In this document: piece after piece, positions 1 through 46,166 of the stretch
How the letters are laid out: every line of letters begins with the position of its first letter
Numbering within the stretch: position 1 is the stretch's first letter
Source: an uncultured Gammaproteobacteria bacterium
GTDB lineage: Bacteria; Patescibacteriota; Microgenomatia; Levybacterales; UBA12049
NCBI GenBank assembly: GCA_964628435.1
Contig: CAZVON010000002.1
Coordinates: 26,179 to 72,344 of the forward strand
Direction: 5' to 3'
DNA: 46,166 nucleotides
The notes under the pieces: model-generated
What the model saw: the letters and a program-made list of their open reading frames with translations, nothing else
The model's database searches: none
Told to the model about the DNA's origin: nothing
Position numbers and translations under genes: made by a program

Positions 1-305
1 CGGGATTTCAAGTGGGGCAGGATTAACATTGTATCTTTTGCTGACATGGTTTTTAAAAGTCAAAGAAGCAACCACCTATATTATGATGTTTAAAAAAATC
101 GGTAATTGGCGAGAAATCTTAGGCAGCCGACAAGAGGTCATCGATAGCACGAGAATTAATCCCTAATATTGAGAACCCGGCTTAAAGAAATCTTAAGTTC
201 ATAAAATTGTTCACAGGCAAGCAACTTATAGATGAAAGTCTTCTCTATATCCTTTGCAATCTGTTTTGGAGTCCTTCTACAAACTACTGATTATACAAAG
301 ATTAT

Positions 306-334
306 TTGATTTTGAAACAGATTGGAATTATACT
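306..334 (+). promoter_or_regulatory. Putative sigma70 promoter for lepA
   Basis: TTGATT (306-311), 17-nt spacer, TATACT (329-334), upstream of ATG 359. Confidence 0.5.
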
Positions 335-358
335 ACTGTTCATATATTTCAATTTGGA

Positions 359-2128
359 ATGAACAAAAACCATATCAGAAATTTTGCCATTATTGCCAAT
401 GTGGATCATGGAAAATCTACTCTTGCCGATCGCATGCTTGAGGTTACCAAGACAGTCTCCAAGGAAGAAATGGAAGAACAGTTTTTGGATAGAAATCCCA
501 TTTCTCGAGAGCGCGGCATTACTATCAAGCTCGCTCCCGTCAGAATGAACTACATTCTGAATTCTGAACTCTACATTCTAAACTTGATTGATACTCCTGG
601 CCACGTGGATTTTTCCTATGAAGTTTCGCGTACCCTTGCAGCATGTGAAGGCGTAGTTCTTTTGGTTGACGTAACCCAAGGAATTCAAGCGCAAACTGTT
701 GCGCATTACCAAACTGCGCAAAAATTAAACTTAAAAATTATTCCCGTAATTAATAAAATAGATTTACCAGATGCAAAGATTGAGGAAGTGGCAAAAGAAA
801 TAATGGAACTTACTAGTTGTACCAGAGGCGAAATTTTGCTGGTGTCTGCAAAAACAGGACAAAACATTGAGGTTCTTCTTGAAAGAATAGTAATGCACGT
901 TCCTGCTCCGCAGGGAAAAAACGATGTGCTTCGCGCTTTAATTTTTGACGCTGTATACGATGAGTATCGCGGAGTTGTTGCGTATGTTCGGATTATTGAT
1001 GGAAATGTTAAAAAGGGAGAGCGTATTCAACTATTTCAAAATCATGCAAAAACAGACATTACAGAATTAGGATTTTTTTCTCCTTTTTTGTACCCATCAG
1101 AAAGGTTGATAGCTGGAGAAATTGGGTATATTATTACCGGTATTAAAGATATTCGACAGTGCAGAGTTGGAGACACGATAATCAATTCAGAATTTAAAAT
1201 TCAGAATTCAGAACACGCGATCAATGAAAAAAAGCAAAAAGTGTATGTTCTCCCTGGATATATTGTTCCAAAACCAATGGTGTTTTTGGGAGTATATCCT
1301 CGTAGTACGAGCAATCTAGTCCATCTGAAAGAATCTTTAGTAAAGTTGGCGCTCAACGATACCGCATTAAGTTTTACCGAAGAATATTCAGCTTATTTAG
1401 GAAGTGGGTATCGAGTAGGTTTCTTGGGACTATTGCACGCTGAAATTGTAAAAGAACGACTCAAGCAAGAGTTTAATCTTGACTTGTTGTTTACCATGCC
1501 ACATGTGCTATACGAACAGACAGGTGATGGTCGTTTGCGTGAGCCAATCATAAAGTTGACTGTTTATACGCCCATCACCTATGTTGGTAATATTATGACA
1601 ATCTGCCAAAAGAAAAAAGGGATACTTCTGTCGTTAAACTACCATGAGTCTTATGCTGTTTTGGAATACAAGCTTTCTTATAGTATGTTTATGAGAGGAC
1701 TTTCTGCGGAACTCAAATCTGTATCATCTGGATTTGCAAGTATTGATTACGAACTCATAGACTATGAAGAAGCAGATCTGGCTAGACTTGAAATTCGTAT
1801 TAACGACTATCCAATTGATGTATTGTCAGAGTATGTGTATAAAGACGAAGCGATATATAAAGCCCGAGAAAAAGCAGCACATTTAAAAAATTCAATTCCT
1901 AAGCAACAGTTTAGACAAATAATCCACGGAGTGGTGGACGCGGCGATTGTGGTAAGAGAAGAGATTCCACCATTTAGAAAAGATGTCTTACAAAAAATGT
2001 CTGGTGGAGATAGAACAAGAAAAGATAAACTGTTGGAAAAGCAAAAAAAAGGAAAATCACGGATGCTTCAGACAGCAAAAATAGAACTACCCCAAGAAGC
2101 GCTCTATTCGTTATTAGAAAATAAGTAA
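359..2128 (+). CDS. lepA: Elongation factor 4 (LepA)
   Basis: IRNFAIIANVDHGKSTLADR, RERGITIK, LNLIDTPGHVDFSYEV, NKID, GFLGLLH, C-terminal GGDRTRKDKLLEKQKKGK. Start moved from TTG 254 to ATG 359 (MNKNHIRNF). Confidence 0.97.
   Translation: MNKNHIRNFAIIANVDHGKSTLADRMLEVTKTVSKEEMEEQFLDRNPISRERGITIKLAPVRMNYILNSELYILNLIDTPGHVDFSYEVSRTLAACEGVVLLVDVTQGIQAQTVAHYQTAQKLNLKIIPVINKIDLPDAKIEEVAKEIMELTSCTRGEILLVSAKTGQNIEVLLERIVMHVPAPQGKNDVLRALIFDAVYDEYRGVVAYVRIIDGNVKKGERIQLFQNHAKTDITELGFFSPFLYPSERLIAGEIGYIITGIKDIRQCRVGDTIINSEFKIQNSEHAINEKKQKVYVLPGYIVPKPMVFLGVYPRSTSNLVHLKESLVKLALNDTALSFTEEYSAYLGSGYRVGFLGLLHAEIVKERLKQEFNLDLLFTMPHVLYEQTGDGRLREPIIKLTVYTPITYVGNIMTICQKKKGILLSLNYHESYAVLEYKLSYSMFMRGLSAELKSVSSGFASIDYELIDYEEADLARLEIRINDYPIDVLSEYVYKDEAIYKAREKAAHLKNSIPKQQFRQIIHGVVDAAIVVREEIPPFRKDVLQKMSGGDRTRKDKLLEKQKKGKSRMLQTAKIELPQEALYSLLENK
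555..1213. repeat. Long-range inverted repeat of heptamer units (TTCTGAA/TTCAGAA) inside lepA; arms 555-589 and 1180-1213
   Basis: TTCTGAATTCTGAA (555-568) is the exact reverse complement of TTCAGAATTCAGAA (1200-1213); imperfect complementarity extends to about 35 nt. Confidence 0.65.
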
Positions 2129-2133
2129 CTCAA

Positions 2134-3285
2134 TTAAAGAGCAAAGAAAATCATCGCGCCAATAATCGAAAGTGCCGCTCCTGCTAATCCAACTCCAATA
2201 AAGGTTTCTCCTGGACCAGAAGATGGTAATGGTTCTCGAGTGGCGGTTGGTTGATTAACGATTGGCGCTGTCGTTGCGGTAGGTATTATGGTTGCCGATG
2301 GCGTGCTGGTTCCAGTTCCATTTCCACTTGATCCTTGCGTTACCGTTATTGTTTGAGCACAGGTAGCTGGCGTACTGGTAGCGTTATTGTTATCTGTCAA
2401 GATTGCGCTTGCTTTATAAGTGCCAGGATTATTATAGGTGTGGGCAACTTGTACGCTGACCGTGTTTGATCCAATACCTCCTCCTTGAGTAGTGTCTTGT
2501 ACTGGGCCATCTCCAAAATCAAAAGTAACTTTTTGAATGGTTCCATTGGTATCAGTACCATTTGCGGTAAACGTAATAGAAAAAGGCGCAGTTCCCGAAG
2601 TGGTTCTATCGACATTCAAGGAAGTACAAGCAGGCGCTTGGTTGGCAGCCTGAGGAGCAGATGTTAGGGTGGGAGTGGGCGCTGCGTCTGCAATGGTAAG
2701 ACTGATGGGTTCTTGTGAAGAGATTACATTCTCATTAAATTGGTCAGGACAATTCGTTGGATCTGCTGGAGTACAGCGAGAAGAGAGGACTTGCGTTTGA
2801 GGATCTGGCGCAAAGCGTATTTGAGTCGTTCCCGATCCAGTTGCTTGAAAGGTAAGCGTTGCGATTTTTGTAACTGTTTGGATAAGCTTGGTTGTATCTG
2901 CGCCTATAGAAAGAGTAATAGAAATATTATTAGAAGTAATGGTAGGTCCTTCTAGTGTTGCTGGAAAAACTTGCGTGTTTGGGCAAATACTGCTTCCACA
3001 TTCAGTACCGGTCGTCACAGGTGTTAATTTGCTGGGCTCAAATGTAAAAGTTAACTTTGCAAAATTAACAATATTTTGTCCTGGGTCCATCATCACATCT
3101 AGTCGCACGGTATCTCCTACCTTAATTGGTTGGGAGGGGGGCGTAAAGTAAAGCCGTGTTGAAGGGGTTGCTTTGCTAGTGGTTATTTGTTGTTGTTGCA
3201 ATAGATATATGGTAAGAGGGATAGCGATAAGAAGTACAACAATGACACCTAAAAGAAGTAATTTTTTGGGTGTTGAAAATGCCAT
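2134..3285 (-). CDS. Cell-surface protein: N-terminal TM/signal, cohesin-like domain, PKD domain, C-terminal LPSSG + TM sorting signal
   Basis: Hydrophobic N-terminus; cohesin-like IKVGDTVRLDVMMD...IATLTFQATGSGTTQIRF; PKD motif FDFGDG...HTYNNPGTYKA; T/P-rich linkers; LPSSG followed by a hydrophobic helix. Confidence 0.75.
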   Translation of the reverse strand: MAFSTPKKLLLLGVIVVLLIAIPLTIYLLQQQQITTSKATPSTRLYFTPPSQPIKVGDTVRLDVMMDPGQNIVNFAKLTFTFEPSKLTPVTTGTECGSSICPNTQVFPATLEGPTITSNNISITLSIGADTTKLIQTVTKIATLTFQATGSGTTQIRFAPDPQTQVLSSRCTPADPTNCPDQFNENVISSQEPISLTIADAAPTPTLTSAPQAANQAPACTSLNVDRTTSGTAPFSITFTANGTDTNGTIQKVTFDFGDGPVQDTTQGGGIGSNTVSVQVAHTYNNPGTYKASAILTDNNNATSTPATCAQTITVTQGSSGNGTGTSTPSATIIPTATTAPIVNQPTATREPLPSSGPGETFIGVGLAGAALSIIGAMIFFAL

Positions 3286-3316
3286 AATATCCCCTATTAA
3301 ACTAAGCGATATATGT

Positions 3317-3346
3317 ATCGTATAAGAGAATGTACTGTAGTGTCAA
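3317..3346 (-). promoter_or_regulatory. Divergent sigma70 promoter for the surface-protein gene
   Basis: Minus strand TTGACA (3346-3341), 18-nt spacer, TACGAT (3322-3317). Confidence 0.55.
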
Positions 3347-3371
3347 GTATAAAAAACTCAACTATAGGTTA

Positions 3372-3427
3372 TTGACAACAGAAAAAACATAGTGTATAAA
3401 TTAGCAGTCATAATCTTCAATTGACAT
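3372..3427 (+). promoter_or_regulatory. groES promoter followed by a partial CIRCE-like operator
   Basis: TTGACA (3372-3377), 17 nt, TATAAA (3395-3400); then TTAGCAGTC (3401-3409)-N9-degenerate AATTGACAT. Confidence 0.6.
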
Positions 3428-3465
3428 TTCTTTCTGCCCGATAAAATAATTTTTTTATATCATCT

Positions 3466-3789
3466 ATGGCACGAAAAACAAATTCGACAGTTAACAATTC
3501 GGTTAATATTCAACCATTGTTTGATAATGTGCTTATACGGCCTTTAGATGCCGAAGCAAAAACCGCAAGCGGTATCATTCTTCCTGATTCAGCAAAAGAA
3601 AAACCACAAAAAGGGACTGTAATGGCAGTAGGTCTTGGCGCGTATGATGAAGATGGAGAAAGAGTTCCAATGGACGTAAAAGTTGGTCAAATGGTTATGT
3701 ATAAAAAATGGGGAGGAAACGAAATAAAAGTAAAAGGAGAGGAATGGATTTTAGTCGAACAAAAAGATATTCTTGCAATTGTTAACTAA
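3466..3789 (+). CDS. groES: Co-chaperonin GroES
   Basis: IQPLFDNVLI, KTASGIILPDSAKEKPQKGTVMAVG, DILAIV; directly upstream of groEL. Confidence 0.97.
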   Translation: MARKTNSTVNNSVNIQPLFDNVLIRPLDAEAKTASGIILPDSAKEKPQKGTVMAVGLGAYDEDGERVPMDVKVGQMVMYKKWGGNEIKVKGEEWILVEQKDILAIVN

Positions 3790-5454
<1,665 letters not shown>

Positions 5455-5474
5455 CACTGAAAAAGTATTGTAAT

Positions 5475-5503
5475 TTGTAACTACGGTTTTTCTTTGGTAT
5501 AGT
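5475..5503 (+). promoter_or_regulatory. Putative sigma70 promoter (extended -10) for the PEGA/SH3 gene
   Basis: TTGTAA (5475-5480), 17 nt, TGgTATAGT (-10 at 5498-5503). Confidence 0.5.
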
Positions 5504-5515
5504 AGTATCTTGCCT

Positions 5516-6367
5516 ATGCGCAAAATACTATTTTTTCTCCTACCAATAATGGTTGTAGGAGGTATATTGGTATGGTATACGACCTTTTTTAAGAAGGGAA
5601 ATGAAAAAGGAGCGTTACAAGTAACCTCCATCCCTAAAAGTGCTGTGTATTTGAACGGTAAACAAATTGGGCAAACACCACTTTGTAAATGCGATCCAGG
5701 GACTATGTTGCCGGTTGGTGAGTATACAGTAAAATTGGTACCTTTAGAAAGTACAAGCCTTCCGTTCGAAGAGAAAGTTACTATAGGGAAATCAGTATTA
5801 ACAGTTGTAGACAGAACATTTGGTGAAGGTCCCACCGCAGAAGGTAGTATTATAACATTAACGCCTCTTAAAACTACAAAAGACGTAGAATTGCTGATTC
5901 TTTCTTTACCAGATAAAGCAGAGGTCCTTCTGGATAATGTTATTGCTGGTTCAACACCATTACTATTAAACAACATTAGCGCTTCAGATCATGAGATTAA
6001 AATACTTAAAAGTGGATATAAAGAAAAAATTGTGAGAATTCGTGTAGTACCGGGATATAAACTTACAGGCATGATTTATTTAGGCATTAATCCGTCTCTG
6101 GAAGCACAATCTGCCACAAAGAATTCTTCTGTAGAAAAAGAAGCTTCTGAGTCGGCAACTCCATTTCTTGTGCAGGTGAGCATTTTATCAACTCCTACAG
6201 GGTTTCTACGTGTCAGCGCGGTTAGTTCATTAGATGCCTCAGAAATTGCTCAAGTTACTCCAGGAGAATCATTTGAACTGTTAGAAGAAAAAACAGAGTG
6301 GTTTCGTATTAAACTGCAGGATGGTAGTTCGGGCTGGATTAGTTCTGCGTACGCCCAAAAAGAGTAA
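5516..6367 (+). CDS. Membrane-anchored PEGA-domain protein with C-terminal bacterial SH3 domain
   Basis: N-terminal TM; two PEGA repeats (LQVTSIPKSAVYLNGKQIGQTP; ILSLPDKAEVLLDNVIAGSTP...HEIKILKSGY); SH3b-like TGFLRV...WFRIKLQDGSSGWISS. Confidence 0.8.
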   Translation: MRKILFFLLPIMVVGGILVWYTTFFKKGNEKGALQVTSIPKSAVYLNGKQIGQTPLCKCDPGTMLPVGEYTVKLVPLESTSLPFEEKVTIGKSVLTVVDRTFGEGPTAEGSIITLTPLKTTKDVELLILSLPDKAEVLLDNVIAGSTPLLLNNISASDHEIKILKSGYKEKIVRIRVVPGYKLTGMIYLGINPSLEAQSATKNSSVEKEASESATPFLVQVSILSTPTGFLRVSAVSSLDASEIAQVTPGESFELLEEKTEWFRIKLQDGSSGWISSAYAQKE

Positions 6368-6368
6368 A

Positions 6369-7313
6369 TCAACCTCCAATAATATAAATAATGCTTGCTA
6401 CGAGTAGTATCCAAATGACTACAGTTGAGAGTAATGGAACATCGTGGAGTAACACTTTTTCTGGACTTTCTCCTTCGTGTTTTTCATAGATGTCTTGTAG
6501 GTATCGCATTAATCCATATACAACTGGAATGATAGTGATCATAAGCCATTTTCTTTGAAAAAAAGATGGCAAAAATTCTGGCATAAGGATATCTAAAGAG
6601 ATTCTTACTCCACTTGGGTTTTCCAAAAAGGTAAATAGTGAATAAAAAATAAACGTTGAGGTAGCAAAAATAGACGCATATACGTCTAACAATCGTTCTG
6701 AATAATGCGACAATGTTTTTCGGGTATATTTTATTTCTGCAGGAGAAAATTTAGAAAGAAGCGTAAGTTCTGATCGTCTTTTCCCAATGGCAAGGAATAA
6801 AGATAGCGCAATAGTAGTCAGTAAAAGCCATACAGAAATATGATACCCAGTAGCAAACTCACCCGCGTATACCCGCAAAATATAGCCTGCTGCTAACGCT
6901 AAAATATCAATTACTGCGATATGTTTTAGAAAAAAAGAATAGGATATTTGAAGAACTAAATATACAAAAATAGAGATAAAAAATGCAGGGGTAATGAAGA
7001 ACCCAAGTGCAAAAGAAAAAAAAGTAAGTATTAAAGCAGTAGCAATGGCAACTGAGAGTGAAATATCTCCCCTGGCAAGAGGACGAAATTTTTTAAACGG
7101 ATGGAGTCGGTCTTTTTCTCGATCGAGAATATCATTAACAATATAGATTGCAGAAGAAAGCATGCAAAAGACAATAAACGCCATCATCACTTTCTCAAGA
7201 CTGATAAAATCAAATAGCTGTCCAGTGAAGGTGATTGCAGCGAAGACAGCGATATTTTTGGTCCATTGTCGTGGCCGAATTAGCCTCAATAGGTTATAAA
7301 GCGTTTTTTTCAT
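6369..7313 (-). CDS. UbiA-family prenyltransferase, decaprenyl-phosphate phosphoribosyltransferase-like
   Basis: LIRPRQWTKN, YIVNDILDREKDRLHPFKKFRPLARG, YSFFLKH, GYILRV, GKRRSEL; multiple TM helices. ATG 7313 (MKKTLY) preferred over 7331. Confidence 0.8.
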   Translation of the reverse strand: MKKTLYNLLRLIRPRQWTKNIAVFAAITFTGQLFDFISLEKVMMAFIVFCMLSSAIYIVNDILDREKDRLHPFKKFRPLARGDISLSVAIATALILTFFSFALGFFITPAFFISIFVYLVLQISYSFFLKHIAVIDILALAAGYILRVYAGEFATGYHISVWLLLTTIALSLFLAIGKRRSELTLLSKFSPAEIKYTRKTLSHYSERLLDVYASIFATSTFIFYSLFTFLENPSGVRISLDILMPEFLPSFFQRKWLMITIIPVVYGLMRYLQDIYEKHEGESPEKVLLHDVPLLSTVVIWILLVASIIYIIGG

Positions 7314-8391
7314 CGGCTTTTTCCATAACAAAATGTAGAAATAGAAGGGCTCCTCCTACAATTACTCCAAGCATAATAATGACAAATACTTTTCCTTCAC
7401 TCGAAAGTATGAGAGATAACGTCCCCAATATAGCAGAAATACCCCAATAAAACAATGCAATAGATCGTTGTGGAAATCCTAACTTTAACAATAAGTGATG
7501 AAGGTGTTTCTTGTCATGCCAAAATGGTGATTTACCAGTGAATATTCGTCTCAGAATAGTAAATGCGCCATCAACCATAGGTACTCCCATTACAAGTATT
7601 GCTGTTGCAAGTTTTGCACCAGAAAGAATAGAAACGACGCTTAATAGTAAATACACAAATGTAGCACCATAGCCAGGGAAAATTTTTGCCGGATAAAAGT
7701 TAAATATCAGAAATCCTGCCGATATTCCAGCGATAATAAATGATAATGTTGCTACGATTTCGGTTTGAATAGTTGAGTCAGAATATCGAAGGCTCAACAA
7801 ACCAATAACAATTGCAGAAATGGCGACAATACCAGGCATTTGTCCATCAACCCCCTTGCTCCAATTGAGCATATTCATGACCCAAACAATCCAGACAAGA
7901 GCAAGAATATCACCTATTGAAAATGAGAAAGGAATTCCCATTATAGCAGTAGCAATTTTTAGAGTGTCTAAATGAAGAATACCTCCAAGTGGATTGGTAA
8001 TAAACGGAATACTGATCCCGCTTCCCACAATAATCGCAGCGGTAAAAATATTACCAATAAACCGTAAATATGGAGAGACATCAAGCTTATCATCAAGAGT
8101 GCCGATCAGAAGTGCCAGAAAAGATGCAAAAAATAAGGAAGTGGTAATAGGAGTGATTGGTAAAAAAACAAGACTGGTAATAAAAAAACCAATAAAAAGG
8201 GGAATGCCGCCGCCTCGAGGAATAGGAGTCTTATGAATAATCGCAGGATGTTTATGAAGTTTTGGATCATCGAAAATTCCCATTTTTTTTATAAAAATCA
8301 GCGCAATGGGTGTACTTACTGCTGTGATGATCAAGGCGATAATGAAAGGAAGAAGGTAAGTTAAAAACGGTATGTTAACTATCATACGCAT
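7294..8391 (-). CDS. MraY/WecA-family (PNPT) polyprenyl-phosphate sugar-1-phosphate transferase, atypical motifs
   Basis: PIPRGGG, GTLDDK, NMLNWSKGVDG, FNFYPAKIFPG, HLHH; about 11 TM helices; TAATG overlap with the upstream gene. Confidence 0.85.
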   Translation of the reverse strand: MRMIVNIPFLTYLLPFIIALIITAVSTPIALIFIKKMGIFDDPKLHKHPAIIHKTPIPRGGGIPLFIGFFITSLVFLPITPITTSLFFASFLALLIGTLDDKLDVSPYLRFIGNIFTAAIIVGSGISIPFITNPLGGILHLDTLKIATAIMGIPFSFSIGDILALVWIVWVMNMLNWSKGVDGQMPGIVAISAIVIGLLSLRYSDSTIQTEIVATLSFIIAGISAGFLIFNFYPAKIFPGYGATFVYLLLSVVSILSGAKLATAILVMGVPMVDGAFTILRRIFTGKSPFWHDKKHLHHLLLKLGFPQRSIALFYWGISAILGTLSLILSSEGKVFVIIMLGVIVGGALLFLHFVMEKADEKNAL

Positions 8392-8744
8392 TAAATCATT
8401 AATTGGAGTGTTCTGATACTAAACAAAAGGGTAAAAATGCAAATAAGAAGACTTACTACAGCAAAAATTCTTGATACTAACGGTAGTTTTTCATATAAAT
8501 AAGCAGACAGAAAAAAATTAATTATGCACACAAATGTGGTTATTCCAATAGGAAGAAAAATTGTGTTTTTTGCACCAATACGCATATCTCCCCATGGCAT
8601 TTGGTTAAAGATCGGAAGATAAGGAGGGATTTGCGAATATAGTAGCAAGATATATGAAACACTAATTACCAACAGTGAAATGCTGGAAAGATATCCTAAC
8701 AGAAAAGTATTGTCATTTTTGAATTGCTTAAAAGAGATATTCAT
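8391..8744 (-). CDS. Small integral membrane protein (DUF1648-like)
   Basis: Three hydrophobic helices, IPPYLPIFNQMPWG motif; tightly coupled within the operon (alternative start 8756). Confidence 0.6.
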   Translation of the reverse strand: MNISFKQFKNDNTFLLGYLSSISLLVISVSYILLLYSQIPPYLPIFNQMPWGDMRIGAKNTIFLPIGITTFVCIINFFLSAYLYEKLPLVSRIFAVVSLLICIFTLLFSIRTLQLMI

Positions 8745-10230
8745 ACACAATGGCATTTTTAATAACTATTTTAGGAACATACCCGTTGAGTCGGAACGGA
8801 ATCGGGTGATGACGAGAAGTTATCACAATAAACGCAGGTCTATTATTGAGAACTGCTTGTTTAGATTCCTCTAAAGTTTTGGGGGTTGCTGTCATATGAT
8901 ATGCGACAGTAAAACGACCAGGTGGTAATTTATGAACAAGTTTATAAAGTTGTGCATTGTTTCCCCAGATAAACAGGGAATCTGTTTTCTTTGCGTGCAT
9001 TTTTAGGTATTGCGCTAATTCATAATCAGTGGGAGTATTTGCATCAAAAAAAGCTTGGTAGGCTTGCAAAGATTTTTTATGAGTTAAAAATTCATAAAAA
9101 TTTATATAGTAACCTACATTCTTTTTATATAAGTCAAAATTTTTTATTACAATCATCAGTAGAATAAAAAAAAGGAAACATCCAGTAAAAAACAAGCTTC
9201 TTACGATAATTTTTTTTGTTTTTTGAATAATGACAAATTCCTGAAGCAATAGTCCTATAAGAAGTACGAAACTGGGAAGAAGTACAAGCAAATAGTGGGT
9301 ATATGGTCGTTGAGAAAATAACGCATTAAAAAGAGAGAAAAGTACCCAGATTAAAATAAACAGAAATGAAGAAGAAAGCGTAAAACGATTCTTGATAAGA
9401 ATATATATACTGAAAAAAAGAATGCCTAATTTTAGAAGTAGTAATCCTTGTGGAATAAAGAATCTATTTCCATATCCTACATATCCCACATTTTGAATGA
9501 AAGCCGCAGTGAAAAAATCAAAAAACGCTCCATTGATAAGGAAAAAAACTCCAGTGCTAACAATGGGAAGGAAAAATCCACCAGCAAAGGGTATCAGATG
9601 AAAGAAAGTTTGGACGACATTTCTTTTCAGCGTTCCCACAGAAAGAAGGAATATAGAAAAAGCAAGAAAATCAAAGAAAGCAACTGCTTTAAACATAAAC
9701 GCAATAGACAGTACTATACCAGCGGCTAAGAGTTTGTAGGGGTTAAGAGAGGAGGCCGTGGTAAATACTAAAAGCCCTGCATACATAATTGGAAGAAGCA
9801 TAAAATTTTCCGCATTTGCAATATTTCCTTCTAAAAGGGGAATAGCAAATAATAATGCGTATAGTCCTGTTATACCATACACAACTTGAGGATAAAAAGT
9901 ACCTGAGATATTTGTAAACAATTTTTGGCTCAGGAAAAAGAAAGATATTACAGATATAAGTCCTACCACAAGTGATACCAACCGAATGGTAAACTGATCA
10001 GAAGAAAATAATGCATACGTTACATATAACAACGGAGGTTTATTATCCCAAATATCTCGATAAAGAAATCGGCCATCTGAAAGTCCCATACCAATTACCT
10101 GATAAATTCCCTCATCTCCATACCAGTATGGTTCAAATAATGATGGGAGTCTCAATAGGATAAAAAAGAAAGAAATGAGAAGGAGAATCCAATAAGTGGT
10201 GTTTTTTTCAAGATAGACGAGAAATTTCAT
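8728..10230 (-). CDS. GT-C fold membrane glycosyltransferase (ArnT/PMT-like)
   Basis: WYGDEGIY acidic loop after TM1, LYRDIWDNKPP, ANAENFM, RPYTHY; many TM helices plus a C-terminal extracellular domain. Confidence 0.75.
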   Translation of the reverse strand: MKFLVYLEKNTTYWILLLISFFFILLRLPSLFEPYWYGDEGIYQVIGMGLSDGRFLYRDIWDNKPPLLYVTYALFSSDQFTIRLVSLVVGLISVISFFFLSQKLFTNISGTFYPQVVYGITGLYALLFAIPLLEGNIANAENFMLLPIMYAGLLVFTTASSLNPYKLLAAGIVLSIAFMFKAVAFFDFLAFSIFLLSVGTLKRNVVQTFFHLIPFAGGFFLPIVSTGVFFLINGAFFDFFTAAFIQNVGYVGYGNRFFIPQGLLLLKLGILFFSIYILIKNRFTLSSSFLFILIWVLFSLFNALFSQRPYTHYLLVLLPSFVLLIGLLLQEFVIIQKTKKIIVRSLFFTGCFLFFILLMIVIKNFDLYKKNVGYYINFYEFLTHKKSLQAYQAFFDANTPTDYELAQYLKMHAKKTDSLFIWGNNAQLYKLVHKLPPGRFTVAYHMTATPKTLEESKQAVLNNRPAFIVITSRHHPIPFRLNGYVPKIVIKNAIVYEYLF

Positions 10231-10243
10231 GCAAAATGAGTGA

Positions 10244-11740
10244 CTAGAGTTTCTCTGTTACTTTATATTCAATACGTTTTCCAAACATAAGTTGTGTATG
10301 AGAAATAAGTGCTGGAAGTGTTGAAAGGAAAAATCCAACAACTGGTAATAAAACAAATTCAAGAGGAAATAAAAATTGTCGCGCTTTTGGCATTGGTGTC
10401 GTAGTCTTGTGGCGATTTCTAAAATCGATAATAATCATGCATAAAAGAGCAAATAAACAAGAAGTAAGGATAACCCCAGCAAGCCGTGGTAAGTTATATC
10501 CAAGGGTGGTTCGAGAGAAGACAGGGTTAACAAACGGCATAACATTCGCTGCTATTGTTATTATAAACCAATTTACTGGCCAGAGAAAGTGTTCTAAGAG
10601 CACATTATAAAGCATGATTGTTTTTCTCATAAATGGAACGTTTGGTACCGTGAACCACCATTTAATAAAGAGTGGATCGTCTGATACTCCCCATGACCAT
10701 CTCAGTTCTTGATTGTATTTATTTTTAAGACTTTTAAAGTAACTTGATGAAAGAGGCGCATCCATAGACGTTTTGAGAAAGATAGGTTCTGCCCATAATT
10801 GACCTTTCATTTTATAAAATGCCTTAAAAAAGATTCGGTAATCTTCTGGGATAACATCAACATCCCAATATCCAATTTTATGAAGGAGTGAAAAAGAAAG
10901 AGAATATGTAGAGTTTGCAATAAGACGATCTTTTTGTACGAGCACTGCTGTTCTCCACAAGCTGCCAAAAAACGATAAGATTCGAACCGGCGCAGGGACA
11001 TGCCAGAAGTTATTATAATTTACATTTGCTGATTGCCAAAATTTATTATATCGTTTAGGATCAGTGAGAAATTTATAGGTAAGATAAGCGAAATATTGTT
11101 TATCGAATATCGAATCTGCATCAACTGAAGAAACAGTTGCAAAGTTAAGATTCGCTTTTCCTGTTTTGATAAGCGTGTCATATGCTACTTTTCCTGCATA
11201 CGCTTCGTTTGATGATTTCCCTTTTACCTCGCCAATAAGATCTGGATGATAGGTGGCAAAAATGCTTCCAAACATATGCTTAAATTCCTGAATCAATATA
11301 TCTGCTTTTTCTTGTGCATCTGATTCTCGCTTTTCCATCGCAAGGATAACATGGAGGTGTTTTAGAGGAAGTGTTTGTTGGGCAAACGACTGAATAGAAG
11401 ATTTTAGTTTATGAACAGATTCTTTGTAATTAGGGATAATAATAATATGATGAACTTTTTTTGCGTCTGGTAGTAGTTGTGCTTTTACTAGCCAATCAAT
11501 CTTTTCTGCTTCGGCAATTTTTTTAGAGGCGATGTGCGCAGTAACAACTAAGGTAAATGACTTATAAAACCAATAAATATCAAAAAACAAAATAAAGTAC
11601 GCAATAACCTGGGGAATAAAAAAAGACCCCCAGAGAGGAGAGAGAATAAGAGCCCAAGAGAAAAATCCAGGTACCATTTCTAGAGCTCGTCTCGTTTTAA
11701 TTGGATATCGATCAAAAATATATTGAAAAAACGGTGTCAT
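10244..11740 (-). CDS. GT2-family membrane glycosyltransferase
   Basis: IIPNYKE, GKSSN, DADS (DxD), PEDY, QELRW (QxxRW); N- and C-terminal TM helices. Confidence 0.85.
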   Translation of the reverse strand: MTPFFQYIFDRYPIKTRRALEMVPGFFSWALILSPLWGSFFIPQVIAYFILFFDIYWFYKSFTLVVTAHIASKKIAEAEKIDWLVKAQLLPDAKKVHHIIIIPNYKESVHKLKSSIQSFAQQTLPLKHLHVILAMEKRESDAQEKADILIQEFKHMFGSIFATYHPDLIGEVKGKSSNEAYAGKVAYDTLIKTGKANLNFATVSSVDADSIFDKQYFAYLTYKFLTDPKRYNKFWQSANVNYNNFWHVPAPVRILSFFGSLWRTAVLVQKDRLIANSTYSLSFSLLHKIGYWDVDVIPEDYRIFFKAFYKMKGQLWAEPIFLKTSMDAPLSSSYFKSLKNKYNQELRWSWGVSDDPLFIKWWFTVPNVPFMRKTIMLYNVLLEHFLWPVNWFIITIAANVMPFVNPVFSRTTLGYNLPRLAGVILTSCLFALLCMIIIDFRNRHKTTTPMPKARQFLFPLEFVLLPVVGFFLSTLPALISHTQLMFGKRIEYKVTEKL

Positions 11741-11744
11741 ATTT

Positions 11745-12566
11745 TTATGATTTAATTTGTGAACGCTTCGTGTTTAGTTTAAAGAGAGTTTCTACATTCT
11801 GTTTTACATGAGTGTTTAACTCTTCAAAAGAAATACCTTTAAGCTTTGCCATAAATTCTCCTATAAGTATAGCATATTGAGGTTCATTTCTCGTACCGCG
11901 ATGAGGTTCAGGGGTTAGGTATGGACTGTCGGTTTCAATAACAATCCGATCAAGTGGTGTATGACGGGCAAGATCTTTGAGGGTGGTGTTTTCTCCTGGA
12001 GCCAGTCCTTTATAGGTGATATTGCCGTCAAAACCAATATAAAATCCCATTTGCAAAGCAGATTTTAATACGTCCATACTACCGGAGAAGCAATGAAACA
12101 TACCTGGGATAGTTAAGAGGTTAGCGCTATAAGCTTTGAGGATTTCAATAATATGATTTCCCGCATGGCGGTTATGGATCTGCAGGGGCAATTTTAATCT
12201 ATGAGCCAGCGCTATCTGTTTGCTAAATACTTCTTTTTGCTGTTTTGGGTCAACAATACCATTTGATTTGTAAGAATAGTAATCCATGCCAATTTCGCCA
12301 ATTGCTACAACTTTCGGATTGTTGGTTAATGCTTCCAGTTTTTCTTCCCAGCCTTCTCTGATCTTATCAGCATGGTGAGGGTGCACTCCAACAATCGCAT
12401 AGAGGTTTTCGTATTGATTGGCGAGTCTGACTGCCCACTCACTTGAATCAATTTTTGTGCCAACATTGATGATCGCTTTAACGCCAGCTTGGGTGGCATT
12501 TTTAATAACCTGATCATAATCGTTTTGAAAAGACTTAAAATTCAAATGGCAATGGACATCAATCAT
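11745..12566 (-). CDS. tatD: TatD-family nuclease
   Basis: MIDVHCHL, GVHPH, AIGEIGMD, IHNR, HCFSG, IETDSPYL; downstream of metG. Confidence 0.93.
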   Translation of the reverse strand: MIDVHCHLNFKSFQNDYDQVIKNATQAGVKAIINVGTKIDSSEWAVRLANQYENLYAIVGVHPHHADKIREGWEEKLEALTNNPKVVAIGEIGMDYYSYKSNGIVDPKQQKEVFSKQIALAHRLKLPLQIHNRHAGNHIIEILKAYSANLLTIPGMFHCFSGSMDVLKSALQMGFYIGFDGNITYKGLAPGENTTLKDLARHTPLDRIVIETDSPYLTPEPHRGTRNEPQYAILIGEFMAKLKGISFEELNTHVKQNVETLFKLNTKRSQIKS

Positions 12567-12567
12567 A

Positions 12568-12602
12568 CTAGATGAATTATGAATTAAGATTTATAAATTA
12601 TG
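12568..12602. repeat. Degenerate heptamer tandem tract (ATGAATT-type) filling the metG-tatD spacer
   Basis: ATGAATT ATGAATT AAGATTT ATAAATT on the + strand. Confidence 0.55.
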
Positions 12603-14034
12603 CAAGTCTTGGAAAAAGAGGTTTTTGGGAACGAATAGGACCTTTAAATTGTTGTTGGATTTTTTGGGCGGTTTCTGGGAGAAAAAGTTCAAGGGCCTTC
12701 ACTATAGCTATGACTTTAGGGAGAATTTCTAGAAGAGTTTTTTTTCTTTCTGATACTTCTTGTTTCCATGGTTGTTTAATATTAATAAAAACATCTATAT
12801 CTTTGATTTCTCGCCAGATTTCTTCTAGTGCCAAGTTAAATTCAAAATGTTGTATGTGTTCGTAATAGCCTCCTTTTTTTAAGTTACTGAATGTTACAGA
12901 GGAAGATTTTAGTTCATTCTCAAGCTCAATACTTTCACAAAGCTTAGCTACTCTAGCCACTAAGTTACCAAGTCCATTCGCAAGATCTGCGTTATATACT
13001 TCTTTGAATTTTTCTTCTGAAAAATCTCCGTCAGAAAACGGAGAAATTTTTGCAAGCAGATAATACCGAACCGCATCCGCACCATACTTTTCAATAAGTA
13101 CATTCGGATCAATGACATTTCCGAGCGTTTTGGACATTTTTTGTCCATTTACCGTGATATATTCATGTACAAAAATACTTTTAGGTAATGGTAATTCAGC
13201 AGCCAAGAGAAACGCAGGCCAGTATACAGCATGGAAGCGAAGAATTCCTTTACCGATAACATGCAAATTTACAGGACTCCATTTTTTAAATTTTTTTTCT
13301 TCTGTTCCAAATCCAATACCACTGTGATAAATATTTAACGCATCAAACCAAACGTACATACGTTGTGAATTATCACCTGGTACTGGTACTCCCCAATTTT
13401 TTGCCCGAGCATTTGAGCGAGAGATACTAATATCTTTAAGTCCTGCTTTAAGAAAAGAAAGCACTTCTTGTTTTCTATGAGATGGAATAATGATAATTTG
13501 ATCAGTTGCGATTATTTTTTCTAACTCTTGTTGGAACTCTGATAGTTTAAAAAAATAATTTTCTTCTGATACTTCGTCCAATTTTCTGCCAGGATGTTCA
13601 AAGCATTCTTGATTTTCGTTCAATTCTCCTGCTTCATAAAAAAGCTCACATCCTACACAATAAAGTCCAGTATAATTTCGTTTATCAATATAGCCGTGTT
13701 TAGAGCATAGTTCCCATAACTTTTGGGATGAGGTATGATGTTTAGCATCACTTCCCTTTTGCCATACATCAAACTGCACATTGAGTTTTTTTGAAAGGTC
13801 ATAAAACGCTTGTGTATTGGTATCAACAAATTGTTGTATCTGAATACCAGCTTGTTCTGCTGCCTGGACGTTTTTGAGCGCATTTTCATCTCCCCCGCAT
13901 AACAGAAGCGTTTCGTCACCAATAAGTCGGTGGAATCGAGCGATTACATCAGACTGAATAAATTCTAAGGCATGGCCGATATGTGGTTTGGCATTCACAT
14001 ACGGAATTGAATTGGCAATGTAAAATTTCTTCAT
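12598..14034 (-). CDS. metG: Methionyl-tRNA synthetase (short form, no C-terminal tRNA-binding appendix)
   Basis: PYVNAKPHIGH, CVGCE...CFEH knuckle, YVWFDAL, KMSKT, DLANGLGNL. Confidence 0.96.
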   Translation of the reverse strand: MKKFYIANSIPYVNAKPHIGHALEFIQSDVIARFHRLIGDETLLLCGGDENALKNVQAAEQAGIQIQQFVDTNTQAFYDLSKKLNVQFDVWQKGSDAKHHTSSQKLWELCSKHGYIDKRNYTGLYCVGCELFYEAGELNENQECFEHPGRKLDEVSEENYFFKLSEFQQELEKIIATDQIIIIPSHRKQEVLSFLKAGLKDISISRSNARAKNWGVPVPGDNSQRMYVWFDALNIYHSGIGFGTEEKKFKKWSPVNLHVIGKGILRFHAVYWPAFLLAAELPLPKSIFVHEYITVNGQKMSKTLGNVIDPNVLIEKYGADAVRYYLLAKISPFSDGDFSEEKFKEVYNADLANGLGNLVARVAKLCESIELENELKSSSVTFSNLKKGGYYEHIQHFEFNLALEEIWREIKDIDVFINIKQPWKQEVSERKKTLLEILPKVIAIVKALELFLPETAQKIQQQFKGPIRSQKPLFPRLA

Positions 14035-14040
14035 GGTGGA

Positions 14041-14070
14041 ATTTTACCAGAGAATGTACGTATCAAGCAA
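14041..14070 (-). promoter_or_regulatory. Extended -10 promoter giving a leaderless metG transcript
   Basis: Minus strand TGgTAAAAT (-10 at 14046-14041), 6 nt before the ATG; TTGCTT at 18-nt spacing. Confidence 0.55.
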
Positions 14071-14071
14071 G

Positions 14072-14404
14072 CTATCGTTTTTTAAACGATAAGACCAGAA
14101 GAATAAAAACAGTTGCCAAAAGAATAACAAAAAAAGGATGCGTAAGATTAAGTAGTCGTAAAGTTAAATACGACACGCAAAAAAAACTACCCAAAAATGC
14201 AAATCGACCATTGTTAAAAATATATGTTAATAATGAGAAACTTGTTAAAAAAAGCAGCAAAAGAAAAACAGGGATATATGAAAGCTGGTAATGCTGTAAA
14301 GAAAAAATAGCAATTGGAGGGATAAAATACGCAATATACAAAAGAGCGGCAGAAGAGATAAGAAAGAGAGCTAAGGAAAAAAATGATCGATTTTTTTGCT
14401 TCAC
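14072..14404 (-). CDS. Small 4-TM hypothetical membrane protein
   Basis: GTG start, four hydrophobic segments, basic termini. Confidence 0.65.
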   Translation of the reverse strand: MKQKNRSFFSLALFLISSAALLYIAYFIPPIAIFSLQHYQLSYIPVFLLLLFLTSFSLLTYIFNNGRFAFLGSFFCVSYLTLRLLNLTHPFFVILLATVFILLVLSFKKR

Positions 14405-14512
14405 GGTACATAAAGTTTAACATACCTTATATTGTCAGAGGGTCACTTTATACGTGATATTTGTTGCGAAAATTTCTTATAGAGCAGATTTAATAACCCA
14501 TCAAATGACCCC

Positions 14513-14549
14513 TTGACACGTTTTGGCAGTCATGATATGATACTGCTAA
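14513..14549 (+). promoter_or_regulatory. hrcA promoter with overlapping CIRCE operator
   Basis: TTGACA (14513-14518), 17 nt, TATGAT (14536-14541); TTGGCAGTC-N9-TACTGCTAA (14523-14549) matches CIRCE geometry. Confidence 0.85.
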
Positions 14550-14556
14550 TCGCAAT

Positions 14557-15288
14557 ATGCACGATCTTACTCAGCGTCAAGTTGAAATTCTGAAGAGCCT
14601 TATCGAAGAATATATTAATACTGCAGAGCCAGTTGGATCAGAAACTCTTGAAAAGAAACACAATTTAAGCGCATCCCCAGCAACAATTCGCAACGAAATG
14701 GTACGGTTAACGGAACTTGGCTACTTAAAAAAACCTCACACGTCTGCTGGTCGTATACCAACCTCTCGTGGGATGAAATTTTATGTAAAGCAACTGATGA
14801 AAGAAAAAGAGCTTTCAGTTGCAGAGGAAGTTGCGTTAAAAGAACGTTTGTGGGACTACAGAGATAAAACACAAGTATTTCTTAAAGAATTAACCAAGAC
14901 ACTTGCAGATAAAACCAAGACACTTGCAGTTGCTACCACGAATAAAGGAGATGTTTATTGTTCAGGGTATGCCAACATATTAGAAATGCCAGAATTTTTT
15001 GATATCGATGTTACTAAAACATTGCTTTCAGCCATTGACGAATTTGAATATTTTCGCGCTATAGTAGCAAATGTTATAGATGAAGAAGATATTCATGTGC
15101 TTCTTGGAGAAGATCTTGGGCCAAAATTGCCTGCCAATTATGGATTTGTCTTTACTCATTATGAAACACCGATGAATTTAAGTGGAGAAATTGGAGTGAT
15201 TGGCCCGGTACGATTGAATTACAACCATGTATTTCCTACGCTTCGAGTTTTTAGAAACTTAATGATAGAAATAGCACGAGGATGGTAA
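14557..15288 (+). CDS. hrcA: Heat-inducible transcription repressor HrcA (short form)
   Basis: LTQRQVEILK...AEPVGS, SPATIRNEM, PHTSAGRIPT, GVIGPVRLNY; precedes grpE-dnaK-dnaJ. Confidence 0.95.
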   Translation: MHDLTQRQVEILKSLIEEYINTAEPVGSETLEKKHNLSASPATIRNEMVRLTELGYLKKPHTSAGRIPTSRGMKFYVKQLMKEKELSVAEEVALKERLWDYRDKTQVFLKELTKTLADKTKTLAVATTNKGDVYCSGYANILEMPEFFDIDVTKTLLSAIDEFEYFRAIVANVIDEEDIHVLLGEDLGPKLPANYGFVFTHYETPMNLSGEIGVIGPVRLNYNHVFPTLRVFRNLMIEIARGW

Positions 15289-15301
15289 GGAACAGAAAAC
15301 A

Positions 15302-15805
15302 ATGGTAAAAGACGATCAAAAGTTAAAAAAAGAAGAAAAAGAGATAGACGAAGAACACGATAAAAAAGAAGTTGAGCAGTTAAATCAAAAAGTCGAAGAA
15401 TTAGAAAATAAGTATAAGCGGGCATTAGCTGATTATCAGAATTTACAAAAAAGAGTAGGAGAAGAAAAAAGTGATTGGATTAAGAGCGCGAACAAGCAGA
15501 TACTCTTGCGTTTACTGTCAGTTTTAGATACACTTATGCTTGCAAGCGGGCATAGTAGCGATGCGTCATTAAAGGTAAGTGTTCAGCTCTTTTTAGATGT
15601 TTTAAAACAAGAAGGGGTAGTAAAGGTAGAAACAACTGGAGAGGAATTTGATCCTCGTACCATGGAATGTGTAGAAGTAAAAGAAGGGGAAGACGGAAAA
15701 GTAATGCAAGAAACGCGTGCAGGGTTTTTGTTACATGATAAAGTATTGCGGCCAGCATTAGTGGTAGTAGGGAAAAAGAGTAAAGAGGATAGAGCTAATA
15801 GTTAA
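15302..15805 (+). CDS. grpE: Nucleotide exchange factor GrpE
   Basis: [36 protein letters not shown]. Confidence 0.95.
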
Positions 15806-15819
15806 AAAATACATCAACT

Positions 15820-17739
15820 ATGGGAAAAATAATTGGTATTGATTTAGGTACAACAAATTCGTGTATGGCAGTTATGGAAGGTGGAACTCCGAAAGTAATC
15901 CACTCTGCAGAAGGCCGGAATGTTGTTCCATCTGTGGTTGATCCGATTTCTCACGTAGTAGGAGATGTGGCAAAACGTCAGATGGTATTAAAACCTAAGC
16001 GCACTGTTTTTTCGGTAAAACGGTTAATGGGTCGCAAGTTTAACGATGAATCAGTACAACGTGATATAAAATGGCTTCCATATACTGTTAAAACAGGTCG
16101 AGATGGGATGGCAGTAGTAGAAGTAGAAGGAAAAACATTTACTCCTCAAGAAATTTCTGCAATGATTTTGCAGAAAATAAAGTCAGATGCAGAGAGTTAC
16201 CTTGGACAAAAAGTGACCCAAGCAGTTATTACCGTTCCTGCTTACTTTGACGATAGTCAACGACAAGCAACAAAACAAGCAGGAGAAATTGCCGGTCTTG
16301 AAGTTTTGCGAATTATTAATGAGCCAACTGCGGCAGCGCTCTCATATGGACTCGACAAGAAAAATGCGCATACAATTGCGGTATATGATTTAGGAGGAGG
16401 GACATTTGATATTTCGATTCTTGAGCTAGGTGAAGGAGTTTATGAAGTAAAGTCGACCAATGGAGATACTCATCTAGGAGGAGATGACTTTGATCAAAGA
16501 ATCATAGATTATATTGCTGAAGAGTTCAAAAAAGAGCATGGTATTGATCTTCGGAAAGACTCACAGGCGCTACAACGACTCAAAGAGTCTGCGGAAAAAG
16601 CAAAAATAGAACTGTCAAGTTCACAAGAAGCATCAATTAATCAACCATTTATAACCCAAGGGAAAGAAGGGCCACTTCATTTAACCATGACTTTAACCCG
16701 AGCAAAACTTGAACAATTGGTTGATGCTTTAATTCAAAAGACACTCAAACCAGTTGAACTTGCGCTCAAAGATGCAAAAATGAAAGCGTCTGATGTGGAT
16801 GAAATAGTACTGGTAGGCGGAATGACGCGCATGCCAAAGATTGTTGAGACAGTAACTAAGTTTTTTGGTAAAGAGCCAAATAAATCAGTCAATCCAGACG
16901 AGGTAGTAGCAGTTGGCGCTGCGGTACAAGCAGGAGTTTTAGGAGGAGAAGTAAAAGATGTACTCCTTCTTGATGTGACTCCCCTTACATTGGGTCTTGA
17001 AACATTAGGGGGGGTTATGACTTCTTTGATTAGTCGCAATACCACTATTCCAACGTCTAAATCTCAGGTATTCTCAACTGCTGCAGACAACCAAACACAA
17101 GTAGAAATAAATGTACTTCAAGGGGAACGACCCATGGCTCATGATAATAAATCACTGGGAAGATTTATCTTAGATGGTATTCCTCCAGCACCTCGTGGTG
17201 TTTCTCAAATAGAAGTGACTTTTGATATTGATGCAAATGGTATTTTGAATGTTCGCGCGCAGGATAAGGCATCTGGTAAAGAACAAAGTATTAAAATTAC
17301 TGGTTCAACAGGGTTAACCAAAGAAGAAGTCGAGCGCATGACCAAAGATGCAGAAATGCATGCTCAAGAAGATCAGGAGAAAAAAGAGCGAATCGAAGCA
17401 CGAAACGCAGCAGACTCGATGATTTTTACTGCAGAGAAATCCCTCAAAGACGTGGGAGATAACGTAGACGAGTCTTTGAAAAAAGAAGTCCAAGAAAAAA
17501 TTGATGGCTTAAAAGCAATTCTTGAGTCAGGAACAAAAGAAGATTTAGAAGCAAAAACCAAGGATCTTTCAGAGAGTCTGCAAAAAATTGGTCAGGCAAT
17601 GTATGCTTCGAAAGCTTCGGCGCAAGATCAATCACAACAACGAACGAGCGATCGAGAAGATTCTGATACAACAAACGGAGAACACAAACAAGACAAGAAA
17701 GAGAAAGATGAACCCGTTGAAGGCGAAGTGGTAAATTGA
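15820..17739 (+). CDS. dnaK: Chaperone DnaK (Hsp70)
   Basis: [42 protein letters not shown]. Confidence 0.99.
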
Positions 17740-17772
17740 GGGGAAATAGAAAACAGCACAGAGGAAAAGAGA

Positions 17773-17798
17773 AAATAAGCGCGTATGAGCGCTTATTT
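17773..17798 (+). terminator. Perfect 10-bp hairpin after dnaK (terminator/attenuator or stabilising stem)
   Basis: AAATAAGCGC-GTATGA-GCGCTTATTT; weak U tract; TATAAT at 17803-17808 follows. Confidence 0.5.
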
Positions 17799-17910
17799 GT
17801 TATATAATACATTTACTGAAATAAAAGGTCGTACGGTTGTTCGTAATTATTTAGTTTTTTTTGATCGAACCAACTAACTCGTCACTCATAACGAAAAGGA
17901 GTTTTTAAAA

Positions 17911-18774
17911 ATGGCAAACGCAAAAGATTATTATCAGATATTAAGTGTTTCTAAAAATGCAACACCAGAAGAAATAAAAAAGGCATATCGAAGACTGGCA
18001 TTGCAATATCATCCAGATCGAAACAAAACCAAAGAGGCAGAAGTAAAATTCAAGGAAGTAACTCAAGCCTACGAAGTACTTTCTGATCCTCAAAAAAAGC
18101 AGACATATGATCAATTTGGATCTTCGGCCTTTGAGCAAGGTGCGGGACAAGGTCCTTTTGGCGGAGGGTATACTGGCAGATATGGACCATTTAGCTATTC
18201 ATATACTACGTCAGGTGGACCAGAAGGATTTGATTTTGGCGGATTTTCAGACCCCTTTGAAATATTTGAACAATTTTTTGGCGGGGCAGCCCGTCAAAGG
18301 CGTCCTGTCTACTCACTTACCATTGATTTTATGGAAGCAGTTCACGGGACAGAGAAAAAGGTGACCATTAACGGTAAGTCTCAAACCATTAAGATTCCAG
18401 CAGGAGTTGACGATGGATCTCGGATTCGGTTTGGTGAGTATGATGTGGTAATAGAAATCAGATCAGATCAGCGTTTTAGGAGAGAAGGATATGATATTAT
18501 TACTCAGGAAGAGATCTCATTTGCCAAAGCAGCCCTTGGAGATACTATTACGGTTGAAACAATAGATGGTCCGGTAAAAGTTCGAGTACCGTCAGGTACT
18601 CAGCCAGATACACTTATACGATTGCGGGTAAAGGGAGTACCTCATCTTCGAGGAAGTGGTCGGGGAGATCATTATGTACGAATAAAAGTGATAGTGCCAA
18701 AAAGTTTATCAGGTAAACAAAAACAGCTTCTTGAAGAATTTGAACAAGAAGGTACCAAAAAAGGGTGGTTTTAA
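17911..18774 (+). CDS. dnaJ: DnaJ chaperone, class II (no zinc finger)
   Basis: J domain with HPD, G/F-rich region, C-terminal domains; no CxxCxGxG repeats; SD AAGGAG at 17896-17901. Confidence 0.9.
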
Positions 18775-18852
18775 CTATGCAAAGACTCATTCCTCTTATT
18801 CACTTTTACTTTGACAGAAAATCCTCATAAGTTTCTTAGAAAGTATTTTCTC

Positions 18853-18881
18853 TAGATTTCGTTTATGCCCTGTGTTACTAT
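18853..18881 (+). promoter_or_regulatory. Extended -10 promoter, leaderless start of the pilin locus
   Basis: TAGATT, 17 nt, TGtTACTAT (-10 at 18876-18881), 6 nt before ATG 18888. Confidence 0.5.
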
Positions 18882-18887
18882 TGATAT

Positions 18888-19181
18888 ATGGCGTGTGCAT
18901 CGTCTGAAGTTTTAACGGATCTTGGATGTATTCCTTCAGATCCAGTTGGGTTTGTGGGGAAATTCTATGGTATAGGACTTAGTATTATTGGTGGTGTGGC
19001 AGTGCTTTTTATTATTTATGGAGGATATCTTATCTTAACATCCAAAGGAAATCCGACTCAGCTTGCTCAAGGTAAAAGTACCGTAATGTACGCCATTGTT
19101 GGGTTGCTTTTGGCAATTTTTGGATTTGTGATTACTCAGATAATAACCGTTAACGTTTTGCAACTGCCTGGAGTAAGTTAG
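18888..19181 (+). CDS. TrbC/VirB2-like pilin (CPR T4SS-pilin type)
   Basis: Two hydrophobic helices with GGVAVLFIIYGGYLILTSKGNP...GKSTVMYAIVGLLLA, the pattern of CPR VirB2-like pilins. Confidence 0.75.
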   Translation: MACASSEVLTDLGCIPSDPVGFVGKFYGIGLSIIGGVAVLFIIYGGYLILTSKGNPTQLAQGKSTVMYAIVGLLLAIFGFVITQIITVNVLQLPGVS

Positions 19182-19187
19182 TAAAGC

Positions 19188-21341
19188 ATGAAAAGATTAC
19201 TGCCCATCCTTTTGTTAAATATTATTACCATAGTATTGTTTACCAATGCTGCTTTAGCTCAAGTTACAGCAACTCCATCATTACCTACTGTTACTTCGGT
19301 TCCTACAGCAACTCCATCTATTACCCCATTAGATTCTATACAAGAAGGAGAATGGATAGAAGATCCGCAAGTGACATTTGTGGGAAAATCTGCGGCTCGA
19401 GCGCGAAATTTCCTTTCATCAGTTTTAGAAAACTCTGATTGGACAAATATCATATCGAGCACGCCGACTCCAGGTTCGATTTGGTCACGGGTCAGAAATA
19501 TTATGTATGCATCGTTGGTGTTATTTGTGCTTATAACCGCGTTTGTGATTATTATAAGCCGAGGAAGAAATGTACGTATCATGCGATTCATTCCTCGATT
19601 TTTACTACTTATTGTACTTATTACTTTCTCTTTTTCTCTTATTCAATTTTTATACCAAATAACAGATATTATTCAAAAGTTTTTCTTACGAGATCCGCAG
19701 GGAAACATTATTAGCGCACAGAGTCTTGCATATGTTGCTTATGACTATAATGACTTTCTTGGCTATCGACGAAATGGAACTGCGTTTGATGAGTCAGTAT
19801 TTACCTCGCTGATTTTGGTTAAATTGACAACGATTACTTTTTACTTGATGGGAGGAATTTTGCTTATTAGAAAAATAATTTTATGGTTTTTTGTGGTGCT
19901 TTCTCCCTTGTTTCCATTTTTACTCTTATACTCACCTATTCAAAATACCGCAAAAATATGGCTTGGTGAGTTTTTAAGATGGCTTTTATATGCCCCTCTT
20001 TTTGCGATTTTTTTGTCTGGACTGGTTTATTTTTGGAGCGTAATAACCCCTATTTCTTCTTCAGAAAACTTTTTATATCCGACTGCAACCAATATTCTGT
20101 TAGGCGGACCAGGCCAAATTGTTACATCGACAAATAGTATTAATGTGCAAGACACGTTTGTACTATATGTTGTGTCGCTTTTGATGATGTGGATTGTAAC
20201 ATTACTACCCTTTATTTTATTAAAAGTATTTCTTAATTATTTTCAATCTAGCTTGATGAATCAAGCTACCCTTGTTAAGGAGTTTCTGAATAGGCCTTCG
20301 GTACCAGAAACTCCACCCGCGCCATATAATCCTACTTCAGTGGCGCGCAATATTCCTTTTGTCAACAAAATATTTGTTCCTCCTTCTCCAAAAGTCCCAG
20401 AGATACCTCCATCTCCACCCCAATCAACAACAGGAATAGCACGACCAATACCCGTTACTACATCTTTCGGTATTCCTGCAACAAGAACCTTTACAGCGTC
20501 TCAACCTGCTCAAGTAGCAAGTAATAGGACAGTTTCGGCAAATACAAGTATTCTTCGCATGACCAATCTTTCAATTCCAACAATCCGAGATATCGCTCGA
20601 TTTGAAACAAGCACTATTTCGAATAATAAAGAAAGGCACGATGAAGTCATAAAGATGACAAATACTCTGGAAAAAATTGCTAATCCAATTAAAACAGCTT
20701 CTCCTGTCGAACAGAATCATTTCATCCAAGTAAAACAACAGCTTCAGCGAGAAAAGCAATATGGAAATCCTGTAGCCGCATCCATCTTATCCGCTGCTCA
20801 AACAGTTTCTTCAACAAATTTACCACATGTTCAAAAGTCAACAGTCCCTTCTGTTACAACCGCTTCTTTTCCTGTCGTAAACAGAGTTCAATCAGTAAGT
20901 TTTGATGATTACGAAGCTGTAAGAAAAATATGGCAAGAAAACTATCAAAAACTTGAACCTCCAAAAGACACAAAGGGTAGTCAGACCAAAGAAGAATGGA
21001 TTAAAAAAGATATAGATACGATAAATCAAACGGTTAACTTATTGCTTTCTCATGATCCTGCGAAAGTGAAGCAAGGAATGGACATGGTTGGGAAAATTTT
21101 GCCGTTTCTACTCATTGGAGGATTTTCCCAAACAGAAGTTATAGCCTACCTTAAGGCAAAATTAGAGGCAGGTAAAACAACTATTACAGAACTTAATAAA
21201 CAGCAAGAGCAAGAGGATACAAAACTTGATAGGGAGAAAAAAACTACAGAAGATCAACATGAAATGCATCTTTCCGCAGAACTTCCTGACCCATTAACAG
21301 AAAAAACTTCTTCAGAAAAAGAGAACTTGACTCCTGGATAG
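19188..21341 (+). CDS. Polytopic membrane protein, TrbL/VirB6-like core with long Pro/Thr-rich and helical C-terminal tail
   Basis: Signal peptide; WSRVRNIMY followed by about 6 TM helices including RKIILWFFVVLSPLFPFLLLY...KIWLGEFLRWLLYAPLF (VirB6-like pattern); adjacent to the pilin gene. Confidence 0.55.
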   Translation: MKRLLPILLLNIITIVLFTNAALAQVTATPSLPTVTSVPTATPSITPLDSIQEGEWIEDPQVTFVGKSAARARNFLSSVLENSDWTNIISSTPTPGSIWSRVRNIMYASLVLFVLITAFVIIISRGRNVRIMRFIPRFLLLIVLITFSFSLIQFLYQITDIIQKFFLRDPQGNIISAQSLAYVAYDYNDFLGYRRNGTAFDESVFTSLILVKLTTITFYLMGGILLIRKIILWFFVVLSPLFPFLLLYSPIQNTAKIWLGEFLRWLLYAPLFAIFLSGLVYFWSVITPISSSENFLYPTATNILLGGPGQIVTSTNSINVQDTFVLYVVSLLMMWIVTLLPFILLKVFLNYFQSSLMNQATLVKEFLNRPSVPETPPAPYNPTSVARNIPFVNKIFVPPSPKVPEIPPSPPQSTTGIARPIPVTTSFGIPATRTFTASQPAQVASNRTVSANTSILRMTNLSIPTIRDIARFETSTISNNKERHDEVIKMTNTLEKIANPIKTASPVEQNHFIQVKQQLQREKQYGNPVAASILSAAQTVSSTNLPHVQKSTVPSVTTASFPVVNRVQSVSFDDYEAVRKIWQENYQKLEPPKDTKGSQTKEEWIKKDIDTINQTVNLLLSHDPAKVKQGMDMVGKILPFLLIGGFSQTEVIAYLKAKLEAGKTTITELNKQQEQEDTKLDREKKTTEDQHEMHLSAELPDPLTEKTSSEKENLTPG

Positions 21342-21343
21342 AT

Positions 21344-22954
21344 ATGAACAAAGAGAGAGGATACATCAGCTTGCTGATTCTTATTACTGTTTTAGTAATG
21401 GGAGTCTGGTTTTTAAATCCAATAAAAACACCACCTTTTGCACAAAAGCAAGTATGTACATTAATAGATGCTTCTAAAAAAAAATATTTTAATAATAGAA
21501 GCTATACTCTTATTCGGGGTGTTTCACCGTTATCTACAGAACAATTTAGATATCATGTAAACAAACAAGAAGAGACAATCGATGGAAAACCAGTCTATAC
21601 TCCCAAAAGCAATTGCCAACTGGTTGACTTAGCCAGGCAACGCGATCCGCGTATCCCAGATCCAATCAGGGACGCCATTCTTACCCCTACTCCTGGATAT
21701 ATAACGCAATGTGCGGATGATCAAAGAACCGGAAGATCACGAGTAGCTTCTGTAAGTTGGGGAGGACTTGAAACAAAGGAGTTGCTGTTTATAGAAAATC
21801 CATCAGTACCACACCAGCCTGGGTTTATTTTTACAGAAATATATATAAGTGATGAGTATTTACAAAACTCAAGTGGGAGACTTCCTGATTTTATCGAAAA
21901 AGACTATTGTAATCAAAACTTTCCTGTTGACCCAAAACTCATTTTCCCAAATAAAAATGGAGAAATAGTGCCACCACCCTACATTTTTACTAACCAAATC
22001 CAATTTCATCCAGGGAAACCGCGACCTGAAGGAAGCATTTATACTATTTTTGCCTATCAAAATACCGCGACTTTATGGGGAGATACCTATGCAGGAGGGC
22101 TAAAAATTTCAGCAAATCCAAATAAAGATCCAGATGGTATTGGAAAATATATATACGGGTCAGGATCGACGCGAAAAACGTATACCGTTCGTATTGTTTC
22201 GTACGCCCAGTATCTTTCTTTGGTTGATGATGAAGATAATACGCTAGTGTATTTATACTCAAAAGAAATTCCTACCCCACAACCTGCTCAACTGACTCCA
22301 ACGCCTCGGCAAAAATTGCAAATAGACAAAATAAATGCTTTTGTTTTACAACCTTGGGGATGGTGGAGTCCAGAATGTAAACCCGCTGTCTACTTATATC
22401 CAGAGCAAACAACATCGGTTTCTGTAGAGATAAGACCAAAAGGATACTTAACGTATACTGACCCGCCGTACCCACCATCAGGATGGCACGTGATGGCGCA
22501 TCCTTCTGGCAGGATATCAACGCAAGGAAAAGAATATGAATACTTGTACTATGAGTCAAAAATCAAAGATGTAGAAATTCAAAAACCAACAAAAGGGTAT
22601 GTTGTACGATTTGATGAACTAGTAAAGCTGTATACAACAATTCTTCCTCAACTGGGTCTTTCAGACAAAGAAACACAGGATTTTAAAGATTACTGGCTTA
22701 AAGTTTTACCATATTCGCCGTATTACTTTGTCGGCATTATGGAACCATTGGCAATTGAAAAAATTGAACCCTTGACCATTACTCCAAAACCAACCACAAT
22801 AATAAGAGTACGATTGTATTTTGAAGCACAAGACACAATCAAAGTTGTTGAGCCTCCAGTATTGGTTGCTCAAAAGCGAAATGGTTTTACTGTTTCTGAA
22901 TGGGGGGGGATTGTCAAAGTTGACAAAAACCATCCATTCAGTTGTTCGCAGTAA
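21344..22954 (+). CDS. Exported/membrane-anchored protein with conserved C-terminal KP(A/V)xYLYP...EWGG domain of unknown function
   Basis: N-terminus ERGYISLLILITVLVMG (pilin-leader-like); C-terminal CKPAVYLYPE...GW.V.A.PSG...YLYYE...DFKDYW...IRV...GFTVSEWGG. Confidence 0.65.
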   Translation: MNKERGYISLLILITVLVMGVWFLNPIKTPPFAQKQVCTLIDASKKKYFNNRSYTLIRGVSPLSTEQFRYHVNKQEETIDGKPVYTPKSNCQLVDLARQRDPRIPDPIRDAILTPTPGYITQCADDQRTGRSRVASVSWGGLETKELLFIENPSVPHQPGFIFTEIYISDEYLQNSSGRLPDFIEKDYCNQNFPVDPKLIFPNKNGEIVPPPYIFTNQIQFHPGKPRPEGSIYTIFAYQNTATLWGDTYAGGLKISANPNKDPDGIGKYIYGSGSTRKTYTVRIVSYAQYLSLVDDEDNTLVYLYSKEIPTPQPAQLTPTPRQKLQIDKINAFVLQPWGWWSPECKPAVYLYPEQTTSVSVEIRPKGYLTYTDPPYPPSGWHVMAHPSGRISTQGKEYEYLYYESKIKDVEIQKPTKGYVVRFDELVKLYTTILPQLGLSDKETQDFKDYWLKVLPYSPYYFVGIMEPLAIEKIEPLTITPKPTTIIRVRLYFEAQDTIKVVEPPVLVAQKRNGFTVSEWGGIVKVDKNHPFSCSQ

Positions 22955-22995
22955 AGCTAAAAGGTAAAATGCAACTGCTTTTAACTTTTTAACCT

Positions 22996-25503
22996 ATGTT
23001 AGGAAATTTCTTTAATCACAAAAAAACGAATACAGAACAACAGAACAATAATTCTAGCTCAGGAGCACATTCTTCTCAAGCTGAATTTATCGGATCTTCC
23101 ATGCAACCATCGGTTCGGCAAGACCTTTCGGTACTCTCGCATCTTGATACTAGATCTGTGTCAGTACTTCACCAAGCAGAAGAAGAAGCAAAGCGACTTA
23201 AGCAAGAATACATTGAGCCAGAACATATCCTAATAGGTTTGTTATATGATGGCGATATTTTTCAACTGTTAGCAAAGCTTTCTATTGATGCGGCAGGACT
23301 TTCTCATGCATTGCAAGGTCAATGTCGTCAGGGTACATTCAGTGGCCAGCCGAGATTAAGTGAGATTTCAAAAAGCCTTTTTGAAAATGCGCATCAAGGA
23401 GCAAAAGCGCGGTCTGCCGAATTTATTAGCCCGGAAGATTTACTTCTTTCTTTCTATGCTGTTGGCGGTACCTCAGCCTCGTTTCTTACCTCACAAGGAA
23501 TGTCAAGAGAAAAACTTCAAGACGCTCTTTCGTCACACGCTGCTTTTGTGATGGGAAAGAAATCAGTTCTTGAAAAATTTGGAACCGATCTTACCCAGGA
23601 AGCTCAAAAAGAAAAACTTGATCCAGTCGTGGGACGGGATAAAGAAGTAGAACGACTCGTTCATATATTGCTTCGCCGAACAAAAAATAATCCGATTGTC
23701 ATTGGCGAGGCAGGAGTTGGAAAAACAGCACTCGTTGAAGGACTAGCAGAAATGATAGTAAATGGCCAAGCACCAAAAGATTTACTGAATAGAAGAATAA
23801 TCCAACTCGATCTTGCCTCGTTAGTAGCAGGCGCATCGCATCGTGGAGAATTTGAAGAACGGCTCAAAGACGTTATTCAAGAAGTACAATTATCAAATGG
23901 TAACATAATCTTATTTATTGATGAAATTCACACGCTTATTGGCGCAGGTGAACAAGGAGGAGCATTGGATGCATCTAATATTATTAAACCGTACTTAGCG
24001 CGTGGACAATTGCAGCTTATTGGTACAACTACCATTTCTGAATATCGAAAATACTTTGAAAAAGACAAAGCATTCCAACGACGGTTCCAACCAATTGTTG
24101 CTGATGAACCAACAGAAGAAGTTGCTTTACAGATGCTTGCAGTGCTCAAACCAAAGTATGAAAAGTTTCATACTGTTGAATTAAGCGATGAGGCGTTAAA
24201 AGCAGCAGTACATTTGTCTAAAAAATATATTGGCGAGCGGTTTCTGCCAGATAAAGCAGTTGATTTACTAGACGAAGCAGCAGCAGAGGTAAAACTTCTC
24301 AATACCTCGGGAAAAAGATCAGACAACACGGTAAATCAACAAGATATTGAAAAAATCGTCAGTGGGTGGACTGGAATTCCTATCACCAAACTCACTGAAG
24401 ATGAAAGTCAAAAACTGCTTAATTTAGAAAAGCTTATTCATAATCGGTTGATTGATCAAAAAGAAGCAGTCGCATCAGTAGCCGAAGCAGTACGACGCGG
24501 TCGTATTGGGTTGGCAAGTCCAAACAGGCCAATTGCGTCTTTTATTTTCTTAGGGCCAACCGGGGTTGGAAAAACAGAACTTGCAAAAACCATTGCAGAG
24601 ATTCTGTTTGGAAAAGATGATGCCATGGTACGATTGGATATGAGCGAATACATGGAAAAACACGAAGTGGCAAAGTTGATTGGCGCGCCGCCTGGGTATG
24701 TGGGATACGAAGAAGGGGGCCAGCTTACTGAAGCAGTACGGGCAAAACCATACTCAATTGTTCTTCTGGATGAAATAGAGAAAGCACATCCAGATGTATT
24801 CAATATTTTATTGCAACTTCTTGAAGATGGACGGCTTACCGACAACAAAGGCAATACCATTTCGTTTAAAAATACCATTGTCATCGCTACCTCAAATATT
24901 GGGAGCCTTTTGATTCAACAGCACCTAAGCCAAAATACACAAATTCAGCAAGATTTTGAAAAAGAATTTAAAAATTTAAAGGAAATTCTTATGCAAGAAT
25001 TGCTCAAGTTTTTCAAACCAGAGTTGGTGAATCGTTTTGACGAAGTAGTTGTCTTTAAGCCACTAGGCCAGCAAGATATGTCAGCAATAGCAAAGTTGGG
25101 TATCCAAAAAACGCAGAAACTCTTAAAAGAGCAAGGATTAGACATGCAGATTACTGATCAAGCTTTGTCTATTTTGGCTAAGGAAGGTTATGATCCTGTG
25201 TATGGTGCCAGGCCACTTCGTCGTTTAATCCAAAGCGCTATCGAAAATCCAATCGCGCTTTTATTAATCCAAAAAACATTTGTATCTGGAGATACTATAC
25301 GTCTTGACTATGATATGCAACAACAAAAATTTACCTTTACCAAAGGCCAACCAGCACAGCCGGTTCAAGCGTCGACTCCTCCTCAAAACTCATCTCCTCA
25401 ACAACCGCCCACTATGTCTGAGTTTCCACCGACAAGCGTCACATCTCAATCTGTGAATATCTCTCAAAATTCTAGCTCGAGTGTTGAATCTTCAGTTGTA
25501 TAA
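22996..25503 (+). CDS. Clp/Hsp100 AAA+ ATPase (double Clp-N, two NBDs) lacking M-domain and IGF loop
   Basis: Two Clp-N repeats; GEAGVGKT / FIDEIH; GPTGVGKT / LDEIEKAH; PPGYVGY; GARPLRR; very short NBD1-NBD2 linker. Confidence 0.9.
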   Translation: MLGNFFNHKKTNTEQQNNNSSSGAHSSQAEFIGSSMQPSVRQDLSVLSHLDTRSVSVLHQAEEEAKRLKQEYIEPEHILIGLLYDGDIFQLLAKLSIDAAGLSHALQGQCRQGTFSGQPRLSEISKSLFENAHQGAKARSAEFISPEDLLLSFYAVGGTSASFLTSQGMSREKLQDALSSHAAFVMGKKSVLEKFGTDLTQEAQKEKLDPVVGRDKEVERLVHILLRRTKNNPIVIGEAGVGKTALVEGLAEMIVNGQAPKDLLNRRIIQLDLASLVAGASHRGEFEERLKDVIQEVQLSNGNIILFIDEIHTLIGAGEQGGALDASNIIKPYLARGQLQLIGTTTISEYRKYFEKDKAFQRRFQPIVADEPTEEVALQMLAVLKPKYEKFHTVELSDEALKAAVHLSKKYIGERFLPDKAVDLLDEAAAEVKLLNTSGKRSDNTVNQQDIEKIVSGWTGIPITKLTEDESQKLLNLEKLIHNRLIDQKEAVASVAEAVRRGRIGLASPNRPIASFIFLGPTGVGKTELAKTIAEILFGKDDAMVRLDMSEYMEKHEVAKLIGAPPGYVGYEEGGQLTEAVRAKPYSIVLLDEIEKAHPDVFNILLQLLEDGRLTDNKGNTISFKNTIVIATSNIGSLLIQQHLSQNTQIQQDFEKEFKNLKEILMQELLKFFKPELVNRFDEVVVFKPLGQQDMSAIAKLGIQKTQKLLKEQGLDMQITDQALSILAKEGYDPVYGARPLRRLIQSAIENPIALLLIQKTFVSGDTIRLDYDMQQQKFTFTKGQPAQPVQASTPPQNSSPQQPPTMSEFPPTSVTSQSVNISQNSSSSVESSVV

Positions 25504-25629
25504 GAAAAATGTTCTGGCTTCCTCATGCGACGATCATATCAATGCCAAAATGAAAAATCTAAGATATCTTGACAATTATTTTTTTGCGTGGAATAGTAAT
25601 ATACAGATATACAAACGCCTTTCTTCGGG

Positions 25630-25658
25630 TTGAAGCTTTTTAGTGGATTTGGTATACT
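25630..25658 (+). promoter_or_regulatory. Promoter for leaderless nusA
   Basis: TTGAAG (25630-25635), 17 nt, TGgTATACT (-10 at 25653-25658), 7 nt before ATG 25666; a second TTGACA at 25569-25574. Confidence 0.6.
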
Positions 25659-25665
25659 TACCCAT

Positions 25666-26688
25666 ATGCCAGCTATACAAAGAAGCGAATTTGCACTTGC
25701 TCTCAACCAAGTTGCCACTGAACGGGGTATAGATATAAAAGTGGTTCTAGAAGCAGTAGAAAATGCTATTTTGGCTGCGTATCGGAAAGATCATCCAGGT
25801 GTAGAGGTAGAAGAATATAGAGCTTCTTTAAATCCTAGTACGGGTGAAGCTAAAATCTTTCACAATGATACAAATGTTACTCCTCCAGGATTTGGTCGTA
25901 TTGCAGCTCAGACAGCAAAACAGGTAATCCTTCAAAAAATCCGAGAAAAAGAAAAAGAGGCCATTTTATCTGAGTATAAAATACGGGTGGGAACCATTGT
26001 AAATGGAATGGTGCTTCGTTTTGCCGGGCCAAACGTGATTGTTGACATTGGGAAGACGGAAGCGGTTATGCCACCTCCTGAGCAAATCACAAACGAAAAA
26101 TATCATTTAAATCAGCGACTGACGGTATATCTTTTAGAAATTCGACCAGGACTAAAAGGAGATGAAATCATTGTCTCTCGAGCAAATACAGGATTACTAG
26201 AAGGACTCTTTAAACGGGAAGTTCCTGAAATCGCCCAGGGAAGTGTGATTATTAAAGCGATAGCACGGGAGGCTGGAAACAGATCAAAAATCGCAGTCTA
26301 CTCAAACCAAGGTGGTATTGACCCAGTTGGAAGCTGCGTTGGTCAAAAAGGCGTTCGAGTACAAGCAATTATTCAAGAATTTGGTGGCTTGGAAAAAATC
26401 GATATCATTCAATGGCAAGAAAGCCCCAAAAACTATATTGCGCAGGCACTTTCTCCAGTAAAAGACTTGAGGGTAGAAATTAACGAAGAAGAAAAAACTG
26501 CTCGTGTATACGTTGCTCAAAAAGATCTTTCTTTGGCAATTGGAAAAGATGGTCAAAATGTGCGCCTTGCTTCCAAACTCACGGGATACCGCATTGAAAT
26601 TGAATCTCAGGAGCTTCTTGTAACCACAGCCAAAGATGATTTAGAAGAAGAGGCAGACACGAAAAAAAGAAAAAATGAAGAAAAATAA
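25666..26688 (+). CDS. nusA: Transcription elongation factor NusA
   Basis: FGRIAAQTAKQVILQKIRE, S1 domain, AREAGNRSKIAV, DPVGSCVGQKG, AIGKDGQNVRLA; ATG 25666 preferred. Confidence 0.97.
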   Translation: MPAIQRSEFALALNQVATERGIDIKVVLEAVENAILAAYRKDHPGVEVEEYRASLNPSTGEAKIFHNDTNVTPPGFGRIAAQTAKQVILQKIREKEKEAILSEYKIRVGTIVNGMVLRFAGPNVIVDIGKTEAVMPPPEQITNEKYHLNQRLTVYLLEIRPGLKGDEIIVSRANTGLLEGLFKREVPEIAQGSVIIKAIAREAGNRSKIAVYSNQGGIDPVGSCVGQKGVRVQAIIQEFGGLEKIDIIQWQESPKNYIAQALSPVKDLRVEINEEEKTARVYVAQKDLSLAIGKDGQNVRLASKLTGYRIEIESQELLVTTAKDDLEEEADTKKRKNEEK

Positions 26689-26789
26689 ATTCGAAAAAAG
26701 TCAAAGCACTTGAGACAATGAAAAAAAGTAGTCTTAAAAATGTGAGTTTTGAGATTATTTCGTGCTACGGATTTGGAGCTTTGAATTTA
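26686..26789 (+). repeat. Structured inverted-repeat spacer between nusA and infB
   Basis: TAAATTCGAA (26686-26695) pairs with TTTGAATTTA (26780-26789; one G.U); inner AGCAC/GTGCT complementarity. Confidence 0.5.
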
Positions 26790-26797
26790 AATGTTTT

Positions 26798-28273
26798 ATG
26801 GCATACAAAAGTAAAGAAAGAAAGGTTGCGGCAGAAAAAAACTCTTCGCTTTTTCCTCCAGTAGTTTCTGTTTTGGGTCATGTCGATCATGGTAAAACAA
26901 CTCTTCTTGATGCTATTAGACAGTCTCATATCGCTCAAAGAGAACATGGGGGTATCACTCAGAAAATTGGAGCATCAAGTGTTGAAATTATACATGAAGG
27001 GGTCAAACGAAAAATTACCTTTATCGATACTCCAGGTCACGAAGCGTTTTCCTTGATGCGTAGTCGAGGCGCACAAGTTGCAGATGTCGGTCTTTTGATT
27101 GTTTCTGTGGTAGATGGGGTGATGCCGCAAACGAAAGAATCAATTCAACTGCTTTTAACTTCAAAAGTTCCCTATATTGTAGTTCTTACTAAAGCTGATT
27201 TACCAGATAAACGTGCGGAAAAAGTTAAACAGCAGCTACTCAAAGAAGGGGTTTCGCTTGAAGGATATGGTGGAGATGTTCCAGTTATTGAAGTGTCTGC
27301 GAAAACAGGGCTTCATATGAAAGAATTGTTAGAACTGATACTATTGGTATATGATCTTCATCAAGAACTCCGTACGGATCTTTCTGAAATAGGTCCGCTT
27401 AAAGCAGTTATTGTTGAATCACGCCTTGATAAAAAATCAGGTCCCAGGGCATCTGTAGTTATTAAAAATGGGACTCTTTCCATTCGAGACGAGATAGTTT
27501 GTGATGGTATGCGCAGTAAAGTTCGCTCGCTTAGTACTGATACCGTAGCACAGATTCAAAAGGCCACCATAGGACAAGCTGTAGAAGTGCTCGGATTTGG
27601 CGAAGTACCCAAAGTTGGTGCGGTTGTACAAAGGTCTTCAGAAACAAAAGGTACCTTTTCTTCTTCTGGGAAGCCAGCATCATTGTCTTATTCACCAACT
27701 ATAGAAAAAGAGAAACTTGCAGTTATTCTGTGTGCTGATACGCAAGGTTCTCTTGAGGCTATTACATATTCTCTCCCAGAAAAAGTATATGTGGTAGCTG
27801 CAAAAACAGGAGAAGTAACCGAAGGAGATGTGTTACATGCAAAATCAACCGGAGCGATTATTTTAAGTTTTAATAGTAAGATACGCATAGAAATACTCAA
27901 ATTAGCACAAATTGAAAGAGTATTGCTTAAAAACTATACTATTATCTACGAATTATTGGATGAAATACGAGAAGCGTTAGAAGGAAAGGAATTGGCAATG
28001 GAAGAGCAAATCTTTGGTACTGCAAAAGTGCTTGCTCGGTTTCCCTTCGAAAAAACCTTTGTGCTTGGGATCAAGGTACTTGATGGTCGTGTAGCTCGTG
28101 GGGACAGAGTTCGGCTAGTGCGGGGGGAAGAAGTTTTAGGAGAAAGTACGGTTACTTCTTTACACCATGGTAAAGACTCTATATCAAAAATTGAAAAAGG
28201 TCAAGAAGCTGGTATTATTCTTTTTCCTTTCCTTGACTTTGAGATAGGTGATATGGTAATATGCCATGGATAA
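26798..28273 (+). CDS. infB: Translation initiation factor IF-2 (minimal, no N-terminal domain)
   Basis: PPVVSVLGHVDHGKTTLLD, GGITQKIGA, DTPGHEAF, SAKTG; G domain starts about 20 aa from ATG 26798. Confidence 0.96.
   Translation: MAYKSKERKVAAEKNSSLFPPVVSVLGHVDHGKTTLLDAIRQSHIAQREHGGITQKIGASSVEIIHEGVKRKITFIDTPGHEAFSLMRSRGAQVADVGLLIVSVVDGVMPQTKESIQLLLTSKVPYIVVLTKADLPDKRAEKVKQQLLKEGVSLEGYGGDVPVIEVSAKTGLHMKELLELILLVYDLHQELRTDLSEIGPLKAVIVESRLDKKSGPRASVVIKNGTLSIRDEIVCDGMRSKVRSLSTDTVAQIQKATIGQAVEVLGFGEVPKVGAVVQRSSETKGTFSSSGKPASLSYSPTIEKEKLAVILCADTQGSLEAITYSLPEKVYVVAAKTGEVTEGDVLHAKSTGAIILSFNSKIRIEILKLAQIERVLLKNYTIIYELLDEIREALEGKELAMEEQIFGTAKVLARFPFEKTFVLGIKVLDGRVARGDRVRLVRGEEVLGESTVTSLHHGKDSISKIEKGQEAGIILFPFLDFEIGDMVICHG
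28233..28262 (+). promoter_or_regulatory. Internal promoter in the infB 3' end driving the DHH-like gene
   Basis: TTGACT (28233-28238), 18 nt, TGgTAATAT (-10 at 28257-28262). Confidence 0.5.
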
Positions 28274-28279
28274 ACGACT

Positions 28280-29233
28280 ATGGATCCAACTACCACCCAA
28301 AAATTACGTGACTTCATTACCACAAGTCAATCGATTGGCATTGCGGTTGGGAAAAACCCAAGTATTGATGAAATGGGCGCTGCTTTAGCTTTATATTTAT
28401 CTTTTACAACCCTTCAAAAGAAAGTGTCTATTGCTTCTCCCACCGAGGCAATTGTAGAACTTTCTTCTCTTGTTGGAATTGATCGAGTTAGAAACAAACT
28501 AGATGCTTCGGGAGCTGATTTGGTTGTATCGTTTCCTTATCGCGAAAGTGAAGAAGGAGAGTCAGAAATTCAAAAAGTATCATATACGATTGAGAACGGC
28601 TATCTTAATATTGTTGTAAAGGCAGGAAATAATGGCCTTTCATTTTCTGATAAGGACGTGAGATATAGTCGTGGTGGCGGGGGTGCACCTTCTGTTGTAT
28701 TTATTATTGGTACGCCACGACTCTCTGATTTAGGTTCTCTTTTTGATGTAAATGAATTAAAAGACACTAAAATTGTCAATATCGATAACAAAACAGATAA
28801 TCAAAATTTTGGAGATGTAGTATTGGTTTCACCTCGATTTTCATCGGTTTGCGAGCAAGTTGCCAGTATAATCAAAGCTCTTGACTTACCGCTAGATGTT
28901 GATATAGCCCAAAATCTTTTATCTGGTATTAGTCATGCGACCTCTAACTTTCAGAAATCAAATACCAGTTACATGGCATTTGAAATGGCTGCTTTTCTTA
29001 TGCAAAAAGGCGCGCGTCGAGGGAGGCCATCACGTGGAGACTATCGTCCCTCCCAACGGCAACAAGAAGAATCAGGCGTTAATCCTTTTCTCCCTCCTTC
29101 AGCACCTACGCCTCGGTCAAATCAACAACAAGCACAAGCAACAGGAAATCAGCAGCAGAAACAACGAGATGAGAAAAACCCTCCAGCAGATTGGCTCATG
29201 CCAAAAGTATATAAAGGGTCAACTACGTTGTAA
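28280..29233 (+). CDS. DHH/NrnA-fold protein with degenerate catalytic motifs
   Basis: NPSIDEMGAALAL, VNIDNK in place of IDHH, SSVCEQV, IAQNLLSGI...TSNFQ; Q-rich tail ending WLMPKVYKG; at the usual DHH position after infB. Confidence 0.75.
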   Translation: MDPTTTQKLRDFITTSQSIGIAVGKNPSIDEMGAALALYLSFTTLQKKVSIASPTEAIVELSSLVGIDRVRNKLDASGADLVVSFPYRESEEGESEIQKVSYTIENGYLNIVVKAGNNGLSFSDKDVRYSRGGGGAPSVVFIIGTPRLSDLGSLFDVNELKDTKIVNIDNKTDNQNFGDVVLVSPRFSSVCEQVASIIKALDLPLDVDIAQNLLSGISHATSNFQKSNTSYMAFEMAAFLMQKGARRGRPSRGDYRPSQRQQEESGVNPFLPPSAPTPRSNQQQAQATGNQQQKQRDEKNPPADWLMPKVYKGSTTL

Positions 29234-29264
29234 GGTGATAGAAGATAGTGTTGAATACAGGATC

Positions 29265-29293
29265 TTGAGACTACAGGGAAAAGCTGCTATAAT
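29265..29293 (+). promoter_or_regulatory. Promoter for leaderless rpsO
   Basis: TTGAGA, 17 nt, TGcTATAAT (-10 at 29288-29293), 7 nt before ATG 29301. Confidence 0.7.
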
Positions 29294-29300
29294 GTAATGT

Positions 29301-29570
29301 ATGCCGTTAAGTCCAACTGATAAGCAAAGTATAATTCAACAATTTCAAACAGGCAGTGGAGATACTGGCAGTCCAGAAGTCCAAGTAGCTCTTCTTACAA
29401 AGCGAATCGATCGATTAACAGAACACCTTAAAAGTCATAGTCATGACATGAGAAGTAGAAGAGGATTATTATCCATGATTGCGAAACGAAGAAGGTTGAT
29501 TAACTTCTTAGCAAAGACTGATAAGGCACGGGCCTCATCACTGATGAAAAAAATAGAAATAAAGCATTAA
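29301..29570 (+). CDS. rpsO: 30S ribosomal protein S15
   Basis: DTGSPEVQVALLT...HLKSH...SRRGLL...RRRL; upstream of pnp. Confidence 0.98.
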   Translation: MPLSPTDKQSIIQQFQTGSGDTGSPEVQVALLTKRIDRLTEHLKSHSHDMRSRRGLLSMIAKRRRLINFLAKTDKARASSLMKKIEIKH

Positions 29571-29598
29571 TGACTACATCAGAAAGTGCCCCATTATT

Positions 29599-31869
29599 AT
29601 GAACAAAAAAACATACTCATTTGACCTTGCGGGAACACCTCTTACACTAGAAATTGGTAGACTCGCACAGCAAGCCACCTCATCTGTTCTTGCTCGTTTG
29701 GGAGACACTATGGTTTTAATCACCGTAGTTGAAGGTTCTGTAAGGGAAGACTTAGGATATTTTCCACTCAGCGTTGAATATATAGAGCGGTTATACGCTG
29801 GAGGAAGAATAAAAGGAAGTAGATGGGTAAAACGAGAAGGTAGGCCTTCGGATGATGGGATATTGACCGCACGGCTTATTGATCGATCAATTCGACCTCT
29901 TTTCCCAAAAGAATATAAAAACGAAGTGCAGATTGTAGTGACGCAACTATCTGTTGATGGAGAAAACGAGCCGGATATTCTTTCTGTTATTGGTGTTTCT
30001 GTAGCGCTTGCAATTTCTCAAATTCCTTGGAACGGCCCAATTGGTGCTGTGCGTATGGGCTTAGTTGAAGACAAAGTAACAGGAGCTTTTGAGTTTTTAA
30101 TAAATCCTGGTAGTCAAGATACTGAATTTTCCAAATTAGATCTTATTCTTTCTCAAACATCGGAAAAAACCGTCATGATGGAAGCAGGTGCGTTACAAGT
30201 TCCGGAAGAAGTTGTACTTGAAGCAATAAAAAAAGGACATGTCGTAACCAAAGAAGTTATTTCTTTTATTCAAAAAATAGTTCAAGAAATTGGAGAGAAA
30301 AAAACAGAAGTACGTTTTGATTCAACATTTAAAGAAATTGTTACTCAAATAGAAAAGTCATACAAGAGCGAATTAATTCCTCTTATTAAGGCGCGGGCAA
30401 CCAAAGAAAATTTGGGAGAAGATACAGAAACGCTGATTGATCGGATCTTTGACGATCTCAAAATGCAAGATCCAGAAAAAGAATTTGATAAAAAGTTCGT
30501 GTCTAAAGCTTTTGAATATGTATTGTTTAAACTTATTAAAGAACAGATTCTCAAAAAGCAAGAGCGTCCAGATGGACGAAAAATCGATGAGATCAGACCA
30601 CTGGCTCTGGAAGTTTCAGTACTCCCTCGTACGCACGGTTCTGCATTGTTTCAAAGAGGTAGCACTCAGTCACTAACTGTAGTAACCTTGGGTTCTCCTC
30701 GTCTTGAACAATTGATTGAGTCTGCAGAAGGCGAGGAATCAAAACGATATATTCATCACTATTCTATGCCACCGTATTCAGTCGGTGAAACAGGAAGAAT
30801 CGGAGTGCCTAGCAGAAGAGAAATAGGTCATGGAGCTTTAGCAGAACGAGCTATTCTTGGCGTTATTCCTTCCAGAGAAAAGTTTCCTTATACCATTCGA
30901 GTTGTCTCTGAAATTCTTTCCTCAAATGGGTCAACATCAATGGCTGCAACTTGTGGATCAACGCTGGCTTTAATGGATGCGGGGGTTCCTATTGTAAAAC
31001 CAGTTGCAGGAATTGCCATGGGACTCATGAGTAGTGAAGAAAAATACGTTATTTTAACCGATATTATCGGACTTGAAGATTTTTCTGGAGATATGGATTT
31101 TAAAGTCGCAGGGACTGAAGATGGTGTGACTGCCATCCAACTTGATGTCAAGATTCCAGGACTCACGACAGATCAAATAAAAGAAACATTTGAAGGCGCA
31201 AAGAAAGCTCGATTATTTATTTTGGAAAAAATGCATCAAACAATTGGGTTTTCTCGCACTCAAGTATCAGAATATGCGCCAAAAATAGAAGTTGTACGCA
31301 TCGCAGTTGATAAAATCGGAGAAGTTATTGGTCCAGGAGGACGTATAATACGATCTATTATTGCAGAAACTGGCGCATCTGTTGATGTGGAAGACGATGG
31401 AACAATAACTATTTCTGGGATATCTGAAGAGTCTGTGCAAAAAGCAGTTGACAAGGTCACTGGGCTTACTCGAGAAGTTAGTGTCGGAGAAGAATTCGAA
31501 GGACCAGTAAAACGTATTTTGCCATTTGGAGCATTTGTAGAGATATTGCCAGGTAAAGAAGGGATGGTACATGTATCTCAAATGGCATCTGAATTTGTGA
31601 AAAATCCTTCAGATGTGGTGCAGATTGGGCAAACAGTCAAAGTTCGAGTATTAGAGGTTGATGAACAAGGAAGAATTAACTTATCGATGTTATTTGGATC
31701 TGAGGCTCAAGAAAAAAATCGCATGGCAGAGCGTAGTGGAAATGATCGAGGAATCAGGAATGAACACCCGTTAGCCTTACAGTTTAAGCGAGAACGAGCA
31801 CATGCAATGAGAAGAAGCGGTAGTGGTCCTCGGTTTCGTAGCAAAGGTCCTCGAAAAGCCCACTATTAA
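29599..31869 (+). CDS. pnp: Polyribonucleotide nucleotidyltransferase (PNPase)
   Basis: ARLIDRSIRPLFP, RREIGHGALA, SNGSTSMA, GDMDFKVAG, KH (IGPGG) and S1 domains. Confidence 0.98.
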   Translation: MNKKTYSFDLAGTPLTLEIGRLAQQATSSVLARLGDTMVLITVVEGSVREDLGYFPLSVEYIERLYAGGRIKGSRWVKREGRPSDDGILTARLIDRSIRPLFPKEYKNEVQIVVTQLSVDGENEPDILSVIGVSVALAISQIPWNGPIGAVRMGLVEDKVTGAFEFLINPGSQDTEFSKLDLILSQTSEKTVMMEAGALQVPEEVVLEAIKKGHVVTKEVISFIQKIVQEIGEKKTEVRFDSTFKEIVTQIEKSYKSELIPLIKARATKENLGEDTETLIDRIFDDLKMQDPEKEFDKKFVSKAFEYVLFKLIKEQILKKQERPDGRKIDEIRPLALEVSVLPRTHGSALFQRGSTQSLTVVTLGSPRLEQLIESAEGEESKRYIHHYSMPPYSVGETGRIGVPSRREIGHGALAERAILGVIPSREKFPYTIRVVSEILSSNGSTSMAATCGSTLALMDAGVPIVKPVAGIAMGLMSSEEKYVILTDIIGLEDFSGDMDFKVAGTEDGVTAIQLDVKIPGLTTDQIKETFEGAKKARLFILEKMHQTIGFSRTQVSEYAPKIEVVRIAVDKIGEVIGPGGRIIRSIIAETGASVDVEDDGTITISGISEESVQKAVDKVTGLTREVSVGEEFEGPVKRILPFGAFVEILPGKEGMVHVSQMASEFVKNPSDVVQIGQTVKVRVLEVDEQGRINLSMLFGSEAQEKNRMAERSGNDRGIRNEHPLALQFKRERAHAMRRSGSGPRFRSKGPRKAHY

Positions 31870-31954
31870 ACTATAGAAGGAATTGTAAAGATCAAAAGGA
31901 GAAATATAAATAATTCCTCGTAATTTGTGTAGTTTTTTAGTATCATAAGATTAT

Positions 31955-33088
31955 ATGGATCCATTAAGTCCTCAGATGACAAGTGATAATACGATTGTGA
32001 ATAGTCAAGCAACTGCCAAACAAACCCAAACAGGAGCAAGCGATCAGTTGCGTGCATTGGGAGAAAAAATTGAGAAAGCGGATATTCCTCAAGATCTTCG
32101 GCAAAACCTCATTGAGAGACTCCAGCGATTAGCTCTTCTTCGAGCGTCTGCAGGGTTTATGAACGCCAACTATATTTTAGAATACGAAAATACCTGCGCG
32201 TATGTAAAATGGGTTACCAGTTTACCATGGAATAAAACGAGTACAGATAGCCTAGATATCCAAAAAGCACAAAGTATTCTTGATAAAAATCATCATGGTT
32301 TGGTAGGTGTTAAAAACAGAATAATTGAATACCTGGCATCGCTTATTTTGAATATGAAAAATAGTACGGACCATATTATACGCGCACCAATTCTCTGTTT
32401 GGTTGGGCTTGCTGGTACTGGTAAAACAACACTTGCTCTTTCTATGGCGCAAGCTCTGGGTAGAAATTTTGAACGGATTCCTTTTGGTGGCATGGGTGAT
32501 TCACGGGTATTGCGCGGTCAATCTCGAGCATTTCCTGATGCAGAACCAGGACACATTGTAAAAAAACTGGTTCATGCAAAAACCAATAATTGTGTCATTT
32601 TACTCGACGAATTAGATAGAGTTGCAGACTCAGCGCGTGCAGATATTATGGGAGTATTGGTTGAGTTACTTGATCCTGAGCAAAACATCGCCTTTACCGA
32701 TCACTATATTGATTATCCGTTTGATCTCTCAAAAGTATTATTTGTAGCAACGGCAAATAACACAACGAATATTTCAACAGCTGTGCTCGATCGCTTAGAA
32801 ATAATTCAAATGCCATCATATTCTGATGAAGAAAAAATAGTTATTGCTAAAGATCATTTGTTTCCGAAAATTCAAATTCAAACTGGTCTTTCTCAAAATC
32901 AACTGGTTATCGATGATAGCGTTTGGCCCCAGGTGATTAGGCCATTAGGGTTTGATTCTGGCATTCGTAGCCTTGATCGAACTATTCAAGGAGTTTGTCG
33001 CAAAGTTGCCCGACTTATTGTTGAAGGAAAGACTCAATCAGTACACATAACAGCACAAAATATAAAAGAATTTTTGCCCAGTTTTTAA
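31955..33088 (+). CDS. Lon-type AAA+ ATPase module without N-domain or protease domain
   Basis: WVTSLPW, LDKNHHGL..VKNRIIEYL, ILCLVGLAGTGKTT, LLDELD, LLDPEQN..FTDHY..DLSKVLFVATAN, DRLEII; ends at ITAQNIKEFL with no Ser-Lys protease domain. Confidence 0.85.
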   Translation: MDPLSPQMTSDNTIVNSQATAKQTQTGASDQLRALGEKIEKADIPQDLRQNLIERLQRLALLRASAGFMNANYILEYENTCAYVKWVTSLPWNKTSTDSLDIQKAQSILDKNHHGLVGVKNRIIEYLASLILNMKNSTDHIIRAPILCLVGLAGTGKTTLALSMAQALGRNFERIPFGGMGDSRVLRGQSRAFPDAEPGHIVKKLVHAKTNNCVILLDELDRVADSARADIMGVLVELLDPEQNIAFTDHYIDYPFDLSKVLFVATANNTTNISTAVLDRLEIIQMPSYSDEEKIVIAKDHLFPKIQIQTGLSQNQLVIDDSVWPQVIRPLGFDSGIRSLDRTIQGVCRKVARLIVEGKTQSVHITAQNIKEFLPSF

Positions 33089-33103
33089 GATGAACATTCA
33101 TGT

Positions 33104-34777
33104 ATGAATGAACAAGTTTCAATAATGCCACTAGGTGGAATTGGTGACGTTACCAAGAATATGTATCTCTATATCTATAAAGATCAGGTACTTATTGTGG
33201 ATTGTGGCATCGGATTTGCTGACGAAACAATGCTTGGGGTGGACTTATTGCTTCCTGATATTTCGTACCTGGTGAGCGCAAAAAAAAAGATTGTAGGTAT
33301 GACGTTAACTCATGGACATGAAGATCACATCGGTGCGCTTCCTTTTATACTTCCCCAACTTGCTGGAAATGGAGTTGACATGTCGTTTCCTATTTATGGG
33401 ACACCTCTTACCGCTGCCCTGGCGAATGAAAAATTACAAGAATATAAAGTTCCCTATAAAGTACAAACGGTAACATTTGAGAACAACAAAAAAACAATGG
33501 GTAGTTTTACCGCTTCGTTTATCCGCGTAACGCATTCAGTGCCAGATAGTTCTCATATATTTATTCAAACTCCGATTGGAAATTTTTACCATGGGAGTGA
33601 TTTTAAATTTGATTTAACCCCTGTTGATGGAAAAAAAACTGATTTTATGCAAATCGGAAGAGCGGCAAACAGCGGTATTTTATGCTTATTATCTGATTGT
33701 TTGGGATCAGAGCGAGCAGGACATACAGTTTCTGAGGAAGTACTCTCAGAGAATTTTGAAGATGAAGTACGAAAATGTAGGGGGAAATTTATTGTTACAA
33801 CCTATTCGTCCAATATTTCAAGGCTTAATCAAGCAATTTCAATCGGAGAAAAATTCAATCGGAAAGTGTGTTTTGTTGGAAAATCTTTGATAAAAGCAAA
33901 GGATGTTGCTCGAAAACTTGGGTATATGAAATTACGACAGGGAATAGAAATTGAGGTTGATGAGGTGAAAAAATATCCTGAAAATAATATTTTACTGTTA
34001 GTTGCCGGAAGTCAAGGTCAGGAAAACTCAGCTCTTTCTCGCATTGCAAACGACGAGCATACAGAAATAAGTATATCTGAAAAAGATGTTGTTATTTTTT
34101 CTGCTGATCCGATTCCTGGCAATGAAATATCGGTCAATTCACTTATTGATACTATTGCCAAAAAAGGTGCGCGAGTAGTGTATTCAGACATCGCTGATGA
34201 TTTCCATGTATCAGGACACGGTTCAGCGTTAGATTTGATGATGCTTGTGTCATTCACCAATCCCAAATTCTTAATGCCTATCAGTGGTACGTATCGGCAC
34301 ATGATTGCTTATAAAAACTTAGCAGAAAAATTAGGTTACTTGAGTAACCGAGTGGTTTTATCAGAAGATGGTCAAGAAATTATCTTTACCAGAGAAAAAA
34401 CACAAAAAGGAGTAAAGACGGATATTCGCAATGTATACGTTGATCAGATAACTGGGGAAGAGGTAGAGGGATTTGTTTTAAGAGACAGGCAACAACTTTC
34501 TGAAGGAGGAATTCTTATTGTTTTGTCAGAAGTAAATGCTGCAACAGGACAGTTAGTGGGGAATCCAGAAATTATTAGTCGTGGTTTTACTGAGTATGAC
34601 AATAAAAAATTTAGCAAAGATTTAGTTTTGGAAATTAAAAGAACATTGGAGCAAAGAAAAGGACGAGTTACAAATTGGATTCATATCAGAAAACAAATAG
34701 GAGTAGTTGCAGAACGATTTATTTTTAAAAAATTACGTTGTCGTCCCCTTGTACTTCCTGTAGTAATTGAAGTTTAG
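33104..34777 (+). CDS. rnj: Ribonuclease J
   Basis: PLGGIGDVTKNM, THGHEDHIG, HSVPD, DFKFD, GSQGQE, HVSGH. Confidence 0.96.
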   Translation: MNEQVSIMPLGGIGDVTKNMYLYIYKDQVLIVDCGIGFADETMLGVDLLLPDISYLVSAKKKIVGMTLTHGHEDHIGALPFILPQLAGNGVDMSFPIYGTPLTAALANEKLQEYKVPYKVQTVTFENNKKTMGSFTASFIRVTHSVPDSSHIFIQTPIGNFYHGSDFKFDLTPVDGKKTDFMQIGRAANSGILCLLSDCLGSERAGHTVSEEVLSENFEDEVRKCRGKFIVTTYSSNISRLNQAISIGEKFNRKVCFVGKSLIKAKDVARKLGYMKLRQGIEIEVDEVKKYPENNILLLVAGSQGQENSALSRIANDEHTEISISEKDVVIFSADPIPGNEISVNSLIDTIAKKGARVVYSDIADDFHVSGHGSALDLMMLVSFTNPKFLMPISGTYRHMIAYKNLAEKLGYLSNRVVLSEDGQEIIFTREKTQKGVKTDIRNVYVDQITGEEVEGFVLRDRQQLSEGGILIVLSEVNAATGQLVGNPEIISRGFTEYDNKKFSKDLVLEIKRTLEQRKGRVTNWIHIRKQIGVVAERFIFKKLRCRPLVLPVVIEV

Positions 34778-34787
34778 TCTTGTGCTC

Positions 34788-34816
34788 TTGTAGTTGATTG
34801 GATAAGTTATTATAAT
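34788..34816 (+). promoter_or_regulatory. Promoter for leaderless ftsK
   Basis: TTGTAG, 17 nt, TATAAT (34811-34816), 7 nt before ATG 34824. Confidence 0.55.
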
Positions 34817-34823
34817 AGTGAGT

Positions 34824-36935
34824 ATGCCCAAACGTCGGATTTACCGCAAAAAGCCATTTAAATTAAAATTGCGCAGCAAAACAATCTATACACTTTTTTC
34901 TCTTGGTCTTCTGGCATCAGGACTCCTGTTGTTACTTTCTTTTACCCAAAGTGGAGACAATTTTATTGTGGTTAACGCGTTGCTTATGCAGTACTTTGGA
35001 TGGACGTCAGTGTTATTTCCGTTCGTGTTGATTTTATTTGGGTTTTTATTCTTACAGCTTCGATTTTTTCTGTCTCGTCTGAATGTTGCCATTGGATATG
35101 TTCTTTTTTTTGTTTCTCTGAATGGTCTTACTCAGGGAGGAGAGATAGGAGCCGTGTTATTCAGCGCTCTTTCTGAAATGTTGTCTTCAGTTGGTGCTTC
35201 TGTTGTTTTTTTAGCAGGGATTGTAGTTGGGATTATCGTATTGTTTGACACGTCGCTTGATGAAATTATCGGCGCTTTAGTTTTTGCTGGAGAAAATATT
35301 TGGCGCTTTTTCCCTAAAAACCTATTGTCCGTTTTTAAAAGTAAAAAACCATTGGTGCTTCATAACAAACAAATTGCAATCAAAGGAGGCCAGCAAAAAG
35401 ATATTCCAAATCTTGCCATTAACCAAACAACTTCAACAATTATAAGAAAAGATCCAGTAATTATCTCTGAAAAACTGGTAAGTAATCCATTAGCAATCAA
35501 TGGAATATGGGAATATCCCCCACTCAATCTTTTGTCAGATTCTCCAGGACAAAAAGCAGATCGGGGCGATATAAAACGCATTGCAACAGTGATTGAAAAA
35601 ACCCTTGAGAGTTTCGGCATTGAGGCCCGTGTTGTTGAAGTAAACCTGGGTCCAGCGGTAACGCAATACGCACTTGAGATAGCTCTTGGTACAAAAGTCT
35701 CAAAAATCGTTTCACTCTCAAATGATTTAGCTCTCGCAACAGAAGCTCCAACTGGACAAATTCGTATTGAAGCACCGATTCCTGGGAGAAGTCTTGTGGG
35801 TATAGAAATTCCCAATCGCTCATTAGAAATAGTAACGCTTAAAACCATGTTGTCTTCGTCTGTCACACAAAAGAGTCGTTCAAAATTAACTGTTTCATTA
35901 GGTCTTGATGTATCAGGGAATCCAATGGTTGCGGATATTGCCAAAATGCCTCATGTGCTCATCGCCGGAACAACAGGATCAGGAAAGTCAGTACTGATTA
36001 ACGCATTTATTTCTTCATTATTATTTAGATCATCTCCTCAAGAAGTAAAGCTTATTCTTATCGATCCAAAACGAGTTGAGTTTACAGCGTATAATGGCAT
36101 TCCACATTTATTGACACCAGTTATTGTTGAAGTAGAGAAAATTCTCTCTGCTCTTAAATGGGCAATGAGTGAAATGGACAGACGATACAAAATTTTTGCA
36201 GAACGAGGAGTAAGGAATATTGATTCTTATAACGAGCTTTCTGGGTTTCAAGCTCTTCCTTATATTGTTATTGTTATTGATGAGCTTGCAGATTTAATGA
36301 TGTTTGCTCCTGTTGAAGTTGAAGATGCCATTGCTAGGCTTGCGCAGATGGCCCGTGCCACTGGTATCCATTTAGTAATTGCTACCGAAAGACCGTCAGT
36401 AAACATTATTACTGGTCTTATTAAAGCAAATATTCCAGCCCGCATTGCATTTAATGTTTCTTCGATGGTTGACTCACGAGTTATTATTGATACTCCTGGT
36501 GCAGAAAAATTGCTTGGGCGAGGAGATATGTTATATATTCCTCCTGATCAAGCGAAACCAACTCGTATACAAGGCGCGTATGTATCTGAAAAAGAGGTGA
36601 AGAAGCTAGTGGAATTTCTAAAAGAAAAAGTTCCTCACGTAGAATATACAGAAGAAATCACAAACCAACAGGTGATATTAAAACGAGGGACTGCGTCAAC
36701 AGGAATAGATGGTAATGACCCTTTTTTCCCAGAAGCTATTCGGATTGTCTGTCAACACGACCGGGCATCTGCATCGCCGCGTCAACGAAGTCTCTCCATG
36801 GGTTATGCTCGTTCAGCACGGATATTAGATCAACTTGAATCAGTTGGCATTGTTGGGCCAGGCGAAGGATCTAAGCCCAGAGATGTCCTGGTACGAAATG
36901 CTGAAGAGTTTTTAAATAATCTACAAACTCAATAA
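34824..36935 (+). CDS. ftsK: DNA translocase FtsK/SpoIIIE
   Basis: 4 TM N-terminus; GPAVTQY, MPHVLIAGTTGSGKS, IDELADLM, GAEKLLGRGDML; C-terminal gamma domain. Confidence 0.96.
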   Translation: MPKRRIYRKKPFKLKLRSKTIYTLFSLGLLASGLLLLLSFTQSGDNFIVVNALLMQYFGWTSVLFPFVLILFGFLFLQLRFFLSRLNVAIGYVLFFVSLNGLTQGGEIGAVLFSALSEMLSSVGASVVFLAGIVVGIIVLFDTSLDEIIGALVFAGENIWRFFPKNLLSVFKSKKPLVLHNKQIAIKGGQQKDIPNLAINQTTSTIIRKDPVIISEKLVSNPLAINGIWEYPPLNLLSDSPGQKADRGDIKRIATVIEKTLESFGIEARVVEVNLGPAVTQYALEIALGTKVSKIVSLSNDLALATEAPTGQIRIEAPIPGRSLVGIEIPNRSLEIVTLKTMLSSSVTQKSRSKLTVSLGLDVSGNPMVADIAKMPHVLIAGTTGSGKSVLINAFISSLLFRSSPQEVKLILIDPKRVEFTAYNGIPHLLTPVIVEVEKILSALKWAMSEMDRRYKIFAERGVRNIDSYNELSGFQALPYIVIVIDELADLMMFAPVEVEDAIARLAQMARATGIHLVIATERPSVNIITGLIKANIPARIAFNVSSMVDSRVIIDTPGAEKLLGRGDMLYIPPDQAKPTRIQGAYVSEKEVKKLVEFLKEKVPHVEYTEEITNQQVILKRGTASTGIDGNDPFFPEAIRIVCQHDRASASPRQRSLSMGYARSARILDQLESVGIVGPGEGSKPRDVLVRNAEEFLNNLQTQ

Positions 36936-37056
36936 TAAGTGAAAAATTAGAAGTCAAAATTCAAAAGTGTCACAGTAGAAGATTATTAATAAATTCTAAG
37001 AGTATCTACTAGCATAGAGCCTACCTCATTTTTTTGACTTTTGATTTTTCACTTAT
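36935..37056 (+). repeat. 25-bp inverted repeat joining the ftsK stop codon to the next start codon
   Basis: ATAAGTGAAAAATTAGAAGTCAAAA (36935-36959) and TTTTGACTTTTGATTTTTCACTTAT (37032-37056): 23 Watson-Crick plus 2 G.U pairs on the + strand. Confidence 0.85.
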
Positions 37057-37678
37057 GATCAGGATTGGTCAAAAATTGCGTGAGGAGCGATTACTACAAG
37101 GCTATACACTTGAGGATATTTCGCACGCAACAAAAATTCGTGTATCTTTTTTATCTGCGATAGAAAAAGGAGAATACGCGAGGCTTCCTTCTCGCGCATA
37201 TATTCAGGGTTTTGTCAAGAATTACATTCAATTTTTAGGCTTACCGCCCAAGGAATATATTGCATTATTCCGTCGTGAATTTAATGAAAATGAACATATT
37301 CAAGTTCTTCCTCGTGGATTTGCGCAAGAAGTGCCTCTTACAAGGTTTCGTTTTGGACAAGCAGCTATAGTAACAACATTTCTTATTATTTTGCTTGTTG
37401 GGTATCTCATATTTCAGAATAGGTATTCATTTTTAAATCCTCCGCTTGAGGTAACTATTCCTAAAGAAGGTAACACTGTCTCAGAGGACGTGACTATTCA
37501 AGGTAAAACTGATCCGAACGCAACGGTTGTCATTAACGATATTCCGATTTCTTTGGATAATGAAGGAACCTTTATAAAGCAGATGAGTTTATTTCCAGGG
37601 AAAAACACCATCCGCGTGGTTTCTCAAAATCGTTTTGGCAAACAGACTGTTATCGAACGGCATATAGAAGTGAAATAG
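37055..37678 (+). CDS. RodZ-like HTH membrane protein with C-terminal Ig-like domain
   Basis: IGQKLREERL...TKIRVSFLSAIEKGEY..LPS..YIQGFVKNY HTH, one TM, PPLEVTIP...GKTDPNATV Ig-like domain; follows ftsK; ATG 37055 preferred. Confidence 0.8.
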   Translation: MIRIGQKLREERLLQGYTLEDISHATKIRVSFLSAIEKGEYARLPSRAYIQGFVKNYIQFLGLPPKEYIALFRREFNENEHIQVLPRGFAQEVPLTRFRFGQAAIVTTFLIILLVGYLIFQNRYSFLNPPLEVTIPKEGNTVSEDVTIQGKTDPNATVVINDIPISLDNEGTFIKQMSLFPGKNTIRVVSQNRFGKQTVIERHIEVK

Positions 37679-37707
37679 TTGACAGATTTTTTTAATACTG
37701 GTATCGT
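37679..37707 (+). promoter_or_regulatory. Promoter for the leaderless ytxG-like gene
   Basis: TTGACA (37679-37684), 17 nt, TGgTATCGT (-10 at 37702-37707), 6 nt before ATG 37714. Confidence 0.7.
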
Positions 37708-37713
37708 GTATAT

Positions 37714-38004
37714 ATGGATACTGCCCAATTAGTTCTTCTTTTTGTTGTGGTTGTTCTCACGCTACTTCTGATTGTATTGGGGATTCAAGTGTATTTTATC
37801 TTAAAAGAACTGCGAAGGACAGTTACGAAAGCAAATAAAGTATTGGATGATACAGGGCTTATTACCGAAAGCGTTTCAGGGCCACTGTCAAGTCTTTCAA
37901 CAGTTATGAGTGGGGTTAAAGCAGGCGCATCAATTGCCAAATTACTGCGTGGAAAAAGTAAACTTTTGAAACGTTTGACAGAGGAGGAAGACGATGGACA
38001 CTAA
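37714..38004 (+). CDS. DUF948/YtxG-like membrane protein
   Basis: N-terminal TM then coiled coil (LKELRRTVTKANKVLDD); paired with a YtxH-like gene. Confidence 0.6.
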   Translation: MDTAQLVLLFVVVVLTLLLIVLGIQVYFILKELRRTVTKANKVLDDTGLITESVSGPLSSLSTVMSGVKAGASIAKLLRGKSKLLKRLTEEEDDGH

Positions 38005-38350
38005 TCAAAAATCAGGAGGAGGATTTATGAGTGGTTTTGTCTGGGGAGCTATTATTGGTGGAGGAATTGTTTATTTGTTAAGCACAAAAAAGGGAAAGAA
38101 AATCTTAAAAGCAATTACAGAAGGAGGGTTAGAAGGAGTAGAAGAGTTGGAAGATATTATCGCATCAGTTGCCGAAGAAAAAGAATATGAAGCTGCTCCG
38201 CGTCCTAAAAAGCAAAAATCCAACCCAAAACAAGAGATAATAATGGAAGAAATGCCTGTAAGATCTGAGGAACCGGTAAATTCTCAGTCAACTATTTCGA
38301 AAATAAAATCATCTAGTCGACGTTTTTTTAAAGGTGTTCCGAGAAGATAA
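37994..38350 (+). CDS. YtxH-like protein
   Basis: FMSGFVWGAIIGGGIVYLLSTKKGKK motif; GAGGAGG SD; overlaps the upstream gene. Confidence 0.65.
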   Translation: MDTNQKSGGGFMSGFVWGAIIGGGIVYLLSTKKGKKILKAITEGGLEGVEELEDIIASVAEEKEYEAAPRPKKQKSNPKQEIIMEEMPVRSEEPVNSQSTISKIKSSSRRFFKGVPRR

Positions 38351-38360
38351 ATTATTTGAA

Positions 38361-39320
38361 TTATAGTCCGTATTTTTTTATATTTGCGTTGTGCTCCTCT
38401 AAAGTTTTTCCGTAATGGTTTTTGCCAGCATTGTCTGAAATATAATATAAATAGTTTGTTGTAGCTGGTGTAATAACCGATTCAAGTGCTGAGAGTCCGG
38501 GATTTGCAATAGGGGTTGGTGGAAGACCAGGATACGTATAGGTGTTATAGAGAGAATTTATTTTTAGATCAGAATGAGTAATGTTTTTCTTCCACCACGT
38601 TTTTTCGTCTTCTTGAAAGCCGAGCGCATATTGAACAGTCGCGTCTATTTGAAGTGGCATGCCAAGAGATAGCCTATTGAGTAAGACCGATGCAACCAGA
38701 GGACGATCTTTCGACAACTGTGCTTCTCGTTCAACCAAAGACGCAAGAATTACAATATCTTGTTGAGTGAGATGTTTGGGCGAAATAGTAGAAAGCTGTG
38801 CATATCTTTTATCAAAAGTAGATCTCATAAGCGTTATAATAGTTTCGATAGGAGCGTCTTTAGGAATTAGATACGTGTCTGGAAAAAGATAACCTTCGTG
38901 TTTGTTTAAAGCTCTTCTCCAAGATGTTTGATAGCTTGGAATATGTTTTTTGAGAATATCTGCTATTTCATCAGCTCTTTTTCCTTCTGGAATGGTGACC
39001 CAGACGTCCAGTGTTCCATGAGTAAGAGTTTCTGCAATTTCATATGCGGTCATAGAGGGCGAAAGCCGAAAGTCTCCTGCCTGAATCTTATTATCAAACC
39101 CTTGCTTTTTAACCAGAAGTACAAAAACGAAAGAATCTTTAATAAGTCCTTTTTGGTGGAGATTGTTTGCTATTTCCTTAAGACGTGCTCCTGTGGGAAT
39201 AACAAAAATTTTTTGGCTTTTATCGTAAGTATTGACTGGAGAAATCCCGCTTTTCCACCACATAAGCGCTAAAAGACTAAAAATACCAAAAACAGTAATG
39301 ATAAAGAAAAATCTTTTCAC
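38361..39320 (-). CDS. mltG: Endolytic transglycosylase MltG
   Basis: TM anchor, VTIPEG, EGYLFPDTY, ASLVERE, LQIDATVQY, GLPPTPIANPG. Confidence 0.95.
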   Translation of the reverse strand: MKRFFFIITVFGIFSLLALMWWKSGISPVNTYDKSQKIFVIPTGARLKEIANNLHQKGLIKDSFVFVLLVKKQGFDNKIQAGDFRLSPSMTAYEIAETLTHGTLDVWVTIPEGKRADEIADILKKHIPSYQTSWRRALNKHEGYLFPDTYLIPKDAPIETIITLMRSTFDKRYAQLSTISPKHLTQQDIVILASLVEREAQLSKDRPLVASVLLNRLSLGMPLQIDATVQYALGFQEDEKTWWKKNITHSDLKINSLYNTYTYPGLPPTPIANPGLSALESVITPATTNYLYYISDNAGKNHYGKTLEEHNANIKKYGL

Positions 39321-39329
39321 AAATACTAA

Positions 39330-40631
39330 TTATATCGAAAGAATTGGAAAATGGGAAAGTGACTCTTTTGCTTCTTTCAGATTATACATTTTTTCACTGC
39401 ATAACGTATAAAGTAAGTCTCCTTTTTTAACCTGTTCACCAGTTTTTTTATGAAAATAAATTCCTGCTCTTTTTTGTTTTGGTGCACCTAAAATTTTTGC
39501 AATAATTGTTGAGTTATGGCTATTGATTGTTCGAATAGATCCAGAATGAGAAGATTTAAATTTTATTGAAAATGTGCCTGGTTTTAGGTCTTCGCTATCA
39601 ATATGAGGGTTACCTCCTTGGGCTTTTATAATCTCTTTCATTTTTGCAAAAGCAATTCCTGAGTGCAGGATATGGGTAGCCCATCCAAAAGCGTTTCCGT
39701 ACTTTTTTTTAATTTCTTTTTGCAGTTTTTCCGAAGAATCTTCAAGGCACAAATCAAGCAAATTCCCAGCCAAGTGAAGACTTCTTATCTCAAGATCTAG
39801 AGGTCTATTGTCTTTTTGTTGCAGTACGCGAATAGCTTCTCGTGTTTCTAGAACAGGACCAATGCCGTTACCGATTGGTTGATCAGTTTTATGAATTAAA
39901 CAGCGAATTCGAATATTGAATTTTTTAGCCAAATATTCAAATTTTTCTTTCAGTACTTCTGCGTCTTTGAGCCGATGGACTTTGACCGTATCACCATATG
40001 GTAGGTCGATAACCACATGGTTAGAACCAAATGCTACTTTTTTTGCTATAATAGAAACTAAAATCTTATCGTAGCTTTCAAATAGAAGCGGTTCTTCTAC
40101 CTTTATTAATACATCATCTGCAGGTGCAATATTAAAACTTCCTCCCCACACAATACATCCATTCGTTTTTTTTACTATGTCATAAATTTCGTCTTTAGCA
40201 AACTCAACGTTTGCCAAAACTTCCATGTCGTCTGCGGTTCCCCCTGGTGTTGTAATCGCTCGTGAAGAACTTTTTGGTATTATAAATCCTGCTGAAGCAA
40301 CAATTGGGACGACAATAAGCGTGGTTCGAGTTCCCGGAATACCCCCAATAGAATGTTTATCAGCAACTATTCCTTTAAAGTGAAGTACCTCTCCAGTCTC
40401 TACCATTGCTTTGGTAAGGTGATATAGTTCTTGGTTAGTAAACCCCTTTGAATATCCAGATGCGGCAAAATATGTAGTTAAGACATCTCCTAGCCGCTGT
40501 TTGGCAATTTCATCCATAATTGCGTAGATTTCAGGATAAGTAAGTGTTTTCCCAACCAGTTTTTTTCGAATCGCAGTAAGGGCTAAATTCGTTTTTGATA
40601 CAGAAGAAGTATATGTTTTATGAATACTCAT
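39330..40631 (-). CDS. Archaeal-type AMP/nucleoside-monophosphate phosphorylase (thymidine phosphorylase superfamily), N-terminal domain absent
   Basis: DKHSIGGIPG, PKSSSRAITTPGGTAD, IVWGG...APADD..IKVE.PL, QPIGNGIGPVLE, EIIKAQGG. Confidence 0.85.
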   Translation of the reverse strand: MSIHKTYTSSVSKTNLALTAIRKKLVGKTLTYPEIYAIMDEIAKQRLGDVLTTYFAASGYSKGFTNQELYHLTKAMVETGEVLHFKGIVADKHSIGGIPGTRTTLIVVPIVASAGFIIPKSSSRAITTPGGTADDMEVLANVEFAKDEIYDIVKKTNGCIVWGGSFNIAPADDVLIKVEEPLLFESYDKILVSIIAKKVAFGSNHVVIDLPYGDTVKVHRLKDAEVLKEKFEYLAKKFNIRIRCLIHKTDQPIGNGIGPVLETREAIRVLQQKDNRPLDLEIRSLHLAGNLLDLCLEDSSEKLQKEIKKKYGNAFGWATHILHSGIAFAKMKEIIKAQGGNPHIDSEDLKPGTFSIKFKSSHSGSIRTINSHNSTIIAKILGAPKQKRAGIYFHKKTGEQVKKGDLLYTLCSEKMYNLKEAKESLSHFPILSI

Positions 40632-40774
40632 GAGATGGATCCTTTTATCTGACGAATGGCATAGGATACAATACCACGAATAACGGTTAAGAGAAAATAG
40701 AGTGAGTTATTGATAATGCGATAGATAATTGGCCATATTTGAATGAGAATAATTTTTAGTTTATTTTCTCCCAT
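40628..40774 (-). CDS. 48-aa small amphipathic/hydrophobic protein (not in ORF track)
   Basis: MGENKLKIILIQIWPIIYRIINNSLYFLLTVIRGIVSYAIRQIKGSIS; starts 5 nt after the sortase stop; stop overlaps the next start (ATGA). Confidence 0.65.
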   Translation of the reverse strand: MGENKLKIILIQIWPIIYRIINNSLYFLLTVIRGIVSYAIRQIKGSIS

Positions 40775-40779
40775 ATTTT

Positions 40780-41511
40780 TTAAATGCGTTCTAAACGTGC
40801 TTTAATAATAAGTCGTTTCCAGGTTGTTCCTGGTGGAGTACAGGTAACCAAGGTTACGTATTCATTGTCAAACTGCTGGGTGAAAATAGAAGTATCAGAC
40901 GGTTCAACAACGCTAAATGAAAAGATTTTATATGTATAGGTAATATCGTTAATAGTTACTTTTAACTCGTCACTAACTTTTAACTTATACACTGTTGCAA
41001 AAATTGTTTTGTAATCTGAAGGGTTAAATAATTGTGGAAGTGTCGAATGACCAAAAATAACTGTGTTGCCTTTTGTTCCAGGTAAAGTAGTACCTTCGTA
41101 ATGAACTAGATGTTGTGAGAGATCGTTGTCTGTTGTTGAAACAAGAGCGTTTTTGATATCAAGTGTTGGAATAGAAAGATAATATAGAGGTGTCATAGGA
41201 TGAGTTTTTTTGTTATATATATATCCTGGAAACCAATTTTGCGCATTGGTGTAATCAATTCCTGCAAGCGTACGTGCGCCATTTTTTATCAGACTTTGGA
41301 CTGTTTGTTCGTTAAGTATGGTTGCCTGAGGGATAGGAGCAGTAAAAGTTGTTGAAGCAAAGATGGGAGAGAAAAAAAATTGCCAAGAAATTAGAGGAAG
41401 TGAAACATATATTAAGAGTGCAATTCCGACGATACACGTAAAAATGCCCAGAATTCTGATGATAGTTTTATTATGAAGGTGAGGGGTTTTTTTATAATAG
41501 TAATTACACAT
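40780..41511 (-). CDS. Sortase
   Basis: N-terminal TM; LSIPTL, PGTKGNTVIFGHS (His), TLVTC (Cys), PGTTWKRLII (Arg). Confidence 0.92.
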   Translation of the reverse strand: MCNYYYKKTPHLHNKTIIRILGIFTCIVGIALLIYVSLPLISWQFFFSPIFASTTFTAPIPQATILNEQTVQSLIKNGARTLAGIDYTNAQNWFPGYIYNKKTHPMTPLYYLSIPTLDIKNALVSTTDNDLSQHLVHYEGTTLPGTKGNTVIFGHSTLPQLFNPSDYKTIFATVYKLKVSDELKVTINDITYTYKIFSFSVVEPSDTSIFTQQFDNEYVTLVTCTPPGTTWKRLIIKARLERI

Positions 41512-43780
41512 CTTTTTTTGTGAGAATAGTAATATTTGAAGATTTTTGTGGAAGAAGTTTGGGAAGAATAGGGATATTAGGTGATAATGAAATATCTATA
41601 GATACCACTTGAGAAATCTTACTTAAAATTTGCTGAGTATCTTGAAATGATTTTCCATGGATATCTTCTGCTATTTTCTTCGTGTCAATTTTCGGAAGAA
41701 ACTGTGCTTTAAGAGATACTTTTGTCTGGAGTTGATTGTCGTCTTTTTTCTGTAGGTCTTGAATGTTGATATTAATATCTTCGGAAGAAATATTTGAATC
41801 AGGTGATTCCTTTTGAATAACATATTTTGCGTAATCTTCTAGTGCAGTTTTTTTGTACGAAACACCATGAAAAACAATAGCTGCTGAAATACCAACTGAT
41901 TTTGCTTCTTGTCCAAGGGTTTTGTCCAATTCTTTCTTTTCAAATGTGGAGCTTATAAATGTTGGTAAGTATTGTTTGTCACTTTCCTGTTTCTTGAGAA
42001 GCTCTTCACGGGCTTTTTGCTCAAGTTGAGATGAAACTTCGTTGAGTAGTTTATCGATATCTTTTTTTGCTACAACAGTAACTTCTTTTTTAGAACCTCC
42101 AGAAAAAGCACTGTCGTTTTTTGCTGCAACAGTTGCTTTGGGTAATGATTCTACCGTAAATTCAACACCAGAAGGGAGATTGTACTCTTTGCCGATATCT
42201 TCAGCAGTAACAGATGCTTTAGCTGTGCTTGGGGTAATACCACGTAACGCATCACCCGATGCAGAGGAGATATTAACGGCATTATCAAGAAGAAACGTTA
42301 ATCCATTAGATGCAGTAATGACTGCATTTTTAGGAAATGATTGACTCTGCGTTGTTGTTACATTAAAGATTGTTATTGTTCCTTTTGCTTTTTCTCCAAC
42401 TTCTTTGCTGCCTGTTGCTGGGACTGCTAATGTTGTTTCTTGAGTAATTGTTTCAGATTCTAAAGCAATAATATTTTTAGAAAAGTCAGAATCGGTATCG
42501 ATTGAGAATGTGACTTCTTCTGTTTTGTCGATCACATTGGGTTTTGCATAGACAGTAATAGTTGCTTTTAATTGTGTAATATAGATAAGTAGTAAACCAA
42601 CAACCAATATCAAAACAAGGAATGGAATAAACATTACTTTTGTGCCTTGGTTTAACAATGGTACTGTTGGGAACTGAATTTTTTTAAGAACAAACAACAA
42701 ACTTATTTTGCTAGCAAGGCCTAGAATCTGCCGTAACAACTGAGAAGCCGTTGTGTGTTTGGGCCGGTGATGGTGGGTTTCTAGCATATCTGGATGAGCA
42801 GCTTGCGGAATCGCAAGCTGGGGTTCTTCTTTTTCTTCTATGAGAGTTGATTGTTGAGAAGCAATTTCCAAAATGTCTTGTTCTTTCATAAATCCAAAAT
42901 CTTCAGACGTGTTCATGTTTGGGTTTCTTTCTATGGAGGATTCATCCTCAGATTTTTTTACTGGAGTTACTGATTCCTCAGAAATAGGTAAAAACGGTTT
43001 ATGATTGGCATGACGATTCACTTGCATTTCAAATCCAAGTTGGGTTGCGGCTCCAGAAACCACTGCTTTTGCCTCAAAATCTAGCGGAAGAGTAGTTATC
43101 TGAGGAACATGTAAGAAAGGAAGTGTTTTGCTCCATGAATGTCGAATAAATTCTTGAGTAGTACGTTCAGTGTTTTTGTAGGTGTATAAAATAATACGAG
43201 AAGGAAGTACTTCAACATGGGTAAAATGATGAAGAAGTGTATCTGTTGTAACTGCGGGAGACTCGTTGAGAGGTGCTTTTTTAGTAGTGACAAGTCTGCC
43301 TGCGCGAATGATAGAAAGAACAAGATTTTTATTGCCTACGTCTATAAGTATTGCTGAAACAGGAGCACCTTCTTCCTTAGCAAGTAAATGCGCGATTGCT
43401 TCTGTAATAACTATAAATCCGATAGGAGAGAGACCAAATGCATCACATATTACTTTCAGTTTTGCAAGATACTCTTTTTTTATGGTTGTTTCTTCTACCC
43501 AGTCTTCTTGTACGCCAAATACTGTTTTTTGTGTTTCAATGCCGTGTGGAAGTGTTTGCTCAGCAGTAGAAATTGCGATGTCTAAAATATTGAGTAAGTC
43601 ATCTGTTGGAAGTAAGGTCAGTGAGGATTCTAACGTTTCATCATGTTGACCCAGTACTCGTATTTTCCCTTCAAGTTCTTCAAATACGATTGCAGTTATT
43701 TTTTCTTCTTTGAGCAGCAGACTTAGAAAAAACTCTGGTTTCTCCCTTTTTTTAATAGTAAACGGAACAGGCAGTTTCAT
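41504..43780 (-). CDS. Bitopic protein: degenerate FtsA/PilM-like actin-fold N-domain, TM, baseplate-J-like C-domain
   Basis: N-terminal ...EAIAHLL...AILIDVGNKNLVLSIIRAG; central TM VMFIPFLVLILVVGLLLIYI; C-terminal GEKAKGTITIFN...NGLTF...VTAEDIGKEYNL...FSGG. Confidence 0.65.
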   Translation of the reverse strand: MKLPVPFTIKKREKPEFFLSLLLKEEKITAIVFEELEGKIRVLGQHDETLESSLTLLPTDDLLNILDIAISTAEQTLPHGIETQKTVFGVQEDWVEETTIKKEYLAKLKVICDAFGLSPIGFIVITEAIAHLLAKEEGAPVSAILIDVGNKNLVLSIIRAGRLVTTKKAPLNESPAVTTDTLLHHFTHVEVLPSRIILYTYKNTERTTQEFIRHSWSKTLPFLHVPQITTLPLDFEAKAVVSGAATQLGFEMQVNRHANHKPFLPISEESVTPVKKSEDESSIERNPNMNTSEDFGFMKEQDILEIASQQSTLIEEKEEPQLAIPQAAHPDMLETHHHRPKHTTASQLLRQILGLASKISLLFVLKKIQFPTVPLLNQGTKVMFIPFLVLILVVGLLLIYITQLKATITVYAKPNVIDKTEEVTFSIDTDSDFSKNIIALESETITQETTLAVPATGSKEVGEKAKGTITIFNVTTTQSQSFPKNAVITASNGLTFLLDNAVNISSASGDALRGITPSTAKASVTAEDIGKEYNLPSGVEFTVESLPKATVAAKNDSAFSGGSKKEVTVVAKKDIDKLLNEVSSQLEQKAREELLKKQESDKQYLPTFISSTFEKKELDKTLGQEAKSVGISAAIVFHGVSYKKTALEDYAKYVIQKESPDSNISSEDININIQDLQKKDDNQLQTKVSLKAQFLPKIDTKKIAEDIHGKSFQDTQQILSKISQVVSIDISLSPNIPILPKLLPQKSSNITILTKKDV

Positions 43781-43796
43781 ATACTGATGTTAATAG

Positions 43797-45611
43797 CTAC
43801 TCGCCGACCACGGCATATATTCTTTTTTGTCCATGCCCAATATTCTCCTGCTTTATAATTTTAAATCTTTTGAGCTCTCCTGTAAAATCAACATGCGGTC
43901 CGCCGCAATATTCTATTGAGTACGCATCTTTTCTGGAAAGTCGTGAATCTGCGATAAGGTAAATTTTGACCTTTTCTCCATACGTGTTTTTAAAAAGTCC
44001 AATTGCACCAAGCTTATCTGCTTCTTCTTGTGTAAGAAATTCGTAGTAGACAGAAAGATTATCCTGAATTTTTTGATTGACTATAGCCTCAACTTTTTGT
44101 ACCATCTCATCAGTTAATTTTTTATTGTAGTTAAAGTCAAACCTCAAACGATCCACTGTAATGTTTGATCCAGTTTGATGAACTGTTTTTCCAAGTATAT
44201 CTCGCAATGCTTGGTGCAAAAGGTGAGTAGCTGTATGTCCCATTATAGTTTTTTCTTGTGTATCTGCAAGTCCTCCTCTAAACTTTTCCTGTGCCCCTTT
44301 ACGAGAGATGGTTTGATGAGTTTTCATTTTTTCTGCAAAGTCCTGTTCATTAAATACATATCCAAGACTTTTAATTTGAGTTGGAGAAAGACCATGGGTT
44401 GTATATAAAACAAATGCATCGTCAGATGTAATTTCAGCAGTTCCTTTTAATTCATCACCGAGGCGGTATTTTTTTTGAATAAATTTTTTTGCCTCTCCTG
44501 TGGCATGGTTATATTTTTGTTCCTCTTCCAATAATACTCCTTTAATATGCTCAAATTTTTCCACAAGGTGTGGATCTGTTGCTTTGTATTGTTCAACAAT
44601 TATTTCAAGAATGGGTGTAAGCACTTGTTTTTTTAACGCATACAAGTTGTCTAATCCGCGACGAATAAGACGTCTCATAATATATCCTTGTTGTTTATTG
44701 GAAGGAAAAATATCTGATGCTGCCATAAAACATGCTGCGATGAGATGATCAGCCAGAATTCGCATTTGTCGTTGATATTGGTTGTAGCTCTTACCAGAAT
44801 TTTTTTCTATGGAATTGATAATTGGTTTGAATAGAATTGTTTGAAATAGATCTTGCTGGTTTTGGGTAGCTGCTAAAAGTCTTTCAAGGCCTCCTCCAAA
44901 ATCAACATTTCTTCTTGGAAGTTCTGTGAAAGAGCCATCTTGTTGTTTTTGATATTGCATAAAGACGCTATTACCAATTTCAAGAAGTCTGCCATTATGC
45001 GAATATTTTTTTAAGGTATCGCTGAATGGGTCTTGCGGATAAAAGTCAAAGAATACCTCACTGTCTGGTCCTCCTGGCTCACGAGGTGGCATATGTTCGG
45101 GTTCGCCCGCGCGAGACCACCAGTTTTCTTCTGCGCCGTAATAATAAATTCTGTCTTTTGGATCAATTCCTGCTTTTGAAAATAGCTCTTTCCAAATTTC
45201 TGCTGCTTCATTGTCTCGTGGGATAGTTTTGTATCCATTAAATATGGTTACATAAAGTCGTTTTGGGTCAAGTCCGAGTTCTGAGACTAAAAATTCAAAA
45301 AACCAGGGCAATTGTTCTTTTTTAAAGTAATCTCCAAGGCTCCAATTGCCTAACATGCGAAAAAATGTAGTATGACGGTTATCTCCTATCTCATCAATAT
45401 CTTGGGCTCGAAAACAGTTTTGTACATTGACTAATCGTTTTCCTTGTGGATGTATTTCTCCCAATAAATATGGTACTAATGGTTGCATGCCAGAGCTCGT
45501 AAAAAGGGTAGTTGGGTCATCTTGAGGAACAAGAGGAGAATTCAAAATCCGCTTATGTCCGCGTTTCTCAAAAAAAGATATATATGTATCAACAAGATCA
45601 AAAGCAGTCAT
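43797..45611 (-). CDS. alaS: Alanyl-tRNA synthetase (604 aa, C-Ala domain absent)
   Basis: DPTTLFTSSGMQP, HTTFFRMLGNWS, VDFGGGLER, RRLIRR, editing HTATHLLH and CGGPH. Confidence 0.96.
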   Translation of the reverse strand: MTAFDLVDTYISFFEKRGHKRILNSPLVPQDDPTTLFTSSGMQPLVPYLLGEIHPQGKRLVNVQNCFRAQDIDEIGDNRHTTFFRMLGNWSLGDYFKKEQLPWFFEFLVSELGLDPKRLYVTIFNGYKTIPRDNEAAEIWKELFSKAGIDPKDRIYYYGAEENWWSRAGEPEHMPPREPGGPDSEVFFDFYPQDPFSDTLKKYSHNGRLLEIGNSVFMQYQKQQDGSFTELPRRNVDFGGGLERLLAATQNQQDLFQTILFKPIINSIEKNSGKSYNQYQRQMRILADHLIAACFMAASDIFPSNKQQGYIMRRLIRRGLDNLYALKKQVLTPILEIIVEQYKATDPHLVEKFEHIKGVLLEEEQKYNHATGEAKKFIQKKYRLGDELKGTAEITSDDAFVLYTTHGLSPTQIKSLGYVFNEQDFAEKMKTHQTISRKGAQEKFRGGLADTQEKTIMGHTATHLLHQALRDILGKTVHQTGSNITVDRLRFDFNYNKKLTDEMVQKVEAIVNQKIQDNLSVYYEFLTQEEADKLGAIGLFKNTYGEKVKIYLIADSRLSRKDAYSIEYCGGPHVDFTGELKRFKIIKQENIGHGQKRIYAVVGE

Positions 45612-45617
45612 AATACT

Positions 45618-45623
45618 ATTATA
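45618..45623 (-). promoter_or_regulatory. -10 box for leaderless alaS
   Basis: Minus strand TATAAT, 6 nt before ATG 45611; no clear -35. Confidence 0.45.
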
Positions 45624-45823
45624 TTAATATACCAAAGATTATATCACGAGAATAATAAAAGAAAGGACACAAAATTGAGTTTACCTATTGACAGTAGGAT
45701 AAAAAGTATGATATATAGTATATCACTCTAAAGACTTTCAAAAAGGGTTGAGTACCTGCTTTTTTTGTTGTATAAAATTGTTCTGCCTTAAAAATATTCC
45801 CGGCAGGTGAACCAATCTAGTAA

Positions 45824-46166
45824 ATGAGGATGCAGAAGAAGACAAACACCATTACCAGAGTCAATTGGGGAAAAAAATACTCCACACTACCAACACTTGA
45901 CTTATTGGAAGTACAGAAAAAATCATATCAGTGGTTTTTAGAAAAAGCCATTGGAGATGTTCTTGCCGAAATTTCTCCAATTGATGATTTTACCGAAAAA
46001 AACTGGAGTTTAGTGCTTGAGAGTTACCGACTTGGAAAACCTTCTACCACTGCGGATAATGCCATTACAAAAGGACTCACCTACGATGCTCCTTTGTATG
46101 TAAAAGCAACATTAAAGAATAAAAAAACAGGAAAGTCACAGTCATCAGAAGTTTTCTTAGGTGATG
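45824..46166 (+). CDS. rpoB: RNA polymerase beta subunit, 5' fragment (runs off the window)
   Basis: Manual translation: ...LDLLEVQKKSYQWFL...EISPIDDF...GLTYDAPLYVK...EVFLGD; start at ATG 45824 or 45830. Confidence 0.93.
   Translation, partial: MRMQKKTNTITRVNWGKKYSTLPTLDLLEVQKKSYQWFLEKAIGDVLAEISPIDDFTEKNWSLVLESYRLGKPSTTADNAITKGLTYDAPLYVKATLKNKKTGKSQSSEVFLGD

Follow-up and report, generated by a model that had tools for sequence, protein, structure and literature searches.

A type IV secretion pilin and VirB6-like pair with a probable Hsp100 partner in Levybacteria-type Patescibacteria

The region described here lies within a 46,166-nucleotide stretch of DNA (the window) and is moderately likely, from its gene content and that of relatives, to encode two parts of a type IV secretion system (T4SS) of Levybacteria-type Patescibacteria, its pilin and its VirB6-like platform, together with a dedicated, ClpP-independent Hsp100, which we call Clp1. 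Comparison across genomes suggests that Clp1 is probably a T4SS-coupled unfoldase. The source is an ultra-small groundwater bacterium; the stretch is present in four DNA runs from one groundwater study, and no RNA datasets containing it were listed.

The module consists of four co-directional plus-strand ORFs separated by 6, 2, and 41 nt, and Pfam annotation places it between dnaJ and nusA, both as the sequence-only reading had described. The features of the locus are as follows.

14513-14541, plus strand: promoter-like site upstream of hrcA (consensus scan; 11 of 12 hexamer matches, with TG)
14523-14549, plus strand: CIRCE-like inverted repeat overlapping the hrcA promoter-like site (4 mismatches to the CIRCE consensus)
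14557-15288, plus strand: hrcA (Pfam)
15302-15805, plus strand: grpE (Pfam)
15820-17739, plus strand: dnaK (Pfam)
17911-18774, plus strand: dnaJ (Pfam), 5' neighbor of the four-gene module
18888-19181, plus strand: predicted T4SS-type (VirB2-like) pilin, 97 aa, two hydrophobic helices
19188-21341, plus strand: probable VirB6/TrbL-like polytopic membrane protein by profile and fold, 717 aa
20634-20837, plus strand: tail repeat unit of the VirB6-like protein (aa ~483-550; blastp)
21344-22954, plus strand: 536-aa protein of no known family, N-terminal membrane anchor and conserved C-terminal domain
22996-25503, plus strand: Clp1, predicted class-I Hsp100, 835 aa (Pfam, motifs, alignment, tree)
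25630-26688: nusA, flanking the module on the ATPase side

A Pfam sweep of the larger ORFs of the window, five of which matched no family, found no VirB4, VirD4, VirB11, relaxase, or integrase, in agreement with the sequence-only reading; the single weak AAA_10 match was FtsK. The groES-groEL genes lie 10 kb upstream of the locus.

The 97-aa protein is, by profile, a T4SS-type pilin, as had been proposed. It scored 30.0 bits against PF18895 (cut-off, 26.6) and 29.7 bits, again above the cut-off, in a six-frame genome search; its score against NF045849 was 34.4 bits, under the cut-off of 40. The translation reads as a small protein with two hydrophobic helices and a short polar loop between them, and in 74 of 76 loci an orthologue immediately precedes the VirB6-like gene.

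The 717-aa protein has a signal peptide; its hydrophobic helical core spans ~aa 95-367, and a helical C-terminal tail (~aa 436-700) is conserved, with invariant positions in the alignment used. The hydrophobic segments stop at about residue 349 of the 717, which upholds the earlier description of a C-terminal tail of about 370 aa. Against PF04610 (TrbL), hmmscan gave 19.4 bits, below the cut-off of 25.9, and the six-frame genome search gave 29 bits, above it, covering profile positions 1-190 of 215. The five best PDB matches of an AF2 model (pLDDT, 67.5) were all R388 TrwI/VirB6 chains (E, 7.7e-3 to 3.9e-2; prob, 1.00; TM to target, 0.42-0.47; ~300 columns), with no PDB fold match at E 1e-3. 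Profile and predicted fold together suggest that the protein is VirB6/TrbL-like, an assignment that previously had only a transmembrane pattern behind it. Like TrwI of R388 (PDB 7o3v, 8rt9, 8rtd), it has a long hydrophobic helical core of the kind that forms the pilus base; unlike TrwI, to which it is 15-17% identical, it carries a signal peptide, a helical tail of 370 aa bearing distinct conserved motifs, and a repeat in common with Clp1. An ESM Atlas search with the tail returned no usable match. The "extended VirB6" proteins of Rickettsiales likewise carry a large extra C-terminal region. In excerpts of a T4SS review, the role of this large extra region of extended VirB6 proteins is given as not known (PMC12857230).

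The window holds only part of the secretion genes of this organism. The same genome carries PrgI/VirB3-like, VirB4-like, SLT hydrolase, and VirD4-like genes on other contigs (PrgI, VirB4-like, and VirD4-like on C29 and C51, outside the window), and a second VirB6-like gene with two more pilins on contig C30; the module is not a stand-alone conduit lacking VirB4. With PF18895 pilins, VirB6-like, PrgI/VirB3-like, VirB4-like, and VirD4-like proteins, and an SLT hydrolase, chromosomally scattered and with no relaxase seen, this set resembles the T4SS of Patescibacteria/CPR bacteria, which is described in the consulted portions of two papers as MPF-FATA-like with VirB2-like pilins (Quinonero-Coronel et al. 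2025, PMC12102498; PMC12857230). The former, a survey, reports in those portions that VirB6 homologues are scarce in Microgenomatia (PMC12102498), whereas Levybacteria-type genomes, as seen here, commonly encode a tail-bearing VirB6-like protein, one that is linked to an Hsp100.

Clp1 is, on sequence grounds, a class-I Hsp100/Clp protein with intact Walker motifs in both rings. Its layout is an N-terminal low-complexity stretch and the Pfam domains Clp_N, D1, D2, and D2-small, and Walker patterns were matched at residues 237 and 520 (Walker A) and 305 and 588 (Walker B). The alignment with E. coli ClpB jumped from ClpB residue 409 to 520, showing that the M-domain is missing, and the D1 pore loop, GASHR, has His in place of the ClpB Tyr. 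Neither Tyr nor Phe occupies this position in any of the 62 Clp1 ORFs in which the motif was found, 56 of which have GASHR, and the D2 pore loop is retained in 64 of 64 Clp1 ORFs. The corresponding D1 loops of the references are GAKFR (ClpB of the same class), KYR (named ClpB, ClpC, ClpK, and ClpA), and GAGVK (TssH). The ClpP-docking loop of ClpA and ClpC is of the IGF/LGF type; when the alignment was read by eye, no such tripeptide was seen in the D2 loop region of Clp1.

The best overall profile score of Clp1 was to ClpB (TIGR03346; 907.6 bits in two stretches; cut-off, 1232.1); the ClpA model gave 733.8 (cut-off, 993.15) and ClpV/TssH gave 702.4 bits (TIGR03345; cut-off, 884.95). It fell under every NCBIfam cut-off and far under those of ClpK and ClpG. 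In a tree of 68 Hsp100 rows, the Clp1 clade (33 rows; SH-aLRT, 100) stood apart from a third paralogue clade and from the ClpB clade of the class, which groups with two named ClpB references. TssH did not group with Clp1 (unresolved polytomy), and neither did the ClpK and ClpL references. Profile scores and alignment indicate that Clp1 is neither a canonical ClpB, ClpC, nor ClpA, consistent with the earlier view that the ATPase is not of the housekeeping type. The sequence-only reading had held that it would be wrong if the ATPase were the genome's only housekeeping ClpB/ClpC orthologue. Clp1 is indeed the sole Hsp100 and the sole AAA_2 gene of this genome (99.65% complete), in which ClpP (PF00574) was not found and which, without ClpB, ClpX, ClpP, or a second Clp paralogue, keeps Clp1 only. 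That fact is not decisive, because relatives show Clp1 as a paralogue distinct from ClpB: canonical ClpB is also present in 13 of 40 relatives, and 11 relatives carry both Clp1 and the M-domain ClpB type.

The distribution of Clp1 follows that of the VirB6-like gene. Among 41 relatives, 28 have both, 12 have neither, 1 has only the VirB6-like gene, and none has only Clp1; in a sample of the class, the Clp1 type was found in 19 of 19 VirB6-like-positive genomes versus 0 of 11 negative genomes. These counts overstate the support, because related genomes are not independent. The exception, G009 (83% complete), retains the pilin, the VirB6-like gene, and a homologue of the 536-aa protein, with no Clp1 seen. 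Clp1 adjoins the VirB6-like gene in all 20 fetched relatives' loci. In 68 named Levybacteria-type loci, it lies within 2.5 kb downstream of the VirB6-like gene in 63 and 4 to 6 kb upstream in 2; the remaining 3 are cut at the upstream end. Outside the order, a T4SS gene occurs within ~7 kb of Clp1 in 11 of 13 genomes: pilin plus VirB6-like in 1, VirB6-like in 2, pilins or the other VirB6 type in 3, and a PrgI-p233-VirB4-like set beside Clp1 in 5 of 5 genomes of one family. The predicted linkage is therefore conserved in relatives and reaches other T4SS genes in more distant families. Comparative data indicate that gains and losses of Clp1 coincide with those of the tail-bearing VirB6-like gene, and that the two genes are mostly neighbors. 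Of the 12 genomes with neither Clp1 nor the VirB6-like gene, 10 keep VirB4-like genes, and Clp1 is therefore not a general T4SS requirement.

The 536-aa protein behaves differently. It matched no Pfam or NCBIfam family, its 211 homologues are all unnamed, and its AF2 model (pLDDT, 83.6) had no PDB match (best prob, 0.05). Homologues occur near VirB6-like genes in some relatives, and presence varies among their loci, which runs against the suggestion of an exported core component; by this distribution, the protein counts as an accessory that varies between loci. Genes for S8 or M4 proteases with N-terminal anchors flank the module in relatives (28 of 41 loci by tblastn). Those encoded downstream of Clp1 were considered as cytoplasmic T4SS cargo and ruled out, since N-terminal hydrophobic anchors were present in 12 of 12 examined. 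The anchored proteins are poor candidates for a fixed partner, because they look Sec-dependent and are swapped between lineages.

Two results bear on whether Clp1 could touch the VirB6-like tail, the docking that had been suggested for the Clp N-domain. Complex prediction with tail residues 436-717 and Clp residues 1-195 scored 0.59 (runs of 0.59, 0.59, and 0.61; at least 58% of contacts in agreement; partner pLDDT of at least 72), and the best of 3 controls scored 0.00. Of 80 solved complexes, 58 attain the mark applied to such scores, as do 2 of 110 mismatched pairs, and passing scores of 0.60 or less include only 7 of those 80 solved complexes and both passing mismatches; these calibration counts hold roughly, the alignments being self-built. 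The suggested docking thus gains weak support, its score standing above the controls but within this weak band. The second result is the tail repeat (aa ~483-550), which also occurs in a C-terminal extension of Clp1 in some relatives. In blastp runs with SEG and composition statistics, the window's protein matched relatives' Clp1 at E 1.7e-6 and 5.7e-6, and matches between relatives reached 8e-39. In a larger sample the repeat was found in 5 of 64 Clp1 ORFs; it is absent from the window's own Clp1. The signal peptide and six hydrophobic segments, by hydropathy and positive-inside count, would place the tail outside the cell, where it could not dock a cytoplasmic ATPase. Such topology calls are unreliable for VirB6, because the R388 structure, in the parts of its description drawn on here, has only two VirB6 helices inserted in the membrane (PMC9259494). 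We raise, tentatively, the possibility that Clp1 is an unrecognized T4SS energizer docked on the VirB6-like tail, feeding unfolded proteins or pulling out pilin.

The sequence-only reading gave the four genes their own promoter, and this did not hold. In a consensus scan, no plus-strand promoter-like site and no terminator was found in the 113-nt dnaJ-pilin spacer. The best-scoring promoter-like sites lie upstream of hrcA and of nusA, and the one before hrcA is the sole strong site upstream of the module. From hrcA to the end of the ATPase gene, the only plus-strand terminator-like site is a weak one inside the 536-aa gene. The spacer is only 22 to 62 nt in four relatives and here folds no better than shuffled sequence (z = +1.48); inverted repeats at 18807-18851 were considered as a spacer element, and a stable fold was not obtained. 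Searched with the CIRCE consensus, the window gave no match at 3 or fewer mismatches. All 15 relatives' loci that cover the region before hrcA have a CIRCE-like element there, and in the same loci none (4 or fewer mismatches) lies directly before the pilin or Clp gene. We read the module genes as a continuation of the hrcA-grpE-dnaK-dnaJ operon.

All support for a partnership between Clp1 and the T4SS is comparative, and the position of Clp1 in a heat-shock operon, downstream of a CIRCE-like operator, would suit a stress chaperone as well. The leading alternative, although unlikely, is that Clp1 is a stand-alone stress disaggregase or unfoldase of the HrcA regulon, similar to ClpG, ClpL, or ClpIb, and that the pilin and VirB6-like genes just share its operon. 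As the only Hsp100 of a genome without ClpB, ClpX, and ClpP, encoded in line with hrcA-grpE-dnaK-dnaJ behind the sole strong promoter and the CIRCE-like element, Clp1 would suit that role; dnaK shares the locus in 17 of 20 relatives, as it does in 38 of the 41 loci for which 7 kb of sequence flanks either side, and groES-groEL are 10 kb upstream. However, proteostasis is still required in the 12 of 12 relatives without the VirB6-like gene, and Clp1 is missing from them, while the 11 relatives noted above also have the canonical M-domain type. Outside the order, Clp1 sits beside T4SS genes and dnaK lies elsewhere (dnaK was found in 12 of the 13 genomes and is away from Clp1 in all 12; in G080, dnaK is cut to 377 residues). 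Where an opposite-strand gene splits off dnaK, no CIRCE-like element precedes the trio, and Clp1 of some relatives has a domain in common with the VirB6-like tail. A narrower form, Clp1 as the housekeeping ClpB beside dnaK, was demoted by the tree, the co-occurrence, and the T4SS neighbors away from dnaK.

Ranked below this, and likewise improbable, is the proposal that Clp1 acts on the machine itself, extracting pilin from the membrane or dismantling and recycling the pilin/VirB6-like assembly, which would resemble ClpV on the T6SS sheath or replace VirB11 as helper in pilin extraction. Its tight linkage is to pilin and VirB6-like genes, the pilus base, and not to VirB4, and its D1 loop resembles that of the TssH reference (GAGVK) in being non-aromatic. 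In the R388 model, as far as the source's excerpts go, VirB4 and VirB11 ATPases are needed for pilin extraction (PMC9259494), and review excerpts note Patescibacteria T4SSs as unusual monoderm systems with VirB2-like pilins (PMC12857230). Against this, one family has Clp1 adjoining VirB3/VirB4-like genes and not pilins, and the translated pilin has little cytoplasmic sequence that a threading motor could take hold of. Very improbable is a separate envelope structure of the pilin/VirB6-like pair with anchored surface proteins or proteases that needs a cytoplasmic unfoldase: extracellular proteins with membrane anchors are indeed encoded by the flanking genes (the 536-aa protein in this locus, S8/M4 proteases in relatives), VirB4-like genes persist without the pair, and a second VirB6-like gene has its own pilins on C30, yet fold and profile indicate VirB6, Clp1 adjoins a VirB3/VirB4-like core in one family, and the anchored proteins are Sec-dependent-looking and exchanged between lineages.

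Under the favored reading, a T4SS platform with a dedicated Clp1, the pair would, in this order, share the transcript of the HrcA-controlled hrcA-grpE-dnaK-dnaJ operon or be transcribed immediately after it. Clp1 hexamers would be recruited to the VirB6-like platform, with the N-terminal region of Clp1 and the conserved tail as the probable contact, and would thread polypeptides at the membrane by D2-driven pulling. We lean slightly toward unfolding of secretion-bound proteins over extraction or recycling of pilin and platform subunits, as ClpV does with the T6SS sheath. The pilin/VirB6-like pair would be accessory to a VirB4-type core encoded elsewhere, and, in a genome without ClpB, ClpX, and ClpP, Clp1 may also do the remaining general Hsp100 work.

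Among known Hsp100s, ClpV/TssH is comparable in being class I, ClpP independent, and, in the reference, non-aromatic in the D1 pore loop. It is dedicated to a secretion machine, a part of which its N-domain binds, and by analogy the same is proposed for Clp1. It differs in that Clp1 is below the TssH cut-off, shows no grouping with it in the tree, and has a T4SS-like and not a T6SS partner. ClpB resembles Clp1 in its two active-looking AAA rings, its lack of a ClpP loop, and a gene often found beside dnaK; unlike ClpB, whose M-domain couples it to DnaK, Clp1 has no M-domain, has His for the D1 Tyr, and forms a separate clade. ClpIb of Actinomycetota (PMC10149685), ClpG/ClpK, and ClpL are also ClpP-independent double-ring unfoldases with a short or no M-domain. 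For ClpIb, the portions consulted describe a short loop replacing LGF and gene neighborhoods that are not conserved, and report no secretion-system link (PMC10149685), whereas Clp1 is secretion linked; nor does Clp1 group with the ClpK or ClpL references.

Literature searches found no published link between a Clp protein and a T4SS. The words Clp and AAA+ are absent from the accessible part of the T4SS review (PMC12857230), as are Clp, Hsp100, DnaK, and heat shock from the survey's main text as available (PMC12102498), and Saccharibacteria transcriptome papers, in excerpt, mention clpB and T4SS separately. The review's excerpts state that T4SS substrates are thought to cross unfolded and that a cultivated Saccharibacterium needs its T4SS for life on host cells (PMC12857230). 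If Clp1 is indeed such a docked T4SS energizer, it would offer a concrete candidate for what unfolds T4SS cargo in these epibiotic bacteria, functionally parallel to ClpV in the T6SS and the unfolding ATPase of the T3SS. Levybacteria-type VirB6-like proteins supply homologues that the survey, in the part available, called scarce in Microgenomatia (PMC12102498). This genome, in which Clp1 alone is kept, is a useful minimal case, and the defined proteins of the pair are open to study of binding, unfolding, and topology. Were a VirB6-like platform and a stripped-down Hsp100 conserved partners throughout the lineage, T4SS biology would gain a new kind of motor.

The module consists of four co-directional genes, preceded by a chaperone operon:

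14523-14549, CIRCE-like repeat overlapping the hrcA promoter (4 mismatches against the consensus)
14557-18774, hrcA, grpE, dnaK and dnaJ, 5' of the four-gene module
18888-19181, pilin ORF of 97 aa, co-directional with the next three
19188-21341, VirB6-like ORF of 717 aa, co-directional
21344-22954, ORF of 536 aa, co-directional
22996-25503, ATPase ORF of 835 aa (Clp1, a name also used for its clade), co-directional

These coordinates give spacers of 6, 2, and 41 nt, as the sequence-only reading had stated. On the 3' side of the module are nusA, infB, pnp, a Lon-like AAA protein gene, RNase J, and ftsK. Among the remaining larger ORFs, a Pfam sweep identified groES-groEL, lepA, tRNA synthetases, and a sortase, along with others, and no match to VirB4, VirD4, VirB11, relaxase, or integrase, bearing out their reported absence from the window. 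The 377-aa protein at 31955-33088 has AAA and Lon lid domains, with no Lon protease domain detected, and is followed by RNase J (33104-34777). On the minus strand (40780-43780), a 758-aa ORF without a Pfam family (41504-43780) is overlapped at its end by the sortase gene (40780-41511); the two may be a sortase-substrate pair.

The module had also been credited with its own promoter, which was not confirmed. In the 113-nt spacer between dnaJ and the pilin gene, a promoter scan gave no promoter-like site; the best site of the scan (14513-14541, 11/12 with TG) was 5' of hrcA. The spacer folds no better than its shuffles (z = +1.48) and is only 22 to 62 nt long in four relatives. The CIRCE-like repeat recurs before hrcA in 15/15 relatives' loci covering that region, and none precedes the pilin or ATPase gene. 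The groES-groEL pair (3466-5454) lies 9 kb 5' of the dnaK operon, with no CIRCE-like site at ≤5 mismatches just 5' of groES; a better match (2 mismatches) occurs at genome position C2:508, outside the window.

A close orthologue of the ATPase was found in 28 of 40 relatives of the order (56 to 74% identity), and 20 of these 28 loci were taken for context. The VirB6-like gene is directly 5' of Clp1 in all 20, although two loci have a 536-aa protein homologue between them, and the pilin was found in 18, in one as a fusion to the VirB6-like gene. A larger sample of 80 named loci overlaps the first and carries the titles Levybacteria, Microgenomates, Daviesbacteria, and Patescibacteria. Here, 68 loci extend far enough downstream, and 63 of them have Clp1 within 2.5 kb downstream of the VirB6-like gene; of the other five, two have Clp1 4 to 6 kb upstream and three are cut at the upstream end. 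The pilin is directly upstream of the VirB6-like gene in 74/76 loci. These data show that the linkage is conserved in relatives.

The gene 3' of Clp1 in relatives usually encodes a membrane-anchored S8 or M4 protease. A second Clp paralogue (~790 to 810 aa) lies a few kilobases 3' of Clp1 in 13/20 relatives' loci (L046:14586-16955 and 12 others); it is membrane-anchored, has N-terminal hydrophobic segments and a decayed D1 without Walker B, often without Walker A, and lacks canonical pore loops. The window's genome has neither this paralogue nor an S8/M4 protease after Clp1. In one relative, the pilin and VirB6-like protein read as a single 829-aa ORF (L058:11463-13952, minus strand), through natural fusion or through a frameshift in the sequencing. 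Many records with a Levybacteria-type locus (L111-L189, third-party assemblies) are titled "uncultured Gammaproteobacteria bacterium," with one Limnocylindrales and one Lysobacterales; these look like placeholder or wrong names.

The 97-aa protein scores over the Pfam T4SS_pilin cut-off (30.0 versus 26.6 bits). The VirB6-like call, made originally from the transmembrane pattern only, is favored by both profile and fold matches. The 717-aa protein aligns to positions 1 to 190 of the 215 in the TrbL/VirB6 profile, scoring 19.4 bits in hmmscan, under the cut-off of 25.9, and 29 bits in a six-frame search. It was modelled with AlphaFold2 from 20 orthologues (pLDDT 67.5), and the five best PDB matches of the model are TrwI/VirB6 chains of the R388 T4SS (E 7.7e-3 to 3.9e-2, none reaching 1e-3; prob 1.00; TM to target 0.42 to 0.47). 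The 536-aa protein has an N-terminal anchor and a confident modelled fold (pLDDT 83.6), with no Pfam family, no PDB match, and no named protein among 211 homologue matches. Its family has invariant cysteines (C38, C345, and C534), ~200 aa at the C terminus form a strongly conserved domain, and its homologues adjoin VirB6-like genes in distant families too (genomes G124 and G143).

Clp1 might simply be the lineage's ClpB-like stress Hsp100 beside dnaK. Indeed, dnaK is at the same locus in 17/20 relatives, with the pilin, VirB6-like gene, and Clp1 between dnaK and dnaJ in ten loci. In the window's assembly (1.16 Mb, 54 contigs, 99.65% complete), Clp1 is the only AAA_2 protein, so the genome has no separate ClpB, ClpC, or ClpX; ClpP was not found, and FtsH is present. 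The ATPase is a class I Hsp100 (Clp_N, AAA, AAA_lid_9, AAA_2, and D2-small) that falls short of all NCBIfam cut-offs. In an alignment to E. coli ClpB, its M-domain (approximately residues 410 to 520 of ClpB) is missing, no ClpP-docking tripeptide is visible, and its D1 pore loop reads GASHR versus GAKYR. The lack of an M-domain predicts that Clp1 would act without DnaK. Walker A and B are intact in both rings, as is the D2 pore loop. The larger sample gave 64 complete Clp1 ORFs, in which the D1 loop has neither Tyr nor Phe in 62/62 with the motif found (56 GASHR) and the D2 loop is kept in 64/64; ClpB of the same class reads GAKFR in D1.

In an Hsp100 tree (68 rows; IQ-TREE quick search, LG+G4, SH-aLRT), the ATPase falls in a 33-row clade (support 100), apart from both the second Clp paralogue and the class's own ClpB clade, which is joined to two named ClpB references. 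Of the 40 relatives, 13 carry ClpB-type genes showing the M-domain gap pattern, and 11 of these 13 carry Clp1 too. The separate clade, this coexistence, and the pore loops reject the identification of the ATPase as ClpB. Distant members of the Clp1 clade are 1239 to 1503 aa long (L078:8175-12143, L079:8152-12663, L076:7655-11374, and L080:8130-12290). They are extended N-terminally by 190 to 270 aa, contain a short spacer of M-domain size, and carry a ~300-aa insertion in D2, between AAA_2 and D2-small, that lacks a Pfam family and takes the position of the ClpP-binding loops of ClpA and ClpC.

Clp1 is inherited with the VirB6-like gene. Among 41 relatives, 28 have both, 12 have neither, 1 has the VirB6-like gene alone, and in none does Clp1 occur alone. 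The sole exception, G009, is 83% complete. Its locus (L109, G009:C1:1-20000) runs hrcA-grpE-dnaK-dnaJ-pilin-VirB6-like gene-536-aa homologue, and the place of Clp1 is taken by three genes on the opposite strand and the second Clp paralogue; the stretch contains 112 N. VirB4-like genes are kept in 10 of the 12 genomes without the pair; the pair is therefore accessory to the T4SS core. In 151 genomes sampled evenly from the class, the VirB6-like family was found in 23, and a Clp1-type gene was found in 19/19 positives searched versus 0/11 negatives, typed by match pattern with some rows confirmed by the tree; such co-occurrence counts overstate support, since related genomes are not independent.

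Beyond the order, a T4SS gene lies within ~7 kb of Clp1 in 11/13 more distant genomes taken for context: pilin and VirB6-like gene in 1, VirB6-like gene in 2, pilins or the other VirB6 type in 3, and a divergent PrgI-p233-VirB4-like set in 5, which are 5/5 genomes of one family. dnaK is away from Clp1 in all 12 of the 13 where it was found (the match in G080 is truncated to 377 residues). The tie of Clp1 to the T4SS thus extends more widely than its tie to dnaK, and mainly for this reason the housekeeping reading of Clp1 is disfavored.

A stand-alone conduit lacking VirB4 is contradicted by the same genome, in which contig C29 carries PrgI/VirB3-like, 233-aa, VirB4-like ATPase, and SLT-domain proteins and contig C51 has a VirD4-like gene at its end. 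Contig C30 (L014) holds two PF18895 pilins (one the C terminus of a 415-aa protein) and a weaker VirB6-like protein of 542 aa. Given these parts, the window holds a satellite of a T4SS, and C30 is a second one. Also on C30 are a 447-aa protein with a Trans_reg_C domain and a 959-aa protein without a family.

A physical link between Clp1 and the VirB6-like protein may run through the tail, the C-terminal 370 residues of the VirB6-like protein, which alignment and model resolve into two helical domains with many invariant positions. A tail repeat (window residues ~483 to 550) recurs in a C-terminal extension of Clp1 in four relatives' loci and in 5/64 Clp1 ORFs of the larger sample; it is absent from the window's own Clp1. 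With SEG and composition correction, the match has an E of 1.7e-6 from the window's protein and down to 8e-39 between relatives. Since the repeat-bearing extensions lack any hydrophobic segment, a cytoplasmic location is possible for the repeat. Docking of Clp-N on the tail, suggested by the sequence-only reading, is weakly favored by complex prediction from our own alignments. Tail 436-717 with Clp 1-195 scored 0.59 (0.59, 0.59, and 0.61) versus 0.00 for the best of three controls, with contact agreement between runs of at least 58% and partner pLDDT of at least 72; the mark was reached by 58/80 solved complexes and 2/110 mismatched pairs, and at scores of ≤0.60 by just 7/80 solved complexes and both passing mismatches. 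Direct docking would need the tail to be cytoplasmic. By hydropathy, a signal peptide and six hydrophobic segments would put the tail outside. The R388 structure (PMC9259494) has only two VirB6 helices inserted into the membrane, and hydropathy therefore cannot fix the tail's location.

On comparative and predictive grounds, the feature is real, and the first proposal is largely right at its core, with the separate promoter excepted. No Clp-T4SS partnership is described in the literature searched, including word searches of the main texts of a Patescibacteria T4SS survey (PMC12102498) and a 2025 T4SS review (PMC12857230). T4SS substrates are thought to pass unfolded, according to the same review (PMC12857230). 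Clp1 hexamers would be recruited to the VirB6-like platform and would thread polypeptides there, gripping less firmly in D1 while keeping the D2 loop intact. Their clients may be either secretion substrates or, in ClpV-like recycling, subunits of the pilin and the platform. Any general Hsp100 work left in this genome may also fall to Clp1.
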